From Acholeplasma sp. (GTDB lineage: Bacteria; Bacillota_I; Bacilli_A; Acholeplasmatales; UBA5453): a DNA stretch of 64,000 nucleotides. Each line of letters starts with the position of its first letter. Position 1 is the first letter of the stretch. This document shows positions 1 to 64,000 of the stretch, in pieces. The translations under genes and the position numbers were made by a program. A model generated the notes under the pieces. It saw only the letters and a program-made list of their open reading frames with translations, was not told the DNA's origin and made no database searches. The DNA lies in contig JAVESF010000003.1 of the NCBI GenBank assembly GCA_034006765.1, positions 34,218-98,217 on the forward strand, in the 5' to 3' direction.

Positions 1-15
1 ACCATTGATAAAGAC

Positions 16-52
16 AGTACTTTAGGCTAATGCCCTAAGTGCTTTTATTTTT
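16..52 (+). terminator. probable rho-independent terminator of the upstream (off-window) gene
   Basis: Imperfect hairpin: 16-22 pairs with 37-43 and 24-26 with 34-36, with one bulge. It is followed by TTTTATTTTT. Confidence 0.45.
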
Positions 53-88
53 ATAAAAATATAGTGTAAAACACAAGGAGTATAGATT

Positions 89-1156
89 ATGGAAATTGTA
101 TTGAACAGATTGACAAAAGTATTTGTCGCGAAGAACAAGCAAGAAACCAGAGCGGTTGACAATTTAAATATTGTGATCCCATCTGGGAAGTTGGTTGGAT
201 TACTAGGGCCTTCAGGTTGTGGTAAAACAACGACACTTTTTATGATTGCAGGGCTTCACAAACCTACAGCAGGTAGAATTCTTTTTGGAACAGAAGATGT
301 TACAAAGTTAACTGCGGATAAAAGAGGCATTGGATTGGTATTCCAAAACTATGCACTATATCCTCATATGACTGTTAGACAAAACATCATGTTTCCACTA
401 GAAAACTTAAAGGTAGAGTATGAAGAAGCGGTAGCCAGAGTAACAGAAATGGCTAAACTAGTTGGTATTGAAGACCAATTAGACAAAAAACCATCTGAAC
501 TATCAGGTGGACAACAACAACGTGTTGCGATCGCTCGTGCGCTTGTTAAAAAACCAAGAGTGCTTCTGTTAGATGAACCACTATCAAACTTGGATGCTAG
601 ATTACGTCTTCAAACACGTGAAGAAATCAAACGTATTCAAAGAGAAACAGGTATTACAACCATTTTCGTTACACATGACCAAGAAGAAGCAATGAGTATT
701 TCTGATGAAATCGTGGTTATGGAAAAAGGTGTGGTTCAACAAAAAGATGAACCACAACAAGTGTATTACAATCCAACAAATTTATTTGTTGCAAAATTCT
801 TAGGAAGCCCAGCTATTAACGTAACGAGAGGCGAAATTAAAGACAACAAGCTTTATTTTGGCGGTAAGTTCTTCGTTAATAAGAAAGCTAAAGATGGCCT
901 TTATGATGTTGGGATGAGACCTGAAAACTTTAAAGTTGCAGAAACAGGTTCAAAAGTAGATGTCACTGATGTGGATATCATTGGTAGAGATACCATCATC
1001 CGCTTCAACTTAGGTGATCAACAAGTAAGAGCTTTGGTAGATTCTGAAACAGTGGAAGATATTAAAGAAATCAAATTAACGATTAAAGATGAAAAGATTT
1101 TATTATTCGACATTGAAACAGGAAAAGTTGTTTTAGACTCAAAAAAAGAAAGGTAA
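89..1156 (+). CDS. ABC transporter ATP-binding subunit, CUT1 sugar/glycerol-phosphate type (MalK/UgpC/MsmK-like) with C-terminal regulatory domain
   Basis: Walker A GPSGCGKTT, signature LSGGQQQRVAIARAL, Walker B VLLLDEPLS, H-loop VTHDQ. AAGGAG RBS 8 nt upstream of the ATG. Confidence 0.9.
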   Translation: MEIVLNRLTKVFVAKNKQETRAVDNLNIVIPSGKLVGLLGPSGCGKTTTLFMIAGLHKPTAGRILFGTEDVTKLTADKRGIGLVFQNYALYPHMTVRQNIMFPLENLKVEYEEAVARVTEMAKLVGIEDQLDKKPSELSGGQQQRVAIARALVKKPRVLLLDEPLSNLDARLRLQTREEIKRIQRETGITTIFVTHDQEEAMSISDEIVVMEKGVVQQKDEPQQVYYNPTNLFVAKFLGSPAINVTRGEIKDNKLYFGGKFFVNKKAKDGLYDVGMRPENFKVAETGSKVDVTDVDIIGRDTIIRFNLGDQQVRALVDSETVEDIKEIKLTIKDEKILLFDIETGKVVLDSKKER

Positions 1157-1163
1157 GGGTTTA

Positions 1164-2492
1164 ATGATGTTTAAGAAGATTACTCGTAACATTAAATCAT
1201 TCTTTTCAAAAGTAAACTGGTCCACTAGAAACGTATACTTAACCGTGAAACGTGCTATAGGGGGCGTATTTAGAAAATTTTGGTCGATCGTTACACAAGA
1301 AGAAAAACGCATCGAACGCAATCGAATGAAACTCGATTTTGTTCTAAAATATTTAAATCTTGATGGTAAGGACATCGATATTCAACTTGACTTGGACATT
1401 GCAGAAATTAGAAAAGATTTAGTTGAAAAGAAAAAAGCATTATCGGTTACTTACAAAAAAGACAAGAACCAAAGTGTTCTTAACGAATTAAACACGGTCA
1501 GTCGTGTGATCAAGTACTTACCTGATGACAACCGCACGATTAACAGAAAAGGCGACAGAAAAGTCGAAACCAATAAGTTCATTAAAGCGATGATTTACTT
1601 ATCACCTGCATTAATCCTATTGGCAGTATTTACTTTCTGGCCAATCATCAATACATTAAGATTATTGATTTATGTTGGATATACTGAATCAGATGGTTCT
1701 ATCCAAGGGTATACAATCTTTGGAAACTTTATTAAAGTTATCAGTCAAAGAGGCTTCATCAGACCTTCAGCAGGGACCTTCTCAAGTGCATTAATCAATA
1801 CATTATTGATGGCATTTATCTCAGTACCTATTTCAATCGTTGTTGCATTATTGATTGCAGCTGGATTGAACTCAATTAAAGGACTAAAAGGGTTTTTCCA
1901 AACCATATTCTTCTTACCTTATGTAACCAACACAATTGCGATTGCATTAGTATTTAAGTTTATGTTTAACGAAAACTTCGGTTTGATCAATACAATGTTA
2001 GGTTGGATTGGTATTGATAAGGTGAATTGGCTATCCACTAATGCCAACTATTGGGCAGTTATGGGTGTCATGGTTATCTATTCAGTATGGGATTCATTAG
2101 CGTTTAAAATTATGGTGTTCTTATCTGCAATTCAAGGTATTGACAAACAATACTACCAAGCGGCAGATATCGATGCAACGCCAAAATCCAAAGTATTTAG
2201 AAAGATTACAGTCCCTCTTATTTCACCAATGATATTTTACATCATGGTAACGTCAATTATCGGGGCATTAAAGGTTTACTCATCCGTAATCACATTGATT
2301 AATGAAGCGGGTGAAATCCGAGGTGCAACCTATAAGATGAAAACCATTGTTATGTACATTTATGAATACTTGAATACTAGAGCACCTGGTAACTTATCGT
2401 TAGCAGCTGCCTCATCAGTTGTACTATTTGGTATTATTCTACTGTTCACATTAGTACAAATGCAGGCAAGTAAGAAGAGAGTGCACTACTAA
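1164..2492 (+). CDS. ABC transporter permease (MalF/UgpA-like) with a roughly 140-aa hydrophilic N-terminal extension
   Basis: Multiple hydrophobic helices. EAA loop YYQAADIDATPKSKVFRKITVPLISP. Starts 8 nt after the ATPase stop. Confidence 0.8.
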   Translation: MMFKKITRNIKSFFSKVNWSTRNVYLTVKRAIGGVFRKFWSIVTQEEKRIERNRMKLDFVLKYLNLDGKDIDIQLDLDIAEIRKDLVEKKKALSVTYKKDKNQSVLNELNTVSRVIKYLPDDNRTINRKGDRKVETNKFIKAMIYLSPALILLAVFTFWPIINTLRLLIYVGYTESDGSIQGYTIFGNFIKVISQRGFIRPSAGTFSSALINTLLMAFISVPISIVVALLIAAGLNSIKGLKGFFQTIFFLPYVTNTIAIALVFKFMFNENFGLINTMLGWIGIDKVNWLSTNANYWAVMGVMVIYSVWDSLAFKIMVFLSAIQGIDKQYYQAADIDATPKSKVFRKITVPLISPMIFYIMVTSIIGALKVYSSVITLINEAGEIRGATYKMKTIVMYIYEYLNTRAPGNLSLAAASSVVLFGIILLFTLVQMQASKKRVHY

Positions 2493-3901
2493 TGGGGGCA
2501 ATTATGGAAAAGAAATATTTAAATAGATGGAAATTAACCGATAAATTTGTGTTAGCCGCCGATGCGATTGCAGTGATTTTATATTTGGCGTTCTTCATTA
2601 AGGCATTTATCGATATTCCAATACCTACAAAAGAAGAACTTGTAGATGTTAACTTTATCTTCAACGGTTTTCAAATGAGCATCCTTGCGATATTCGCAAT
2701 GATCGCCACACCATTACTAGTTATCGATTCAAAAACACACTTTAACAAAGTTGAATACGAAATCGATGCTTGGTATGGTGGCAATACCTTTGTTAAAGGA
2801 CTTATCTCATTGTTGTTACTAAACCCAGTGAGTGCAATTTTAAGATTTTACAACACACACAATGTGTTAAAGTTTGCTACAGGTCACAGTTACATTGAAG
2901 CGATCAAAAATATGGGTCGCTGGTTTAAACAAAAATTAGAAGCGTTTAAAAATAGAAAAAACAGTCCTGATCATGAAGGAGAAGCGACTGATGAAGAAGT
3001 TAGATTACGTAAAAAGATACGTACTCAAACCATCGGTATTGCTGGGAAATCCATCTTGCTTTATGGGTTAATTGGGATTGCAGCAGCATTCGTATTCTTA
3101 CCATTCTATTGGATGATTTTAACAGCTTTAAAGACGTTTGAAGAAACTCAATCGACTAATCCTTCATTCTTTGTTGCATTAAAAGACATGCAATGGGTTA
3201 ACTTTAAATATGTTTTAAATGAAATGGACTTCGGTTTATACATTTACAACACGTTATTGGTTGGGGTTATTTCAACGCTTGGTACAGTTGTAACGACTGT
3301 GTTTGCAGCTTTTGCTTTTTCTAGAATTGACTTTAAAGGTAGAGACACCTTATTCTCAATTTTATTAATGACCATGATGATTCCTGGTGAATTATACATC
3401 ATTACAAACTTCGTAACAGTTGCACAATTCGGATGGATTTCAAGTGCAGGAAATAAAGTATTCCTTGCGATGATTATTCCGTTTATGACAAGTGTATTTT
3501 ACATATTCTTCTTACGTCAAACATTTAAACAAATTCCAAACAGCTTATATCAAGCCGCACAGGTTGATGGCTGTAGCGATTTTAAATATTTGGTAAGGGT
3601 TATGTTACCAATTGCTGGACCTACCGTGTTCACAATTACCATTTTAAGTGTTATCGGTTCATGGAACGCCTTCATCTGGCCAAGATTAATGGCAAGTATG
3701 TTACCGAATAATAACGAAAGTTTTTATCTAATTTCAGTCGCACTGAATAAAGCTTCATTCATGGATCCAGAAGGTATGAGATTGATGTACAACCTTCAGA
3801 TCGCCGCCAGTGCACTGGTTACAATACCACTTTTAATCGTTTTCTTAGCTTTAAGAAAATATATTATTAGAGGCGTAGGAAGATCCGGTATTAAAGGATA
3901 A
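2492..3901 (+). CDS. ABC transporter permease (MalG/UgpE-like) with a roughly 190-aa N-terminal extension containing extra TM helices
   Basis: EAA loop LYQAAQVDGCSDFKYLVRVMLPIAGP. The ATG overlaps the upstream TAA (TAATG). The start could instead be the Met at 2504. Confidence 0.8.
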   Translation: MGAIMEKKYLNRWKLTDKFVLAADAIAVILYLAFFIKAFIDIPIPTKEELVDVNFIFNGFQMSILAIFAMIATPLLVIDSKTHFNKVEYEIDAWYGGNTFVKGLISLLLLNPVSAILRFYNTHNVLKFATGHSYIEAIKNMGRWFKQKLEAFKNRKNSPDHEGEATDEEVRLRKKIRTQTIGIAGKSILLYGLIGIAAAFVFLPFYWMILTALKTFEETQSTNPSFFVALKDMQWVNFKYVLNEMDFGLYIYNTLLVGVISTLGTVVTTVFAAFAFSRIDFKGRDTLFSILLMTMMIPGELYIITNFVTVAQFGWISSAGNKVFLAMIIPFMTSVFYIFFLRQTFKQIPNSLYQAAQVDGCSDFKYLVRVMLPIAGPTVFTITILSVIGSWNAFIWPRLMASMLPNNNESFYLISVALNKASFMDPEGMRLMYNLQIAASALVTIPLLIVFLALRKYIIRGVGRSGIKG

Positions 3902-3914
3902 TAGGAGGGTTTAA

Positions 3915-5963
3915 ATGAAAAAAATAGCTTCATTTTTGATTGCAGTCGTTGCAGTCATTACACTAGCTGCTTGTGCTAACGTTAGAGCAAGTGCGCCAGT
4001 GTTCGAAGGTATTCCTGAAGGTAAAACCATCACCATTACAGATGGAGATGTGTTTGATCCAAAAGCAGGAATTACTGCGAAAGATACAAAAGATAAAGAC
4101 CTAACAGCATCTATTATTGTTGAAGGGTTAGACTCAGACAAATTAGCGGGCGGTGTTTGGATCGGTGGTCCAGGTAACTACTCATATAAGATTTCAGTTA
4201 CTAATAGCGCTAAAATTACAACTGAAGAAAATATTACTTTGATTGTAAATGCTAAAGAAGGTCAAGAAGCAACACCACCAGTGATTGAAGGGGCATATTC
4301 AAACCAAGTGTATTACATTGGTTCAAACCCTTATGATCCACTAGAAGGTGTAACAGCTAGAGATACTATCGATGGCGACATCACTGGAGAACTTAAAGTA
4401 AAAGGCACACCTTATACTGCAAGACCTGGGGTTTCTAATTTCACCATTGAAGTAAAAAATAGTGCTGGTTATACCACTTCAATTGCAGTGGCATTAACAG
4501 TTAAGGCTAAGTATGAAATTCCTGAAGCTTTGACAACTGATCCAATTGAAATCACTTTCTGGCATTCAAACGGTGATTCAATCGAAGCAGAATTGAAAAA
4601 ATATGCTTTAGACTTCCAAACGTTATATCCAAATATAACCGTTAACGTCGTTAAGAAAGAACAAACTTATTCTGTATTAAAAGATACAGTGGTTAAGGCA
4701 GCTGGTACTAATAGCTTACCTAACTTGGTTCAATCTTACCCAGATCACGTTATGGAGTACTTATCATATAATGCACTAGTCAGCGTATCTCCTTATTATG
4801 CTCACCCTGTTCATGGTTATTCTACAACAGACGCTAAAGAAAGTTTTGCAGACATCATTGGTTCATACAGAACTGAAAATAGCCAATATACAAAAGATGG
4901 CGATTTCTATGCATTACCTTTTAATAAATCAACGGAAGTATTAGCGTATAATAAGACTGTATACGATATGTTAGTGGCAGCTGGTAAAGCACCTGCTGAA
5001 TTCCCATCAACATGGCAAGACATTATCGCTTTAGCACCAGCATATAGAGAAATTGCAGCTGGATACTTCAAGACCAACCAAACATTTGTAAATACCAACG
5101 GTTCACAAGCTCAAAAAGCTTTATTTACAGATGATAATATTGCCTTGATGACCGAAAAATTCGTACCATTCTCATATGACTCAACTGACAATGCATTCAT
5201 TACATTGACTAAACAATGGGGTGGCGAATATACAGGTATTGACGAAAGTAGAAATGGTGTTATTAAGTTTGATAATCCTCAAACTAGAAACATGTTACAA
5301 TTCTTCTACGACAATAAAGCAAGCATTACTGTACCAGGTAACTGGGGTGATTCATACAGCTATGCATCAGATATCTTCAAAAATGGATTCACATTCATTA
5401 CAATCGGTTCAACCGGTGGTATCAGATACAATGCGCCAATTCTAATTAACAATGAAGCAAACAACGTAAATGAGTATTTATTTGAAGTAGGCGTTACACC
5501 AATGCCATACAACAAGGAAATGCCTGAAAACTGGACAGCGATTCAACAAGGTACTAACGTATCTATCACATCAGCTGGTACAGAACAACAAAAACTAGCT
5601 TCATGGTATTTCTTAAAACACTTAACAAGCTACGATGTGCAATTAGACTTCTCAATGAATATCGGATATTCTCCAGTTAGAACTTCTGTCTATTCAGATC
5701 CAGCATTTATCCAATTTACAAAAGGTCTTGACAAAGAAGGTAAAGCTTTAAGAGGCGCGAACTATTTAATGAGCCAAGCAATCAATGCAGCAGCCATTCA
5801 AAAAGACGTACAATTCTTTGACCAAGCATTCGTAGGTTCATCTACATCAAGAGCCGCAGTCGGTATTGCGTTTAACCAAGTGATGTTGGCTACAAACCCA
5901 AATATCATTAACATTGCGATTCAACAAGCAGTAGATGAAGCTAAAAAGGTACTCGGTAACTAA
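3915..5963 (+). CDS. lipoprotein: two N-terminal bacterial Ig-like (DUF5011-like) domains fused to a family-1 extracellular solute-binding domain
   Basis: Signal peptide with lipobox TLAAC (Cys20). Two similar roughly 80-aa modules (DGDVFDPKAGITAKD and NPYDPLEGVTARDTIDGDIT). The SBP core begins at IEITFWHSNGDS. AGGAGG RBS. Confidence 0.8.
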   Translation: MKKIASFLIAVVAVITLAACANVRASAPVFEGIPEGKTITITDGDVFDPKAGITAKDTKDKDLTASIIVEGLDSDKLAGGVWIGGPGNYSYKISVTNSAKITTEENITLIVNAKEGQEATPPVIEGAYSNQVYYIGSNPYDPLEGVTARDTIDGDITGELKVKGTPYTARPGVSNFTIEVKNSAGYTTSIAVALTVKAKYEIPEALTTDPIEITFWHSNGDSIEAELKKYALDFQTLYPNITVNVVKKEQTYSVLKDTVVKAAGTNSLPNLVQSYPDHVMEYLSYNALVSVSPYYAHPVHGYSTTDAKESFADIIGSYRTENSQYTKDGDFYALPFNKSTEVLAYNKTVYDMLVAAGKAPAEFPSTWQDIIALAPAYREIAAGYFKTNQTFVNTNGSQAQKALFTDDNIALMTEKFVPFSYDSTDNAFITLTKQWGGEYTGIDESRNGVIKFDNPQTRNMLQFFYDNKASITVPGNWGDSYSYASDIFKNGFTFITIGSTGGIRYNAPILINNEANNVNEYLFEVGVTPMPYNKEMPENWTAIQQGTNVSITSAGTEQQKLASWYFLKHLTSYDVQLDFSMNIGYSPVRTSVYSDPAFIQFTKGLDKEGKALRGANYLMSQAINAAAIQKDVQFFDQAFVGSSTSRAAVGIAFNQVMLATNPNIINIAIQQAVDEAKKVLGN

Positions 5964-6010
5964 GGTTTTAATTATTGAATTTTCAATAAAGAAAATATAG
6001 GAGGAGAAAT

Positions 6011-9000
6011 ATGAAAATCGGATTCAAACGATTGACTATGGTATTAGCATTACTAAGCGTAGTATTGCTAGCCGCATGTGGTAAAACAGACACCACATTG
6101 AAAGATGCCGTTGCAGATTTAACAATCCAATACGCATCAGGAGACAGCGTTACATCTGTCACTAAGGATTTACCTACACTACCTTCAAAAGTAGGCGAAG
6201 TTACAATTACTTGGGTTTCAAGTAATACAGCAGTTGTATCAAATGCCGGAGTTGTTACAAGACCAGCAGCTGATACTAAGGTGAAACTTACTGCTACATT
6301 AACTTTTGATGGCAAATCAGAAACTAAAGATTTCGAATTCACAGTTAAAGCTGTTGAAGGACCATCTCAAGCAGAAAAAGATGCAGCAAAAGCTGCTTTA
6401 GAAGCTGTATATGCAGATACTATTGGCGATCTTGAATATGAAGTAACTGAAAACTTAGAATTAGTTACTACTGTTGCAGGTAATGCCGTAACATGGACTA
6501 CTGCAAATGCAGAATTAATCACTACTGCCGGTGTTGTTACAAGACCTGCATATAGCGTTAATGGTGGACAAACAGTTTTATTAACTGCTACAATTAACGT
6601 TAAAGGTGAAGAAGTAGTAGTTGAATTCTTTGCATTCGTTAAAGGCTTAGACAGAACTGTTGAAGAAATCTTAACAGCAGCTGTTAACCTAGGCGCAGCG
6701 TTCACTTCAGACATTGCAACTGACGGTATTACTTCTAATCAAACACTACAAACTTCAGTGAAATACGAAGAAACTACATACACAATCGTATGGTCATCTT
6801 CACATCCAGAAGTAATGGCAATTGATGGTAAAGTCACTAGACCTGCAATCGGAAACGATGACGTAATGGTTACAATGACTGCTACAATTACCCATGAAGG
6901 TGTTACAGTTACTAAAGATGTCGTATTCAAAGTACTTTCTTACAAACCAAGTAGAGTATTTGAAAACATCAATGATTTATATACTGGTGATGGAAGAGCT
7001 AAAGACGGCGAATATGTTAAAGTTAAAGGCGTTAAAGTATTAGGTAAGATCAATGATGGTATTTTCTTACATGACGGCGCTAACATCCTTTATGTATTTG
7101 ACAGAAGCAAAGTTATCTACAACACATTAGAAGTTGGTAAAGTATACGATGTTGAAGGTGAATTTGACATTTATTATAGTGCAGGACAACTTGCAAACTA
7201 TGCACCAAACTCATTAACTGCTGTAGAATCAACTGAAGTTGTTGCTGACTTAGCCGCAACTCCAATCGAATACGAAGCATTAATCGACGGATTAGCATTA
7301 CCTACAAATCCAAGTGAACTTCAAGTGTTCTATGAATACACTCGCTTCACAGCTAAAGTTATCGTAGATACTCAAGAAGGCGATACATCAAGCTATAAAT
7401 ACTGGTTAGTACCAGAAGATTATGCTGATACTAAAGTTATCAAGACTGTAGATAGTAAAAAAGCAATCGAATACTTAACTAAGTATGTAAGTAATGTTTA
7501 TTACCAATCTAATTCAGAAGCATTTGCAGAATTAAATGGTAAAGTTGTAACCATCGACTTCTTAATGTATGGATTCAGATCAGACAGATTTGTATGGTAT
7601 GGACTATTCTTTGACGATGTTACAGATATCGTAGTTGAATTTGAAAACGATGCAGCCGCAATGGCAGCAGCCAAAGCAGTTATTGAAACTTCAGTTCCTG
7701 CTGATATCGTTGATGCAACTACTTTAGATCTAATCAAATCAATCCATGGCACAACAGTTGCTTGGACATCAAATAACGAAGCAGTTATTAACTCTACAAC
7801 AGGTGTGGTTACACCAGTTGACGGTGTGTTAACTCCAGTTGAATTAACCGCTACTATTTCTATCGGAACAGAAACTGACGTTATAGTTAAAATTCCAGTG
7901 AATGTAGGCGAACTTCCTGTTATTACAGTTAAAGAAGCTTTAGAAACAGCAGCTAACGGATTAGTACGTTTCAATGCCACAGTATTTGCAACTGACACGC
8001 GTGGGAACTATTATGTATCTGATGGAACTAACGCTTTAACAGTACGTGTATCTACTTCATCAGAACTAAATACAACTTTAGCAGCTAACATAGGAAAAGA
8101 AGTAGAGTTTATCGGTTCTAGATCTGACTATAATGGTCTAAAACAAGTATCCCCTACAGGCGTTAAAGTTTTAGGTGCAGGTGATGCTATTGCTCCAGTA
8201 AATGCAGATGCGTTAGAATTATCAGCAGCTGGATTAATCGGATTACAATCAGCATTAGTTGAACTTAAAGGTATGAGTGTCACTTCAAGAACTACTACTC
8301 CAAGTAAAGATGCTACATACAATACTACTTCAATCATCTTAACTCAAGTTTCTTCTAGCAAAACTATCGAATTAAGATGGGATGACAGAGTTGTATTAAC
8401 AACTGAAGCTAAAGCTGAACTAGATAAATTGGTAGTTGGCGAAATTGTTGAAGTTGCAACAGTAGTTGGTTGGTATAATAACCCACAATTATTAGGATTG
8501 AATGTTCTAAAAGTTGTTGTTATTCCTCAAAATGATGCAGCAAAACTAGCGGCAGATGCAGCAGCAATTGAAGACATTACATTATCAGCTGCAGGTGCAA
8601 TCGAACTTCCTGCTGTTGGTGCAAATGGTTCAGCAATTGCTTATGCATTCAAAGATGCAGAAGGCACTAATAATTCATTAATCGACTTAACTACTAAAAC
8701 AGTTACAATGCCTCTAGAAGGTCAAGTTGTTGTCGTATTAGTTGCAACACTTACTTTAGGAGAAGAAGCAGCTGTTGATGTTGAAATCAATGTTACTTTA
8801 GGGACACCTGTTTCCTCAGGTTTTGCTACAGATTTATTCATCTCTGAGTACATCGAAGGATCATCTAGCAATAAAGCATTGGAAATCTACAATGGCACAG
8901 GTGCTACAGTTGATTTATCAGCATATAAACTTGCAATGTACAACAACGGTAAAACAGAACAATCAAATATTTTACAGTTGACTGGAACTCTAGCACATGG

Positions 9001-9322
9001 TGAAGTTATTGTCATCGTTAATGCTGGTGCAACAGCTGCATTTAAAGTTGATGGCGCTATTGAACACACTATTACATATTTTAATGGCGATGACGCAATT
9101 GTTCTACTTAAGAATGATGAAATCATTGATTTAATTGGTGTTGTTGGGGTTGACCCAGGTACTTCATGGCCAGTTGGAACAGGCGCTACTGCAGAATTTA
9201 CACTTGTAAGAAATGCAGCAGTTACAAGTCCAAATAAGACTTTTACTGAATCTGAATGGGATGTCCATCCAGTTGATACAGCAACTTTCATTGGTTCTCA
9301 TACAATGACTCCTGCTGCTTAA
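6011..9322 (+). CDS. large surface lipoprotein: five Ig-like repeats, two pairs of YhcR-like OB folds and a C-terminal lamin-tail domain (LTD), with no recognisable catalytic domain
   Basis: Lipobox LLAAC (Cys23). Repeated motif TW(T/V)SSN..(V/I)...G(V)VTRPA...V.LTAT. OB-like segments GEYVKVKGVKVLGKINDGIFLHDG and VRFNATVFATDTRGNYYVSDGTNALTV. LTD segment LFISEYIEGSSSNKALEIYNGTGATVDLSAYKL. AGGAGG RBS. Confidence 0.7.
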   Translation: MKIGFKRLTMVLALLSVVLLAACGKTDTTLKDAVADLTIQYASGDSVTSVTKDLPTLPSKVGEVTITWVSSNTAVVSNAGVVTRPAADTKVKLTATLTFDGKSETKDFEFTVKAVEGPSQAEKDAAKAALEAVYADTIGDLEYEVTENLELVTTVAGNAVTWTTANAELITTAGVVTRPAYSVNGGQTVLLTATINVKGEEVVVEFFAFVKGLDRTVEEILTAAVNLGAAFTSDIATDGITSNQTLQTSVKYEETTYTIVWSSSHPEVMAIDGKVTRPAIGNDDVMVTMTATITHEGVTVTKDVVFKVLSYKPSRVFENINDLYTGDGRAKDGEYVKVKGVKVLGKINDGIFLHDGANILYVFDRSKVIYNTLEVGKVYDVEGEFDIYYSAGQLANYAPNSLTAVESTEVVADLAATPIEYEALIDGLALPTNPSELQVFYEYTRFTAKVIVDTQEGDTSSYKYWLVPEDYADTKVIKTVDSKKAIEYLTKYVSNVYYQSNSEAFAELNGKVVTIDFLMYGFRSDRFVWYGLFFDDVTDIVVEFENDAAAMAAAKAVIETSVPADIVDATTLDLIKSIHGTTVAWTSNNEAVINSTTGVVTPVDGVLTPVELTATISIGTETDVIVKIPVNVGELPVITVKEALETAANGLVRFNATVFATDTRGNYYVSDGTNALTVRVSTSSELNTTLAANIGKEVEFIGSRSDYNGLKQVSPTGVKVLGAGDAIAPVNADALELSAAGLIGLQSALVELKGMSVTSRTTTPSKDATYNTTSIILTQVSSSKTIELRWDDRVVLTTEAKAELDKLVVGEIVEVATVVGWYNNPQLLGLNVLKVVVIPQNDAAKLAADAAAIEDITLSAAGAIELPAVGANGSAIAYAFKDAEGTNNSLIDLTTKTVTMPLEGQVVVVLVATLTLGEEAAVDVEINVTLGTPVSSGFATDLFISEYIEGSSSNKALEIYNGTGATVDLSAYKLAMYNNGKTEQSNILQLTGTLAHGEVIVIVNAGATAAFKVDGAIEHTITYFNGDDAIVLLKNDEIIDLIGVVGVDPGTSWPVGTGATAEFTLVRNAAVTSPNKTFTESEWDVHPVDTATFIGSHTMTPAA
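6116..6937 (+). repeat. three tandem protein-level Ig-like repeats inside CDS 6011..9322; further copies at about 7649..7909 and 8534..8800
   Basis: ITWVSSNTAVVSNAGVVTRPAADTKVKLTATL, VTWTTANAELITTAGVVTRPAYSVNGGQTVLLTATI, IVWSSSHPEVMAIDGKVTRPAIGNDDVMVTMTATI, and later VAWTSNNEAVINSTTGVVTPVDGVLTPVELTATI. Boundaries are approximate. Confidence 0.7.
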
Positions 9323-9336
9323 TAGATTAATCAATT

Positions 9337-9368
9337 AAAGGACGTATTCGAAAGGATACGTCCTTTTT
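9337..9368 (+). terminator. rho-independent terminator after the 1103-aa lipoprotein gene
   Basis: Perfect stem GGACGTAT (9340-9347) with ATACGTCC (9356-9363), flanked by AAA/TTT, then TTTTT. Confidence 0.85.
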
Positions 9369-9393
9369 GTATTATCTTTCCCATCTTTTTGGT

Positions 9394-9425
9394 TATGTAT
9401 TATTAATACATATTTGTGGTATAAT
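9394..9425 (+). promoter_or_regulatory. candidate promoter of the nuclease gene, with a 19-bp perfect palindrome at the -35 position
   Basis: Palindrome TATGTATTA-T-TAATACATA at 9394-9412. Extended -10 TGgTATAAT at 9417-9425. No good -35 hexamer. Confidence 0.5.
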
Positions 9426-9461
9426 AGTAATGCACTATTTTTTTAGTAGAGGAGATTTATT

Positions 9462-11093
9462 ATGAAAAAACTATTACCAATGCTCGTATTAATGTTAGTT
9501 TTTCTAGCAGGATGCGAACAAAAAAAGGTAGAGACTGTTCTACCTAATTTAACAAACAAAACCATTGCTGAGATAGAGATGACTTTGGCATCCTCTAAAA
9601 TCGCATATGAAATTGTTGAAATAAGTGACTTTGACAAAGCGGATGGCACGTTTGTCAAGTATGAAACAATGAATGCTGGTGACGTTATCGAAAAAACAGA
9701 TAGCGTTAAAGTTGTAGTCAATGTACTACGTTTACCTGATTTGACTGGCAAATCTGAAAGTGAAATCATCGAATTATTCGACAAGGTCGGACTAGAAGTC
9801 TCTGTTATTTTTGATGAAGACAACAATGATTTTCCTGACAGAACGTGGTCAGGGTATGATGGGTTAAGTGTAGGAGACAAAATTTCTACACTAGATACTG
9901 ATGTCGTTACAGTGAAACTAGCAATTAACTCTTACGTAATGTTACCAGATTTAGTAGGCTTGAATATCCATCAAATTAAAATTGAACTCGAAAACATGTT
10001 ATTACTAGCTAAATTTGAGTATATTTTAGATGATACAAAAGAAGCTGATCTTTTCCAAGACTATAAAGATTTCGAAATTGGCGAAGGTGTTGAACCTGGT
10101 TCAACCATCACTGTTAAAGTTTATACAAACAGTTTCTTAGAAGAAGAGGAATCCTTGTTTATTTCTAAGTTCTATGACAATGAGGATAATAACCAAGCAA
10201 TTGAAATTTATAACCCAACCGCATCTACCATAAATTTGGCCGACTATACGATTGCTGTATTGCAAAATGGTGCGTTAGTACCTACTTATACAATTGCTTT
10301 AGATGGACAATTAGAGGCGAATGGTACTTATGTCATTGCCAACCCTCAAGGGAACAGAGATGTACTTAAAATCGCAGATTTATCGAGTACACAGCTGAAC
10401 TTTGATGGCAACGATGTGATTCAGTTGAGATATAAGAATGACACATATATTGATATTATAAACATAATGGGGACTAGACTTGTAACACTGACTAATGAAG
10501 TCTATGTTCGCCAACCACAAATAACATCAGGAAGTCGCAGTTTTGACTTCAAAGCGTGGGATGAATATGTAGGTACCTATGTAACACCGTTTGGTACTCA
10601 TCCGTTTGCTAGCCCAGACTCATTCGAGATAGATATGAGCTTTGCTGCAAGACCATTTGGCGATCCACTAGGTGGATTCGCTAAAGTTACGTTAGTCACA
10701 ACAACCGATGGTGATACAGCAGAATTTACACCAGGCTTTACAAGTAATGCACGTATTCGTTTCTTAGGGGTTGATACACCAGAAACGCACCCAGCTGTTC
10801 AACCAATGGGTTTAGAAGCTAAAGCATTTACAAGAAATCTTTTGGAAAACGCAACTGAGATATACTTACAAAATGATCCAGGCAACGCTTATGTAGATAC
10901 TTATGGTCGTCACATTGGTCTTATATGGGTAGATGGACAACTTGTAAACTACTTAATCGTTAAGAATGGATTTTCAGACAACTTTTTAAACGCTCAATCA
11001 AGCCTAGTTTATAACAACAGATACTTATACCGTTGGTTCCAAGATGCGGAACAATATGCGATTGACAATAATTTGGGTGTTCATAGTCTATAA
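9462..11093 (+). CDS. extracellular nuclease lipoprotein: three PASTA-like repeats, LTD and a staphylococcal (thermo)nuclease domain
   Basis: Lipobox FLAGC (Cys18). Three repeats starting LPNLTNKT, LPDLTGKS and LPDLVGLN. LTD LFISKFYDNEDNNQAIEIYNPTASTINLADYTI. SNase residues conserved: DGDT, R-x4-DTPE (RFLGVDTPE) and YGR. Confidence 0.85.
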   Translation: MKKLLPMLVLMLVFLAGCEQKKVETVLPNLTNKTIAEIEMTLASSKIAYEIVEISDFDKADGTFVKYETMNAGDVIEKTDSVKVVVNVLRLPDLTGKSESEIIELFDKVGLEVSVIFDEDNNDFPDRTWSGYDGLSVGDKISTLDTDVVTVKLAINSYVMLPDLVGLNIHQIKIELENMLLLAKFEYILDDTKEADLFQDYKDFEIGEGVEPGSTITVKVYTNSFLEEEESLFISKFYDNEDNNQAIEIYNPTASTINLADYTIAVLQNGALVPTYTIALDGQLEANGTYVIANPQGNRDVLKIADLSSTQLNFDGNDVIQLRYKNDTYIDIINIMGTRLVTLTNEVYVRQPQITSGSRSFDFKAWDEYVGTYVTPFGTHPFASPDSFEIDMSFAARPFGDPLGGFAKVTLVTTTDGDTAEFTPGFTSNARIRFLGVDTPETHPAVQPMGLEAKAFTRNLLENATEIYLQNDPGNAYVDTYGRHIGLIWVDGQLVNYLIVKNGFSDNFLNAQSSLVYNNRYLYRWFQDAEQYAIDNNLGVHSL

Positions 11094-11878
11094 TGAGAGT
11101 CGTCTATAGAATACTATTTGCCCTATTCATGGTTGTTTTATTTTGGTTCAGTTTTAATACGGCGAATAATATGGTAACCGAAAAATACATTAAAGAACGC
11201 GTAGAACCAAATTTAAGAGGGGAAAACCCGGATTATCTTTACTTCTATGGGTCCATACCCCACTACAATCATAGAGACCCCCTTTACGCTTTAGAAACAG
11301 AGCAGTATAAAGTTAGGTTTTATGAGTTATTAGTCACAAATGAAAAAGGAACTAAATTGGATGAATATGTCTATGTTTTGATTCACAAAAAAGATGTGTT
11401 CGTACCTGATCAAAATTATCGCATTCATATTGGCGAAAAAGAAGAATATGTTTATTACCCTCAAGGGCAAATCTATGACCTTTTGGTTATGTTAAATGAA
11501 GAACAGGTCTACATCCCTAGAACAGTCATTGAACAATATTTAGACCAAGAATGGAAATTGGTAGACAGCGAGGATGAAACCGTATTTAGTTTCACCCCAA
11601 CGCTTCAAAAGCCTTTTAATCTAAAGACAATGGTTGAAGATTATGTAGAAGCAAACAACAAACTACCATATAACAAGCTTAATGATCAAAACGTCTATTT
11701 ATATGAGCAACCAGATTATTCCCCGTACTATTTGATCTATTCAGTAGCGCTTAGTATATTTGGGATTATATTTGCAGGATCACTATTAGCCTTATACCTT
11801 CACGACAAGCGAAAAGGCAAAAGACAAATGATGGACTATGAATCGATTTTAAACGAACGAAAAAAAGTAAAATTGTAA
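11093..11878 (+). CDS. hypothetical membrane protein with N- and C-terminal TM helices, translationally coupled to the nuclease gene
   Basis: The ATG overlaps the nuclease TAA (TAATG). Hydrophobic segments ILFALFMVVLFWFSF and YLIYSVALSIFGIIFAGSLLALYL, with a basic tail. No recognisable motif. Confidence 0.6.
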   Translation: MRVVYRILFALFMVVLFWFSFNTANNMVTEKYIKERVEPNLRGENPDYLYFYGSIPHYNHRDPLYALETEQYKVRFYELLVTNEKGTKLDEYVYVLIHKKDVFVPDQNYRIHIGEKEEYVYYPQGQIYDLLVMLNEEQVYIPRTVIEQYLDQEWKLVDSEDETVFSFTPTLQKPFNLKTMVEDYVEANNKLPYNKLNDQNVYLYEQPDYSPYYLIYSVALSIFGIIFAGSLLALYLHDKRKGKRQMMDYESILNERKKVKL

Positions 11879-11881
11879 TCA

Positions 11882-11912
11882 AAAAGCACACCTTTTTCAG
11901 GTGTGCTTTTTT
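11882..11912. terminator. bidirectional rho-independent terminator between convergent genes
   Basis: Stem GCACACC (11886-11892) with GGTGTGC (11900-11906). A-run on one side and T-run on the other. Confidence 0.85.
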
Positions 11913-11937
11913 GCGGGATATTAGCAATTAGAGTGCT

Positions 11938-13716
11938 CTATATGCTATTTTGAGGTTCTTTTTTAATGTAAGCGACGGCTACAGACCCAATGCCAGCGTT
12001 CATAGCAACAATCGTAGATATTTCAGATATGTAACAAACTTTAACACCGGTAATGGCCTCGATGGTTTGTTTATAATAAGAGGCTCTTTGTGGGGCATTC
12101 ACATGCACTAAGGCAAATGTGTCGATACCAGATTCTTTTTGAACAGCCTTAATGTGATCAAATATCAATGTATCCGCTTTTTTCAAACTGAACGCTTTGT
12201 CTTCGATAATGCCCATACCTTCACGATCAATGGAAATGATTGGTTTAAGATTAATCATTTTGCCAACAAGCCCTGTGGTTCTTTTGAGTCTTCCAGAACG
12301 AATCATGTATTTTAAAGTTTTTACCGATACTAAAATCTTGGTCAATGGTCTTAATGCTTCTACCTTTTCCACAATGGTATCATAGTCAAAACCAGCCTCA
12401 ATATAAGACATTGCTTTATGAACCAACAAGCCTTCAGCCACACTGTTTTGAAGGGAGTCTATGACGGTTATTTTATGGTTTTTAAAGGCTTTTTTACCAT
12501 TTAAGAGCGCCTGATAAGTCCCACTCATTTTACCGGATACGGTAATCACAATGATTTCATCGTAATAAGTCGTTAAAAATGAGTACAAATTTTCAATGGT
12601 TTTAGGATTGGGTTGACTGGATTTAGGGTATTCTTTTAAAGTATTCATCAATTCATAGAAACGTTTGTTTTCAATCGTCAGTTTATCGAAGTATGTGGCC
12701 TGGTTAATAAGTAAAGCAAGGTTTAAAACGTGAATTTGATTGGCTTCTGCAAATCCATCGGCCAAATCAGCAATAGAGTCTGTGACCAAAGCAATCTTAT
12801 GTTTCTTATGGTTGGCGATGTCAAACTGTCGTTTCATATCATCAACCTTCTGATCAACAATTTGTCCAAAAGGCTCGACAAGTTCGAATACTTTTGCCGG
12901 GGTATCTGTGTGAATATGAATTCTAACCAAAGTATCACTGCCAGCTACGACCATGGAATCTCCAAGCGGATGAAGTGTCTTTTTGATTTGCTCTTTAGGA
13001 ATTTGATTTCCTTCAATTAATACTTCTGTACAATATCTAGTTTGACTTTCTTCAAAATGATCGACATGCATTACCATATCGTCTGTTGGTTTAAAGACAA
13101 TGTCAATGTCTTCGCCTTTTAACCCTCTGATGAAGCCCTCAATGAAGTGATAGAAACCTTTTGCGCCAGCATCTACAACTTTGCTTTGTTTCAAAATGGG
13201 CAATAATTCTTTTGTATTTTCAAGTTCTGCTTTAAGGCCTTCAAAGGCCTTAGAAAGCAAGCCGATAAAATCCATTGATTTTGTATGGATGTTCTTTAAA
13301 CGCTCATGCCACAGTCTCATGAGTGTAATCATGGTCCCTTCAACAGGTGTTTCAACCGAAGAATAGGCGTTTAGAGACGCTTTTTCCATTGAATTGATAA
13401 AGGTTTCAATGTCTAAGTTCTCTTTGCTTAAATCGCGAGAAAACCCGTCTATATAAGATGCGAAAATAATGCCGGAGTTCCCTCGTGCACCAATGATAGC
13501 CGCATCCGTAATGCTTTTTAAGGTTTGTTTCATGGTAGGCTCTAATCGAGCTTTTAATAAAATGCTTTTCATTAAAGAGGAAAGATTAGAACCTGTATCA
13601 CCATCTGCGACTGGAAATACATTAATGGCGTTTAGCGCGTCTTTTTCTGTAATAACGTATTTTGCACCTAATACGAAACAACGGTATATATGTTCATTTG
13701 TAAGTACTGTAGTCAT
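11938..13716 (-). CDS. Dak2 (DhaL/FakA-type kinase) N-terminal and central domains fused to a canonical DegV (FakB-like) fatty-acid-binding domain
   Basis: VADGDTGSNL (Dak2). YCTEVLIEG...VRIHIHTDTP (FakA central Cys/His). C-terminal IALVTDSIADL, SGKMSGTYQ, LKYMIRSGRLK, MINLKPIIS (DegV). Start trimmed to the ATG at 13716, which has an AGGAG RBS; the longer ORF would overlap the upstream gene. Confidence 0.7.
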   Translation of the reverse strand: MTTVLTNEHIYRCFVLGAKYVITEKDALNAINVFPVADGDTGSNLSSLMKSILLKARLEPTMKQTLKSITDAAIIGARGNSGIIFASYIDGFSRDLSKENLDIETFINSMEKASLNAYSSVETPVEGTMITLMRLWHERLKNIHTKSMDFIGLLSKAFEGLKAELENTKELLPILKQSKVVDAGAKGFYHFIEGFIRGLKGEDIDIVFKPTDDMVMHVDHFEESQTRYCTEVLIEGNQIPKEQIKKTLHPLGDSMVVAGSDTLVRIHIHTDTPAKVFELVEPFGQIVDQKVDDMKRQFDIANHKKHKIALVTDSIADLADGFAEANQIHVLNLALLINQATYFDKLTIENKRFYELMNTLKEYPKSSQPNPKTIENLYSFLTTYYDEIIVITVSGKMSGTYQALLNGKKAFKNHKITVIDSLQNSVAEGLLVHKAMSYIEAGFDYDTIVEKVEALRPLTKILVSVKTLKYMIRSGRLKRTTGLVGKMINLKPIISIDREGMGIIEDKAFSLKKADTLIFDHIKAVQKESGIDTFALVHVNAPQRASYYKQTIEAITGVKVCYISEISTIVAMNAGIGSVAVAYIKKEPQNSI

Positions 13717-13724
13717 AATAGCTC

Positions 13725-14126
13725 CTAATGTATGAGTTGATAGATTAGATAAGTAATAGTAGAAGTTGAAAAGCCCAAGAAAGAGCCCCAAGCTAAGTCA
13801 ATTAGGGTGATGCTTAATGGCCAATTTTTCATTGTAGCTAAATTTGTTAAGTCATAGGTGGCATAAGTGATCAATCCAAAGAATGCACCTAGCAACATGA
13901 CTTTGCCTAATGAATTCGCATCAACCCCAGGTTGAATGACAAACACAACAAGTCCTGCGATGAACAGTAAATAAAATAGGATGGCTGCAGTCCAGTTTAC
14001 ATCAGGTTTTAGTAGCGTTCCAATTTGATCTTGATAGAGTTTCTTTGCAATGAGACCCAACCATATTAAATCAACCACTAAAAACACCACAAAAGCGATC
14101 CCATAAAGTTTTAAAAATGTGCCCAT
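13725..14126 (-). CDS. small integral membrane protein, DUF2177-like
   Basis: Four hydrophobic helices. N-terminus GTFLKLYGIAFVVFLVVDLIWLGLIAKKLYQ. ATG at 14126 preceded by AAGGAGG. Confidence 0.6.
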   Translation of the reverse strand: MGTFLKLYGIAFVVFLVVDLIWLGLIAKKLYQDQIGTLLKPDVNWTAAILFYLLFIAGLVVFVIQPGVDANSLGKVMLLGAFFGLITYATYDLTNLATMKNWPLSITLIDLAWGSFLGFSTSTITYLIYQLIH

Positions 14127-14270
14127 ATGTAATTCCTCCTTCACAAACAACGAATGCCTTAATTATATTCGTTATGTTTGTCTCTTACTTATATTATAAT
14201 ATATCTATACACGATTTATGTAAGAGGTTGCATTCAATAGTTTGAAATTAAAAATAAGGAGTGATTTTTT

Positions 14271-15674
14271 ATGAATCATTTGAGAATAGAAACCTTAAAA
14301 GAAGGGTTTAATGACGATTCCAAAGAATATGTTTTATATTATATGCAACAAGCCCAGCGTATCCACTATAATCACGCGCTTAAGCACGCGATTGATATAG
14401 CCAACCAAAAAGGATTACCTGTTAGAATTGTGTTCGCTATATGCTCAAAATACCCGGAAGCCAACTTAAGAAGTTTTCAATTTATGTTAGAAGGTCTAAA
14501 AGATGTGTTTAATTGGGCTAATAAGCTGAATCTAAATATGGACATTAAATGTGGGTATCCTGAAGAAGTGTTATTGCCGTATCTAATAAATGCACAAACC
14601 TTGGTCTTTGATAAAGGGTATTTAAAAACACAAACACAATTTAGAAGAGACATCCTTCTGAAGGCACAAGACCATCGGTGTCTAGATGTTATAGAAGTAG
14701 ACACAGATTTGATTGTCCCAGTAAGTGTTGCCTCTAATAAAATGGAATATGGCGCTTACACAATCAGACCAAAATTAAATAGATTGTATGAGGCATTCAA
14801 TGATTTTGATAAACTACCAGATATTCGCAATAAAACAAAATACGAGCCACAATGTGACCTAGATTTATCAAATATAGAAGAAGCCTTAATAAAGTTAGGT
14901 ATACCGTTTGACGTTAAGCCTAGTCCAAGTTATAAAGGCGGTTATCTTGAAGCACAAAAAAGACTTTTTGATTTTATTAACAACAAACTCAACGATTACG
15001 AACAATCAAGCGACCCTTCAACGGATTACACGTCTTTATTATCGATGTATTTGCATTTTGGACAGATATCTAGTTTAGAGATATTAACACAACTCAAATG
15101 GGCGTTAGACCAAAATAAGGTCAAAGAAAAGGCTTTTTTAGCTTTTAAAGAACAGTTGTTTGTAAGAAGAGAGTTAGCCTTTAATTATGTTTATTATAAT
15201 CCGACCTACGACGATTTCTATGGAATGACAGAACCTTGGGCTTATGAAACAATGAAAGCACATGAGAAAGATGTTAGAGCGTTTCTATACAAAGAGAATG
15301 ACTATCTCATGTATCAAACACACGACCCTTATTTTAATGCCGCTATGAAAGAAATGGTTGAAACAGGGTATATGCATAACTACATGCGTATGTATTGGGC
15401 TAAAAAAATCATTGAATGGTCAAGTAGTTATGAAGAAGCTTATAAGACTATTATAACTTTAAACAACCGGTATTTCATTGATGGGAGAGATCCTAATAGT
15501 TATGCGGGGGTTGCATGGTGTTTTGGAAAACACGACAGAGCATGGACTGAAAGACCTATTTTTGGGAAACTCAGATATATGAATGCTAAAGGTCTAGAAA
15601 GAAAGTTTGATATTCAGGGTTACATCAATAAAGTAGCGTATAAAAAACATAAAGCACTAGGGGAAATCTTCTAG
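14271..15674 (+). CDS. phr: deoxyribodipyrimidine (CPD) photolyase, class II
   Basis: C-terminal block GYMHNYMRMYWAKKIIEWS...DGRDPNSYAGVAWCFGKHDRAWTERPIFGKLRYMN is typical of class II photolyases. Size of about 467 aa fits. Confidence 0.85.
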   Translation: MNHLRIETLKEGFNDDSKEYVLYYMQQAQRIHYNHALKHAIDIANQKGLPVRIVFAICSKYPEANLRSFQFMLEGLKDVFNWANKLNLNMDIKCGYPEEVLLPYLINAQTLVFDKGYLKTQTQFRRDILLKAQDHRCLDVIEVDTDLIVPVSVASNKMEYGAYTIRPKLNRLYEAFNDFDKLPDIRNKTKYEPQCDLDLSNIEEALIKLGIPFDVKPSPSYKGGYLEAQKRLFDFINNKLNDYEQSSDPSTDYTSLLSMYLHFGQISSLEILTQLKWALDQNKVKEKAFLAFKEQLFVRRELAFNYVYYNPTYDDFYGMTEPWAYETMKAHEKDVRAFLYKENDYLMYQTHDPYFNAAMKEMVETGYMHNYMRMYWAKKIIEWSSSYEEAYKTIITLNNRYFIDGRDPNSYAGVAWCFGKHDRAWTERPIFGKLRYMNAKGLERKFDIQGYINKVAYKKHKALGEIF

Positions 15675-15684
15675 TGCTTTATTT
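15651..15684 (+). terminator. hairpin overlapping the photolyase stop codon, possible terminator
   Basis: Perfect 10-bp stem, 15651-15660 with 15671-15680, and a 10-nt loop. The downstream T-run (ATTT) is weak. Confidence 0.5.
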
Positions 15685-15843
15685 ACTATAATGGTCACCT
15701 TCAACTATTGAGGAATTAACGTATGATTTCAGAAAAAGGAGCATATTCATATAGATGTTCTAAAAAAATATCCAAGATAAACTAGTCTAGAAGTTATCGT
15801 TTAGCCGTTGAAACGTAGGAATAATCAATGACTGATTACCATG

Positions 15844-15876
15844 AAAAAAAGGATGAAGCCTTTACGCTTCATCCTT
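15844..15876 (-). terminator. rho-independent terminator of ppdK
   Basis: Stem GGATGAAGC (15851-15859) with GCTTCATCC (15866-15874). On the minus strand it is followed by a 7-nt T-run (A-run 15844-15850). Confidence 0.85.
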
Positions 15877-15887
15877 AACATAGTTGC

Positions 15888-18518
15888 TTATTTTTTTCTA
15901 GGGTTTTTGATTTGTGCATGTGCAGCCGCTAGACGTGCGATTGGCACTCTAAATGGTGAACATGATACGTAGTCTAAACCGATTGAATGGCAGAATTCCA
16001 CAGATTGAGGGTCTCCACCATGTTCGCCACAAATACCTGTTTTAATAGAAGGTCTTGTGACATTACCCAATTCAACACCCATCTTCATGAGTTTTCCGAC
16101 GCCTCTTTGGTCTATGTGAGCAAATGGGTCAGATTCATAAATCTTGGTCTTATAGTAGTCAGGTAAGAACTTACCAGCATCATCACGGCTAAAGCCGAAA
16201 GTCATTTGTGTTAAGTCGTTAGTACCAAATGAGAAGAACTCAGCTTCTTTAGCGATTTCATCCGCTAATAACGCAGCTCTTGGGATTTCAATCATTGTAC
16301 CTACAAGGTATTTGATGTCTAATCCAGATTCTTTAATTAGTTTGTCAGCAGTTTTTACAACCAGTTTCTTAACGAAGTTAAATTCTCTTACTTCGCCTAC
16401 TAATGGAATCATGATTTCTGGTACAACAGTTAACCCTTCTTTAGTCACTTGGATAGCGGCTTCGATAACGGCTCTGGTTTGCATTTCTGCAATTTCAGGA
16501 TAAGTTACTGAAAGTCTAACACCACGGTGGCCTAACATTGGGTTAGTTTCGTGTAAGTCTTCGATGGTTCTCTTTAATTCATCAAATGAAAGGTTCATTT
16601 CTTTTGCTAAATCTTTGATTTCTTGATCTGTATGAGGCACGAATTCATGTAGAGGTGGGTCTAAGTATCTAACGGTTACGGCATAGCCTTCCATTTCCTT
16701 ATAAAGTTTGACGAAGTCTTCTCTTTGCATTGGTAATAACTTAGCAAGTGCAGCTTCTCTTTCTTTTAAGTTCTTAGCCACAATCATTTCACGGATTGCT
16801 TTAATACGGGTTGCTTCAAAGAACATATGTTCAGTACGGCATAGACCAATACCTTCAGCACCAAACTCTCTTGCTTGATGAGCATCTCTTGGTGTATCAG
16901 CGTTAGTTCTCACTTTTAGTACTCTAATTTCGTCTGCCCATGACATTAATGTTGCAAAGTCACCAGAGACAGTAGCTTCAACAGTTGAAATCTTTTCACC
17001 ATAAACAAAACCAGTTGATCCATCGATTGAGATGTAATCACCTTCGTTAAACTTTTGGCCATTAACTGTGAAGAATTTACCTGCTTCATTTACTTTAACT
17101 TCACCAGCACCAGCAACACAGCATGTACCCATGCCACGTGCAACAACGGCAGCATGTGAGGTCATTCCACCACGTGCTGTTAAAATACCTGAGGCGATTA
17201 CCATACCTTCGATGTCTTCAGGTGAAGTTTCTTGTCTAACAAGAACCACAGGAAGTTTATCTTTTTTCACTAAATCAGCAGCTCTTTCAGCTGTAAATAC
17301 GACTCTACCGTAAGCAGCACCTGGTGATGCAGCTAAGCCTTGAGTAATAGGTTTTGCAGCTTTAATTGCTTTTGGGTCAAAGGTTGGGTGTAGTAATGAG
17401 TCTAATTGTGCAGGTTCAACTTTTAAAATGGCTTCTTCCTTAGTTAATAAACCTTCGTTAACTAGGTCAATCGCAAGTTTAACAGCTGCTTGTGCAGTTC
17501 TCTTACCATTACGAGTTTGAAGCATGTATAATTTACCTTTTTCAATGGTAAATTCCATGTCTTGCATATCTCTGTAGTGTTGTTCTAATTTTTTAGAAAT
17601 ATCATGGAATTCGTTATAAAGTGCTTCGTTGTCTTGTTTTAATTCTGAGATCGGTTTTGGTGTACGAATACCAGCAACAACGTCTTCACCTTGTGCGTTA
17701 AATAAGTACTCTCCATATAAAACGTCTTCACCAGTAGCAGGGTTTCTAGAGAATGCAACCCCTGTACCTGAGTCAAGACCCATGTTACCAAATACCATGC
17801 CTTGAACGTTTACTGCAGTTCCCCATTCATAAGGAATGTGGTTTAACATACGGTAAGTGTTGGCTCTTGGATTATCCCATGATCTAAATACAGCTGTGAT
17901 GGCTTCAATAAGCTGTACTTTTGGATCTTGAGGGAATGCGTCACCTTTTAATGCTTCGTATTTTACAAGGTAGCGTCTTACAAGTTCTTTTAAATCATCT
18001 GCATCTAAGTCGGTATCTAAATGAACCCCCTTAGCTTCTTTCATTTCTTCGAGAAGTGCTTCAAAATTTGCCTTTTCGATTTCCATAACAACGTCCGCGA
18101 ACATTTGGATGAATCTTCTATAAGAGTCATACGCAAAACGTGGGTTGTTGGTTAGTTTTGCTAAACCTTCTACGGCTTTATCCGTTAAACCTAGGTTTAG
18201 GATAGTGTCCATCATACCTGGCATTGAGGCTCTTGCGCCTGAACGAACAGATACTAAAAATGGGTTTTCGCTGTCTCCAAATTTCTTTCCAAATTCTTTT
18301 TCAGTTGCTGCTAAAGCTTCAAAAATTTGGTCTACAACATCTTGTGTGATTACTTTACCGTCGTGGTAGTATTTGTTACATGCTTCTGTTGTAACCGTGA
18401 ATCCTTGTGGAACTGGTAAGCCTAGGCTTGACATTTCTGCAAGGTTTGCACCTTTACCACCAAGTAGGTTTTTCATGCTTGCTTGTCCTTCTTTGAACAA
18501 ATATACGTACTTAGTCAT
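15888..18518 (-). CDS. ppdK: pyruvate, phosphate dikinase
   Basis: Full-length match to PPDK architecture. Phospho-His motif GGMTSHAAVVARG, N-terminal ATP-grasp, C-terminal GICGEHGGDP. Start set at MTKYVYLF (ATG 18518, RBS AAGGAAG). Confidence 0.95.
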   Translation of the reverse strand: MTKYVYLFKEGQASMKNLLGGKGANLAEMSSLGLPVPQGFTVTTEACNKYYHDGKVITQDVVDQIFEALAATEKEFGKKFGDSENPFLVSVRSGARASMPGMMDTILNLGLTDKAVEGLAKLTNNPRFAYDSYRRFIQMFADVVMEIEKANFEALLEEMKEAKGVHLDTDLDADDLKELVRRYLVKYEALKGDAFPQDPKVQLIEAITAVFRSWDNPRANTYRMLNHIPYEWGTAVNVQGMVFGNMGLDSGTGVAFSRNPATGEDVLYGEYLFNAQGEDVVAGIRTPKPISELKQDNEALYNEFHDISKKLEQHYRDMQDMEFTIEKGKLYMLQTRNGKRTAQAAVKLAIDLVNEGLLTKEEAILKVEPAQLDSLLHPTFDPKAIKAAKPITQGLAASPGAAYGRVVFTAERAADLVKKDKLPVVLVRQETSPEDIEGMVIASGILTARGGMTSHAAVVARGMGTCCVAGAGEVKVNEAGKFFTVNGQKFNEGDYISIDGSTGFVYGEKISTVEATVSGDFATLMSWADEIRVLKVRTNADTPRDAHQAREFGAEGIGLCRTEHMFFEATRIKAIREMIVAKNLKEREAALAKLLPMQREDFVKLYKEMEGYAVTVRYLDPPLHEFVPHTDQEIKDLAKEMNLSFDELKRTIEDLHETNPMLGHRGVRLSVTYPEIAEMQTRAVIEAAIQVTKEGLTVVPEIMIPLVGEVREFNFVKKLVVKTADKLIKESGLDIKYLVGTMIEIPRAALLADEIAKEAEFFSFGTNDLTQMTFGFSRDDAGKFLPDYYKTKIYESDPFAHIDQRGVGKLMKMGVELGNVTRPSIKTGICGEHGGDPQSVEFCHSIGLDYVSCSPFRVPIARLAAAHAQIKNPRKK

Positions 18519-18645
18519 TGTATCTTCCTTTCTAACGATTTTCATACATTTTAATTATAGCAACAAAATATCAAAAAGACAACGATTAACGCACGCATGT
18601 ACGTAAATGCGCACGATATTGTACTTTTAACTACATATATATTTA

Positions 18646-18654
18646 TGGTATACT
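18646..18654 (+). promoter_or_regulatory. candidate extended -10 element for the DHH-DHH-ttcA-mgtC operon
   Basis: TGgTATACT about 60 nt upstream of the ATG at 18713. Confidence 0.35.
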
Positions 18655-18712
18655 ATTATAAGGCACCCCAGAAAAATATGCCTTAACACAGTTGAAAGGG
18701 TGAAACGATTAT

Positions 18713-19657
18713 ATGAATTATCAACCATTATTAACCAAGATTATTAACTACAAAACAATCATTATTCACAGGCATTCAAAACCGGATTTTGATGCGATTG
18801 GATCTCAAGTAGGGTTAAAGGAAATCATTTTGGAAAACTTTCCAAATAAGCAAGTCTATGTGGTCGGAGACTCAAACAAATTTGACAAAGACAACGAGAT
18901 GCAAGTGATTGAAGATGCGATTTATGAGAAGGCACTTGTATTCATTTTAGATGTCGCAGTTAGTCATATGGTGTCTGATGACAGATATAAAATGGCTAAA
19001 GAGGTTATTGTCATTGACCACCATAAGAACGATTGTAACATTGAAGAAGCTTCCCTAGTTATTAGTGATCCGAGTTATTCAGCTTGTGCAGAGTTAATTA
19101 CAGACATGGCACTAGAGTTAAACTTAAAAATCAACGAAAAAGCTGCCTCTTATCTCTATGCTGGCATAGTGACAGATACAGGTAGGTTTCAATGGATGCA
19201 TGAACCTGAACGTGTGTTTTTGGTTGCCTCCATTCTTACAAGCTTAGGGGCAAAGACAACAGAACTTTATGATTTTTTATATGTGGATTCTTTGGAAAGT
19301 AAGAAGCTAAAGACTTTTTTCCAAAGTAGATTTATTTATGAAGATGGCGTTGCCTTCTTAAAAAATGATCAAGATGTTTTTGAACAATTCGACATCGACG
19401 TATTTTCAGTTTCTAGAGGGATGGTTAATTTAGCAGCAGGGATTGAAGAAATCAAAATATGGTTAAACTTTACCTATGATAAAGACAAAGACATTATTTT
19501 AGGTGAATTTAGATCAAGAGGTGTTAAAATCGTTGATATCGCTAAGAAATATGGTGGCGGTGGGCACGAACAAGCTTGTGGTGCAAGCCTCAAGACTTGG
19601 GATGAAGTAGAACAAGTCATTCATGACTATAAACAATTACTAAAGGAGAATAAATAG
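18713..19657 (+). CDS. DHH/DHHA1 phosphoesterase, NrnA-like (nanoRNase/pAp phosphatase or pApA/c-di-AMP phosphodiesterase), paralog 1
   Basis: HRHSKPDFDAIGS, VIDHHKN (DHH), GGGHEQACGA (DHHA1). Confidence 0.85.
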   Translation: MNYQPLLTKIINYKTIIIHRHSKPDFDAIGSQVGLKEIILENFPNKQVYVVGDSNKFDKDNEMQVIEDAIYEKALVFILDVAVSHMVSDDRYKMAKEVIVIDHHKNDCNIEEASLVISDPSYSACAELITDMALELNLKINEKAASYLYAGIVTDTGRFQWMHEPERVFLVASILTSLGAKTTELYDFLYVDSLESKKLKTFFQSRFIYEDGVAFLKNDQDVFEQFDIDVFSVSRGMVNLAAGIEEIKIWLNFTYDKDKDIILGEFRSRGVKIVDIAKKYGGGGHEQACGASLKTWDEVEQVIHDYKQLLKENK

Positions 19658-19658
19658 T

Positions 19659-20606
19659 ATGATTAATCCAATTATTTTAAAGAAAATTAAGGCTTATGAT
19701 AGAATCATCATTCACGGGCATCAAAGACCAGACGGTGACTGTTATGGCGCTCAGTTTGGGCTTAAAGACATTATAAGTAATTCATTTCCAAACAAGGAAG
19801 TTTATGTGGTGGGAGAAACTTCAGATTTTGTAAGTTTTGTTGGTAAACCAGATATCATTGAAGATAGCCTTTATGAAGGGGCACTATCCATCGTAGTTGA
19901 CACAGCCACAGAAGAAAGAATATCTGACAAACGTTATAAATTAGGTAAAGAAGTGATCAAAATTGATCACCACATTCCGGTCAATGATTATGGTGATTAT
20001 CGCTGGGTAGATACCAATTACCCGTCTTGTGCACAAATGATTGCTCATTTTTATACACATTATAAAAAAGAGTTAAAGTTAGGCTATGAAGGGGCACTTG
20101 CGATGTATACAGGGATTCTTACCGATACGGGTAGATTCCGTTTTAGAGGTGTCTCTAAACAAACCCACGAAATGGCGGGGATGTTGTTGACTAAGGGTGT
20201 CGATGTAGAATATGTAGATGGGAAACTATCTGTTGAAACACTTGCGATGACACGTCTTAAAGGCTATATTTTATCGCATTTTGTAACCACTGAAAAAGGG
20301 TTTATCTATGTGATACTTACAAGAGACGTGATTAAAGAATACGGTGTAACAGATGAACAAGCCGCATCAATGGTCTCTATGATTGGTGGCATTGAAGGCT
20401 ATCCTGTATGGGCCATCATCTTAGAATATCCAAATGATGAAATCCGTATTAGATTACGTTCAAGAGGACCGGTTATCTCAACACTTGCCAATGAATTTGG
20501 TGGTGGTGGCCATGCGAAAGCATCTGGCGCTAAACTAGAAAACTGGAATCAACTGGATGCGTTTATTAGTCGTGTAGGCGATTATTTAGACGAATACAAT
20601 AAGTAG
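19659..20606 (+). CDS. DHH/DHHA1 phosphoesterase, NrnA-like, paralog 2
   Basis: HGHQRPDGDCYGA, KIDHHIP, GGGHAKASGA. Starts 1 nt after the paralog 1 stop. Clear N-terminal similarity to paralog 1. Confidence 0.85.
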   Translation: MINPIILKKIKAYDRIIIHGHQRPDGDCYGAQFGLKDIISNSFPNKEVYVVGETSDFVSFVGKPDIIEDSLYEGALSIVVDTATEERISDKRYKLGKEVIKIDHHIPVNDYGDYRWVDTNYPSCAQMIAHFYTHYKKELKLGYEGALAMYTGILTDTGRFRFRGVSKQTHEMAGMLLTKGVDVEYVDGKLSVETLAMTRLKGYILSHFVTTEKGFIYVILTRDVIKEYGVTDEQAASMVSMIGGIEGYPVWAIILEYPNDEIRIRLRSRGPVISTLANEFGGGGHAKASGAKLENWNQLDAFISRVGDYLDEYNK

Positions 20607-20614
20607 GTATCCAA

Positions 20615-21487
20615 ATGGAAATCAGAGAGGTTTGTGAAAGAATTGTTGTCACAGAACCGCTTCAATCATTAGAACATATTGAAAGAAGTATCATAAAGAC
20701 ATATCGAAAAGACATTTGGGCTAAGTTCATCAAGGCAGTTAAAGATTATAAATTAATTGAAGAAGGCGACAAGGTCGCAGTGGGCATTAGTGGTGGTAAA
20801 GACTCTTTACTTCTAGCAAAACTGATTCAAGAACTGCATAAACACAGCATCGTGAAATTCGATGTGGTGTATTTGGCAATGGACCCTGGATTTAATCCAG
20901 TCAACTTGGATTTATTGAAGACAAACTGTCAATACTTAAACATACCTGTAATCATTAGAAACTCAAACGTATTTGCTGTTGCAGGAAAGATTGCATCTGA
21001 TAACCCATGTTACATGTGTGCTAGGATGCGTAGAGGCTTTTTATATAACGCAGCACAGGAACTTGGGTGTAACAAACTTGCTTTGGGGCATCATTTTGAT
21101 GATGTTATAGAGACCACCATGTTAAATGTATTATATGGCGGACAGTTTAAGACAATGGTTCCAAAAATCACTGCGGACAACTTTGACAATATTGAACTTA
21201 TTAGACCTATGTTTTACATCAAAGAAAACGACATTATTCGTTTTACCACATCAAGCGGTATTCAATCTATGAATTGTGGTTGTACCGTAGTGGCTAGCAG
21301 GACTTCTTCGAAAAGAAGAGAGATTAAACACCTAATAGCAGATTTAAGAAAGATACATCCAGAAGTCGATCAGTCGATTTTTAAAGCTTCAGAGAATGTA
21401 AACATCAACGCTGTATTAGGTTGTCAATACGAGGATAAAAAGTATCATTTTAACGATATATATGAAGAAAGGAATAAGAAAAAATGA
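20615..21487 (+). CDS. ttcA: PP-loop ATPase, TtcA-family tRNA 2-thiocytidine biosynthesis protein
   Basis: PP-loop SGGKDS. Cys motifs CYMCARMRRG and NCGC. Confidence 0.75.
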   Translation: MEIREVCERIVVTEPLQSLEHIERSIIKTYRKDIWAKFIKAVKDYKLIEEGDKVAVGISGGKDSLLLAKLIQELHKHSIVKFDVVYLAMDPGFNPVNLDLLKTNCQYLNIPVIIRNSNVFAVAGKIASDNPCYMCARMRRGFLYNAAQELGCNKLALGHHFDDVIETTMLNVLYGGQFKTMVPKITADNFDNIELIRPMFYIKENDIIRFTTSSGIQSMNCGCTVVASRTSSKRREIKHLIADLRKIHPEVDQSIFKASENVNINAVLGCQYEDKKYHFNDIYEERNKKK

Positions 21488-22020
21488 CACCATTTGACAT
21501 TGAATTACAAGTTTTTCAAAACGGTGACTTTTGGTTTAGAATACTACTACCATTAGTGATTTCCGTTGTGTTTAGTTTTTTAGTAGGACTAGAAAGACAA
21601 AACATAGGCAAGTCGGCTGGTATTTCAGCACACATCTTAATTGCAGTATCAACGACAATGCTAGGGATTGTTCAACTGTTTATGTTTGAACACCAAGGCG
21701 GTGATTCAGCAGCGGATAACCAAAGACTAATCGCACAAGTACTACCGGGGGTCGGTTTCATCGGCGCCGGGGTAATTATGAAAGGTCAAAAGAACATTAT
21801 TGGTCTTACCACTGCTGCAACCATATGGGCAACTGCTATGATGGGATTAGTAGCAGGCAGTGGTTACATACTAACCTCATTAATCTATGGCGGATTTTTG
21901 GTGGGCTTTATTTATCTTAGAGACATCAAAAGAGGGATTAACCCATTTATCCCTCACGTTCATCACGATTTTACCGATGAAGAGGACGCGAGTGCTGATG
22001 ATATTAAACGTCACGCCTAA
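21484..22020 (+). CDS. MgtC/SapB family membrane protein
   Basis: 4-nt overlap (ATGA) with ttcA. Hydrophobic N-terminal domain with GLERQ...AG motif and an acidic C-terminus. Confidence 0.7.
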   Translation: MTPFDIELQVFQNGDFWFRILLPLVISVVFSFLVGLERQNIGKSAGISAHILIAVSTTMLGIVQLFMFEHQGGDSAADNQRLIAQVLPGVGFIGAGVIMKGQKNIIGLTTAATIWATAMMGLVAGSGYILTSLIYGGFLVGFIYLRDIKRGINPFIPHVHHDFTDEEDASADDIKRHA

Positions 22021-22042
22021 ATAAGTTAACTAAAAGTGAGAA

Positions 22043-22068
22043 GAAAACGTGGGAAACTACGTTTTTTC
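22043..22068 (+). terminator. rho-independent terminator after the mgtC-like gene
   Basis: Stem AAAACGT with ACGTTTT, an 8-nt loop, then TTTTTT. Confidence 0.7.
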
Positions 22069-22089
22069 TTTAGTTTAAAAGGTCATCAA

Positions 22090-22098
22090 TGGTATAAT
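22090..22098 (+). promoter_or_regulatory. candidate extended -10 promoter element for mnmE
   Basis: TGgTATAAT at 22090-22098. Its position rules out the TTG at 22098 as the start codon. Confidence 0.5.
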
Positions 22099-22118
22099 TG
22101 AAGATAGGAAGTGATACT

Positions 22119-23471
22119 ATGATTTTAGATACAATTGCTGCAATCGCAACCCCTTTTGGGGCGTCTGGTATTGCCGTCATTAGAGTAAGCGGCATAGAGG
22201 CAATCGAAAAAGTAAATACCGTATTTAAAGGTAAAGACCTTACAAAAACCAAAAGCCACAGAGTGGTTTATGGACACATAATGGATCAATCAGGTAAAGC
22301 CATAGACGAAGTGTTGATTACGGTTTTAAGAGCGCCAAGAACTTTCACCAGGGAAGACACCATTGAAGTGTCTTGTCATGGCGGTATTTTAGTGACTCAA
22401 AAAGTATTGGAAATCATTCTAGAAACAGGCGTAAAACTAGCTGAACCTGGCGAGTTTTCTAAACGTGCTTTTGTTAATGGACGTATTGATTTAACCCAAG
22501 CCGAAGCCATCATGGATTTAATACATGCAAAAAACGAAAATGCCATGAAACTGGCATTATCCGGTCTTAAAGGCGACATTAAAAACAGGATTGAATCCCT
22601 AAGAGAATTGGTCTTAGGTTTGGTTGCGAAGATCGAGGTAAACATTGATTATCCGGAGTATGATGATGCAGTTGTCATGGGCAGTGAAATCATCAAACCA
22701 GAAGTACTGTTAATAAAAGAAAAACTATTGGCGTTATTGGATGATGCAGACAAAGGCAAAATCATCAGAGAGGGCGTTAAAACGGCTATTGTAGGTAAAC
22801 CTAATGTCGGTAAAAGTAGTTTATTAAATGCCTTACTTAACGAAGAACGTGCCATTGTAACAGATATCGAAGGGACTACAAGAGACACCATTGAGGCATA
22901 TATTAATATGGGTGGGATTACATTAAATTTGATCGACACTGCAGGCATTCGCGAAACCAGTGACGTTGTCGAAAAAATTGGGGTAGACCGTTCTAAAAAA
23001 GCGATTGAGTCGGCAGAATTGGTAATCCTTGTTTTGGACCAAAGCAGAAAACTTTCAAAAGAAGATGAACTTCTACTTGAACAGACCAAACATAAAAAAC
23101 GCATCATTGTAGGTAATAAAAATGATTTAGACAAAGCATTGGAACTTGAAGACTTACATTTACTAAGCATGTCTACGCTAACAAGGTCTGGATTAAAAGA
23201 ACTCGAAAAAGAAATCATCCAAGTACTTGGCATGTCAGACATTAAAGACAAAGATTTTAACATTTTGTCTAATGTCAGACATATCGGCAAGATAAAGGAC
23301 ACCATAGAAGCGCTAAATGCCGTTTTAGAGGCAATTGAAATTGAAATGCCTATCGATATGGTGGAAATTGATTTAAAGAAAGCCTGGCAGTATTTAGGTG
23401 AGATTACAGGCGATTATCATCCAGAAGATTTAATCAGTGAATTGTTTTCAAAATTCTGTTTAGGAAAGTAA
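22119..23471 (+). CDS. mnmE: tRNA modification GTPase MnmE
   Basis: N-terminal DTIAAIATP, G1 GKPNVGKSSLLN, C-terminal CLGK. ATG 22119 with AGGAAG RBS. Confidence 0.9.
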   Translation: MILDTIAAIATPFGASGIAVIRVSGIEAIEKVNTVFKGKDLTKTKSHRVVYGHIMDQSGKAIDEVLITVLRAPRTFTREDTIEVSCHGGILVTQKVLEIILETGVKLAEPGEFSKRAFVNGRIDLTQAEAIMDLIHAKNENAMKLALSGLKGDIKNRIESLRELVLGLVAKIEVNIDYPEYDDAVVMGSEIIKPEVLLIKEKLLALLDDADKGKIIREGVKTAIVGKPNVGKSSLLNALLNEERAIVTDIEGTTRDTIEAYINMGGITLNLIDTAGIRETSDVVEKIGVDRSKKAIESAELVILVLDQSRKLSKEDELLLEQTKHKKRIIVGNKNDLDKALELEDLHLLSMSTLTRSGLKELEKEIIQVLGMSDIKDKDFNILSNVRHIGKIKDTIEALNAVLEAIEIEMPIDMVEIDLKKAWQYLGEITGDYHPEDLISELFSKFCLGK

Positions 23472-23479
23472 GAATTACA

Positions 23480-23498
23480 TATCATATATGATATAATA
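23480..23498 (+). promoter_or_regulatory. candidate dnaX promoter -10 overlapped by a 16-bp perfect palindrome
   Basis: ATATCATATATGATAT at 23480-23495. TATAAT at 23493-23498. Confidence 0.4.
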
Positions 23499-23519
23499 CT
23501 TTAGAAAGGAGTGTGTGCT

Positions 23520-25235
23520 ATGTCTTATCAAGCTTTATATAGAACTTATCGACCTAAGAATTTTACTGAAGTAGCTGGTCAAGAAGTGATTGTAAAAACG
23601 TTACAAAATGCGCTATTACATGACAAAATTGCACATGCTTACCTATTCAGCGGACCAAGAGGAACTGGTAAAACAAGTATCGCTAAGATTCTTGCTAAAG
23701 CAGTGAACTGCGAACATGCACCTGTTAAAGATGCTTGCGGAGAGTGTGCCACTTGTCAAGCAATCCAATCAGGTGTTATCTCTGATGTGGTTGAAATCGA
23801 TGCCGCTTCCAACAATGGTGTAGATGAGATTAGAGATTTAAGAGAAAAAGTTAAGTACTTACCCTCTATGGCGAAATATAAAGTGTATATCATTGATGAA
23901 GTTCATATGTTATCTACAGGGGCATTTAATGCACTTTTAAAAACATTAGAAGAACCGCCTAAACACGTGATATTCATTTTAGCAACCACAGAACCAAATA
24001 AGATACCTGCGACGATATTGTCTCGTTGCCAAAGGTTCGACTTTAGGGGTATTTCACCTAAAGATATAGAAAAAAAATTACACACAATTAAAACGATTGA
24101 ACAAGTCGAAATCACAGATGAAGCGATTACTGAAATAGCTCGCTATGCAGAAGGTGGATTACGTGATGCCCTTAGTTTACTCGATCAAGCCATCTCTTTT
24201 TCGGATTCTATTGTAACAGAAGAAGATGTTTACGCTGTCAGCGGTTCGGTTTCAAAAACAAACTTGATGAAACTGCTTAATTTTATTTTCAACAAGGAAA
24301 CAACGGATGCGTTTTCACTATTAAATGATATGATTGAAGATGGCAAAGAAGTTTCTAAAATTGTCTCAGATTTAATTTCAACCTTGAGAGACCTTCTCAT
24401 TGAAAAGAATGTCGTATTTGACGCGGTTAGACCCACTAAATATTTAGAAGAATTATCTAAACAATATTCAAACGATCGAATCTATTTTTATTTAGACATT
24501 TTAAATGGCACTCAAAATGACATCAAGTGGAGCAACCAAAAAAGAGCCTACTTAGAACTGGCAATTGTCAAAATGATTGATCATAAACAAATAGACAGAA
24601 TCGATTATCAAGAAGGTTTGGAGATATTAAACAAACGCATTAGTGGCTTGGAGTTTGAACTGTCTAAGCTCAAAACAATGCCTAGAGAACCTATCAAAAA
24701 GGCAATCAATAACAATCAAGAACAACTGGATAAAGTTGCAATTGAAACAGATAAAAAAGAACTTGTCACTGTTAAAGATATTGAACGTATTTTGAACAAT
24801 GGCGATGTGGATAAGAAGCAGTTAATGCTTAAGGGTTGGGATCGTTTACCGCAAATCAAAGACCCAAAATTGGAAACAACCGCTATGTTGTTACATGAAG
24901 CTAAATTGGTTGCCGCCACTGAAAAAGAAATACTCTTAGTATACCCAAATAAGGTGAATTGCCGGTTAATGATGAAAAAACAAAACAAATCATTGGTGTT
25001 TGATATTCTCAATGCTAAAACAGATTTGATTGATGATTTTATTTGTATTGATGAGGCGTCTTGGAAGATTTTGTTTGATTCATTCATATCTCAGTGGAAA
25101 TCAGGCAATAAAAAACCATCCTTACCAAAAATGGATTTAGAGTTATACGAAGAAACAGAAGATACTTGGCAACCAGGATCGGTTGCACTTGCCATTGATT
25201 TTTTTGGCAAAGATAAAGTCATGATAAAGGAGTAA
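23520..25235 (+). CDS. dnaX: DNA polymerase III subunit gamma/tau
   Basis: GPRGTGKTS Walker A, Zn module CGECATC, SRC motif. ATG 23520 preceded by AAAGGAG. Confidence 0.9.
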   Translation: MSYQALYRTYRPKNFTEVAGQEVIVKTLQNALLHDKIAHAYLFSGPRGTGKTSIAKILAKAVNCEHAPVKDACGECATCQAIQSGVISDVVEIDAASNNGVDEIRDLREKVKYLPSMAKYKVYIIDEVHMLSTGAFNALLKTLEEPPKHVIFILATTEPNKIPATILSRCQRFDFRGISPKDIEKKLHTIKTIEQVEITDEAITEIARYAEGGLRDALSLLDQAISFSDSIVTEEDVYAVSGSVSKTNLMKLLNFIFNKETTDAFSLLNDMIEDGKEVSKIVSDLISTLRDLLIEKNVVFDAVRPTKYLEELSKQYSNDRIYFYLDILNGTQNDIKWSNQKRAYLELAIVKMIDHKQIDRIDYQEGLEILNKRISGLEFELSKLKTMPREPIKKAINNNQEQLDKVAIETDKKELVTVKDIERILNNGDVDKKQLMLKGWDRLPQIKDPKLETTAMLLHEAKLVAATEKEILLVYPNKVNCRLMMKKQNKSLVFDILNAKTDLIDDFICIDEASWKILFDSFISQWKSGNKKPSLPKMDLELYEETEDTWQPGSVALAIDFFGKDKVMIKE

Positions 25236-25241
25236 ATAGAC

Positions 25242-25529
25242 ATGAACCAAAATATGATTAGAAAACTACAAAAGTTACAAAAGGAAATGCAAGAAACCCA
25301 AGAAAGACTTCAAATGACAGAATTCGAAGGACAAGCAAGTGGGGTTAAAATCGTCATGTTAGGGTCACACCAAATTGTGGATGTGAAACTAGACAAAGAA
25401 TTGTTAGAAGACATCGAAATGTTACAAGATGCCATTGTTGCGGCAGTGAATAATGCCGTTGCGGTCGTAGACAAAACAACCTCAGATGAAATGAGTCGAT
25501 TCACTGCAGGCATGGGTATGGGATTTTAA
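25242..25529 (+). CDS. ybaB: nucleoid-associated protein YbaB/EbfC
   Basis: Size of about 95 aa, KLQKLQKEMQETQERL helix, and the conserved position between dnaX and recR. Confidence 0.85.
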   Translation: MNQNMIRKLQKLQKEMQETQERLQMTEFEGQASGVKIVMLGSHQIVDVKLDKELLEDIEMLQDAIVAAVNNAVAVVDKTTSDEMSRFTAGMGMGF

Positions 25530-25530
25530 A

Positions 25531-26124
25531 ATGAAATATCCAGACAGTTTTTTAAAACTGGTTGAAGATTTTAAAAAATTTCCTGGTATTGGTAAAAAAA
25601 GTGCTGAAAGGTTGGCATTATTTACAATTAGTCAGCTAGAAGAACAAGAAATTGATGCCTTTTCCACCCATTTAGTGGAAGCTAAGAAAAACATCACACA
25701 TTGTCCGATTTGTGGGGTGTTGATGGAACATACTTGCAGCATTTGTGAAGACGATCAGAGAGACAAAACAGCCATCATGGTAGTTTCTGATGAAAGGGAT
25801 GTGTTTGTGTTAGAACGAAATCACATCTTTCATGGACAATACCATGTTTTAGGTGGCTCTATTGATTTTTCTCGAGGCATTCAAGCAGAGGATTTAAACA
25901 TTGATAGTTTGTTTAAACGTCTTCAAGGTGTTAAAGAAGTTATTTTATCACTTTCTGGCACTGTTGAAGGCGAACTAACCGCACAATACATAAAAGAACT
26001 GTTGAAGCAGTATCCACTATCCGTTTCACGCATAGCCTATGGTATTCCTGTTGGGGCGGATTTAAGTTATGCAGATGATCAAACACTCGAAAGAGCGCTT
26101 AATAATAGATTAAAGTATGAATAG
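25531..26124 (+). CDS. recR: recombination protein RecR
   Basis: HhH N-terminus (FPGIGKKSAERLA), Cys4 zinc finger (CPICG...CSIC), Toprim domain. Confidence 0.95.
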   Translation: MKYPDSFLKLVEDFKKFPGIGKKSAERLALFTISQLEEQEIDAFSTHLVEAKKNITHCPICGVLMEHTCSICEDDQRDKTAIMVVSDERDVFVLERNHIFHGQYHVLGGSIDFSRGIQAEDLNIDSLFKRLQGVKEVILSLSGTVEGELTAQYIKELLKQYPLSVSRIAYGIPVGADLSYADDQTLERALNNRLKYE

Positions 26125-26135
26125 AGGGTGATGAT

Positions 26136-26417
26136 GTGGAAGTATTAGATAGCATTTGGGCATTCATTAAAAATATGTTTGGAAGCTTTGATAATTTCTT
26201 AGAAGAATTGGTGGATTTCGATAAATTGGCCATTGATTTTTACAACAATGTAATCATGCCATTTCCTGAATGGGTTAAAATACTGGGCACAATAGGCTTA
26301 GCCATTGTCCTTGTATTTGGAATATTGTCGATAGCGAAAAAAATGATGAAATTACTCATTTTAGTTGTCGTAATTTTAGCCATTGTCGTGCTAGCTCGTA
26401 TTTTTCTAATGTCATGA
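26136..26417 (+). CDS. small hypothetical membrane protein
   Basis: GTG start after GAGGGTG. Two hydrophobic helices. No recognisable motif. Confidence 0.45.
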   Translation: MEVLDSIWAFIKNMFGSFDNFLEELVDFDKLAIDFYNNVIMPFPEWVKILGTIGLAIVLVFGILSIAKKMMKLLILVVVILAIVVLARIFLMS

Positions 26418-26761
26418 AGTTAGTAATTACAACCGATAACGACCAAGAAACTTTTGAAGTAGCACACACCTATGAACCAGGGAAAATCACTTATAAAGAC
26501 CCTAATTCGGATGCTGTTGTAAGCGTCCATTTTAAATTAAACGAAGTGCTCATTCGTCGTGAAGGAGAAATTGTTTCTCAAGAACCCTTTTTACCTAACA
26601 TGACGACCATGGGTTTTTATAGACAAAACGAGATTACATTCAAGACAGTGATTAAAACCAAAAGTTTAATTGTGACTCAACAACAAATCAAAATTGAGTA
26701 TGAACACAATATCGAAGGCGTTAAGACGGACAAAACCCTGGATTTTACATTATTTATTTAA
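26414..26761 (+). CDS. hypothetical protein, possibly the DUF1934/YwiB-like beta-barrel protein found near rpoE in Bacilli
   Basis: 4-nt overlap with the upstream ORF. Size and position upstream of rpoE fit. The similarity call is weak. Confidence 0.45.
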   Translation: MKLVITTDNDQETFEVAHTYEPGKITYKDPNSDAVVSVHFKLNEVLIRREGEIVSQEPFLPNMTTMGFYRQNEITFKTVIKTKSLIVTQQQIKIEYEHNIEGVKTDKTLDFTLFI

Positions 26762-26766
26762 AAGTC

Positions 26767-26795
26767 TTGCAAAAAAGGGCTCAATCGTATACAAT
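26767..26795 (+). promoter_or_regulatory. candidate sigma-A promoter of rpoE
   Basis: -35 TTGCAA (26767-26772), 17-nt spacer, -10 TACAAT (26790-26795). Confidence 0.5.
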
Positions 26796-26819
26796 AATAT
26801 AGTATTTTAGGAGGAAACT

Positions 26820-27368
26820 ATGGCTAAACAATCTTATGTAAACAAATCCATGGTTGAAATTGCTGAAGAGATTATCAGATCAGAAGGCAAGAAGAATATC
26901 TACGATTTAATGGATCAAGTAGTAGCTTTAAAAGAGATGACTACTGAAGATTCTGAAAAAATGGCACAATTTTATATCGATATGACGTTGTCAGCAAAAT
27001 TTGTTTTTTGTGGCAATGATGAATGGGATTTAAAAGAAAACAATTTAGAGCTTTGGGATAAAGACGGTTCTTACTTTAACACAACAGAAGAGTTGGAAGA
27101 AGAAGAGGACGATACATTAACTGTAGAAGACTATTATATTCCTGAAGAAGAAGAACTAGAATTAGACGATGAAGATGAAGAAGAATCTGAAGATGAAGAT
27201 GATGACATCATCATTATTGATGAAGATGCATTGATCTTAACGGATGATGACGATGAGATTAAACCTACTAAGGTTAAGTACATCGACGAGGATGATGACG
27301 ATTTAGACTTTGATGATGAAGACTATAACGAAATCATGGACGATTACGAAGACATGTACGATAAGTAA
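26820..27368 (+). CDS. rpoE: DNA-directed RNA polymerase delta subunit
   Basis: HARE-HTH-like N-terminal domain followed by a roughly 100-aa poly-Asp/Glu tail. Conserved rpoE-pyrG linkage. Confidence 0.85.
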   Translation: MAKQSYVNKSMVEIAEEIIRSEGKKNIYDLMDQVVALKEMTTEDSEKMAQFYIDMTLSAKFVFCGNDEWDLKENNLELWDKDGSYFNTTEELEEEEDDTLTVEDYYIPEEEELELDDEDEEESEDEDDDIIIIDEDALILTDDDDEIKPTKVKYIDEDDDDLDFDDEDYNEIMDDYEDMYDK

Positions 27369-27376
27369 TATTCGTA

Positions 27377-29089
<1,713 letters not shown>

Positions 29090-29092
<3 letters not shown>

Positions 29093-29144
29093 TAAGCGTT
29101 TACATCACTAATTAATTGTAAATTAATGATATAAAGCGTATAAT
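29090..29144 (+). promoter_or_regulatory. candidate fba promoter with an upstream cre/LacI-like element
   Basis: TGATAAGCGTTTACA at 29090-29104 contains AGCGTTTACA. -35 TTGTAA (29116-29121), 17-nt spacer, -10 TATAAT (29139-29144). Confidence 0.5.
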
Positions 29145-29182
29145 ACAATTGGAAATATTAATATATCAAGGAGGACTTATTC

Positions 29183-30052
29183 ATGGCTTTAGTTTCAGCA
29201 AAAGAAATGTTATTGAAGGCTAGAGATGGTGGTTACGGTGTAGCACAAATCAACATCAACAACCTTGAATGGACAAAAGCAACGCTTCAAGTTGCACAAG
29301 AATTACAATCACCAATTATCTTAGGGGTATCTGAAGGTGCCGCTAAATATATGGGCGGCTATCGTTTAGTTATGGCGATGGTTAAGGAATTACATGACGC
29401 TATGGGCATCACAGTACCAGTAGCAGTACATTTAGACCACGGTTCATATGAAGGGGCATACAAGGCTTTAGAAGCTGGATTCACTTCAATTATGTTTGAT
29501 GGTTCTCATTACTCAATCGAAGAAAACGTAGCTAAGACAAAAGAAATCGTTGAAGCATGTCATGCTAAAGGCGTTTCAGTTGAAGCAGAAGTTGGTTCAA
29601 TTGGTGGAGAAGAAGACGGTGTAGTAGGCGCTGGTGAATTAGCAGACCCAGAAGAATGTCGTTTAATCGCATCTTTAGGTGTTGATTTATTTGCAGCAGG
29701 TATTGGTAATATTCACGGCAAATATCCTGCAAACTGGAAAGGCTTAGACTTTGATGTTCTAAAGGCTGTACAAGACGCAACTAACCGTGTACCTTTAGTA
29801 TTACATGGTGGTACAGGTATTCCAGCTGAAATGGTTCAAAAAGCAATTTCATTAGGTGTATCAAAAATTAATGTAAACACCGAATTACAATTAGTATTTG
29901 CAGCGGCAACTAGAAAATACATCGAAGCTGGGAAAGATTTAGAAGGTAAAGGATTTGACCCTCGCAAACTATTAGCACCTGGTGTAGAAGCAATCAAAGC
30001 GATTGTTAAAGAAAAATTAACTATGTTCGGTTCTGTTGGCAAAGCTAACTAA
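29183..30052 (+). CDS. fba: fructose-bisphosphate aldolase, class II
   Basis: VHLDHGS metal-binding motif and LVLHGGTGIP. Size 289 aa. AAGGAGG RBS. Confidence 0.95.
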   Translation: MALVSAKEMLLKARDGGYGVAQININNLEWTKATLQVAQELQSPIILGVSEGAAKYMGGYRLVMAMVKELHDAMGITVPVAVHLDHGSYEGAYKALEAGFTSIMFDGSHYSIEENVAKTKEIVEACHAKGVSVEAEVGSIGGEEDGVVGAGELADPEECRLIASLGVDLFAAGIGNIHGKYPANWKGLDFDVLKAVQDATNRVPLVLHGGTGIPAEMVQKAISLGVSKINVNTELQLVFAAATRKYIEAGKDLEGKGFDPRKLLAPGVEAIKAIVKEKLTMFGSVGKAN

Positions 30053-30064
30053 TCATTCAATTAA

Positions 30065-30091
30065 GACATCTCTATTTTAGAGGTGTTTTTT
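30065..30091 (+). terminator. rho-independent terminator of fba
   Basis: Stem ACATCTCT with AGAGGTGT (one G-U pair), followed by TTTTTT. Confidence 0.8.
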
Positions 30092-30173
30092 CTTTCATAA
30101 TTCTATTATTATTGTAAAAGTATTGATTCCTTTGGAATTATTTGTATAATTATAGTAAGTTGGAGGTGTTAAA

Positions 30174-30725
30174 ATGAATGATACACTATTTCACGATTAT
30201 GCCAACTGGATTTTAGAATCCAGTGATTTGGTAGAAGCCTTGAAAGCGAAAAACTCAATGATTACTGAACGTTTTAAACATGTATTAGATGTACTTGAGT
30301 TTTTATACTCAAAGAAAATCGAACAGAAGGTTCTTCAAGCTGAAGAGTCAAACATATTTGAAACAGGATTTTATTATGTATTTGATGCATTCGAAAATAT
30401 TAAGCTCGTGTTGGAACATGATTATAAGGGTAATATCAACGAATTGGATTTACATGCCAAAACTGTTATTTTACTATTAGACACATTAGATTTTCAAAAT
30501 GAACTGATTGGGGCTATCGAAGAACCAAATGAAGCACATATGCAATCATTAATTGATATTGAGCATGAAATTCTTTCTGTATTAGAAAAAAAAGAAGATG
30601 CGCCAGTTGAGTTACATCATAAACTCGATCATGTCACAGAAGGCATATACAAGGAATTATCGTTAGATTTTTATCCGATAGGCAATATTTTCTTTGATAT
30701 CGCGGATGAACTTGGGTTATTATGA
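30174..30725 (+). CDS. hypothetical cytoplasmic protein, acidic and predicted helical
   Basis: GGAGGTG RBS. Ends in TGA directly before a terminator. No recognisable motif. Confidence 0.6.
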   Translation: MNDTLFHDYANWILESSDLVEALKAKNSMITERFKHVLDVLEFLYSKKIEQKVLQAEESNIFETGFYYVFDAFENIKLVLEHDYKGNINELDLHAKTVILLLDTLDFQNELIGAIEEPNEAHMQSLIDIEHEILSVLEKKEDAPVELHHKLDHVTEGIYKELSLDFYPIGNIFFDIADELGLL

Positions 30726-30750
30726 AACACACGTTAGTGTGTTTTTTTTT
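30725..30750 (+). terminator. rho-independent terminator
   Basis: Stem AAACACAC with GTGTGTTT, loop GTTA, then a 9-nt T-run. Confidence 0.85.
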
Positions 30751-30760
30751 CGGTAAAATT

Positions 30761-30791
30761 AAAAAAAATCACTCTTTTATGAGTGATTTTT
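30761..30791 (-). terminator. rho-independent terminator of lysS; the hairpin is usable in both directions
   Basis: Stem ATCACTC (30768-30774) with GAGTGAT (30781-30787). On the minus strand it is followed by an 8-nt T-run. Confidence 0.7.
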
Positions 30792-30795
30792 ACGA

Positions 30796-32292
30796 TTATT
30801 TGGTTTCTGGTTTGTGTTTCATATGTGGGAAAAGAATAACGTCTCTGATGTTTTGTACATTGCAGATTAACATGATGAAACGGTCAATACCAATCCCTAG
30901 TCCACCTGAAGGTGGCATGCCGTATTCTAAAGCTTCTACGAAGTCAATATCCATTTCAGTTGCTTCATCGTTTCCAAGTTCTTTCTCTTTTAATTGATCT
31001 TCAAAGCGTTCTCTTTGATCGACTGGATCGTTTAACTCAGAGAATGCATTGGCATATTCTCTACCATCAATAAATAACTCAAATCGATCCGTGAATCGTG
31101 GGTTATTTACATTCTTTTTGGCAAGTGGCGATACTTCAATTGGATGTCCATACACAAAGGTTGGTTGTGTGATGGTATTTTCAACAAATTCATCAAAAAA
31201 CATTTGAATGATATGACCAACGCCGTAGTGTTTTTCAACTCTAATGCCTTTTTCTTTGGCAACTTTGTTGGCTGTTTCCAAATCTTCAATTTGCCAGAAA
31301 TCAACACCTGTGATGTCTTTAATAGCATCTACCATATGAACTCTTGCCCATTTTGGAGCCATACTAATTTCATTTTCACCATATTTGATGTCATAGGTAC
31401 CTAATACATTGTAAGTGACCGTTGACATAGCATCTTCAACTAAGTCCATCATCCCTTCCATGTCAGAATAAGCCAAGTATGCTTCGATGGTTGTGAATTC
31501 TGGGTTATGTTTAGGAGACATGCCTTCGTTTCTAAAGAGTCTTCCGATTTCATAGACTGCTTCTAATCCCCCAACAATCAATCGTTTTAAAGGTAACTCA
31601 GTCGCAATTCTTAAATAAAACGGCATATCAAGTGTGTTATGATGTGTAACGAATGGACGTGCAGCAGCGCCTCCTAAAATAGGATGTAAAACAGGGGTTT
31701 CAACTTCTATAAAACCTCTACCATCAAAATACTTTTGAATTTCTCTGATGATTCTAGGGCGTAACATTGCGATTCTTCGAGATTCTTCATTTACAATCAA
31801 ATCTACGTAACGTCTGCGTCTTGCTTCTTCGATATCTTGAAGTCCGTGAAATTTGTCGGGAAGGGGTCTTAACGCTTTGGTCAAGTGTGTGTATTCGGTT
31901 GCTTTAACAGATAATTCATCTGTTTTGGTTCTGAAAACAATGCCCTTAACGCCGATGATATCGCCTAAGTCGCCTTTAACAAAAATATCAAAAGCTTCAT
32001 CACCAACGGTGTCTTTTCTGACGTAGACTTGGATGTTAGAATCTCTGTCTTGTAGTTGTAAGAAACCGGCCTTACCTTGCCCACGTTTACGAATAATTCT
32101 ACCGGCAATTACCACTTCAACATGCATCTGTTCAAGCTGGTCATGGTTAAATGATTCATAGCGATTTCTAATGTCTAAAGTAGTGTTTTTTCTATCAAAT
32201 TTAGAACCAAATGGATCAATCCCTTTAGCTCTGAGTTCATTCATTTTTTCGCGTCTAATGCGTTCTTGTTCGGTTAATTCTAGATAATCCAT
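30796..32292 (-). CDS. lysS: lysine--tRNA ligase, class II
   Basis: N-terminal OB anticodon-binding domain and class II motifs (FRNEG..., GGLGIGIDR). Start trimmed to MDYLELTEQE (ATG 32292, AGGAGG RBS). Confidence 0.95.
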   Translation of the reverse strand: MDYLELTEQERIRREKMNELRAKGIDPFGSKFDRKNTTLDIRNRYESFNHDQLEQMHVEVVIAGRIIRKRGQGKAGFLQLQDRDSNIQVYVRKDTVGDEAFDIFVKGDLGDIIGVKGIVFRTKTDELSVKATEYTHLTKALRPLPDKFHGLQDIEEARRRRYVDLIVNEESRRIAMLRPRIIREIQKYFDGRGFIEVETPVLHPILGGAAARPFVTHHNTLDMPFYLRIATELPLKRLIVGGLEAVYEIGRLFRNEGMSPKHNPEFTTIEAYLAYSDMEGMMDLVEDAMSTVTYNVLGTYDIKYGENEISMAPKWARVHMVDAIKDITGVDFWQIEDLETANKVAKEKGIRVEKHYGVGHIIQMFFDEFVENTITQPTFVYGHPIEVSPLAKKNVNNPRFTDRFELFIDGREYANAFSELNDPVDQRERFEDQLKEKELGNDEATEMDIDFVEALEYGMPPSGGLGIGIDRFIMLICNVQNIRDVILFPHMKHKPETK

Positions 32293-32356
32293 ATCGTTTC
32301 CTCCTAAAAATGCATATCTATTATACATGATACTTAATAAAAAAGCCATAACGAGG

Positions 32357-32611
32357 TTATGACTTTTTAACTTCACTAATGAGTTCAAACATCATTTCAT
32401 CACTATTTCTTTTTGGTAATTCGGTTTGAATCACTTTGACAGTTAATATTTTTATGCCAAAATGCAACTCAATGATGTCGTTAGGTTTGAGACTGGTAGA
32501 AGGTTTTGCAAGTTTGTTGTTGACTAAAATCAAATCAGCAAGGGCAGCATCTTTGGCAACTGTTCTTCGCTTAATGATCCTTGAGACTTTTAAAAACTTA
32601 TCAAGCCTCAT
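32357..32611 (-). CDS. rqcP: S4-domain RNA-binding protein, YabO/RqcP (Hsp15-like)
   Basis: [23 protein letters not shown] is near-identical in pattern to the Bacillus YabO N-terminus. Size 84 aa. Confidence 0.8.
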   Translation of the reverse strand: MRLDKFLKVSRIIKRRTVAKDAALADLILVNNKLAKPSTSLKPNDIIELHFGIKILTVKVIQTELPKRNSDEMMFELISEVKKS

Positions 32612-34559
32612 TGTTAGATTTGATAAGAGGGGAATCGTTATTTTGATCTAAAGGATTATCCTCTTCAATAGGTTCATTTTTACGTTGTTCCCACCAACCA
32701 AGTTTTCCAGTTGAAACAATTTCATCAATATCTTGTTTGTTAAGGGTTTCAACTTCGAGTAAATAGTTGGTAATTGTGTCAAGTAACCCTCTGTGTTCGA
32801 TTAATAGTGATTTGGCTTTTTCGTAACAACCAGTGATGATTTCTCTCACTTCTTTGTCGATTTCTAACGCAACTTGGTCAGAGAAGTTCTTTTCTTTTAG
32901 ATAATCTCTACCTAGGAAAACAGAGCCAGTATTAGATTCGTATTGGATAGGACCTAAGTTTGACATTCCGAACTCGGTAACCATGGCTCTTGCGATTTTG
33001 GTTGCAGTTTGGAAGTCTTGATAAGCACCAGTGGTAACATCACCAAAGATTAACTCTTCTGCGACTCTTCCCCCAAGTAACCCTGTGATTCTTGCGAGTA
33101 ACGCGCTCTTGCTTTCTAAATAGGATTCGTCTTCAGGCAACATTAAGTTATAACCACCAGCTTTACCGCGTGCGATGATCGTTACTTTTTGAACGATGTT
33201 TGCGTGTGCAAGTTTAATACCGATGACCGCATGTCCAGCTTCGTGATAAGAAATGACTTTTCGCTCATGCTCTGTAACTTTTCTTGAACGTTTAGCAGGC
33301 CCCATCATTACTCTATCGACAGCCTCATCTATGTCAGGCAGTTCGATTACTTTGCGGTTTGCTCTTGCGGCCAGTAAAGCGGCTTCGTTTAATAGATTTT
33401 CAATATCAGCGCCTGAGAATCCTGGAATTCTATGAGCAACATCTTCGAACTTAACATTCGGAGATACTTTTTTATTTCTAGCATGTACTTTTAAGATGGC
33501 TTCTCTACCGATAACATCTGGTAAATCAATGGTGATTTGTCTATCGAAACGTCCTGGTCTTAATAAGGCAGGATCTAATACATCTGGTCGGTTAGTAGCA
33601 GCCATAATGATGATGCCTAGGTTTGGATTAAATCCGTCCATTTCAACTAATAATTGGTTCAGTGTTTGTTCACGTTCATCGTGACCGCCACCCATACCAG
33701 CACCTCTTTGTCTACCTACAGCATCAATTTCATCGATGAAGATGATACAAGGGGCACTTTCTTTGGCAACTTTGAATAAATCTCTTACTCTAGATGCACC
33801 CACCCCAACAAACATTTCAACAAAGTCAGAGCCTGAGATTGAGAAGAATGGGACAGAAGCCTCACCAGCAACCGCCTTAGCTAGAAGGGTTTTACCAGTA
33901 CCTGGAGAACCTACTAAGAGAATACCTTTAGGAATTCTCGCACCCATTTCTTTATACTTTCGTGGGTATTTCAAAAAGTCAATGACTTCAACAAGTTCCT
34001 CTTTTTCCTCATCACAACCTGCAACGTCTTTAAACGTAACAAGTTTTGAGTTAGATAATTTAGCTCTAGATTTAGAGAATTCAAAGGCTTTGTTGTTTCC
34101 ACCGCCACCCATTGAACGAAATAATATAACAACCAATATAATCACTAAACCGATAGGAAAAATGATGTTTATCAAAACGCTAAAGAATGTAATGGTTGAT
34201 TTTTCAACATACTTCAATTTGATATTGTCAGAAGGCTCGATTTGATTGATGATATCATTCAAAGCAGGCATGAATATTTCAAATTGATATTGAACGCCTT
34301 CACTATCTGAAATGGTAACTTTGTAGGTATTTGCGTCCTCGCCACCAATTGGCGTATACTTGATGGTCATGCCCGAAAATTCATCATTTTGTAGTTTAGT
34401 TTCAAATTGACTTGGGGTAAGTGTATCAGGGGCATTTGGTTTAAATAGGTTTTGTAAGAAGAAGAAACTACCAAATAGAATGATGGCAAATAAAATATAA
34501 ATACCAAAATTCATCGCGGGTTTCTTTGGCGTTACTGGTTTTTTGTTTGGTTCTTGCAT
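32601..34559 (-). CDS. ftsH: ATP-dependent zinc metalloprotease FtsH
   Basis: Two N-terminal TM helices, Walker [12 protein letters not shown] region, zinc motif HEAGH. Confidence 0.95.
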
Positions 34560-34571
34560 GTGTGGTCCTCA

Positions 34572-35117
34572 CTATTTCTTATATATTTCTTGTTTTAGAA
34601 TGCCAACATAAGGCAAATTTCTATAAAGCTCATCATAATCAAGTCCATACCCTACTACAAAGGCTTTCGGTATGGTTACACCAATATATTTAGGTGTAAA
34701 GGGTATGATTCTACCGGCTGGCTTGTCTAAGAGTGTAACGACTTCAACGGAGTTTGCGCCACGATGGGTTAACAATTTGACAATGGTATCAAGTGTCTTG
34801 CCTGTATCTACGATATCTTCAGCAATTAAAATGTCTCTACCGGCAACAGAAGTGTTCATATCTTTTCTGATTTTTACATCTCCAGATGAAGTGATAGTGC
34901 CATGATAACTAGACACATCCATGTATTCGATTTCTATTTTCAAATCGATGTGTTTAGCTAAATCACTCATGAAAGGGACACACCCTTTTAAAAGACCTAA
35001 TAAAATAGGTCGATTGACATGCTTGTAGTCTTCAGTAATCTGCTTACCAAGTTTGATGGTGATGTCATGGATTTGTGCTTCTGTGACTAAAATACTTTCG
35101 ATGTCTTTTTCTAACAT
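34572..35117 (-). CDS. hpt: hypoxanthine phosphoribosyltransferase
   Basis: PRPP motif ILIAEDIVDTGKTL. Conserved tilS-hpt-ftsH order. Confidence 0.9.
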   Translation of the reverse strand: MLEKDIESILVTEAQIHDITIKLGKQITEDYKHVNRPILLGLLKGCVPFMSDLAKHIDLKIEIEYMDVSSYHGTITSSGDVKIRKDMNTSVAGRDILIAEDIVDTGKTLDTIVKLLTHRGANSVEVVTLLDKPAGRIIPFTPKYIGVTIPKAFVVGYGLDYDELYRNLPYVGILKQEIYKK

Positions 35118-35118
35118 G

Positions 35119-36399
35119 TTAAAGCCCTCTCTTATAGCGTAGTTTGATGGTCTCAGTCAGGTCACTGCTTTTATTGTAGTAGCGTCCAAGGACAGCTAGA
35201 ATTCGATTGTTATTATCCGTGATTACAATGTCTTTGTTTCGTTGATCTATCGGAATTTTCTTATCAATATAATAGTCTTTTAACTTTTTATGTCCGTAAG
35301 GAAACTCTAACACATCGCCTGACTGTCTTTGCCTTGCCCATAATGGCAATGCTAATTTATTATAACATATATTTATTTCATAAATAGTCTTATTGCTGGT
35401 ATCAGTTAAAAATGTGACATAGCCCATATTTTCCAATACATTAAACGCTTCAAGGTTTAATGCTTGTCGAAATGAGGGCGTTTTGGTCAATTTGGTGATT
35501 GAAACTTTTTGATAATTTTTTTTGAAGCATAACTGATCTGTTAAGGTAAAAGTTTGATTAGGCCCAGCATCTAAGATAAATGACAGAATCGCTTTTATTT
35601 TTGATTGGTTAATTTCTAAGTCGTTTTGTTCTAATAGAGTGGCGATGATGTCCTTTTGTAAAAATTGATCTAGTTGCTTAAACGTCGATAAATCTATAAT
35701 GTTATTAGTGTGACTCAAATAGGATTTAGATTGTCCTCTGATATAGGAAAAGGCTTCAAATAGGTGATTGCTGTATTGGTAAACCTTCTTTAAAAATGAA
35801 GGATTTTCAGTAATAAGTGTTTCTACAACCAAGTGTCTATATCGATTTCTTGTATAGTCTAATGACTTGTTTGAGTCATCCTCGAAATAGACAATTTTTT
35901 CCTTGTTAGCATACTCATAAAGCGTTTTTTTAGGGATGCTTAAGAACGGTTTTAAGTAATGGAACCCGTTGGATGTTACATCATATTGTAAACCGCTGTA
36001 TCCAAATAAATTTGAACCTCTAGAAAGTTTCATTAAGACAGTTTCTGCTAAATCGTTTAAATGGTGAGCAGTCAAAATGAAGGGCGTATGATAAGATAGA
36101 GCTACTTTCTCAAGATAGTATCTCCGTTGCTTACGCGCTTCGTCTTGAAAGTTTTGTTCAGGGACCTCTAAGAGGATGTATTCGAGGGGTATATTATATA
36201 TTTTACAATAATTGATTAAGTAATTCGCTTCCTCCAAAGAAGCGTCCCGCTTTTGATGATTAAAGTGAACGACCACTAAATCGTGATCAAGTTGTCTCAA
36301 GGCATGTAAAAGAACCATGGAATCTACGCCCGTGGAAACTGATAAAACCAATCGAAATCCTTTTGTGTCATCCAGTTGTTTTAGTGCTTCAGTAATCAT
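35119..36399 (-). CDS. tilS: tRNA(Ile)-lysidine synthase
   Basis: PP-loop variant SVSTGVDS. Size and position upstream of hpt-ftsH fit. Confidence 0.85.
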   Translation of the reverse strand: MITEALKQLDDTKGFRLVLSVSTGVDSMVLLHALRQLDHDLVVVHFNHQKRDASLEEANYLINYCKIYNIPLEYILLEVPEQNFQDEARKQRRYYLEKVALSYHTPFILTAHHLNDLAETVLMKLSRGSNLFGYSGLQYDVTSNGFHYLKPFLSIPKKTLYEYANKEKIVYFEDDSNKSLDYTRNRYRHLVVETLITENPSFLKKVYQYSNHLFEAFSYIRGQSKSYLSHTNNIIDLSTFKQLDQFLQKDIIATLLEQNDLEINQSKIKAILSFILDAGPNQTFTLTDQLCFKKNYQKVSITKLTKTPSFRQALNLEAFNVLENMGYVTFLTDTSNKTIYEINICYNKLALPLWARQRQSGDVLEFPYGHKKLKDYYIDKKIPIDQRNKDIVITDNNNRILAVLGRYYNKSSDLTETIKLRYKRGL

Positions 36400-36501
36400 A
36401 ATAACCCTCTTTTACTTGTTAATTATATCATAATTCGTGTATTATTATTTCAGAGTCATAAAAATTGGTTTGTGATATAATGATTAAAATGGAGGTAAAA
36501 C

Positions 36502-37053
36502 ATGATTATATTAGCGAGTAATTCCCCACGTAGAAAAAAACTACTTGAAGATGCAGGTGTTGAGTTTAAGGTGGTTGCTCTAAATGTGGACGAAACAACC
36601 GAGGAAAAAATGAGACCAGACAAGTTGGTTACCTTTTTAGCTCGAAAAAAAGCTAAAGCTGTTTTTGACCTTCATAACGAGGACATTATTATCGCAGCTG
36701 ACACGGTTGTCGTTTACGAGGGAGACGTTTTGGGAAAACCGGTGGACGAGGATGATGCATATAGAATGCTAAAGATGCTATCAGGCAATCATCATGAAGT
36801 TTATACCGGCGTTTGTATCATGAGTAAAGACAAAGAAGTCTGTTTTAATACAATGGCCGAAGTTTGGATGAACCACTATAACGATTTGCAAATTTATGAG
36901 TACATTAAAACCAGAGAACCTATGGATAAAGCAGGCGCTTATGCGATTCAAGGGTTAGGCAAAGAATTGGTTTTACAATACAATGGAGATTTTTTCACCA
37001 TTGTGGGGTTACCACTGAAACAGTTATTGACAGAACTGAAAGCATTTAAATAA
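36502..37053 (+). CDS. maf: Maf-like nucleoside triphosphate pyrophosphatase
   Basis: ILASNSPRRKKLL N-terminus and AGAYAIQG motif. Confidence 0.9.
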   Translation: MIILASNSPRRKKLLEDAGVEFKVVALNVDETTEEKMRPDKLVTFLARKKAKAVFDLHNEDIIIAADTVVVYEGDVLGKPVDEDDAYRMLKMLSGNHHEVYTGVCIMSKDKEVCFNTMAEVWMNHYNDLQIYEYIKTREPMDKAGAYAIQGLGKELVLQYNGDFFTIVGLPLKQLLTELKAFK

Positions 37054-37055
37054 AA

Positions 37056-37091
37056 AAATATATGAGCCTTTTCACTCATATATTTTTTTTA
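37056..37091. terminator. bidirectional terminator between maf and hslO
   Basis: Stem ATATATGAG (37058-37066) with CTCATATAT (37075-37083), flanked by an A-run and an 8-nt T-run. Confidence 0.85.
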
Positions 37092-37122
37092 CCCTCGAAT
37101 CAACCCGTACAAAATAGTTGTT

Positions 37123-37998
37123 TTATAGCGTTTTAATCGCTTCTAATTCTGTGACATCAAAGTGGTATTTTTTATGGCAAAAGTGACAGACAATCTCTGC
37201 ACCTTTGTCTTCTTCAATCATGGAATCGATGGTTGCTTTATCGACTTTACTTAAAGAGACTTTGAACTTATCTTTTGAACAAGGACAATGATATTTGATA
37301 GATTGATTTCTCAAGATACTGTGCGTATGGTTTGAAAGCAAATCAAGGATATCTTCAGGCGTCAATCCAGATTCATAAAGGTCTGTGATTGCTTTAATGT
37401 TTGATAATACTTTTTCGATTTGAACAATGGTAGCCTCAGTCGCATTAGGCATCAATTGAATGATGAATCCACCTGCTTGTTTTATGGTTTGGTCAACGTC
37501 CACTAATACACCTAGGCCAACGGCGGAAGGCGTTTGTTCAGAAGAAGTAAAATAGTAAGTGAAGTCATCTCCGATTTCGCCTGTTTGCAGTTGTGTAGAC
37601 GAGGTAAACATATTTTTAAGCTTCAAGTCTTTTGTAACATGTAAAAAGCCGTTACCAACCGCTTTTCCTACTGCTAGTTTGCCAGCTTTTTCACCGCTAT
37701 TATAGGTTAGATAAACTTCAGGTTGTTTAATATCACCTCTAACCTCACCTTGTGAATTTGCCTCGGTAATCATATACCCAATTGGGCCATCTCCTTCAAT
37801 TCGGAGTGTAATGGTTTCTTCGTTTTTATACATTAACCCCATCATGGCAGATGCGGTTAAAAAACGACCTAAAGCTGCAGATGCTGTTGGCCAAGTGCCA
37901 TGTATTTGTCTGGCTTCTTCGGCCATTTTTTTTGAATAAGATACATAAATTCTAGCTTCGCCGTTGTAGGCTGTCGCTGTTAAGCAATAGTCTTTCAT
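37123..37998 (-). CDS. hslO: redox-regulated chaperone Hsp33
   Basis: C-terminal zinc centre CPCS...CHFC. Start trimmed to MKDYCLTA (ATG 37998, GAGGTG RBS). Confidence 0.9.
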   Translation of the reverse strand: MKDYCLTATAYNGEARIYVSYSKKMAEEARQIHGTWPTASAALGRFLTASAMMGLMYKNEETITLRIEGDGPIGYMITEANSQGEVRGDIKQPEVYLTYNSGEKAGKLAVGKAVGNGFLHVTKDLKLKNMFTSSTQLQTGEIGDDFTYYFTSSEQTPSAVGLGVLVDVDQTIKQAGGFIIQLMPNATEATIVQIEKVLSNIKAITDLYESGLTPEDILDLLSNHTHSILRNQSIKYHCPCSKDKFKVSLSKVDKATIDSMIEEDKGAEIVCHFCHKKYHFDVTELEAIKTL

Positions 37999-38096
37999 AT
38001 ATAACACCTCTAGAAAATATAATACCATAAGATACATCTTAGTTGATAATATTTGCGTATGTGATAAAATACACTTTGTGGAAGTAGGTTATAGAC

Positions 38097-39080
38097 ATGT
38101 CATTTAAAATTAAACAGATAGAAATTGACTCAAAAGTTGTTTTGGCACCCATGGCAGGTGTGTCCAACGCTTCTTATCGTCTGATTTCAAGAAAACTAGG
38201 TGCCGGGATCGTCTTTGCTGAAATGGTTTCAGACAAAGGACTCATGCACGATAATGCTAAAACAAAAGAGTTACTTGAGAGTTTGCCAGGTGAACATCCT
38301 TATGCACAACAAATATTTGGTTCTGATGTAGAAACAATGGTTTCGGCTGCGATATATGTTGATCAGCACACCGATTGTGACATCATTGATTTAAATATGG
38401 GGTGTCCAGTGCCAAAAGTTGCCCAAAAAGCTCAAGCTGGTGCAGCGCTATTAAAAGACCCTGACAAAATTTATGACATTATAAAAGCCATAAAAGCAGT
38501 GATTCATAAACCTCTTACTGTCAAAATAAGGACGGGTTGGGACCAAAGTTGCATCAATGCAGTAGCCATTGCGAAAAAGGCAGAAGAAGCTGGTGCAGAT
38601 GCGATTACAGTACATGGAAGAACCAGAAGTCAAATGTACACTGGCAAAGCAGATTTAGATGTGATCAAAGCAGTCAAAGAGGCAGTGAAGATTCCTGTAA
38701 TTGGGAATGGCGATGTTAAGGACGGACCAACGGCAAAACATATGTTGGATTATACGGGTGTAGATGCTGTGATGGTAGGACGAGCTGCACTAGGAAATCC
38801 TTGGGTTTTCTATGAGATAAACTACTATTTGGAACATGGAAAAGAAGCGCCAAAACCAACACTCAAAGCAATCAAAGAAATGATCATTGAACATGCTAAT
38901 TCTCTTATGACATTGAAAGGGGAACATTTAGCGATGCTTCAGATGCGTGGTCAAGGGACTTGGTATTTCAAAGGTTTACAACAAGCGAAAGAAACTAAAG
39001 CGAAACTCTCAAAAGTTAGCAAGTATGATGAGTTTTTAAAGATCATTAATGAGTATTTTGAAAAAGCAATCATAGATTAA
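38097..39080 (+). CDS. dusB: tRNA-dihydrouridine synthase
   Basis: LAPMAGVSN, DLNMGCP (catalytic Cys), TVHGRT. Confidence 0.9.
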   Translation: MSFKIKQIEIDSKVVLAPMAGVSNASYRLISRKLGAGIVFAEMVSDKGLMHDNAKTKELLESLPGEHPYAQQIFGSDVETMVSAAIYVDQHTDCDIIDLNMGCPVPKVAQKAQAGAALLKDPDKIYDIIKAIKAVIHKPLTVKIRTGWDQSCINAVAIAKKAEEAGADAITVHGRTRSQMYTGKADLDVIKAVKEAVKIPVIGNGDVKDGPTAKHMLDYTGVDAVMVGRAALGNPWVFYEINYYLEHGKEAPKPTLKAIKEMIIEHANSLMTLKGEHLAMLQMRGQGTWYFKGLQQAKETKAKLSKVSKYDEFLKIINEYFEKAIID

Positions 39081-39109
39081 AAAAGAAGCGTAAAGTACGC
39101 TTCTTTTTT
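39081..39109. terminator. bidirectional terminator between dusB and hflX
   Basis: Stem GAAGCGT with ACGCTTC, flanked by AAAA and TTTTTT. Confidence 0.85.
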
Positions 39110-40346
39110 ATACCAAAAAGGCCTTGAAATCGTTTATTTGTTTTTCATAAAGCCTCACAGTGTAGTAACTGTATGTATCGTCATAATCTTTTTTTAAGAT
39201 GGTCGTATTTTCTTCTAATGAAGCGATTATCCCATTATCTTTATAAGGGACTCTTAAGTGGATGATGGTTTCTTGGCCAAAGAGTTTTTGATAGATGAGT
39301 TCAAACAGAGTTTCGATGTTTTCCTTCGTTTTATTCGAGATGATACAATCGGCATCATGGGATAAAAACTCTCCAAACATCAAGTCTTTTTTTGTATATA
39401 TTTTCAGTTTTGGGATGTCATCGGCTTTGAGAGATTTCAGTACTTCTAGGGTGGTTTGTTCCTGTATGGATTTTTGAGAAGTAGACCCATCCATGACATG
39501 CAAAATTAAATCAGCATGTGTCACTTCACTTAAAGTTGATTCAAAACTTTTAACAAGTTCATGAGGGAGTCTGCTGACAAAACCTACTGTGTCTGAAAGA
39601 ATGAAACTTGGCTTTTTTGCTTGTTTTATTCTTCGTGAGTAAGTTTCTAGTGTGGCGAATAACATATTTTTTTCAAAAACGTCTTTTTTTATGGGGTTAC
39701 TTACATAGTCAATTAGTGTGTTTAATGTGGCGCTTTTACCGACATTGGTATAACCGACTAGCGCAACAATCGGCGTTTCGTCATCGCTTCGTTTTTTTCT
39801 GGATGTATCTTTTTCTTGTTGAATTTTCTTTAATTCTTTTTCTAGCTTAGTGATGTTTTGTAAAATACGTCTACGGTCTAACTCTAGTTTCGTTTCACCT
39901 GCGCCTTTAGCATTGAAAGATCCGCCACCTTGTCTTGATAAGCTCGATGAAAGTCCAATCAACCGTGGTAACATATATTTTTGTTGAGCTAGGGATACTT
40001 CTAAGACGGCTTCTTTGGTTTTGGCTCGCTCAGAAAAAATAGATAAAATTAAAAAACTTCGGTCCATGATTTGAACTTCGAGTTCTTTTTCGAGGTTTCG
40101 AATTTGACCAGGGGATAATACATCATCAAATATCACAAGTTCAATGTCCAAAACAGATAGGATTGTTTTAATTTCCTCGACTTTACCAGTACCTATATAA
40201 AATCTAGCATTGGGGAGACTGGCTTTTTGAATCACTTTGTCAACGACTTTTATGTGAACCGCCTCAGCTAAACTTGAAAGTTCATTTAAAGAAGTCTGCA
40301 TATCATAAAGACCTAAGTCTAGTCCTACTGCAATCGCTCTATCCAT
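39108..40346 (-). CDS. hflX: GTPase HflX
   Basis: HflX N-terminal domain and G1 GYTNVGKSATLN. ATG 40346 preceded by AGGTGGTG. Confidence 0.9.
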   Translation of the reverse strand: MDRAIAVGLDLGLYDMQTSLNELSSLAEAVHIKVVDKVIQKASLPNARFYIGTGKVEEIKTILSVLDIELVIFDDVLSPGQIRNLEKELEVQIMDRSFLILSIFSERAKTKEAVLEVSLAQQKYMLPRLIGLSSSLSRQGGGSFNAKGAGETKLELDRRRILQNITKLEKELKKIQQEKDTSRKKRSDDETPIVALVGYTNVGKSATLNTLIDYVSNPIKKDVFEKNMLFATLETYSRRIKQAKKPSFILSDTVGFVSRLPHELVKSFESTLSEVTHADLILHVMDGSTSQKSIQEQTTLEVLKSLKADDIPKLKIYTKKDLMFGEFLSHDADCIISNKTKENIETLFELIYQKLFGQETIIHLRVPYKDNGIIASLEENTTILKKDYDDTYSYYTVRLYEKQINDFKAFLV

Positions 40347-40360
40347 ATTAAACACCACCT

Positions 40361-40392
40361 AAAAAAAAGAATAGCACTGTGCTATTCTTTAT
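40361..40392 (-). terminator. rho-independent terminator of nrdJ
   Basis: Stem GAATAGC with GCTATTC, loop ACTGT. On the minus strand it is followed by an 8-nt T-run. Confidence 0.8.
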
Positions 40393-40396
40393 TATA

Positions 40397-42919
40397 CTAT
40401 AATCCGCACTTAAGTTGTGCACCACAGTTTGTACAAGTATGACAACCACCTACATCTTGGACAATACCTTCTCGACAAACAGGACATAAGTTTCCAACTT
40501 CTGCGCCTATTTCACGGTCTTGTCTATCAGATCTTAATGGGGTGGTAATTTCATCATTGTGTGTTTGACTCTGAGCTTTTGGCATTTCCACACCTAAGTC
40601 AGCCATATCAACTTGAACTGGTGTATCTGTTTCTTTCTTTAAAGATAACACTTGAGCATCTCTTGAGCCATCTACATAAACGGTTCCGCCCTTAGCGCCA
40701 CCTTTGTATAGTCTCATGTAGACACGTTCAACTTCCTCAACGGTATAACCTTTAGGGGCATTGACGGTTTTAGAAATAGAAGAGTCAACCCAGTTTTGAA
40801 TGATACATTGAACATCCGCATGTTCTTCTGGGGCTAGTTCCATGGCAGGGACGAAAATGTCTGGTAAAGCGTCTTTAGTGTATTGTTTATTTATGCTTAA
40901 GAACGTTTCAACAATGTTCGCATTGACTTCAATATACTTGCCTAATCTGCCAGAACGGAAGTAGGTAAATGCGAAGTAAGGCTCTAATCCGGTTGAAACG
41001 CCAACCATTGTGCCTGTCGAACCTGTAGGGGCAATGGTCAATAAATGAGAGTTTCTAATGCCGTATTTTAAAATGCCTTCTTGAACATGTTTAGGAAGTT
41101 TCTGAATGAATTTTCCTTTGACGAAAGCTTCTCTTGAACCAAACTTTTCTAAGAATGGGAAAGAGCCTTTTTCCTTGGCAAGTTCTATTGAGGTTTCGTA
41201 AGCAGTGGTTGCGATAAATTCGAACAATCGATCAACTAAAGCATTACCTTCTTCAGAACCATATCGGAGGTTGGCATAAATGAGTAAGTCATGTAAGCCC
41301 ATGACGCCCATCCCAATACGTCTTTCACCTAAAGCTTGTTGTTTGTTTTGTTCTAGGAAATAGTAGGTTTGATCAATGACGTTGTCTTGCATTCTAATGC
41401 CATTTCTAACGGTATTTCTTAGTTGATCCCATAATACTTCGTGTGTGTGAGGGTTCACCATGGTTGCTAGGTTGATCGCTGCAAGGTTACATACTGAATA
41501 TGGGGCAAGTGGTTGTTCACCACATGGGTTGGTACAAACTACTTTTTGACCATAAGAGGTTGCATTGGTATAATCGTTAGCATTATCAATGAAGAAAATA
41601 CCAGGTTCCGCTGAATAGGTGGCACAAACATTAATTAAGTTCCACAATTCTTTGGCTTTGATTGTATGATAGATGCGGCTTGGATAACCCATTTGTTCCC
41701 AAGTTCTTACATCGCCAATGTTTTTCCATTCTTGATCATAGAAGGCTTTTTGTTCTTTGGTATAGTTGTCTAAATCTGGGAACTTCAAGTGATAATCACT
41801 ATCAGATTCAACGGCTTCCATGAATTCTTTAGTGATGGCAACGCTAATGTTGGCACCAGTCAAGAAATCTGGGTTTGTAACATCGTATCTACCACCATCA
41901 AAAATCAATTTTTTAGCTTCTTCAACGGTTGAAGAAGAGAATAAGGCGCTGTTTTGTTCAGATAACTGAATGATTTGTTGATACATGTTAAATTCGTCAT
42001 TAGACAGTGGTTTGAACTTTAGCTTATCTTTTGAAAGTTGGATGATATGTTCATCGGTTGAGTTTTCTATTAGGAATCTTAATATACGTGGGTTTTGCAT
42101 CTTAGAGATAATGAATTCGATGATATCAGGATGCCAATCGGCAAGCATAATCATTTGAGCACCACGTCTAGAACCGCCTTGTTCAACAAGGTGTGTCAAT
42201 TGGGCCAAATCATGTAACCATGAAACTGAACCAGAGGATTTGCCATTGACACCTTTGGCTAGTGCATTTTTTGGACGAAGTGTTGAACCATTGGTTCCAA
42301 CCCCACCACCTCTTGCCATGATTTCCATGACTTCTTTACGGTGTATCGCTAAACCTTCACGAGAGTCTTCAATGAAAGGCATCACATAACAGTTGAAATA
42401 AGTGACTTGTGACTGTGAGCCTGCACCATAAAGTATTCTACCAGCAGGAATTAAGTGTAAGTTCTTTAGTTCATTGAAAAACGCATTTTTCAACGCTTCA
42501 GATTCGCCTTCTCCTAAATTGAAACCAACGCGTTTTGCAATTTGCTCATAATAGATTTCTAGGGGTTTTTCAATTTCTCTAAATTCACGTTTAATAACGC
42601 CATCTATGTGGTCGTCACCTATTTGCCCGATGAATTCTTCATCGACTTTAATGTAAACTTGATGGTCTTCTATTTTAGTGACATATCCAATGCCTCTTGC
42701 AGGGAATTTTGGGTCATGCTTGATGATAGAAACAACCAAATCTCCAACCGCTAAAGAGACTAAAGATAAGTCTTTTTGAGTATAGCGATCTAACATGACA
42801 AGTCTTGAAACCCCAGAGAATGACATCTTCATGTCTTCTGTGATTGTATATAAGTGTGGGTAATACTTTTGAATGTCTTGATTCAATTTTTTGATTAATG
42901 ATTCTTGATATAAACTCAT
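40397..42919 (-). CDS. nrdJ: adenosylcobalamin-dependent (class II) ribonucleotide reductase with a C-terminal Cys-rich zinc-finger tail
   Basis: Catalytic TNPCGEQPL motif, size of about 840 aa, C-terminal CPVC...CHTCTNC. Start trimmed to MSLYQESL (ATG 42919, AAGGAAGGGTG RBS). Confidence 0.85.
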   Translation of the reverse strand: MSLYQESLIKKLNQDIQKYYPHLYTITEDMKMSFSGVSRLVMLDRYTQKDLSLVSLAVGDLVVSIIKHDPKFPARGIGYVTKIEDHQVYIKVDEEFIGQIGDDHIDGVIKREFREIEKPLEIYYEQIAKRVGFNLGEGESEALKNAFFNELKNLHLIPAGRILYGAGSQSQVTYFNCYVMPFIEDSREGLAIHRKEVMEIMARGGGVGTNGSTLRPKNALAKGVNGKSSGSVSWLHDLAQLTHLVEQGGSRRGAQMIMLADWHPDIIEFIISKMQNPRILRFLIENSTDEHIIQLSKDKLKFKPLSNDEFNMYQQIIQLSEQNSALFSSSTVEEAKKLIFDGGRYDVTNPDFLTGANISVAITKEFMEAVESDSDYHLKFPDLDNYTKEQKAFYDQEWKNIGDVRTWEQMGYPSRIYHTIKAKELWNLINVCATYSAEPGIFFIDNANDYTNATSYGQKVVCTNPCGEQPLAPYSVCNLAAINLATMVNPHTHEVLWDQLRNTVRNGIRMQDNVIDQTYYFLEQNKQQALGERRIGMGVMGLHDLLIYANLRYGSEEGNALVDRLFEFIATTAYETSIELAKEKGSFPFLEKFGSREAFVKGKFIQKLPKHVQEGILKYGIRNSHLLTIAPTGSTGTMVGVSTGLEPYFAFTYFRSGRLGKYIEVNANIVETFLSINKQYTKDALPDIFVPAMELAPEEHADVQCIIQNWVDSSISKTVNAPKGYTVEEVERVYMRLYKGGAKGGTVYVDGSRDAQVLSLKKETDTPVQVDMADLGVEMPKAQSQTHNDEITTPLRSDRQDREIGAEVGNLCPVCREGIVQDVGGCHTCTNCGAQLKCGL

Positions 42920-43155
42920 ACGAACACCCTTCCTTGTATGATTGATTATAAGGGTTTCCGGTTTTAAAAACAAGGGGCATTTTTGTAAAAATTTAACCTA
43001 TTTAGATGGCTTTTATGTCCATATGTCTTTATTCAGCGATTTTACACTTTTTAAAGTCTAGAAAAGAAAACGATACTATTTATAATGCGTCTAATTTTCA
43101 AGAATATTATCGGAACAAATGCCCTAGAATTGAATTCAAAAACTCAATAGACCTA

Positions 43156-43164
43156 TGATATAAT
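43156..43164 (+). promoter_or_regulatory. candidate extended -10 promoter element for cdaA
   Basis: TGaTATAAT, 23 nt upstream of the ATG. Confidence 0.45.
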
Positions 43165-43186
43165 TATTAAAGAAGGACGTGACAGT

Positions 43187-43924
43187 ATGAATGAATGGTT
43201 GTTTATGTTATTAGATGGATACATCCTATGGATAGTTGTCTTTTTTCTATTGAGTTTTTTCTTAAGCAGCAAGCGAGTGTTTAGAATGTTGTTGTTGCTC
43301 ATTTTTATATATTTGGTTAAACGATTGTCTGATCATTTAGACTTAGCACTAAGTTCTAAAGTACTGAGTATTGCACTAGATTATCTACCGATTATCATAA
43401 TCGTTGTGTTATCTCCGGATATTCGAAAGAGTTTTGAATCAGCGTTTACAACCGATTCAAAAAGAGACATCGCAACAATGGGTTCTCAGGAGACCAAGCA
43501 ACACATTGTAGATGCGGTAACGTATTTATCCAGTCAAAGTATTGGTGCGTTAATCACCATTGAAAAACACAGTTCACTGGATCAATACGCAGAGCGTGCA
43601 ATCATGATGAATAGCCAAGTTTCAAAAGAACTTTTGATTAATATTTTTACCCCACTTACCCCACTACATGATGGGGCCGTCATCATCAGGGGGGACTCTA
43701 TTAGATGTGCAGGCGCTTATTATGTTTTATCTGAGACTACCAAATATGATAAAACAATGGGATCTAGACATAGAGCAGCATTGGGTATTAGTGAAGTTTC
43801 AGACTCATTAACCATTGTTGTTTCAGAAGAAACTGGCACGATTTCGATTGTTATTGAAGGCATCATGTTAAAGGCAAACGACAAAGAAAAAATCTATGAG
43901 TACCTTAACATGTTTATGAAATAA
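43187..43924 (+). CDS. cdaA: diadenylate cyclase CdaA (membrane-anchored DAC domain)
   Basis: Three N-terminal TM helices. DAC motifs PLHDGAVIIRG and GSRHRAALGISE. Confidence 0.9.
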   Translation: MNEWLFMLLDGYILWIVVFFLLSFFLSSKRVFRMLLLLIFIYLVKRLSDHLDLALSSKVLSIALDYLPIIIIVVLSPDIRKSFESAFTTDSKRDIATMGSQETKQHIVDAVTYLSSQSIGALITIEKHSSLDQYAERAIMMNSQVSKELLINIFTPLTPLHDGAVIIRGDSIRCAGAYYVLSETTKYDKTMGSRHRAALGISEVSDSLTIVVSEETGTISIVIEGIMLKANDKEKIYEYLNMFMK

Positions 43925-43938
43925 GTAAGGAGTCTAAC

Positions 43939-44130
43939 ATGAAAAAAATATTAAGCACCATTGGGTCTTATTTTCTTGACCCTATACGTAAAGTAGGTTT
44001 ATCTAGAATTTCGGATAGCCTTGTGAATTATTCTAATAAAAACCCATGGTTTAAGAGTTTAGTGACTTTTTTGATAGTTGGGGTTATCATTGTTTTATTT
44101 TATGCATTTGAGATAAACATCTTTAATTAG
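43939..44130 (+). CDS. small single-pass membrane protein (63 aa), hypothetical
   Basis: Strong AAGGAG RBS and C-terminal TM LVTFLIVGVIIVLFYAF. Lies between cdaA and the PAS/GGDEF gene. Confidence 0.5.
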   Translation: MKKILSTIGSYFLDPIRKVGLSRISDSLVNYSNKNPWFKSLVTFLIVGVIIVLFYAFEINIFN

Positions 44131-44147
44131 TATTTAGGAGGCGTTTT

Positions 44148-45728
44148 ATGTCCTTATATCCATTGTTTCCGCTCATTTTATCTTTAAGTGGCGCGTTATT
44201 TATTTTCTTAATAGGCATCCTTGATGAGAAGCAATACCGCTTCTTTTTAATCTTGAGCATCTTAAATACGTTGTCATTCATTCCCTATGCACTATATTTT
44301 GATTCACAAATCATCAATACCTTTTTTGAACCCGTCTTTTACTATCATAGTTTGGCAACCACGCTAGGATTTTTGATTACTGGACTTGTTGTGTTCAAAA
44401 AGGGCATATTTTCTAAAAATCATTACCAGTTATTCATTCAATCTATTAAAGCAACCAAATGGAATGCTTATTATGTTTTAGATCAAAAAGACCGAATCAA
44501 AGAAATGTCTGAAAGTGTTTGTGAAGAATTGGGCTTTACCAAGGAACAAGTCATTGGTAAATCTGTATTTGAAGTGTTTAATAAAAGCATTCGCATTACG
44601 ACCTTTGATGGGGTGGATACTAATAACCGAGCGATGGAGACCTACTATGAAACCTATAAAGCTCAAGTTAAACCGAAACAAAGAGAAGAACATGAACTCT
44701 TATTTCAAAACTATGAAGGCAAATCAGTCATGCTGCATACGGTTGAACAACCCATCTTTATTCTAGGTAAGTATAAAGGACGAATCAATATTGGGGAAAA
44801 ACGAAGTGATTTCGATTTGTTATCCGTTGAAAAAAATCTAAAAGAAGCTGAAAACCAATTGGAAAGCATGCGTCTTAAATTTATCGCAACCTTAGAACTT
44901 TCAGAAGAAGGGTTATTCTATATTGACCTAGACCAAAGATTTATTTGGGGCAATGACCAATTCGTTTTGATTACTGGATTGAAACATAATACCATTGATT
45001 TTAATGACTATCATAAATTCATCAAAGAAGAAGACTTACAAACCTATTTAGGGGTTTTGAGTAGTCTAACCATGAAAAAACAATCATATAAGACGACCTA
45101 TAGGCTCTTGAAAAATGGGCACTATATATGGGTTAAAGAATCAGGAAAACGTATTTTTGATGATAAGAATTCAAACATCATAATGGGGTCACTTAAAATG
45201 GTTACCTCGAGTCAATACCAAAAGACAGAAGTGAGTGAGTTAGATGCTCTGTCTTTAGAACCGGAACTCTACGTACACGTTTCACAACTTATCAGCCAAC
45301 ATAAAATCTTCCAATTGATGTTATTTGAGTTAAGTAACATTCCGAGCATCAATGAAAAATATGGTCGAAATATCGGAAACATGCTGATGGGTGAATACAT
45401 TAAAAAAATCAAAACGAACTTTATGAGTGAATCGTCAATGATCTTTCGTTTAAGCGGACTGGTCTTTGCTGTTACCATTGTAGACCCTCGAAAGATGGAT
45501 TTGCTGAAGCAAGGCATTCAAGCTAAAGACACATTCATGAACTTGCCGATGTCTTATGGGGCAATTCAAACAGAAGTGGAAGTAATGCTGGGGATAGCTA
45601 GCACTTATTCAAATACCGATGATAGCGAGGCTGTCATCAAAAACGCCAAAGAAGCTTTATATATTTCCAAAAACCCGAACTTCAATAGAAACGCTTGTTA
45701 CTACAGTGATATTCATGACAAAAAGTGA
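44148..45728 (+). CDS. membrane protein with two PAS-like domains and a degenerate GGDEF-like C-terminal domain
   Basis: About 3-4 N-terminal TM helices. PAS-like EELGFTKEQVIGKSVFEVF and EGLFYIDLDQRFIWGNDQF...YRLLKNGHYIWV. The GGDEF-fold pattern has the signature replaced by RLSGLVFAV, and ALYISKNPNFNRN replaces ALY.AK..GRN. Confidence 0.6.
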   Translation: MSLYPLFPLILSLSGALFIFLIGILDEKQYRFFLILSILNTLSFIPYALYFDSQIINTFFEPVFYYHSLATTLGFLITGLVVFKKGIFSKNHYQLFIQSIKATKWNAYYVLDQKDRIKEMSESVCEELGFTKEQVIGKSVFEVFNKSIRITTFDGVDTNNRAMETYYETYKAQVKPKQREEHELLFQNYEGKSVMLHTVEQPIFILGKYKGRINIGEKRSDFDLLSVEKNLKEAENQLESMRLKFIATLELSEEGLFYIDLDQRFIWGNDQFVLITGLKHNTIDFNDYHKFIKEEDLQTYLGVLSSLTMKKQSYKTTYRLLKNGHYIWVKESGKRIFDDKNSNIIMGSLKMVTSSQYQKTEVSELDALSLEPELYVHVSQLISQHKIFQLMLFELSNIPSINEKYGRNIGNMLMGEYIKKIKTNFMSESSMIFRLSGLVFAVTIVDPRKMDLLKQGIQAKDTFMNLPMSYGAIQTEVEVMLGIASTYSNTDDSEAVIKNAKEALYISKNPNFNRNACYYSDIHDKK

Positions 45729-46227
45729 GTATAGAAAACAGGCATTGGCGGCTAGAAATAGGCTTAAAGACATAGAAGTTGAAAAAAACGAAAACATCCT
45801 GTTAGATAAACTATCGAAACACAAGGCATTTCTAGAAGCCAAAACGGTAGGGTTATATTATCCAATCAAAGGCGAAATGAATTTGTTAAGTCTTAAACAA
45901 AGTTACCCGGATAAAAGGTATTACTTACCCAATGTATTAAACGGACAAATCATATACCGAAGATTTACAAGTGAACAAACTTTGATAGATGGACCTTTTG
46001 GGACGAAAGAGGTCGTGAAAAATGAAGAAAGTGTGCTTGACTGTGACCTATATTTAATTCCGTGTGTGGCTACTTCGGATTTGCTAAGAATCGGTTATGG
46101 GAAAGGGTACTTTGATCAGTATTTAAAAGATAAATCAGGCTATAAATTAGGCATTACTTTTCCAATGTTTAAAACCAGTGGTATTCAAAAAGACGTACAT
46201 GATGTTTTACTGGATGAAGTTTTATAG
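45715..46227 (+). CDS. 5-formyltetrahydrofolate cyclo-ligase
   Basis: RIGYGKGYFDQYL motif. ATG 45715 overlaps the upstream gene by 14 nt; the longer ORF-track start lies inside the preceding CDS. Confidence 0.8.
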   Translation: MTKSEYRKQALAARNRLKDIEVEKNENILLDKLSKHKAFLEAKTVGLYYPIKGEMNLLSLKQSYPDKRYYLPNVLNGQIIYRRFTSEQTLIDGPFGTKEVVKNEESVLDCDLYLIPCVATSDLLRIGYGKGYFDQYLKDKSGYKLGITFPMFKTSGIQKDVHDVLLDEVL

Positions 46228-46236
46228 GGGGCATAT

Positions 46237-47349
46237 ATGTATTCATGTGTAATCGTAGCAGCCGGGACAGGCACAAGAGCAAATCTAGGCTACAATAAAC
46301 TAAGATACTTGGTGATGAATAAACCTGTTTTGATGTATAGTGTAGAAATGTTTTTAAACAAGGGTTATGAAGTCATTGTTGTGATGAACAAAGAAGATGA
46401 AGCCTTTTTTAAGCCTTATTTTCAAGGCACGATCAAAATAGCATATGGCGGGAAAAACAGGACTGAAAGTGTCGCTAATGGACTGAGTCTTGTTAGCAAT
46501 AAGTTCGTCTTGATTCATGATGCAGCAAGACCTAGAATCAATCACCGCATGATTGACCAGATAGAAAATGGGTTGGCGTTATCAAACGCCTGCTTTTTGG
46601 CAAAAAGAGTCACTGACACGGTTTATCGTTTGGACAATGGTCTTGAATTGCTGGATAGAAATCAGCTTTATCAAGCAGAAACACCCCAAGCATTTTTAAC
46701 AAAATCAATTAAAAAGGCCTATGAATTGCGAAAAAAAGCATTCACAGACGATATCTCTTTATATCAAAGTGTCTTAAATGAAACGATTCTACCTATTACA
46801 CACGAAGAGAACAACGATAAAATAACGTATCAAGAAGACTTAGATGCGTTTGTTCAGGAAGTAGGAAAACAAAGTATGAGAATTGGCCAAAGTTACGATA
46901 TTCATCAACTGGTTGAAAATAGAAAACTAATCATTGGAGGGATTCAAATTCCTTTTGATAAAGGGTTGCTTGGACATAGTGATGCCGATGTTTTATTGCA
47001 CGCCATTGCAGAGTCTATCATAGGTGCATTAGGGTTGGGAGATTTAGGGTCAATCTATCCAGATACTGATCCTAAGTACAAAGATTTAGATTCGAAAATA
47101 ATTGTAAAAAAATCCGTATCCCTCATGAAAGAAAGACATTATAGAATTGAAAATATTGACACGACGATATTTGCGGAAAAACCAAAAATGGCGCCATTTA
47201 TCAGCGATATAAAAAAATCTATTTCTTCGCTTTTAGAGATAGAAGAATCACTTATCAATGTAAAAGCAGCAACCAATGAAAAACTAGATTCAATTGGACA
47301 AAATAAAGCCATTGCCGCAAGTTCAGTGGTGCTATTAATAAAGGAGTAA
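46237..47349 (+). CDS. ispDF: bifunctional IspD/IspF: 2-C-methyl-D-erythritol 4-phosphate cytidylyltransferase and MEcPP synthase
   Basis: N-terminal VAAGTGTR (IspD). C-terminal GQSYDIHQL...GHSDADVLLHAI (IspF metal ligands). Confidence 0.9.
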   Translation: MYSCVIVAAGTGTRANLGYNKLRYLVMNKPVLMYSVEMFLNKGYEVIVVMNKEDEAFFKPYFQGTIKIAYGGKNRTESVANGLSLVSNKFVLIHDAARPRINHRMIDQIENGLALSNACFLAKRVTDTVYRLDNGLELLDRNQLYQAETPQAFLTKSIKKAYELRKKAFTDDISLYQSVLNETILPITHEENNDKITYQEDLDAFVQEVGKQSMRIGQSYDIHQLVENRKLIIGGIQIPFDKGLLGHSDADVLLHAIAESIIGALGLGDLGSIYPDTDPKYKDLDSKIIVKKSVSLMKERHYRIENIDTTIFAEKPKMAPFISDIKKSISSLLEIEESLINVKAATNEKLDSIGQNKAIAASSVVLLIKE

Positions 47350-47352
47350 TTT

Positions 47353-47628
47353 ATGAAATTAATTGAAACAACAGTAGGCGATTTTGAACTCGTCAGTGAA
47401 ACCAAAGACGCCTTTGATATTGCTAAATTTCAAGAAAGATACGTAGACACTTTTGATCGTTTCGATTACATTGTTGGGGATGTTGCTTCTGAAATGTTAC
47501 GTCTTAAAGGCTTCACAAGCGAAGCTAAGGATAAAAACAATTTTAAAACCATCCCTGATTATTTAAATGAATCATGCAACTATCAATGTGGATACTATAT
47601 TTTAAAACGTGTGAAAAAAGCTAAATGA
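47353..47628 (+). CDS. YutD-like protein (DUF1027)
   Basis: FDYIVGDVASEMLRLKGF and CNYQCGYYILKRV match the Bacillus YutD pattern. Confidence 0.7.
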   Translation: MKLIETTVGDFELVSETKDAFDIAKFQERYVDTFDRFDYIVGDVASEMLRLKGFTSEAKDKNNFKTIPDYLNESCNYQCGYYILKRVKKAK

Positions 47629-47692
47629 TTGTATCATTTGAATTCACAAAGGATTTAGTCTATACTATTAGCGCAAGGAGGATTTTATCACT

Positions 47693-47920
47693 ATGGATGA
47701 AACAACCAAATTAGTACACGAATTAATTGAAAGAGTCAGACCTTATTTACATAGAGATGGTGGAGACATTGAAATTGTATCTATCGAAGATGGGATTGTT
47801 TATGTTAAGATGTTAGGTGCTTGTGATGGCTGTGGCTTAATCGACGTAACACTGAGACAAGGCATTGAAACGATGTTATTAGAGAATGTTCCAGGAGTCA
47901 TCGCAGTTATCAACGTATAA
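47693..47920 (+). CDS. NifU-like (Nfu-type) Fe-S cluster carrier domain protein
   Basis: RPYLHRDGGDIEIV...GACDGCG motif. Size 75 aa. Confidence 0.85.
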   Translation: MDETTKLVHELIERVRPYLHRDGGDIEIVSIEDGIVYVKMLGACDGCGLIDVTLRQGIETMLLENVPGVIAVINV

Positions 47921-47933
47921 CAGGAGGCTTTTC

Positions 47934-48377
47934 ATGGATTTTGTAAACCAAATCATTTCAATTTCTATCATTGCGTTACTCGCTGCCCAAATTTTGAAAT
48001 TTGCTAGTTTTTCTTATAAAGAGAAAAAGCCGATTTACCGAGCGCTTATTTCAACAGGTGGGATGCCAAGTTCACACAGTGCACTTGTATCTGCCATGAC
48101 TGCGAGTATCTACTTGTTTAGAGGGATTGACCTCTATTTTGCGATTAGTCTAATGGTTGCCTTAGTCGTCATTCACGACTCGATGGGCATTCGATTAGAA
48201 GCTTCCAAACACGCAATGATCTTAAACAAAATTACAAACAAATTAGAGATGGATGTTGAAGATATCAACAAAGGTAATCCTCTAAAAGAACCGCTTGGGC
48301 ACTTCCCTATTGAGGTTTTTTTCGGTGTATTACTAGGCGTTATCGTTGCGTTGATAGGATACACCATTGGAGGATAA
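47934..48377 (+). CDS. divergent PAP2 family membrane protein (YuiD/DUF212)
   Basis: GGMPSSHSALVSA motif. ATG 47934 preceded by AGGAGG. Confidence 0.8.
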   Translation: MDFVNQIISISIIALLAAQILKFASFSYKEKKPIYRALISTGGMPSSHSALVSAMTASIYLFRGIDLYFAISLMVALVVIHDSMGIRLEASKHAMILNKITNKLEMDVEDINKGNPLKEPLGHFPIEVFFGVLLGVIVALIGYTIGG

Positions 48378-48380
48378 TGA

Positions 48381-49232
48381 ATGAATAAAAACAAAATTGG
48401 GATTGTCGTAGACTCAACCTTTAAAGTAAATGAAGCATTTTTAAAAGAAAAAGACATACGTGTTGTGTATTTAGACATCATCGTTGGTGATAAAACATAC
48501 AAAGATGGCGAAGTATCTAACGAACAAATTTATGAAATGATGGATAAAAACATCAAAGTCACAACTTCGCAACCAGCACCTAACCGTTTTATGAATGCCT
48601 ATCAGTCTTTGCTTGATGACGGCTATGAATCGGTTATTTGTTTAACGGTTAGCAGTTCGTTAAGTGGCACTTTCAATAGTGCAAATCTGGGTAAGGACAT
48701 GCTTGAAGACCCAACTAAGGTGATGGTTTATGACACAAAAAGTGCGATATGTGGAGCAGAGTATTTAACAGAAAGACTCGTCCATTTTACCGAAACGTTA
48801 GATAGTAAAGAAGCTGTGCACATAGCATTTTTAGAACAACGTAACAAAGGCTCACTTATTTTCACGGTCGATGACTTGATGTTACTGGTTAAAAGCGGAA
48901 GATTATCACGCCTATCAGGCATGATCGGCAACCTTTTAAAAATCAAACCTATTTTGAGATTTGATCAAGGTAAATTAGAAGTGGAACATAAAGTTAGAAG
49001 TAATGAAAACGTCATTAAATACTTGGTTTCAGAAGTCGGGAAACTCGCTAGTAAAGCTAAAACAGTGGTAAGAATTTCTTATACAACCACAAGTGATTTA
49101 GGACTGAAATTTTTAGATGAAATTAAGAAGTCTTATGAACATGTTTCGATACAGTTGTCTGATAAGATTTCTGCAGTCATTGCCGTACATGTAGGTAAGG
49201 CTGGACTGGGGATTTATTTAGGTCATGAATAA
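48381..49232 (+). CDS. DegV family fatty-acid-binding protein (FakB-like)
   Basis: IVVDSTF, TTSQPAP, SSSLSGTF, LVKSGRLS, LLKIKPIL. Confidence 0.85.
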   Translation: MNKNKIGIVVDSTFKVNEAFLKEKDIRVVYLDIIVGDKTYKDGEVSNEQIYEMMDKNIKVTTSQPAPNRFMNAYQSLLDDGYESVICLTVSSSLSGTFNSANLGKDMLEDPTKVMVYDTKSAICGAEYLTERLVHFTETLDSKEAVHIAFLEQRNKGSLIFTVDDLMLLVKSGRLSRLSGMIGNLLKIKPILRFDQGKLEVEHKVRSNENVIKYLVSEVGKLASKAKTVVRISYTTTSDLGLKFLDEIKKSYEHVSIQLSDKISAVIAVHVGKAGLGIYLGHE

Positions 49233-49256
49233 AGAGGTAAATACCTCTTTTTTTTG
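49231..49256 (+). terminator. rho-independent terminator
   Basis: Stem AGAGGT with ACCTCT, followed by an 8-nt T-run. Confidence 0.85.
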
Positions 49257-49299
49257 ATGATTCAAAGTCTATGTTATAATAGTAAAAAGAGGTGGTTTT

Positions 49300-49623
49300 A
49301 TGTATGATAAAGGCGATATTGTCGATGTGACAATTACAGGTATCGCTCCATATGGTGTGTTTGCTAAAATAGGAGAATACTCAGGCTTAATTCATATTTC
49401 CGAAATCTCAGATAAGTATGTCCGAGATATCACGCAATTTGCGATGGTAGGTGATATGGTTAAAGTGGTAATCATCGATATTGATGAACCTAATAAACAA
49501 CTTAAGCTGAGCTATAAAAAATGTGACAGATCAAAAAAGATTAAAATTTGTGAAATGAAAATAGGATTTAGAACTTTAGATGAAAAACTACCAGAGTGGA
49601 TCGCTGAACGGACCAATTCTTAG
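49300..49623 (+). CDS. S1 RNA-binding domain protein (YugI/CvfD-like)
   Basis: GDIVDVTITGIAPYGVFAKI...GLIHISE, a typical S1 fold signature. Confidence 0.8.
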   Translation: MYDKGDIVDVTITGIAPYGVFAKIGEYSGLIHISEISDKYVRDITQFAMVGDMVKVVIIDIDEPNKQLKLSYKKCDRSKKIKICEMKIGFRTLDEKLPEWIAERTNS

Positions 49624-49636
49624 TATAAAGGCTAGT

Positions 49637-49670
49637 AAAAAATCGTTGATATACGATTTTTTTATTTTTT
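49637..49670 (+). terminator. rho-independent terminator
   Basis: Stem AAAATCGT with ACGATTTT, followed by TTTTATTTTTT. Confidence 0.8.
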
Positions 49671-49750
49671 AGGTGCTAAAAGTCATGTATTCAATGAAAT
49701 AAACCATAAGGGCGTCTACTTGCTGTAACCGTTTTAAGGGTTATTTTAAT

Positions 49751-49777
49751 ACTATTTAATCTAAATAGTGATATAAT
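49751..49777 (+). promoter_or_regulatory. candidate pgi promoter with an inverted repeat abutting the -10
   Basis: ACTATTTA-ATC-TAAATAGT at 49751-49769, followed by TGaTATAAT at 49769-49777. Confidence 0.45.
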
Positions 49778-49805
49778 AAATTAGAATAAAAAGGATGTGT
49801 ATAAC

Positions 49806-51122
49806 ATGATTAAACTCAATCAAAAACATGCTGTTTCATTTTTAAATGACGATAAAAGCGTCACTGATGAAAGAGTTAAACGTATTCACAAAATGATTCA
49901 TGAAAAAACAGGTAGAGGCAATGACTTTTTAGGCTGGTTGGATTTACCTATTTCTTATGACAAAGAAGAATATGCGCGTATCAAAAAAGCGGCTTCAAAA
50001 ATCAAAGCACAATCAGATGTGCTCGTAGTCATTGGAATTGGTGGTTCTTACCTTGGTTCTAAAGCGGCGCTTGAAATGTTAAGACCAGCATTTCTAAACA
50101 AAGGGGATTTAGAAGTGATATTCTTAGGTCATCACATTAGTGCGGCTTATACTGAATCGCTTTTAAATCACTTAAAAGACAAGTCATTTTCTATCAATGT
50201 TATCTCTAAATCGGGGACAACCACAGAACCTGCCATTGCGTTTCGAATTTTGAAACGTGTTTTAGAAGAAAGATATGGCGAATTAGAAGCTAAAGAAAGA
50301 ATTTTTGCGACAACAGATAAAGAAAAAGGGGCTTTAAGACAACTTGCCACTGAAAAAGGGTACGAGACCTTTGTAATTCCTGATGATGTAGGTGGAAGAT
50401 TCTCTGTATTAACTGCGGTGGGGCTATTACCAATCGCTTGTGCGGGGATCAACACAGATCAAATTATGTCTGGTGCATTAGCTGCTTATAACGATTTAAA
50501 AGAAGAGTCAAACGTTGCTTATGATTATGCAGCTCTTCGTTATCGTTTATATCAATCAGGCAAAAAGATTGAAATGCTTGTGAACTACGAACCATCTTTA
50601 GTCTTTATTTCTGAATGGTGGAAACAATTGTTCGGAGAATCTGAAGGCAAAGAACACAAAGGGCTATTTGTGGCAAGCGCTGCATTCTCTACCGATTTAC
50701 ATTCACTAGGACAATACATCCAAGAAGGTGAAAGAAACCTGTTTGAGACGGTCGTCAAAGTTGGTAAAACTAAAGAAGACATCATCATCGAATCTGAACC
50801 GATAGATTTAGATGGACTGAACTATTTAACGGGTAAGTCGATGCAATTCGTTAATGAGAAAGCATTTTTGGGGACGCTATTGGCTCATGTCGACGGCGGT
50901 GTACCAAATATCGTGTTAGAAATAGATTCAATCGATGAAAAAACATTCGGTTATATGATCTATTTCTTTGAAAAAGCTTGCGCAATGTCAGCCTATTTAT
51001 TAGAGGTTAATCCGTTTGATCAACCTGGGGTCGAGTCTTATAAGAAAAATATGTTTGCCTTACTGGGTAAAAAAGGATTTGAAGCTTTAAAAGAAACTCT
51101 AGAAAAAAAACTTGAAAACTAG
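49806..51122 (+). CDS. pgi: glucose-6-phosphate isomerase
   Basis: DFLGWLDLP and GIGGSYLG. Aligns with Firmicute Pgi from the Met at 49806. Confidence 0.95.
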
Positions 51123-51145
51123 GCGATGATTCGCCTTTTTTCTTT
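51121..51145 (+). terminator. rho-independent terminator of pgi
   Basis: Stem AGGCGA with TCGCCT, loop TGAT, then TTTTTT. Confidence 0.8.
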
Positions 51146-51206
51146 TAATACGTGCGAAATATTATACATTTTTAATAAAAATGATAAAATAAGTTATGGT
51201 GATATT

Positions 51207-51653
51207 ATGAAAACAAAATTAACAAACTCTGCCGCTGAAACGACCCATTTGGGGTTTCAAGTGGGGTTATTACTAAAACCCGGCATGGTCGTCTTATTAG
51301 AAGGCGATTTGGCCATGGGGAAAACAACTTTTACAAAAGGGATTGGACAGGCTTTAGGGATTAAAAGAACCATTAATAGTCCAACCTATACCATTATGAA
51401 ACGCTATATCAACAATGAACAAAAACTCTATCATGTGGATTTATACCGCTTAGAGGATGTTAACTCAGATTTTGATTTAGAAGATTACATAAATTCAGAC
51501 GGTATTTCAGTGGTTGAATGGCCTTTTAAAGTAAAAGATATTCTCCCAAAACACTATTTATTAATTAGGTTTGAAGACTTGGGTAATGACCAAAGAAAAA
51601 TTACTTTTGAGGCGTTAGGCGAGTATTATGAAAGTGTGGTAAATTATTTATGA
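51207..51653 (+). CDS. tsaE: tRNA t6A biosynthesis ATPase TsaE
   Basis: P-loop GDLAMGKTT. Start trimmed to MKTKLTNS, downstream of the pgi terminator. Confidence 0.85.
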   Translation: MKTKLTNSAAETTHLGFQVGLLLKPGMVVLLEGDLAMGKTTFTKGIGQALGIKRTINSPTYTIMKRYINNEQKLYHVDLYRLEDVNSDFDLEDYINSDGISVVEWPFKVKDILPKHYLLIRFEDLGNDQRKITFEALGEYYESVVNYL

Positions 51654-52237
51654 ACCAAATACTATTTGACTCATCTAGTGGCGTCTTAGTTATGGCACTA
51701 GCCAAAGATGGTAGAATGATTGATTATTCAATTAGAATGGGTAAAAAAGATCATGCTAAACACATTGTAGACCGTATGGACCAAATGCTTAAAAGAAAGC
51801 ATCTAGACATAAACCAAATTGATGAAATCATCGTTGGTTATGGTCCAGGGTCTTATACAGGATTAAGAATTTCTGTCATGGTTGGTAAGATGCTTGCTTA
51901 TGCAAAGCCTATTAAGCTTAGAGCGGTATCCTCTTTGTATTTTTTGTCTTCCGGTATTGAGGGGATAGTAGCCCCAATGGTTGATGCAAGAAATGGCAAT
52001 GTGTTTGGGGGTATTTATGATGGACATACGGTCATACTTGAAGAAGCGCTAAGAGGGTATGACGAAATGCGTGAATTGGCTAAGAAACATAACGCGAGAC
52101 CTTATTTAATCGATGATTATACCTATGAAATTGACACAAATAAAATCATAGAACAAAGTCATATTGTGTTAGATCCAAATGGATTTGTACCTAATTACTT
52201 GAGACAAACCGAAGCGGAGCGTCATTTAAATGATTAG
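51650..52237 (+). CDS. tsaB: tRNA t6A biosynthesis protein TsaB
   Basis: GPGSYTGLRI motif and a 4-nt overlap with tsaE. Confidence 0.85.
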   Translation: MNQILFDSSSGVLVMALAKDGRMIDYSIRMGKKDHAKHIVDRMDQMLKRKHLDINQIDEIIVGYGPGSYTGLRISVMVGKMLAYAKPIKLRAVSSLYFLSSGIEGIVAPMVDARNGNVFGGIYDGHTVILEEALRGYDEMRELAKKHNARPYLIDDYTYEIDTNKIIEQSHIVLDPNGFVPNYLRQTEAERHLND

Positions 52238-52691
52238 AAAAATGGAAGAAGAAGATATTTTTCTGATCACCGAAGCGGAAACAGAACTTTTAGGTTCAAC
52301 GCTCGGGTACGAAATGATTCACAACGAAATTAAGCACCATGATTTTGCCCATTACTTTGTCATCGAAGAAAATGGGATCAAGGGCTATGTCGGACTTTGG
52401 ATTAACGATGACATTGGTCAAATTGCTAATTTTTTGATTCTTAAGCCTTATCAAAATTTAGGTTATGGTAAACAACTAATGAAACACATTATGGGTTACT
52501 TTAAAGAACATAATGTCTCTGTCATTTCCTTAGAAGTAAAAGAATCAAACGAAAAAGCCATTAAATTATATGAATCCTTTGGGTTTGTCAAAAGCTACAA
52601 GAGGGTTAAGTACTACGACAATAAAGAAGACGCTCACGTCATGATTTGGAGGGGTGAAGATGAAGATATTAGCAGTGGAAAGCAGTTGTGA
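52230..52691 (+). CDS. rimI: GNAT acetyltransferase, RimI-like
   Basis: GNAT motif [11 protein letters not shown]. Conserved tsaB-rimI-tsaD position. Confidence 0.8.
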
Positions 52692-53652
52692 TGAAACGAG
52701 TGTTGCTGTTGTTGAAGATGGTAAACGTGTATTAAGCAATGTGGTATTATCTCAAATCGACATTCACAAAAAGTTTGGTGGGGTAGTGCCAGAGATTGCC
52801 TCAAGACATCACGTTGAGTCAATGACCTATGTGTTCGATCAAGCACTAAAGGAAGCCAATGTGACTGAAAAGGACATTGATTTGGTTGCAGTCACAGAAG
52901 GTCCAGGATTGATTGGTTCGTTGTTGGTTGGCATCAATGCAGCAACTACGTTTGCCTTTGCGCATAAACTGCCACTTATGGGCGTTAACCATATGGTAGG
53001 ACATATTTACTCTGCAAACATTGAACATGAAATGAAATTTCCATTAGTTGCGATGTTGGTTTCAGGTGGACATACTGAATTGATTTATATGAAAGACCAT
53101 ATGTCTTTTGAGATATTAGGAGAAACCTTAGATGATGCCGTAGGAGAAGCTTACGATAAAGTAGGCAGAATGTTAGGGCTACCCTACCCTGGTGGTCCAT
53201 TGATTGATAAACTAGCCTTTGAAGGCAAAGATATTTATGCGCTTCCAAGACCAATGTTAGATCCAAATGGGTTTGACTTTTCATTTTCGGGACTAAAGAG
53301 TGCTGTTAGTAACCTAATTTATCACATGAATCGTAAGAACGAAGCATTTGAGATTAAAGATGTCTGTGCTTCTTTTCAAGAGAGTGTCACAGATGTGTTA
53401 GTTTCTAAAGTGAAAAAGGCGATCGAGGCTTATTCGGTTAAACAGATTTTGATTGCAGGTGGGGTTGCTGCTAACAAAGGGTTAAAAACCAAATTATTCA
53501 ACACCATTAAAGACATAGAAATTATCATACCATCCATCAAGTATTGTACAGACAATGCGGCAATGATTGGGGCAGCAGCTTACTATACGTATCAAAAGAA
53601 AGGGGCACTTTCTAATTACATATTAGGCGGTGTATCCTCACTAGATTACTAA
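52660..53652 (+). CDS. tsaD: tRNA N6-adenosine threonylcarbamoyltransferase TsaD
   Basis: [14 protein letters not shown] and the HMVGH metal site. ATG 52660 is 5 nt after GGAGGGG. Confidence 0.95.
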
Positions 53653-53658
53653 AAAGGG

Positions 53659-55083
53659 GTGATTGTTTTGAAGTTCTTCAGAAAGTTTTTGATTAAGTTA
53701 TTGGTGATTGTGTTTGTTTTAGTTGGGATATTCATCGTTATACCACTTGTGGTGTTTCACAAGTCGGTAACACAACCTTTATCTGATTATAATGAAACAC
53801 ATGAAACGATGTTTTATCAGTCTTTAGACGATCATTTGCAAGCGTTGATTCAAGATGACAATCATGACACGATTGAAGTGCTCGTTTTTGAGTCATTCTT
53901 AAACAGAGCCATTCAAAAAGAATTATCAAAAGACAATCCCAAATTCATGAATCCTCTTAATGAAGATGATGTTGAATATCGCTATATGATGATGTTTTCT
54001 GATAGAGTTGGGTTAAAAGGTGTATGGACTAAAATGGGCGATAACGCCTTATTAGTAACGGTGGGTATAGATGTTTTAGTTACCCAATCTGTTAAATATC
54101 AAACTGCAATGCAAATAGATTTAGACATTGTATTAAACGAGTCCAATCAATATGTTTTAAAAATAGATAAAATCAAAGTTGGGAAACTCGGGTTACCATT
54201 AAAACTCGGGGCCAATGTTACAAGCTATATTTTAGATAAGCTTCAAGGGAAGTCTTTGGATGAGTTTGTGCTAGATGCGCTTCCTTTTGGACAATTCGAC
54301 TCAAAAGAACTGGCTTATACCGTAGGAGAATCTGAACTAACGGATTATCTGTATAAGATAGACCCTAGCTTTTCAGCCTTATTAAAGATCATTTATGAAG
54401 AAGCACTCCTTTACATGGATTTCTCAGATGATGGGTTTGAGATATCGCTTAATATGGGTAAATTTAGAAGACTTTTTACGGATTATGATGAGGTCGTGTT
54501 TACAAAACTCGAAAACGATGCAGATAAAGCGGTTTTAATGGCTGATATTGCAAGTAATGCAGCGATGAATGCAGCGTTAAATCCTTTTGATCCGAGAATC
54601 GAACTGGACGAAGTAAAACTCAATCAAATCCTTGATTATCAGTTACAAGATAAAGTTGCTTTTGAGTATCCATTTAAATTTAAGCTCAATCTCAATGGTG
54701 TTTTAAAAGAATATCGTTTCAAAAGCTCAGTTCTATTTATTAAAATGGTAGGTAGTGAACTCTCTTTACACCTCAAAATGATGTTGAGTGAAAAAGATGG
54801 GGTTGAAGCTTTTGAGATGCAGTTTAATCTAACGACAACCGTTGGGATGAACGTAGACGGTGACATGGTCCTTACGATCTTAAGTTCAAACATTGGCGAG
54901 ATTAACTTGGAAATAGAAACACTTAAGTCAATGATTGATATATTTGATTCAAGCTTGATGGAAAATGATACCCTTGTCATTCCTAAAGAAAAATTAAATG
55001 AAATGTTTCAGGGTGCAAATTTAAGTTTTAATGACGCGTATGTATCTTCAAATAGTCTTTATTTGCATTTTGGAATAGAATAG
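53659..55083 (+). CDS. hypothetical membrane-anchored protein (N-terminal TM, large extracytoplasmic part)
   Basis: Long ORF with AAAGGGG upstream. The start is ambiguous (GTG 53659 or TTG 53668). No recognisable motif. Confidence 0.55.
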   Translation: MIVLKFFRKFLIKLLVIVFVLVGIFIVIPLVVFHKSVTQPLSDYNETHETMFYQSLDDHLQALIQDDNHDTIEVLVFESFLNRAIQKELSKDNPKFMNPLNEDDVEYRYMMMFSDRVGLKGVWTKMGDNALLVTVGIDVLVTQSVKYQTAMQIDLDIVLNESNQYVLKIDKIKVGKLGLPLKLGANVTSYILDKLQGKSLDEFVLDALPFGQFDSKELAYTVGESELTDYLYKIDPSFSALLKIIYEEALLYMDFSDDGFEISLNMGKFRRLFTDYDEVVFTKLENDADKAVLMADIASNAAMNAALNPFDPRIELDEVKLNQILDYQLQDKVAFEYPFKFKLNLNGVLKEYRFKSSVLFIKMVGSELSLHLKMMLSEKDGVEAFEMQFNLTTTVGMNVDGDMVLTILSSNIGEINLEIETLKSMIDIFDSSLMENDTLVIPKEKLNEMFQGANLSFNDAYVSSNSLYLHFGIE

Positions 55084-55090
55084 CCTATTT

Positions 55091-55126
55091 TGCCAACATT
55101 GTGTTAAATGTTGGCATTTCTATTTA
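55091..55126 (+). terminator. rho-independent terminator
   Basis: Perfect 10-bp stem TGCCAACATT with AATGTTGGCA, followed by TTTCTATTT. Confidence 0.75.
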
Positions 55127-55143
55127 TGTAAAGGGATACAAGC

Positions 55144-55172
55144 TTGTTATGAAAGCGTTTATAAAGTATAAT
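55144..55172 (+). promoter_or_regulatory. candidate promoter of the RDD-amylase operon with a cre/LacI-like element in the spacer
   Basis: -35 TTGTTA (55144-55149), 17-nt spacer containing TGAAAGCGTTTATA (55150-55163), -10 TATAAT (55167-55172). Confidence 0.5.
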
Positions 55173-55218
55173 GTAGTACGATAGAGAGGAGTTAATTATC
55201 TATATTTGATAATGACTA

Positions 55219-55632
55219 ATGATGATGACACTATTAATCGAAAAAAGAATTAAGGCGTTTTCAATTGACGCTTCCTTGGCAACGATTGGATTCTTAATTG
55301 CTTTGCAAATATCTAACACAAATTTCATCTTGGGACGCATCTTACTTTTTACCACTTTCCTCGGGGTATATGTACTGCCTTATTTTTCTGCCACAGGACA
55401 GAGTCTTGGTAAAAGATTTCAGCAAATACGAGTTGTAAAGATGGATGGGACAAAAGCAGGTAGCGTTCGGTTGATTATAAGATCACTAACGCTAATTGTC
55501 ACAAGTATCGTTTCCGCTGGCATATACATTGTGGTTGCAACTCTATTTAAGAACAAAGAAGATGAACTTTGGCATGATAAGCTATTTCAGACGAAAGTAA
55601 TCATGATTAATGAAAAGAAAAACGAGGTATAG
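55219..55632 (+). CDS. RDD family membrane protein
   Basis: KRIKAFSIDASLATIGF (R..A..D pattern), GQSLGKRF, three TM helices. Confidence 0.6.
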   Translation: MMMTLLIEKRIKAFSIDASLATIGFLIALQISNTNFILGRILLFTTFLGVYVLPYFSATGQSLGKRFQQIRVVKMDGTKAGSVRLIIRSLTLIVTSIVSAGIYIVVATLFKNKEDELWHDKLFQTKVIMINEKKNEV

Positions 55633-55633
55633 A

Positions 55634-57124
55634 ATGAAAAAAATAGTACTACTAATGATCGTTGTCTTAACCATTGTTTTGACAGGATGTACGAAAGATA
55701 ACCCTGTTGAACCAGCGATTCAGACAGAATTGAAAAAAGCATTTCCTAGACACGGTAATTATTATCAAGTGTTTGTAAGAAGTTTCGCGGATAGTGACAA
55801 TGATGGCATTGGTGATATCAACGGCATCACTGAAAACTTAGATTATTTAGAAGATTTAGGCGTGAATGGACTATGGTTAATGCCTATTCACCCAAGTCCT
55901 AGTTATCACGGCTATGACGTTGATGATTATTATGCTATTAATGAGGACTATGGAACGCTTGAGGATTTCGATAGATTGGTGGATGAAGCCGATAAAAGAG
56001 GCATTAACATCATCATCGATTTGGTGATGAACCATACGTCAAACCACCATGAGTGGTTTATTGATCATCCAGAATGGTATACAAGTTTCTCTTATTTTGG
56101 AGCATGGATGCCTGAATTAGATTATTCAAAACCAGAAGTAAGAGATGCAATGTTACAGGTAATGAAATATTGGTTGGATAAAGGCGTTAGTGGATTTAGA
56201 GTCGATGCTGCCATTCACCTATTTAATAGTAAAACATATGTGAATGGGTTGCCGGCGACTGCTGACATTAAACAAACGGTTGATTATTACACAATGCTTA
56301 GGGCTCAACTGAGAAAAGATTATCCTGAGTTATACTTAGTTGGCGAGGTTTGGGCATCAAAAGACTATACAGCATCTTTCTATCAAGGGTTCGACAGCTT
56401 ATTTAATTTTGATTATTCGACCAAAGTCATTGACACGGTAACCTCTTCAAATGTAAGCAATTACGGCTCAACGATTAATGGGTATTATCGATCATTTCAA
56501 AACATTATGGACAGTTATAACGCTAGATTTGTTAACAGTAATGAAATCTATATTGATGCGCCATTTATTAAAAATCACGACCAGGATCGTACAGCAAGTT
56601 TAATCAATGATACAGAAAATGTATTTGCTGCTGAGATGCTTTTGGCTTTACCGGGGAATCCTTATGTTTATTACGGGGAAGAACTCGGTATGAAGGGTGT
56701 TTCATCAAACGGGACAAATAACGTTTGGGACGAAACAAGAAGGCTACCTTTTCTGTGGGGAACTGAAGATCAAACCAATTGGTGCACCGCGTGTGTAGAC
56801 TATAATAAAGAGGTAAAGCCGCTTTCTGAACAAAAGGTAAATGAGTCCTCATTATACAACACTTATAAGACACTCTTAAACTTAAGGAATGACTACCCAG
56901 CCTTAATGTATGGGACATTTGAGTTGGTTGATAACGACTTATCAAATGTAGATGTCTTTAAACGAACAATTGTATTTGGAGATTATAGTCAAGAAGTATG
57001 GGTTTACCATAATTTTTCAAATGTTAGTGTAAACATTGATACTACAGGATATGAGGTCATTTATAATACAAATCATACAGACGAATTAGAACCGATGAGT
57101 TCTATTTATATGGTGAAGAAATGA
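55634..57124 (+). CDS. GH13 alpha-amylase family lipoprotein
   Basis: Lipobox VLTGC. GH13 regions DLVMNHTS, GFRVDAAIH, GEVW and KNHDQDR. Start trimmed to MKKIVLL (ATG 55634). Confidence 0.85.
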   Translation: MKKIVLLMIVVLTIVLTGCTKDNPVEPAIQTELKKAFPRHGNYYQVFVRSFADSDNDGIGDINGITENLDYLEDLGVNGLWLMPIHPSPSYHGYDVDDYYAINEDYGTLEDFDRLVDEADKRGINIIIDLVMNHTSNHHEWFIDHPEWYTSFSYFGAWMPELDYSKPEVRDAMLQVMKYWLDKGVSGFRVDAAIHLFNSKTYVNGLPATADIKQTVDYYTMLRAQLRKDYPELYLVGEVWASKDYTASFYQGFDSLFNFDYSTKVIDTVTSSNVSNYGSTINGYYRSFQNIMDSYNARFVNSNEIYIDAPFIKNHDQDRTASLINDTENVFAAEMLLALPGNPYVYYGEELGMKGVSSNGTNNVWDETRRLPFLWGTEDQTNWCTACVDYNKEVKPLSEQKVNESSLYNTYKTLLNLRNDYPALMYGTFELVDNDLSNVDVFKRTIVFGDYSQEVWVYHNFSNVSVNIDTTGYEVIYNTNHTDELEPMSSIYMVKK

Positions 57125-57951
57125 AGAAAGTCTTACATATATCATTGTTTAAAATGAAAGATATATTCTTGTTAAGTAATGAAAAAGTAACACGAGGAAT
57201 GCTGGTGTTCCTAATATCAATGAGCTTATTAGTGTTTCCGATAGGCTTTGATCTAGTGAATTCAAAATCGATGAATTATGGACTATTTGGCGCGGACTTA
57301 GCCTTAACTGAGTATGATGGTCTATTAGAGGACTTGCCTCAAGCCTCGATTGTTGAAGGTCGTTTAGTAAGCACCTTAGAAGAAGTTCTAATAATCAACT
57401 TGAAAGACCAATTCATTATAATTGTGAACCCTACTGAAGATAAAGTTACTGATTCACGCTTGCAAGAAACAAATGGTGTTGTTTTTAACGAAACCAATTA
57501 CGAACTATATCTCGCTGGTAATTCCTTTCAATTCAACTATAATACCTTTTCAAACGTTCACTTTTCAGATTTGAAAAACATGAGCTCCACAGAAGGTATC
57601 AGGGTAATTTATGACAATTTGTATGTGAGCGCTAAAAGGGTGTTCTTGTTGCCTGTTATTTTGATCCTCTTGCTGGTATTTGTTTTTATTAATTTGATAT
57701 ATTTAGCAGTTATTAGCTTTTTTGCCACTTTCTTACGCTATAAGGATCAAAATATACCCCCTTATACGGGTGTTCTAAAAATTGCTTTATTTGCTTCTTT
57801 AATACCTAGCGTGATAGCTATGATTATCGGTATGTTTGCACCACCAATGACCATTGTCATATATAATTTTGGATTACCCGCTGTGATGTTTATCAGTTAT
57901 TTAAAGTATAAAAACGTTAATCTTACGGATACTGTAAAAAAACTTCAATAG
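57121..57951 (+). CDS. polytopic membrane protein, possibly the DUF1189/YvdJ-like maltodextrin-operon protein
   Basis: 4-nt overlap with the amylase gene. One N-terminal and about 3 C-terminal TM helices. The family call rests on context and is weak. Confidence 0.45.
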   Translation: MKKVLHISLFKMKDIFLLSNEKVTRGMLVFLISMSLLVFPIGFDLVNSKSMNYGLFGADLALTEYDGLLEDLPQASIVEGRLVSTLEEVLIINLKDQFIIIVNPTEDKVTDSRLQETNGVVFNETNYELYLAGNSFQFNYNTFSNVHFSDLKNMSSTEGIRVIYDNLYVSAKRVFLLPVILILLLVFVFINLIYLAVISFFATFLRYKDQNIPPYTGVLKIALFASLIPSVIAMIIGMFAPPMTIVIYNFGLPAVMFISYLKYKNVNLTDTVKKLQ

Positions 57952-57957
57952 TATATG

Positions 57958-57989
57958 AAAAAGACGAAATCATCGATTTCGTCTTTTTT
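57958..57989. terminator. bidirectional terminator between convergent genes
   Basis: Stem GACGAAAT with ATTTCGTC, flanked by AAAAA and TTTTTT. Confidence 0.85.
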
Positions 57990-57997
57990 AGCGTTTC

Positions 57998-60820
57998 TTA
58001 TACGTTTTTCTTTTTCATATTTATAAATACAAAAGCACCTATAGCACCTATCACTACAACTGTAGATAAAGAAGCAATTAATACAATTTGACTTGTGCTA
58101 AGCCCATTTGTATCTGGATTTGGAATGGTAATGGTGTTGTCTGTATTCATTCCATAATACAATACAATTGACTCATTTGCACTAACGTTGACATTTTCCC
58201 CAACATTAATCTTGTCTTTGTTAAAAGTCTTTTCGCCATAGTTTGAATAAGCAATTTGCCATACTAATTCACCATCGTTATTTAGTTCATTGTTACCCTG
58301 AGGTAATGGTAATGAAAACATCGAAGTGGATACGTTAGAGTGGATTACAATCATGTCTGGGTATAAATCTTTTTCGTTAACTAAACGATAAGCAATAACG
58401 CCATCTTTATTGGTCTCAATTATTGATACAACTGCATCGACTTCATCATATGTATTTAATTTAAATGATGCATGTTCTGATCTTAGTTTAATCAGTTGTT
58501 TATAACTTTCAAAGACGTCATGATATTTTACTTTATAAGTGTAATTGATTTGGTTGACTAAATCAGAAGCGTTATAGCTGTTGTGATTGTACCCATTGTC
58601 CATGGATTCATCGGGTTTACTTCTCATGAATTCTGCGCCTGCATGAATAAATGGAATGCCTTGACTGGTAAACACAATGGCATTAGATTGAGTTTGCATG
58701 TATTTTCTTACGGCTTCTGGTTTGTTAGCTGTCAGAGCAATTTGGTCAGCGAGTGTTGAATTATCATGTGCACTGACGTAGTTCACAGTTTGGTTAGGGG
58801 AAACATTTGTATAACCGAATCCATTGGTGCCTTGAATACCGCCCAAAACATCAGTTTTGCTTGCGTTGTTTCCTTGAACCCAACCCTTACCTTCCCCGTT
58901 GTTGTTTCCACGAATTGCGTTTCTAATAACGTCGTTGAAAGCCGCTACATTAGGCATATCATCCATGTTTTGTTTGGTTGCTTGTTGTTCCAAAGATAAT
59001 GGTGTTGTACCGCCTGTCCAAGGTTCACCATACACGATGATTGTTGGATCGTATTCGTGTAAAGCATCTGTTAAGGCTTTCATAGTGACGCTATCATGTA
59101 GGGCCATTAAATCAAATCTAAAGCCCTTTACATTATATTCTTTCGCCCAGTATAACACAGAGTCGATCATGAACTTTCTCATCATAAAATGTTCGCTTGC
59201 AGTTTCATTACCGGTTCCGCTTCCATTTGATAGTGAACCCCCATCGTTAAGACGGAAGTAGTAATTAGGCACAATCTTATTAAAATTGTAATTGGCATCA
59301 CCTGTATGATTGTATACAACATCCATGACAGTTCTGATATTATTATTTGCTAAAGAGGATACCATTTGCTTGAATTCATTTACTCTTACAGACGCATCAT
59401 ACGGGTTGGTTGAGTAAGAACCTTCAGGCACATTAAATAGTGTAGGCATATACCCCCAATTAAATCCGCCATCATTGATGTTGAAATAGTCTGAGTCATC
59501 TAATTTGGTTTCATCTATGTAACCAAATTCAAAAGCTGGTAGCAAATGTAAATGCGTGATGCCTAGTTCTTTCATGTGATCAAGCCCTGTTGACACTGTT
59601 ATATCACCATCAGTGTATGAAGTGCCTGATTGGCCGATGCCCATAAACTTACCTACGAAATCTGGGTTACCATTCCACGATGAGTGACTGGTTAAGTCGC
59701 GCACGTGAAGCTCATATAAGATGGCATCTACATAGTTTCCAGAAAAATAAGGCAATGTTAGTTTGTTCCAGTTATCAGGATCCGTTTCGTTTAGGTCTAA
59801 AATGGCGCCTCTTAGAGCGTTAACACCAGAACTGACTGCATAAGGATCTACAACCTCAAATTCAGTTGTTCCATTTTTTACAGTATACGTGTAGTACTTC
59901 CCATGTAAATTGCCGTCTACTTTTACTGACCAAACACCTTTTTCGCCTGAAACTAAAGGATAAGTCATAGCCGTGTCATCGCCATCAGCTTTTACTGAAG
60001 TTGGATGTCCGGCGTCATAAATATTCAAAGTGATTTCATCACTAACCGGAGCCCATAATTTAAAGGTAGATGATTTTGTTGTGTATGTAACACCTAAGTC
60101 GTTACCTTCATAACCGTAGGCTTCATTGAAGTAGTCTGAACCATATATGCCGTCAAAGCCAACCGATTTAGTAGCCGGTGATGCGCCATTATCTCCAAAA
60201 ACAATGCTCACAGTATATTGAAAGGTTAAATCTGCATTTTCAGTATTAATCGTATATAAGGATTTAGATCCTGTTACGCTAGTGATGCTAGCTTCAACAT
60301 CACCTTTAAACACTTTGATGTTATCTGTTGAAACATCAACCGTTGTGGAAATTGCGATTGTGTTTTCATTCTTAAATGAGGCTGTAAGAATCTTGTGATA
60401 GGTTTCTGGTTTTACAGTGTATACAGTAGTGTCTGATTGTAACACATAGAAGTGGTAATCGTTTCCGATTAGTTCACCTTCACCAGTTGTGATGAATCTG
60501 TCTCCACCAGGTTCTCTTTGAGCGTCCCAACTACCTCTTGTCCGAATGATAAATCCAAAACGAGTAGATTCAGTCGTTTCGAATGTTTCGAAAGGAAGTT
60601 TAAAAGTACCCCAGTTTTTTCCCTCAATTTCTTCAGTTTCCGGAATGTATGCCACACCAGTCCCGTTTTCTTTCCAAATCCAGGCATCCCAATCATCATA
60701 GGCCCCGTCGTATCTAAAATAATGTATGTAAACATCTGATTCGGTTGCTGCTTTTAATTGATTGATTGTGGTGAATGAAACAACAAATAGTAGCACTATA
60801 GTTATTATTTTTCTAAACAT
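57998..60820 (-). CDS. pulA: type I pullulanase (CBM41-like N-terminus, CBM48/GH13 core) with a C-terminal TM anchor
   Basis: Signal peptide. YIHYFRYDG..WDAWIW (CBM41-like), FNWGYMP, DVVYNHT, GFRFDLMALH, GEPW, YVSAHDN. C-terminal IVLIASLSTVVVIGAIGAFVFINMKKK. Confidence 0.9.
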   Translation of the reverse strand: MFRKIITIVLLFVVSFTTINQLKAATESDVYIHYFRYDGAYDDWDAWIWKENGTGVAYIPETEEIEGKNWGTFKLPFETFETTESTRFGFIIRTRGSWDAQREPGGDRFITTGEGELIGNDYHFYVLQSDTTVYTVKPETYHKILTASFKNENTIAISTTVDVSTDNIKVFKGDVEASITSVTGSKSLYTINTENADLTFQYTVSIVFGDNGASPATKSVGFDGIYGSDYFNEAYGYEGNDLGVTYTTKSSTFKLWAPVSDEITLNIYDAGHPTSVKADGDDTAMTYPLVSGEKGVWSVKVDGNLHGKYYTYTVKNGTTEFEVVDPYAVSSGVNALRGAILDLNETDPDNWNKLTLPYFSGNYVDAILYELHVRDLTSHSSWNGNPDFVGKFMGIGQSGTSYTDGDITVSTGLDHMKELGITHLHLLPAFEFGYIDETKLDDSDYFNINDGGFNWGYMPTLFNVPEGSYSTNPYDASVRVNEFKQMVSSLANNNIRTVMDVVYNHTGDANYNFNKIVPNYYFRLNDGGSLSNGSGTGNETASEHFMMRKFMIDSVLYWAKEYNVKGFRFDLMALHDSVTMKALTDALHEYDPTIIVYGEPWTGGTTPLSLEQQATKQNMDDMPNVAAFNDVIRNAIRGNNNGEGKGWVQGNNASKTDVLGGIQGTNGFGYTNVSPNQTVNYVSAHDNSTLADQIALTANKPEAVRKYMQTQSNAIVFTSQGIPFIHAGAEFMRSKPDESMDNGYNHNSYNASDLVNQINYTYKVKYHDVFESYKQLIKLRSEHASFKLNTYDEVDAVVSIIETNKDGVIAYRLVNEKDLYPDMIVIHSNVSTSMFSLPLPQGNNELNNDGELVWQIAYSNYGEKTFNKDKINVGENVNVSANESIVLYYGMNTDNTITIPNPDTNGLSTSQIVLIASLSTVVVIGAIGAFVFINMKKKNV

Positions 60821-60857
60821 GTATTATGTCCTCCTGTGCATTAATACTATCATAGGA

Positions 60858-60937
60858 ATGAAAACGTGTAAACGCTATCAATTATGAAAGGCGTTACACA
60901 AAGAATTAAGTGACAAAAGCGTTTACATGATGTAAAA
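60858..60937. promoter_or_regulatory. divergent control region with four TGWAAACG/CGTTTACA-type half-sites and a candidate promoter for the + strand operon
   Basis: TGAAAACG (60858-60865), TGTAAACGCTATCA (60866-60879, cre-like), CGTTACA (60891-60897), AGCGTTTACA (60917-60926). Also GTGACA-17 nt-TAAAAT at 60909-60937. Confidence 0.5.
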
Positions 60938-60976
60938 TTAGGGTGAAACAAAGAAAACTTTTTATAGGAGGAATTT

Positions 60977-62536
60977 ATGAAAAAAGTATTAATTACTTTA
61001 ATGCTTGCCTTTACTGGGCTATTCGTCATCAGCAATGCTGTTGAAGTTAGTGCTGCTGAAGGGGAAAAAGTAGTTATCCATTACTACAAACTTGCCGGCG
61101 ACATTGACGGCGTGGGTGTATGGACTTGGGGTAACGGAACAGGCGGAAGTGAAAATGGTATTCCAGCTACTGGCGTTGATGCTGAAGGTTGGGCGACTGT
61201 TGAACTAAACGTTGATAAAGCTACTATGGGCGACACTGGATGGTTCATTCCATTTGGACACGGCTTTACAGGTGAACCAATCGGTGCATGGCCATCATTT
61301 GGTGATTCCGCTAAAGACAGTGCATCCGACGAATTCGATGGACAAAATGTCTTTTATGATCGTATAGCTTTTAAGGCTAGTGAAGATAAAGTCCTAGATG
61401 TATATTTTGTTCAAGGACAAGCGTTATCTTATCTTAGCAGAGACGAAGCTTTAATCGCAGCTGGTTTAGCAGTTGAAGATGCAGCTAATCCGGGTCAAAT
61501 CGACGAAAACTTCTTAGTTGTTACATACGTTTACTATGATCCAACTGGTGAATACGAAGACTGGAACATTTGGGCATGGGCTACAGATGGTGCTACACCT
61601 GCAGACGGGTCAGGATATGATTTCAGTCGTTCAGTGGATATCGTTTTTAATGGTATCACAGGCGAACATAAAGTTGCTTATTTCATAACAGATATTAGCA
61701 AAGCAACCGAATCAACTAAATTAGGTTTTATTCTTAGAACTGATGCTTGGGCTAAAAAATATCCAGATGATATTTTCTATGCTATGGATGCAGATTTCTT
61801 AGCAAGCGGATATGCTACTTTATACTATCTAGCTGGTGAAGGTGAATTAAGAAATAACCTAGAAGAATTTTTAACAGAAGCGTATGCGTTTAAATTAAGC
61901 ACAGCTATTGCTTCATCACAAACACAAATTCAAATTACTGCAAATAAAGACATCAAGACTGTTTCAGTAGATGAAGAAGGCGCTTCTAACGTGGTATTCG
62001 ACAAATCATGGATTGTTTTAAAAGACAAGGATGGCGTTGTTGTACCTGTTCAAGATGTACTATATGACTCTACTGTATCAGCAACTAAGAACTTCAGTTT
62101 AGTATTAGCAGAAGCAAATAAATTAGATCCTGCTAAAGCACCATATGAAGTATCATTTGCATATGAAGGTCAATCTGCTGTATCAGCAATTTCTTATGAC
62201 ATAGTTGCACCAACATTTACATTAATCGATAGTGCTAACCAACGTGTTGAAGTTGGATCAACTTGGGCATTAGGAATATACAGTGCTAATGATGATGTCG
62301 ATGGTGTATTAACTCCATTCGTTACAGCATCTGGTGTAGTTGATACCAGCAAACTAGGAACTTATACAGTCACTTTATCTGTACAAGATTCATTAGGAAA
62401 CGTTGGGACTCAAACAATCACTGTTACAGTTTATGATCCATGTGATGACGAAGCAGCTACTGCTTACGCATGGGTATTTATGATCTTAGCACCTCTAGTA
62501 ATCGCTGGATTTGCTATCAAGAAGTTCGCATTATAA
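60977..62536 (+). CDS. non-catalytic surface protein: two CBM41-like starch-binding modules, an Ig-like (DUF5011-like) domain and a C-terminal TM anchor
   Basis: Signal peptide. VVIHYYKLAGDIDGVGVWTWGNG and VVTYVYYDPTGEYEDWNIWAW resemble the pullulanase N-terminal module. LGTYTVTLSVQDSLGNVGTQTITVTV (Ig-like). C-terminal WVFMILAPLVIAGFAIKK. Confidence 0.65.
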   Translation: MKKVLITLMLAFTGLFVISNAVEVSAAEGEKVVIHYYKLAGDIDGVGVWTWGNGTGGSENGIPATGVDAEGWATVELNVDKATMGDTGWFIPFGHGFTGEPIGAWPSFGDSAKDSASDEFDGQNVFYDRIAFKASEDKVLDVYFVQGQALSYLSRDEALIAAGLAVEDAANPGQIDENFLVVTYVYYDPTGEYEDWNIWAWATDGATPADGSGYDFSRSVDIVFNGITGEHKVAYFITDISKATESTKLGFILRTDAWAKKYPDDIFYAMDADFLASGYATLYYLAGEGELRNNLEEFLTEAYAFKLSTAIASSQTQIQITANKDIKTVSVDEEGASNVVFDKSWIVLKDKDGVVVPVQDVLYDSTVSATKNFSLVLAEANKLDPAKAPYEVSFAYEGQSAVSAISYDIVAPTFTLIDSANQRVEVGSTWALGIYSANDDVDGVLTPFVTASGVVDTSKLGTYTVTLSVQDSLGNVGTQTITVTVYDPCDDEAATAYAWVFMILAPLVIAGFAIKKFAL

Positions 62537-62549
62537 GGAGGCTAAATAG

Positions 62550-63914
62550 ATGAAAAAAATATTATCAGTATCGCTTTCGGTTATGCTAACTGTTGTCATT
62601 GTGTCTTTCACAGCATTTGTTTTATCAGGTTGTGGCGATAAAGGCCCAGCTTGTATTACACCTACTGGTGGACAATCTGTTGACGTTGGACAAGTCGTAG
62701 TTGCCAAAGAAAAAGTAACACTTTGGATTGATGGCGAAGGCTATGGTTCAGCTTTAAAAGAAGCATTCGAAGCTAAATTTCCTAATTACATTCTTGAGGT
62801 TGAATCTGTTGGTTCAGTTGATACAAGAGCTAAATTAGAACTACAAGGTAAAGACGGGGCTGACGTTATCGTTTTCCCACATGACCATATTGGATTGGCA
62901 CTTCAAAGTGAAGTTATTCAATCTGTTCCTACACAACTAGCAACTAAATTCAGAGATGATATGTTAGATGCTACAATTACTACAGTTGAAAATGATGGAA
63001 AACTTTATGGTGTACCTCTACAAGCTGAATCAATCGCATTATATGCAAATATGAAATTAGTACAACCACTTATTGACAATGGTGATTTACCAGCTGATTT
63101 CACATTTGACGATATCGTTGAACTAGCTAAGACTTATAACAATCCACAACAAAGCAAATACCTTTTAGGGATTGACATTGATGACTACTATGTTGCGCAT
63201 ATGTTCTTCACAGCATTCGGTGTAGATTTATTCGGACCAAACCATAATGACCCAACACAACTTGGTGTTGAAGATCCAGGTATGGTTCAAGCATTAACTT
63301 ACATCTATGAACAATATGCAACAATCGTAGATCCAGCCGACTCTTCAAAGAGAGTTAGAATTCTACCAGATACAGCTACAATGACCGGCGATTACTTGAA
63401 AAAAGCATTTGATGAAGGAAAACTTCCTTTCATGTTCTCTGGTCCTTGGGGCATTGAAGCATCGGCTGAAGCTGATGAATTAGGCACCATAGATCTTAAG
63501 ATTTCTAAGATTCCTACACTTACAGTTAATGGTGTAGAAGTTGATCCATTAACATTCTCTGGTGTTCAAGTTGCGGCAGTAAGTGCTTATACAAGTGTAC
63601 CTACAGCAGCATTTGCATTATTAGAATTCTTAGCTTCTGAAGAAGGCTTAACAATCATGTACGAAGAAACTGGTAAGTTACCAGCTCTTAAAGACATTTC
63701 AAACATCCCAGGTCTTGCTGATGATGAATATCTAGCAGGTATCAGTGCACAATTGGCTTATTCACAACCAATGCCAAGTATTCCACAAATGGGATTCGTA
63801 TGGAACACATATGCTACAATGCTAGCTGACGTATTCAATGGAACTAAAACACCACAAGCAGCAGCAGATGCAGCTAAGACTAACTATGAAGGTTTAGCTG
63901 GCTTAGCAGGATAA
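62550..63914 (+). CDS. maltodextrin/oligosaccharide ABC transporter substrate-binding lipoprotein (MalE/MdxE-like)
   Basis: Lipobox LSGC. SBP family 1 pattern (VTLWIDGEGYG..., FPHDHIG, GPWG). AAGGAGG RBS. Confidence 0.8.
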   Translation: MKKILSVSLSVMLTVVIVSFTAFVLSGCGDKGPACITPTGGQSVDVGQVVVAKEKVTLWIDGEGYGSALKEAFEAKFPNYILEVESVGSVDTRAKLELQGKDGADVIVFPHDHIGLALQSEVIQSVPTQLATKFRDDMLDATITTVENDGKLYGVPLQAESIALYANMKLVQPLIDNGDLPADFTFDDIVELAKTYNNPQQSKYLLGIDIDDYYVAHMFFTAFGVDLFGPNHNDPTQLGVEDPGMVQALTYIYEQYATIVDPADSSKRVRILPDTATMTGDYLKKAFDEGKLPFMFSGPWGIEASAEADELGTIDLKISKIPTLTVNGVEVDPLTFSGVQVAAVSAYTSVPTAAFALLEFLASEEGLTIMYEETGKLPALKDISNIPGLADDEYLAGISAQLAYSQPMPSIPQMGFVWNTYATMLADVFNGTKTPQAAADAAKTNYEGLAGLAG

Positions 63915-63934
63915 TTTATTTACAACGAACTTTG

Positions 63935-63964
63935 GAAAAGCCATAGGATTCTATGGCTTTTCTT
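63935..63964 (+). terminator. stable intercistronic hairpin after the binding-protein gene (partial terminator or mRNA stabiliser)
   Basis: Perfect 12-bp stem, 63935-63946 with 63951-63962, loop GATT. The T-run is weak and the next gene starts at 63994. Confidence 0.55.
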
Positions 63965-63993
63965 CAAGTTTTTAAAAAGGAGCAGTTTAACTT

Positions 63994-64000
63994 ATGAAAA
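63994..64000 (+). CDS. start of a truncated downstream CDS, presumably an ABC permease by context
   Basis: The ATG is preceded by AAAGGAG at appropriate spacing. Only 7 nt lie inside the window. Confidence 0.3.

Follow-up and report, generated by a model that had tools for sequence, protein, structure and literature searches.

Does a surface nuclease encoded beside an ABC importer supply that importer with fragments of extracellular nucleic acid? The question is raised by seven genes of an Acholeplasma sp., found in a contig stretch of 64,000 nucleotides (hereafter the window). The initial annotation had read them as a candidate capture-digest-import module, in which a split version of the nuclease YhcR is wired to a CUT1 importer. 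Herein, we weigh this reading and its alternatives against domain models, predicted structures, and related genomes.

Gene layout and transcription units

The seven open reading frames, g1 to g7, are all located on the + strand and are separated, in order, by 7, −1, 13, 47, 139, and −1 nt. The coordinates and the description of co-directional genes with small gaps or overlaps were thus borne out. An intrinsic terminator, with a 13-bp stem, a GAAA loop, and a subsequent U-tract, lies 3' of g5 (9337..9377, + strand), and the folding z-score of the g5-g6 gap was −3.4. It is followed by a putative extended −10 promoter of g6-g7 (TGgTATAAT, 9417..9425, + strand), which was matched to the consensus by eye, and by the RBS AGAGGAG. 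An equivalent hairpin and T-run, of unrelated sequence, stood at this position in 11 of 11 relatives with gene order A (see below). These sequence features indicate that g1-g5 and g6-g7 are two transcription units with a predicted terminator and promoter between them, so co-expression of nuclease and importer is not obligatory. Downstream, a bidirectional terminator (11881..11912), recognized by eye as AAAAAGCACACC-TTTTTCA-GGTGTGCTTTTTT, separates g7 from a convergent FakA/DegV-like gene. The terminator and promoter of the g5-g6 gap had been missed by the initial annotation, as had the PASTA repeats of g6, the patchy distribution of the g5 lamin-tail domain (LTD), and a pair of NrnA-like genes.

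Surface lipoproteins with OB-fold, LTD, and nuclease domains

The g5 gene (6011..9322, + strand) encodes a surface lipoprotein of 1103 aa with the lipobox LAAC. Four aBig_2 repeats (Pfam) alternate with two beta-rich OB-fold modules (~315-545 and 640-840), and the C-terminus carries an LTD (940-1044; Pfam, E = 1e-14). As initially proposed, the protein carries an LTD and no catalytic domain was found in it with Pfam or NCBIfam. Pfam gave no OB-fold match in g5 itself; the proposed OB folds are supported by the AlphaFold (AF2) model (pLDDT 81.7), for which Foldseek returned RPA70 DBD-A/B with ssDNA, the HIN tandem-OB with dsDNA, and LEF-3 at a probability of ~1.0, and by Pfam BOF matches in homologues, which correspond to g5 residues 635-705. 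The LTD was present in 15 of 30 g5 homologues, and its absence from the other half indicates that it is dispensable there.

The nuclease lipoprotein g6 (9462..11093, + strand; 543 aa; lipobox LAGC) consists of about three PASTA repeats (8-225), a second LTD (230-333; Pfam, E = 1e-11), and a staphylococcal nuclease (SNase) domain (~405-540; Pfam, E = 1e-11). The PASTA region of the NCBIfam PknB model aligned to residues 8-220. The two LTDs are homologous, as had been claimed, with 32% identity (E = 1e-18), and both matched the N-terminal LTD region of the NCBIfam ExeM model (E = 3e-32 for g5 and 4e-18 for g6), covering only positions ~23-175 of its 884. In the alignment with S. aureus nuclease, D21, R35, D40, T41, E43, and R87 were all matched in g6 (DGDT, RFLGVDTPE, and YGR), which agrees with the key residues originally noted. 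The catalytic and Ca2+ residues were invariant or nearly so in the family alignment of 18 homologues. Judged by these residues, the predicted SNase active site is intact.

The stop of g6 overlaps the start of g7 (11093..11878, + strand) in an ATGA, indicating translational coupling. The g7 membrane protein has transmembrane segments at the N- and C-terminus and an ectodomain of ~190 aa. Neither Pfam nor the PDB yielded a relative of g7, its family showed no invariant residue, and only 28 matching clusters were obtained among 1.8 billion representatives. In 50 of the 52 loci with sufficient downstream sequence, g7 followed the nuclease gene.

The importer and the predicted ligand site of its binding protein

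The ATPase g1 (89..1156, + strand; 355 aa) is of the UgpC/MalK type (Pfam ABC_tran, E = 4.5e-38). Its top NCBIfam model was UgpC, at 339 bits against a model cutoff of 432 bits, and homologues with 65-90% identity were found in every linked locus. Two CUT1 permeases follow. In g2 (1164..2492, + strand; 442 aa; top NCBIfam model UgpA), BPD_transp_1 spans residues 225-435 behind an N-terminal extension of ~140 aa, and most homologues align only from residue ~110-141. The start of g3 (2492..3901, + strand; 469 aa) overlaps the stop of g2; BPD_transp_1 spans residues 270-462, and the top models were GlcU, MalG, and UgpE. The solute-binding protein (SBP) g4 (3915..5963, + strand) is a lipoprotein (lipobox LAAC) with two Ig-like domains (~28-197; Bact_surface_Ig-like) and a CUT1 cluster-D core (~205-682; SBP_bac_8, E = 1e-25). 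Pfam and NCBIfam thus agree with the MalK/UgpC-type ATPase, the two permeases, and the Ig-fused SBP first assigned. The public annotation of the SBP reads 'glycerol-3-phosphate transport system substrate-binding protein'.

When the g4 family profile was compared with the PDB, UgpB ranked first (E = 1e-20), the UpG-binding protein 7c0f second (E = 1e-15), and sugar binders lower; the 7c0x entries were confirmed as the UpG binder by their titles. A phosphate-binding tetrad of two Tyr and two Ser has been reported to be specific to UgpB, GPC, and UpG binders (PMC12718374). Its equivalents in g4 are the invariant Y252, S339, and Y585, together with S499, which was assigned by a less direct alignment. 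The residues mutated in the UpG binder mapped onto g4 as Y56 to Y252, F79 to Y275, N81 to D277, S127 to S339, and Q274 to Q545, and the contacts Y224, T240, and Y246 fell in a stretch that did not align. The motifs PFNKS (around S339) and QGTN (around Q545) were identical in g4 and the Thermus thermophilus UpG binder, and neither was found in the UgpBs or sugar binders compared. Importantly, the mapped contact residues were invariant across 38 nuclease-linked SBPs, some of which were just ~30% identical overall. The site signature suggests a phosphodiester/dinucleotide type of ligand, which we take as the candidate class.

Other comparisons of g4 returned sugar binders as well. Foldseek on the AF2 model (pLDDT 90.3) retrieved phosphoester and sugar binders alike, all at TM 0.76-0.83. 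Single-sequence queries returned the sugar binders 6rjy and 9xf5 on top for residues 200-400, and sugar binders only for residues 470-620. The Tyr at position 252 is also present in the sugar binder 9xf5 and that at 585 in 1elj, and R589 corresponds to the sugar-hydroxyl Arg of TMBP and MalE3.

The top models raise the alternative of an ordinary Ugp-type importer of glycerol-3-phosphate (G3P) or glycerophosphodiesters, with the adjacent nuclease belonging to a general organic-phosphate scavenging island with no relay of substrate. In NCBIfam and the PDB, Ugp components are indeed the best matches of the ATPase, the g2 permease, and the SBP, the public annotation of the SBP names glycerol-3-phosphate, and a Na/Pi-PhoU transporter and a response regulator adjoin one distantly related locus, L071. 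The UpG binder is also reportedly able to bind glycerophosphodiesters, according to the 2021 FEBS J study. However, every Ugp score was far under the curated cutoff (53 bits against 411 for g4), the Trp clamp of G3P binders is apparently missing, and PFNKS and QGTN fit the UpG binder rather than UgpB. Moreover, no phosphate transporter or regulator was found within the window, the module showed no gene for a glycerophosphodiesterase, and the genes that accompany the importer invariably encode nucleases and nucleic-acid binders. We regard this alternative as rather improbable.

Conservation of the gene neighbourhood

Synteny had been set beforehand as a check on the link between nuclease and importer. 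The nuclease, g7, and the four ABC genes occurred together in all 21 informative genomes, defined as those with at least 9 kb of flank on both sides, and g5 in 20 of the 21. Two circularly permuted gene orders were found, order A in 15 loci and order B in 29, and in order B the gap between g7 and the ATPase gene was mostly <60 nt. The distant Izemoplasma and Liberiplasma loci retained the ABC genes, the SBP, an SNase, the large aBig_2 protein (carrying LTDs in L071), and a further SNase. The observed linkage between nuclease and importer is far beyond chance, and its survival through rearrangement of the gene order argues for a functional tie. The proposal that the nuclease is wired to the importer thus holds as conserved linkage. 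It does not hold as a single seven-gene operon, considering the terminator and promoter in the g5-g6 gap and the detachment of the nuclease unit from the importer in one genome (L014).

Two predicted cytoplasmic NrnA-like DHH/DHHA1 phosphoesterases, with no signal peptide on either, are encoded 6.8 kb from the cluster in the window (18713..19657 and 19659..20606, both + strand; NCBIfam NrnA, 231 and 251 bits), and the first is 48% identical to the copy in L071. A tandem NrnA pair followed g7 immediately in 10 loci and lay ≤7.6 kb from the nuclease gene in 5 more. Overall, the pair was linked in at least 20 loci, and the second copy showed the same linkage as the first. The tandem genes Mbov_0327/0328 of M. 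bovis encode proteins with nanoRNase and cyclic-dinucleotide PDE activity, and pairs of the NrnA type also act in the housekeeping turnover of c-di-AMP and nanoRNA (PMC7373297). Judged by gene linkage, the pair probably belongs to the system as a downstream partner that would convert short oligonucleotides to NMPs.

These observations also bear on a reading in which the main roles of the nuclease, g7, and g5 are not nutritional but lie in clearing of eDNA matrix or NET-like traps, cytotoxicity, or competition, while the ABC genes encode an unrelated neighbouring sugar importer. Mycoplasma SNase lipoproteins do act in NET evasion and cytotoxicity (PMC9740415), g6-g7 is set off from the importer by the terminator and lies detached from it in L014, and g4 is structurally close to sugar binders. 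But linkage in all 21 informative genomes, across a circular permutation, is difficult to account for unless the genes are functionally tied, and many carriers are free-living sediment bacteria without a host. Together with the phosphoester-type signature of the SBP site and the NrnA linkage, this makes the non-nutritional reading very unlikely.

Proposed mechanism

We consider it probable that the cluster serves nutritional scavenging of extracellular nucleic acid, by means of two adjacent units and a nearby cytoplasmic finishing step. The capture-digest-import reading is supported, and both the synteny and the SBP contact residues strengthen it. In the first step, g5 would hold DNA or RNA at the membrane surface via its two OB-fold modules and LTD, as suggested by their folds, with the aBig_2 repeats as spacers. 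Next, g6, on a PASTA stalk and with its own LTD, would cut the polymer by a Ca2+-dependent, staphylococcal-type nuclease activity. Nucleases of the SNase class yield 3'-phosphorylated mono-, di-, and short oligonucleotides. The g7 protein may be an obligate membrane partner of g6, possibly for anchoring or control. Based on its binding-site residues and the synteny, g4 would then bind a small phosphodiester-containing product, for which dinucleotides, very short oligonucleotides, and nucleotides are the likeliest candidates, and pass it to the g2/g3 permeases, with power supplied by g1. Finally, the two cytoplasmic NrnA-like enzymes may turn the imported fragments into mononucleotides, as their gene linkage suggests. 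A point against this import step is that the products of SNases bear 3'-phosphates, whereas the sole solved precedent holds an unphosphorylated 3'-5' dinucleotide. The literature favours the scavenging reading: Izemoplasmatales with DNA-degradation loci were identified as DNA degraders by stable-isotope probing (PMC8289736), and a comparable locus of H. nucleasis is induced by DNA and RNA (PMC10470597).

Scavenging of nucleic acid could also end in a different import step, in which unlinked surface nucleotidases remove the phosphates and the ABC system takes up nucleosides, nucleobases, or deoxyribose. Import of nucleosides or nucleobases is how Wasmund et al. read the Izemoplasmatales loci, arguing that membranes are impermeable to nucleotides (PMC8289736), and R589 of g4 could hold a ribose. 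However, g4 has the full phosphate tetrad and shares PFNKS and QGTN with the UpG binder, the module lacks a nucleotidase gene, and the linked NrnA-type enzymes need phosphodiester substrates. The ABC nucleoside binders known to us are of the BMP/PnrA family, of CUT2 rather than CUT1 type, which also counts against this route. We judge it unlikely beside the favoured import of phosphodiester-containing fragments.

Comparison with known systems

Loci of this kind and the bind-digest-import concept have already been described in related bacteria, and a dinucleotide-binding CUT1 SBP has already been solved; the novelty implied initially was overstated (PMC8289736, PMC4045577, PMC3585158). Putative loci for DNA degradation in Ca. 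Izemoplasmatales (Wasmund et al. 2021, Nat Microbiol, PMC8289736) likewise contain a CUT1-type ABC importer with an SBP, secreted SNase-type nucleases, a large (~1000 aa) lamin-tail/nucleic-acid-binding protein, and NrnA-type 3'-5' nucleases. L071 reproduces the published 1049-aa protein, with three aBig_2 and two LTDs, and its neighbours, and g5 and g4 are homologous to L071 proteins. In contrast to the two or three shorter SNases without g7 of the Izemoplasmatales type, the window has one PASTA-LTD-SNase protein with g7; its SBP is longer by two Ig domains, the cluster is not flanked by a phosphate transporter or regulator, and the NrnA pair is displaced. The hosts also differ: that of the window is a wall-less Paracholeplasma of the Acholeplasmataceae, and those of the published loci are marine Izemoplasmatales.

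The mycoplasma SNase/ABC 'nucleotide transporter operon' (mhp379, MAG_5030-5070, MBOVPG45_0307-0311, MGA_0676/MslA, and MPN133-136) is similar by gene type: one conserved cluster encodes an SNase lipoprotein of the cell surface, a second lipoprotein that resembles an SBP, and an ABC importer of the sugar/Ugp type. Publications on this operon spell out the bind-digest-import model, with a putative transported substrate, and assign DNA binding to the lipoprotein MslA; its homologues in M. bovis (MBOVPG45_0311) and M. agalactiae (P80, MAG_5030) adjoin the SNase gene and are modelled as SBPs (PMC4045577, PMC3585158). The short SBPs of the distant loci gave weak matches, with E-values as low as 5e-10, to the 'P68 family surface lipoprotein' model of mycoplasmas. 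The giant OB/LTD lipoprotein, the PASTA stalk, and g7 are features of the window, none of which is reported for the mycoplasma operon.

Bacillus subtilis YhcR is a wall-anchored, sugar-nonspecific nuclease with surface OB-fold domains and a staphylococcal-type nuclease domain. Its one polypeptide chain also contains a 5'-nucleotidase/metallophosphatase domain, bears an LPXTG anchor, and lacks an LTD. In the window, the modules are on two lipoproteins, without a nucleotidase domain, and the LTDs are ExeM-like. The term 'split YhcR' is kept only as an analogy, based on generic OB and SNase domains and on no YhcR-specific feature beyond these. ExeM of Shewanella, an extracellular nuclease for growth on DNA, shares its N-terminal LTD region with g5 and g6; for catalysis it has an endonuclease/exonuclease/phosphatase-type domain instead of an SNase.

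For three of the proteins, namely the ATPase, a permease, and the SBP, the top curated models were those of the UgpBAEC importers for G3P and glycerophosphodiesters (E. coli, M. tuberculosis, and Phaeobacter), whose phosphate-binding Tyr/Ser tetrad and hinge Gly are kept in g4. The differences are the scores far under the equivalog cutoffs, the apparently missing Trp188/Trp191 glycerol clamp, PFNKS and QGTN in g4 where UgpB has PFNSS and IGGA, and genomic partners that are nucleases rather than glycerophosphodiesterases.

The gene of the Thermus thermophilus dinucleotide SBP (U3GBP) has, to our knowledge, no nuclease context. The protein itself (PDB 7C0F series; Chandravanshi et al. 2021, FEBS J) has a CUT1 cluster-D fold like that of g4 (TM ~0.78-0.81), and its positions Y56, F79, N81, S127, Q274, and the TGY Tyr all have counterparts in g4. 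Overall identity is just ~18%, and g4 differs in that it is a lipoprotein, has a larger core, and carries two Ig domains at its N-terminus. What is new here is sequence evidence that points to an importer taking small nucleotide fragments, not sugars.

Gene content and domain architecture of the locus

Seven plus-strand genes, g1 to g7, were found exactly at the coordinates proposed in the initial annotation, separated in order by 7, -1, 13, 47, 139, and -1 nt. HMM searches identified g1 (89-1156) as an ABC ATPase, with UgpC as the best curated model, and g2 (1164-2492) and g3 (2492-3901) as binding-protein-dependent permeases, for which the best models were UgpA and GlcU/MalG/UgpE, respectively. 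The g4 product (3915-5963) carries an SBP_bac_8 solute-binding protein (SBP) domain after two Ig-like domains, g5 (6011-9322) encodes a lamin-tail domain (LTD) in addition to four aBig_2 repeats, and g6 (9462-11093) encodes an LTD and a staphylococcal-nuclease (SNase, PF00565) domain. Lipoprotein signal peptides were present at the start of g4, g5, and g6, with the lipoboxes LAAC, LAAC, and LAGC, respectively. The ABC, permease, SBP, LTD, and SNase assignments made earlier were thus all confirmed by HMM, and only g7 (11093-11878) had no family match in these searches. The closest named relatives were Acholeplasma (Paracholeplasma) morum, with identities of 89% for the SBP and 72% for g5, and P. 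vituli, with 57-90%; Paracholeplasma is a member of the Acholeplasmataceae.

Both permeases carry long N-terminal extensions that precede the conserved core. That of g2 (residues 1-140, window 1164-1580) was found only in Paracholeplasma and two further loci (L039 and L043). That of g3 (residues 1-190, window 2492-3060) was found in all loci with a PASTA/LTD-SNase-type nuclease (L001-L058), and was missing from the distant loci with a short SBP. An Rfam scan of the whole window revealed no riboswitch and no other RNA family.

The nuclease and the importer remain linked through a permutation of gene order

To examine the neighbourhood in related genomes, an alignment of g6 homologues was used as the query against one genome per GTDB species, and 80 loci were collected with 10-kb flanks, all ORFs of which were searched with the seven window proteins. 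A full-length g6 homologue was present in 58 of the 80 loci, and 21 of those had at least 9 kb on both sides and formed the informative set. All 21 contained at least three ABC genes on the strand of the nuclease, so that the association of nuclease and transporter suspected from the window alone holds across genomes. Homologues of g7 were likewise found in 21/21 and those of g5 in 20/21, the exception being a Bacilli MAG (L056) with g5 fragments only. In that locus the ABC genes are intact, and the nuclease and the g5 homologue are both split into several short ORFs (10057-11350 and 20222-21149), which may reflect pseudogenisation or assembly errors.

Two gene orders were observed. In order A, shared by 15 loci including the window and P. 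vituli, all from Acholeplasmataceae/Acholeplasmatales, the ATPase, two permeases, SBP, and g5 precede the nuclease and g7. In order B, seen in 29 loci that belong for the most part to Izemoplasmatales and other Mycoplasmatota, the nuclease and g7 come first and are followed by the ATPase, two permeases, SBP, and g5. Maintenance of the linkage through this circular permutation is strong evidence for a functional tie. Distant loci (Izimaplasma HR2, Izemoplasma, and Liberiplasma) have an ATPase, two permeases, a shorter SBP, an SNase, a large aBig_2 protein, and another SNase; in one of them (L071) the large aBig_2 protein has two LTDs. The one clear detachment was in a Mariniplasma MAG (L014), where the nuclease unit occurs without an importer on the contig. 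There, a 909-aa ORF (59-2788 of that locus), PAS-GGDEF-HD-GYP-like by inspection, precedes the nuclease-g7-NrnA unit in place of g5 and the ABC genes.

The initial annotation had grouped the seven genes, with their tiny gaps or overlaps, into one candidate module; a single seven-gene operon was rejected. The 139-nt gap between g5 and g6 contains, on the plus strand, an intrinsic terminator (9337-9377; 13-bp stem, GAAA loop, and U-tract) and an extended -10 element, TGgTATAAT (9417-9425), the predicted promoter for g6-g7, as well as a ribosome-binding site. A hairpin with a T-run follows the g5 homologue in 11/11 order-A loci examined, although the sequences are unrelated. The terminator and promoter thus split g1-g5 from g6-g7, which are exactly the blocks that trade positions between the two gene orders. 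Where the nuclease unit comes first (order B), it adjoins the ATPase gene with gaps of mostly <60 nt, indicating that co-transcription of the nuclease unit and the importer is likely there. A bidirectional terminator after g7 ends the module. Upstream of g1, where the window offers 88 nt, an imperfect hairpin with a T-run (19-50) may terminate transcription of a gene further upstream, in which case the unit would begin with g1.

The nuclease lipoprotein and its membrane partner

When g6 was aligned to S. aureus nuclease, the Ca2+ ligands D21, D40, and T41 and the catalytic residues R35, E43, and R87 were all matched, the g6 motifs DGDT, RFLGVDTPE, and YGR being the equivalents of the active-site residues. 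These residues were invariant or nearly so in 18 homologues. The alignment and the homologues both bear out the earlier statement that the key residues are complete, and g6 is predicted to be an active Ca2+-dependent nuclease on the cell surface.

The N-terminal 225 residues of g6 contain about three PASTA repeats (~26-225, window 9537-10136), which the initial annotation had missed. PASTA domains are usually tied to peptidoglycan sensing in PBPs and PknB kinases, and here they occur in the nuclease lipoprotein of a wall-less bacterium. They probably serve as a stalk or bind another ligand. The LTDs of g5 and g6 are homologous, as had been proposed by eye (32% identity, E 1e-18), and each is similar to the LTD at the N-terminus of ExeM, an extracellular nuclease.

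An exhaustive HMMER search recovered g7 homologues in 28 clusters only. Profile searches against PDB and Pfam returned only noise for g7 (reverse gyrase, E 0.012, and scattered DUFs). The g7 search also found a 2999-aa protein (P0370) with 14 repeats matching g7 residues 79-115 (E 4e-17); these repeats may represent a motif shared with the g7 ectodomain or a compositional artefact.

The large lipoprotein g5 carries OB folds as its conserved core

The initial annotation had described g5 as having YhcR-like OB folds without a catalytic domain. In g5 itself, Pfam gave no OB match. A confident AlphaFold model, for which 30 homologues were used (mean pLDDT 81.7), contained beta-rich modules at ~315-545 and ~640-840, set among the aBig_2 repeats. 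In the PDB, Foldseek matched the model at a probability of ~1.0 to the tandem OB folds of RPA70 with ssDNA (1jmc, 1fgu, and 4gop), to HIN tandem-OB domains with dsDNA (5z7d, 4jbm, and 4lnq), and to LEF-3, an ssDNA-binding protein. In addition, several g5 homologues had Pfam OB matches (BOF and tRNA_anti-codon), of which BOF corresponds to g5 residues 635-705. BLASTP found no similarity between the two OB modules (E 0.45), and searching the PDB with the sequence of the second module gave no match, so an internal duplication was rejected. Since the modules have no detectable sequence similarity, either mutual or to PDB entries, the OB call rests on the fold search and the homologue Pfam matches. 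At the level of the fold the OB assignment therefore stands, and "YhcR-like" is retained as an analogy only. No catalytic domain was found anywhere along the protein, as had been stated.

Of 30 full-length homologues, only 15 have the C-terminal LTD of g5 (residues 940-1044, window 8828-9142). It is missing from the g5 homologues of P. morum and P. vituli, the closest relatives, their Pfam scans showing aBig_2 repeats only, and larger homologues (1300-1800 aa) have two LTDs. Considering this distribution, the OB modules and not the LTD are the conserved core of g5.

The SBP binding site partly resembles that of a dinucleotide binder

The SBP family is well conserved, with a mean column identity of 56% over 30 sequences. 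The best 120 homologues were all at least 41% identical, and the named taxa among them were Acholeplasmataceae, Izemoplasmatales, and other Mycoplasmatota/Bacillota MAGs, with one labelled Lachnospiraceae. When the family profile was compared with solved structures, UgpB-type glycerol-3-phosphate (G3P) binders ranked first (E ~1e-20) and a 406-aa Thermus thermophilus protein, U3GBP, second (E ~1e-15), ahead of sugar binders. The entry title of the latter describes a dinucleotide-binding ABC protein with endogenously bound uridylyl-3'-5'-phospho-guanosine (UpG). Foldseek was rejected as a substrate discriminator for g4, because sugar and phosphoester binders scored alike (all matches TM 0.76-0.83).

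According to a 2025 study (PMC12718374), the phosphate is held by a tetrad of two Tyr and two Ser whose strict conservation extends over UgpB, the glycerophosphocholine binder of M. tuberculosis, and the UpG binder of Thermus, but not over glucose binders. The study also describes a Trp clamp as being peculiar to proteins that bind G3P. In HMMER alignments, the tetrad (Tyr64, Ser143, Ser266, and Tyr342 in Phaeobacter UgpB) corresponds to g4 Y252, S339, and Y585 and, less directly, S499, and the hinge Gly to G546. All four positions were present in 37-38 of 38 nuclease-linked SBPs. Control sugar binders had 0 or 1 tetrad positions each, among positions that could be examined: Gly or Asn occupied position 339, and Trp, Gln, or Gly position 585, but 1elj has Tyr at 585 and the sugar binder 9xf5 has Tyr at 252, as in g4. 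The Arg that contacts sugar hydroxyls in TMBP and MalE3 also has a counterpart in g4, R589.

The mutations of the 7c0x series, which mark the contact residues of the UpG binder, allowed a closer comparison. Y56, F79, N81, S127, and Q274 align to g4 Y252, Y275, D277, S339, and Q545, so that five of the eight contacts fall on identical or similar invariant residues; the other three (Y224, T240, and Y246) lie in an unaligned stretch, within which the spacing of g4 S499/Y505 equals that of T240/Y246. S127/S339 is embedded in an identical PFNKS motif, which in UgpB is PFNSS, and Q274/Q545 in an identical QGTN motif, which is IGGA in UgpB and LGGW in TMBP and MalE3. As for the G3P clamp, which holds the glycerol moiety (Trp188/Trp191, E. 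coli Trp169/Trp172), HMMER left the g4 region unaligned, and inspection of its stretch YDSTDNAF showed no Trp where the spacing would place one. The NCBIfam UgpB model scored g4 at 53 bits against a cutoff of 411. Y252, YPDH, K338-S339-T340, S499-T500, Y505, Q545-G546, N548, and GYxPxR were kept in 35-38 of the 38 nuclease-linked SBPs, some of which are only ~30% identical overall.

These residues form the strongest argument short of experiment, not a proof, that the g4 ligand would contain a phosphodiester or phosphate. Because of the genes that accompany the SBP, the ligand is probably a nucleic-acid fragment.

NrnA-type genes and a proposed uptake pathway

Two further plus-strand genes (18713-19657 and 19659-20606) encode cytoplasmic DHH/DHHA1 proteins without signal peptides, both matching the model for NrnA, a bifunctional oligoribonuclease/pAp phosphatase. 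In 10 loci such a tandem pair directly follows g7, in another 5 it is found no more than 7.6 kb from the nuclease, and the distant loci have it behind their last SNase. In the window ~6.8 kb separates g7 from the pair. This interval is occupied by a FakA/DegV-like gene, a gene for a small membrane protein, and two ORFs that putatively encode a photolyase and a pyruvate phosphate dikinase. The first of these is a 617-aa ORF on the minus strand (11938-13791) with a DAK2/YloV (FakA-like) N-terminal half and a DegV (FakB-like) C-terminal half, in which case the kinase and binding subunits of the fatty-acid kinase system would be combined in one polypeptide.

NrnA enzymes are described as converting oligonucleotides of 2-5 nt to mononucleotides. 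The equivalent tandem pair of M. bovis shows both nanoRNase and cyclic-dinucleotide phosphodiesterase activity, and its loss is rescued by NMPs (PMC7373297). The pair in the window might thus process imported fragments in the cytoplasm, a suggestion that is kept soft because such enzymes also have housekeeping roles. As a lead only, MG190 and MPN140 may be NrnA genes that accompany the M. genitalium and M. pneumoniae operons (MG185-190 and MPN133-140).

In the scheme that we propose, observation covers which genes are present, the completeness of the active site, the folds, and the persistence of the linkage; every activity, and above all the imported substrate, is what we infer. Extracellular nucleic acid would be captured by g5 and cut by g6 together with its obligate membrane partner g7. 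Small phosphodiester-containing products would then be bound by g4 and imported through g1-g3, and the NrnA pair would complete their breakdown in the cytoplasm. That the locus serves the use of extracellular nucleic acid appears highly probable to us; the entire chain, including import of nucleotides or oligonucleotides, we favour with less assurance. A broader suggestion is tentative, and we would not yet bet on it: g1-g4 and their relatives across the Mollicutes lineage, plausibly including the ABC transporter beside mycoplasma surface nucleases, may form a dedicated importer of dinucleotides or short oligonucleotides, fed by an OB/LTD capture lipoprotein and a tethered SNase and drained by NrnA-type enzymes. 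If so, a physiological explanation would for the first time exist for the uptake of nucleic-acid fragments as nutrients with their phosphates still in place. In the textbook view, nucleotides have to lose their phosphates outside the cell before they can be taken up.

Comparison with known systems

The substrate of the mycoplasma transporter beside the surface nuclease has been guessed at for almost twenty years and, to our knowledge, never shown. Here, the contact motifs of the one solved dinucleotide-binding SBP recur wherever the SBP accompanies the nuclease, and nano-oligonucleotidases accompany the same genes. Were the binding of nucleotide fragments true, it would define how wall-less bacteria, free-living sediment DNA degraders and pathogens alike, feed on nucleic acids, and would name the SBP, the nuclease, and the capture protein as surface-exposed targets.

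In B. subtilis YhcR, OB folds, SNase, and a 5'-nucleotidase domain form one LPXTG-anchored polypeptide, whereas here the OB and SNase modules are on separate lipoproteins, in which neither a metallophosphatase/5'-nucleotidase domain nor an LPXTG motif was found.

Closer counterparts are the "putative DNA-degradation loci" that Wasmund et al. (2021, PMC8289736) reported from Izemoplasmatales MAGs. In these, ABC transporters and phosphate transporters occur together with several extracellular nucleases, with 3'-5' nucleases and phosphohydrolases, and with a protein of 1049 aa that has lamin-tail and nucleic-acid-binding domains. Our locus L071 has a 1049-aa ORF with the architecture and neighbours of that published locus. 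Like these loci, the window has a nuclease beside an ABC importer and SBP (g6 being 139 nt downstream of g1-g5), a large LTD/nucleic-acid-binding protein (g5 being homologous to the 1049-aa protein of L071), and NrnA-type genes, although its pair is 6.8 kb off and not adjoining. In the Izemoplasma locus L071, which has dnaX and recR ahead of it, the NrnA pair is followed (15763-20126) by a fusion of a Na/Pi cotransporter with PhoU and by a response regulator of the OmpR type. The latter two proteins, used as tblastn queries, had no match in the 64-kb window; in the published loci the phosphate transporter and regulator are an accessory feature and not a universal one.

A comparable "nucleic acid-degradation locus" of Hujiaoplasma nucleasis is induced by DNA and RNA (PMC10470597). 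In mycoplasmas, discussion of an SNase lipoprotein encoded next to an ABC importer and its SBP-like lipoprotein goes back to mhp379, the SNase/ABC genes are co-transcribed in M. agalactiae, and a model in which MslA binds, the nuclease digests, and the ABC transporter imports is in print (PMC3585158, PMC4045577, PMC12115388, PMC9740415); DNA binding by MslA is reported in a citing paper (PMC4045577). The likeness of the window to the mycoplasma SNase/ABC "nucleotide transporter operon" is one of gene content, namely an SNase lipoprotein, an SBP-like lipoprotein, and three ABC genes.

Since these loci and the mycoplasma model already exist, the bind-digest-import concept is not new, the window adds nothing to it conceptually, and it represents the Paracholeplasma/Acholeplasmataceae version of a known locus type. 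What is added is the breadth of the linkage and the evidence from permuted order, the terminator, the NrnA association in Acholeplasmataceae, and the match of the SBP binding site to a dinucleotide binder. Compared with the known loci, the window is set apart by a nuclease of PASTA-LTD-SNase architecture, by g7, by the fusion of its SBP to Ig domains, and by its organisation in two units.
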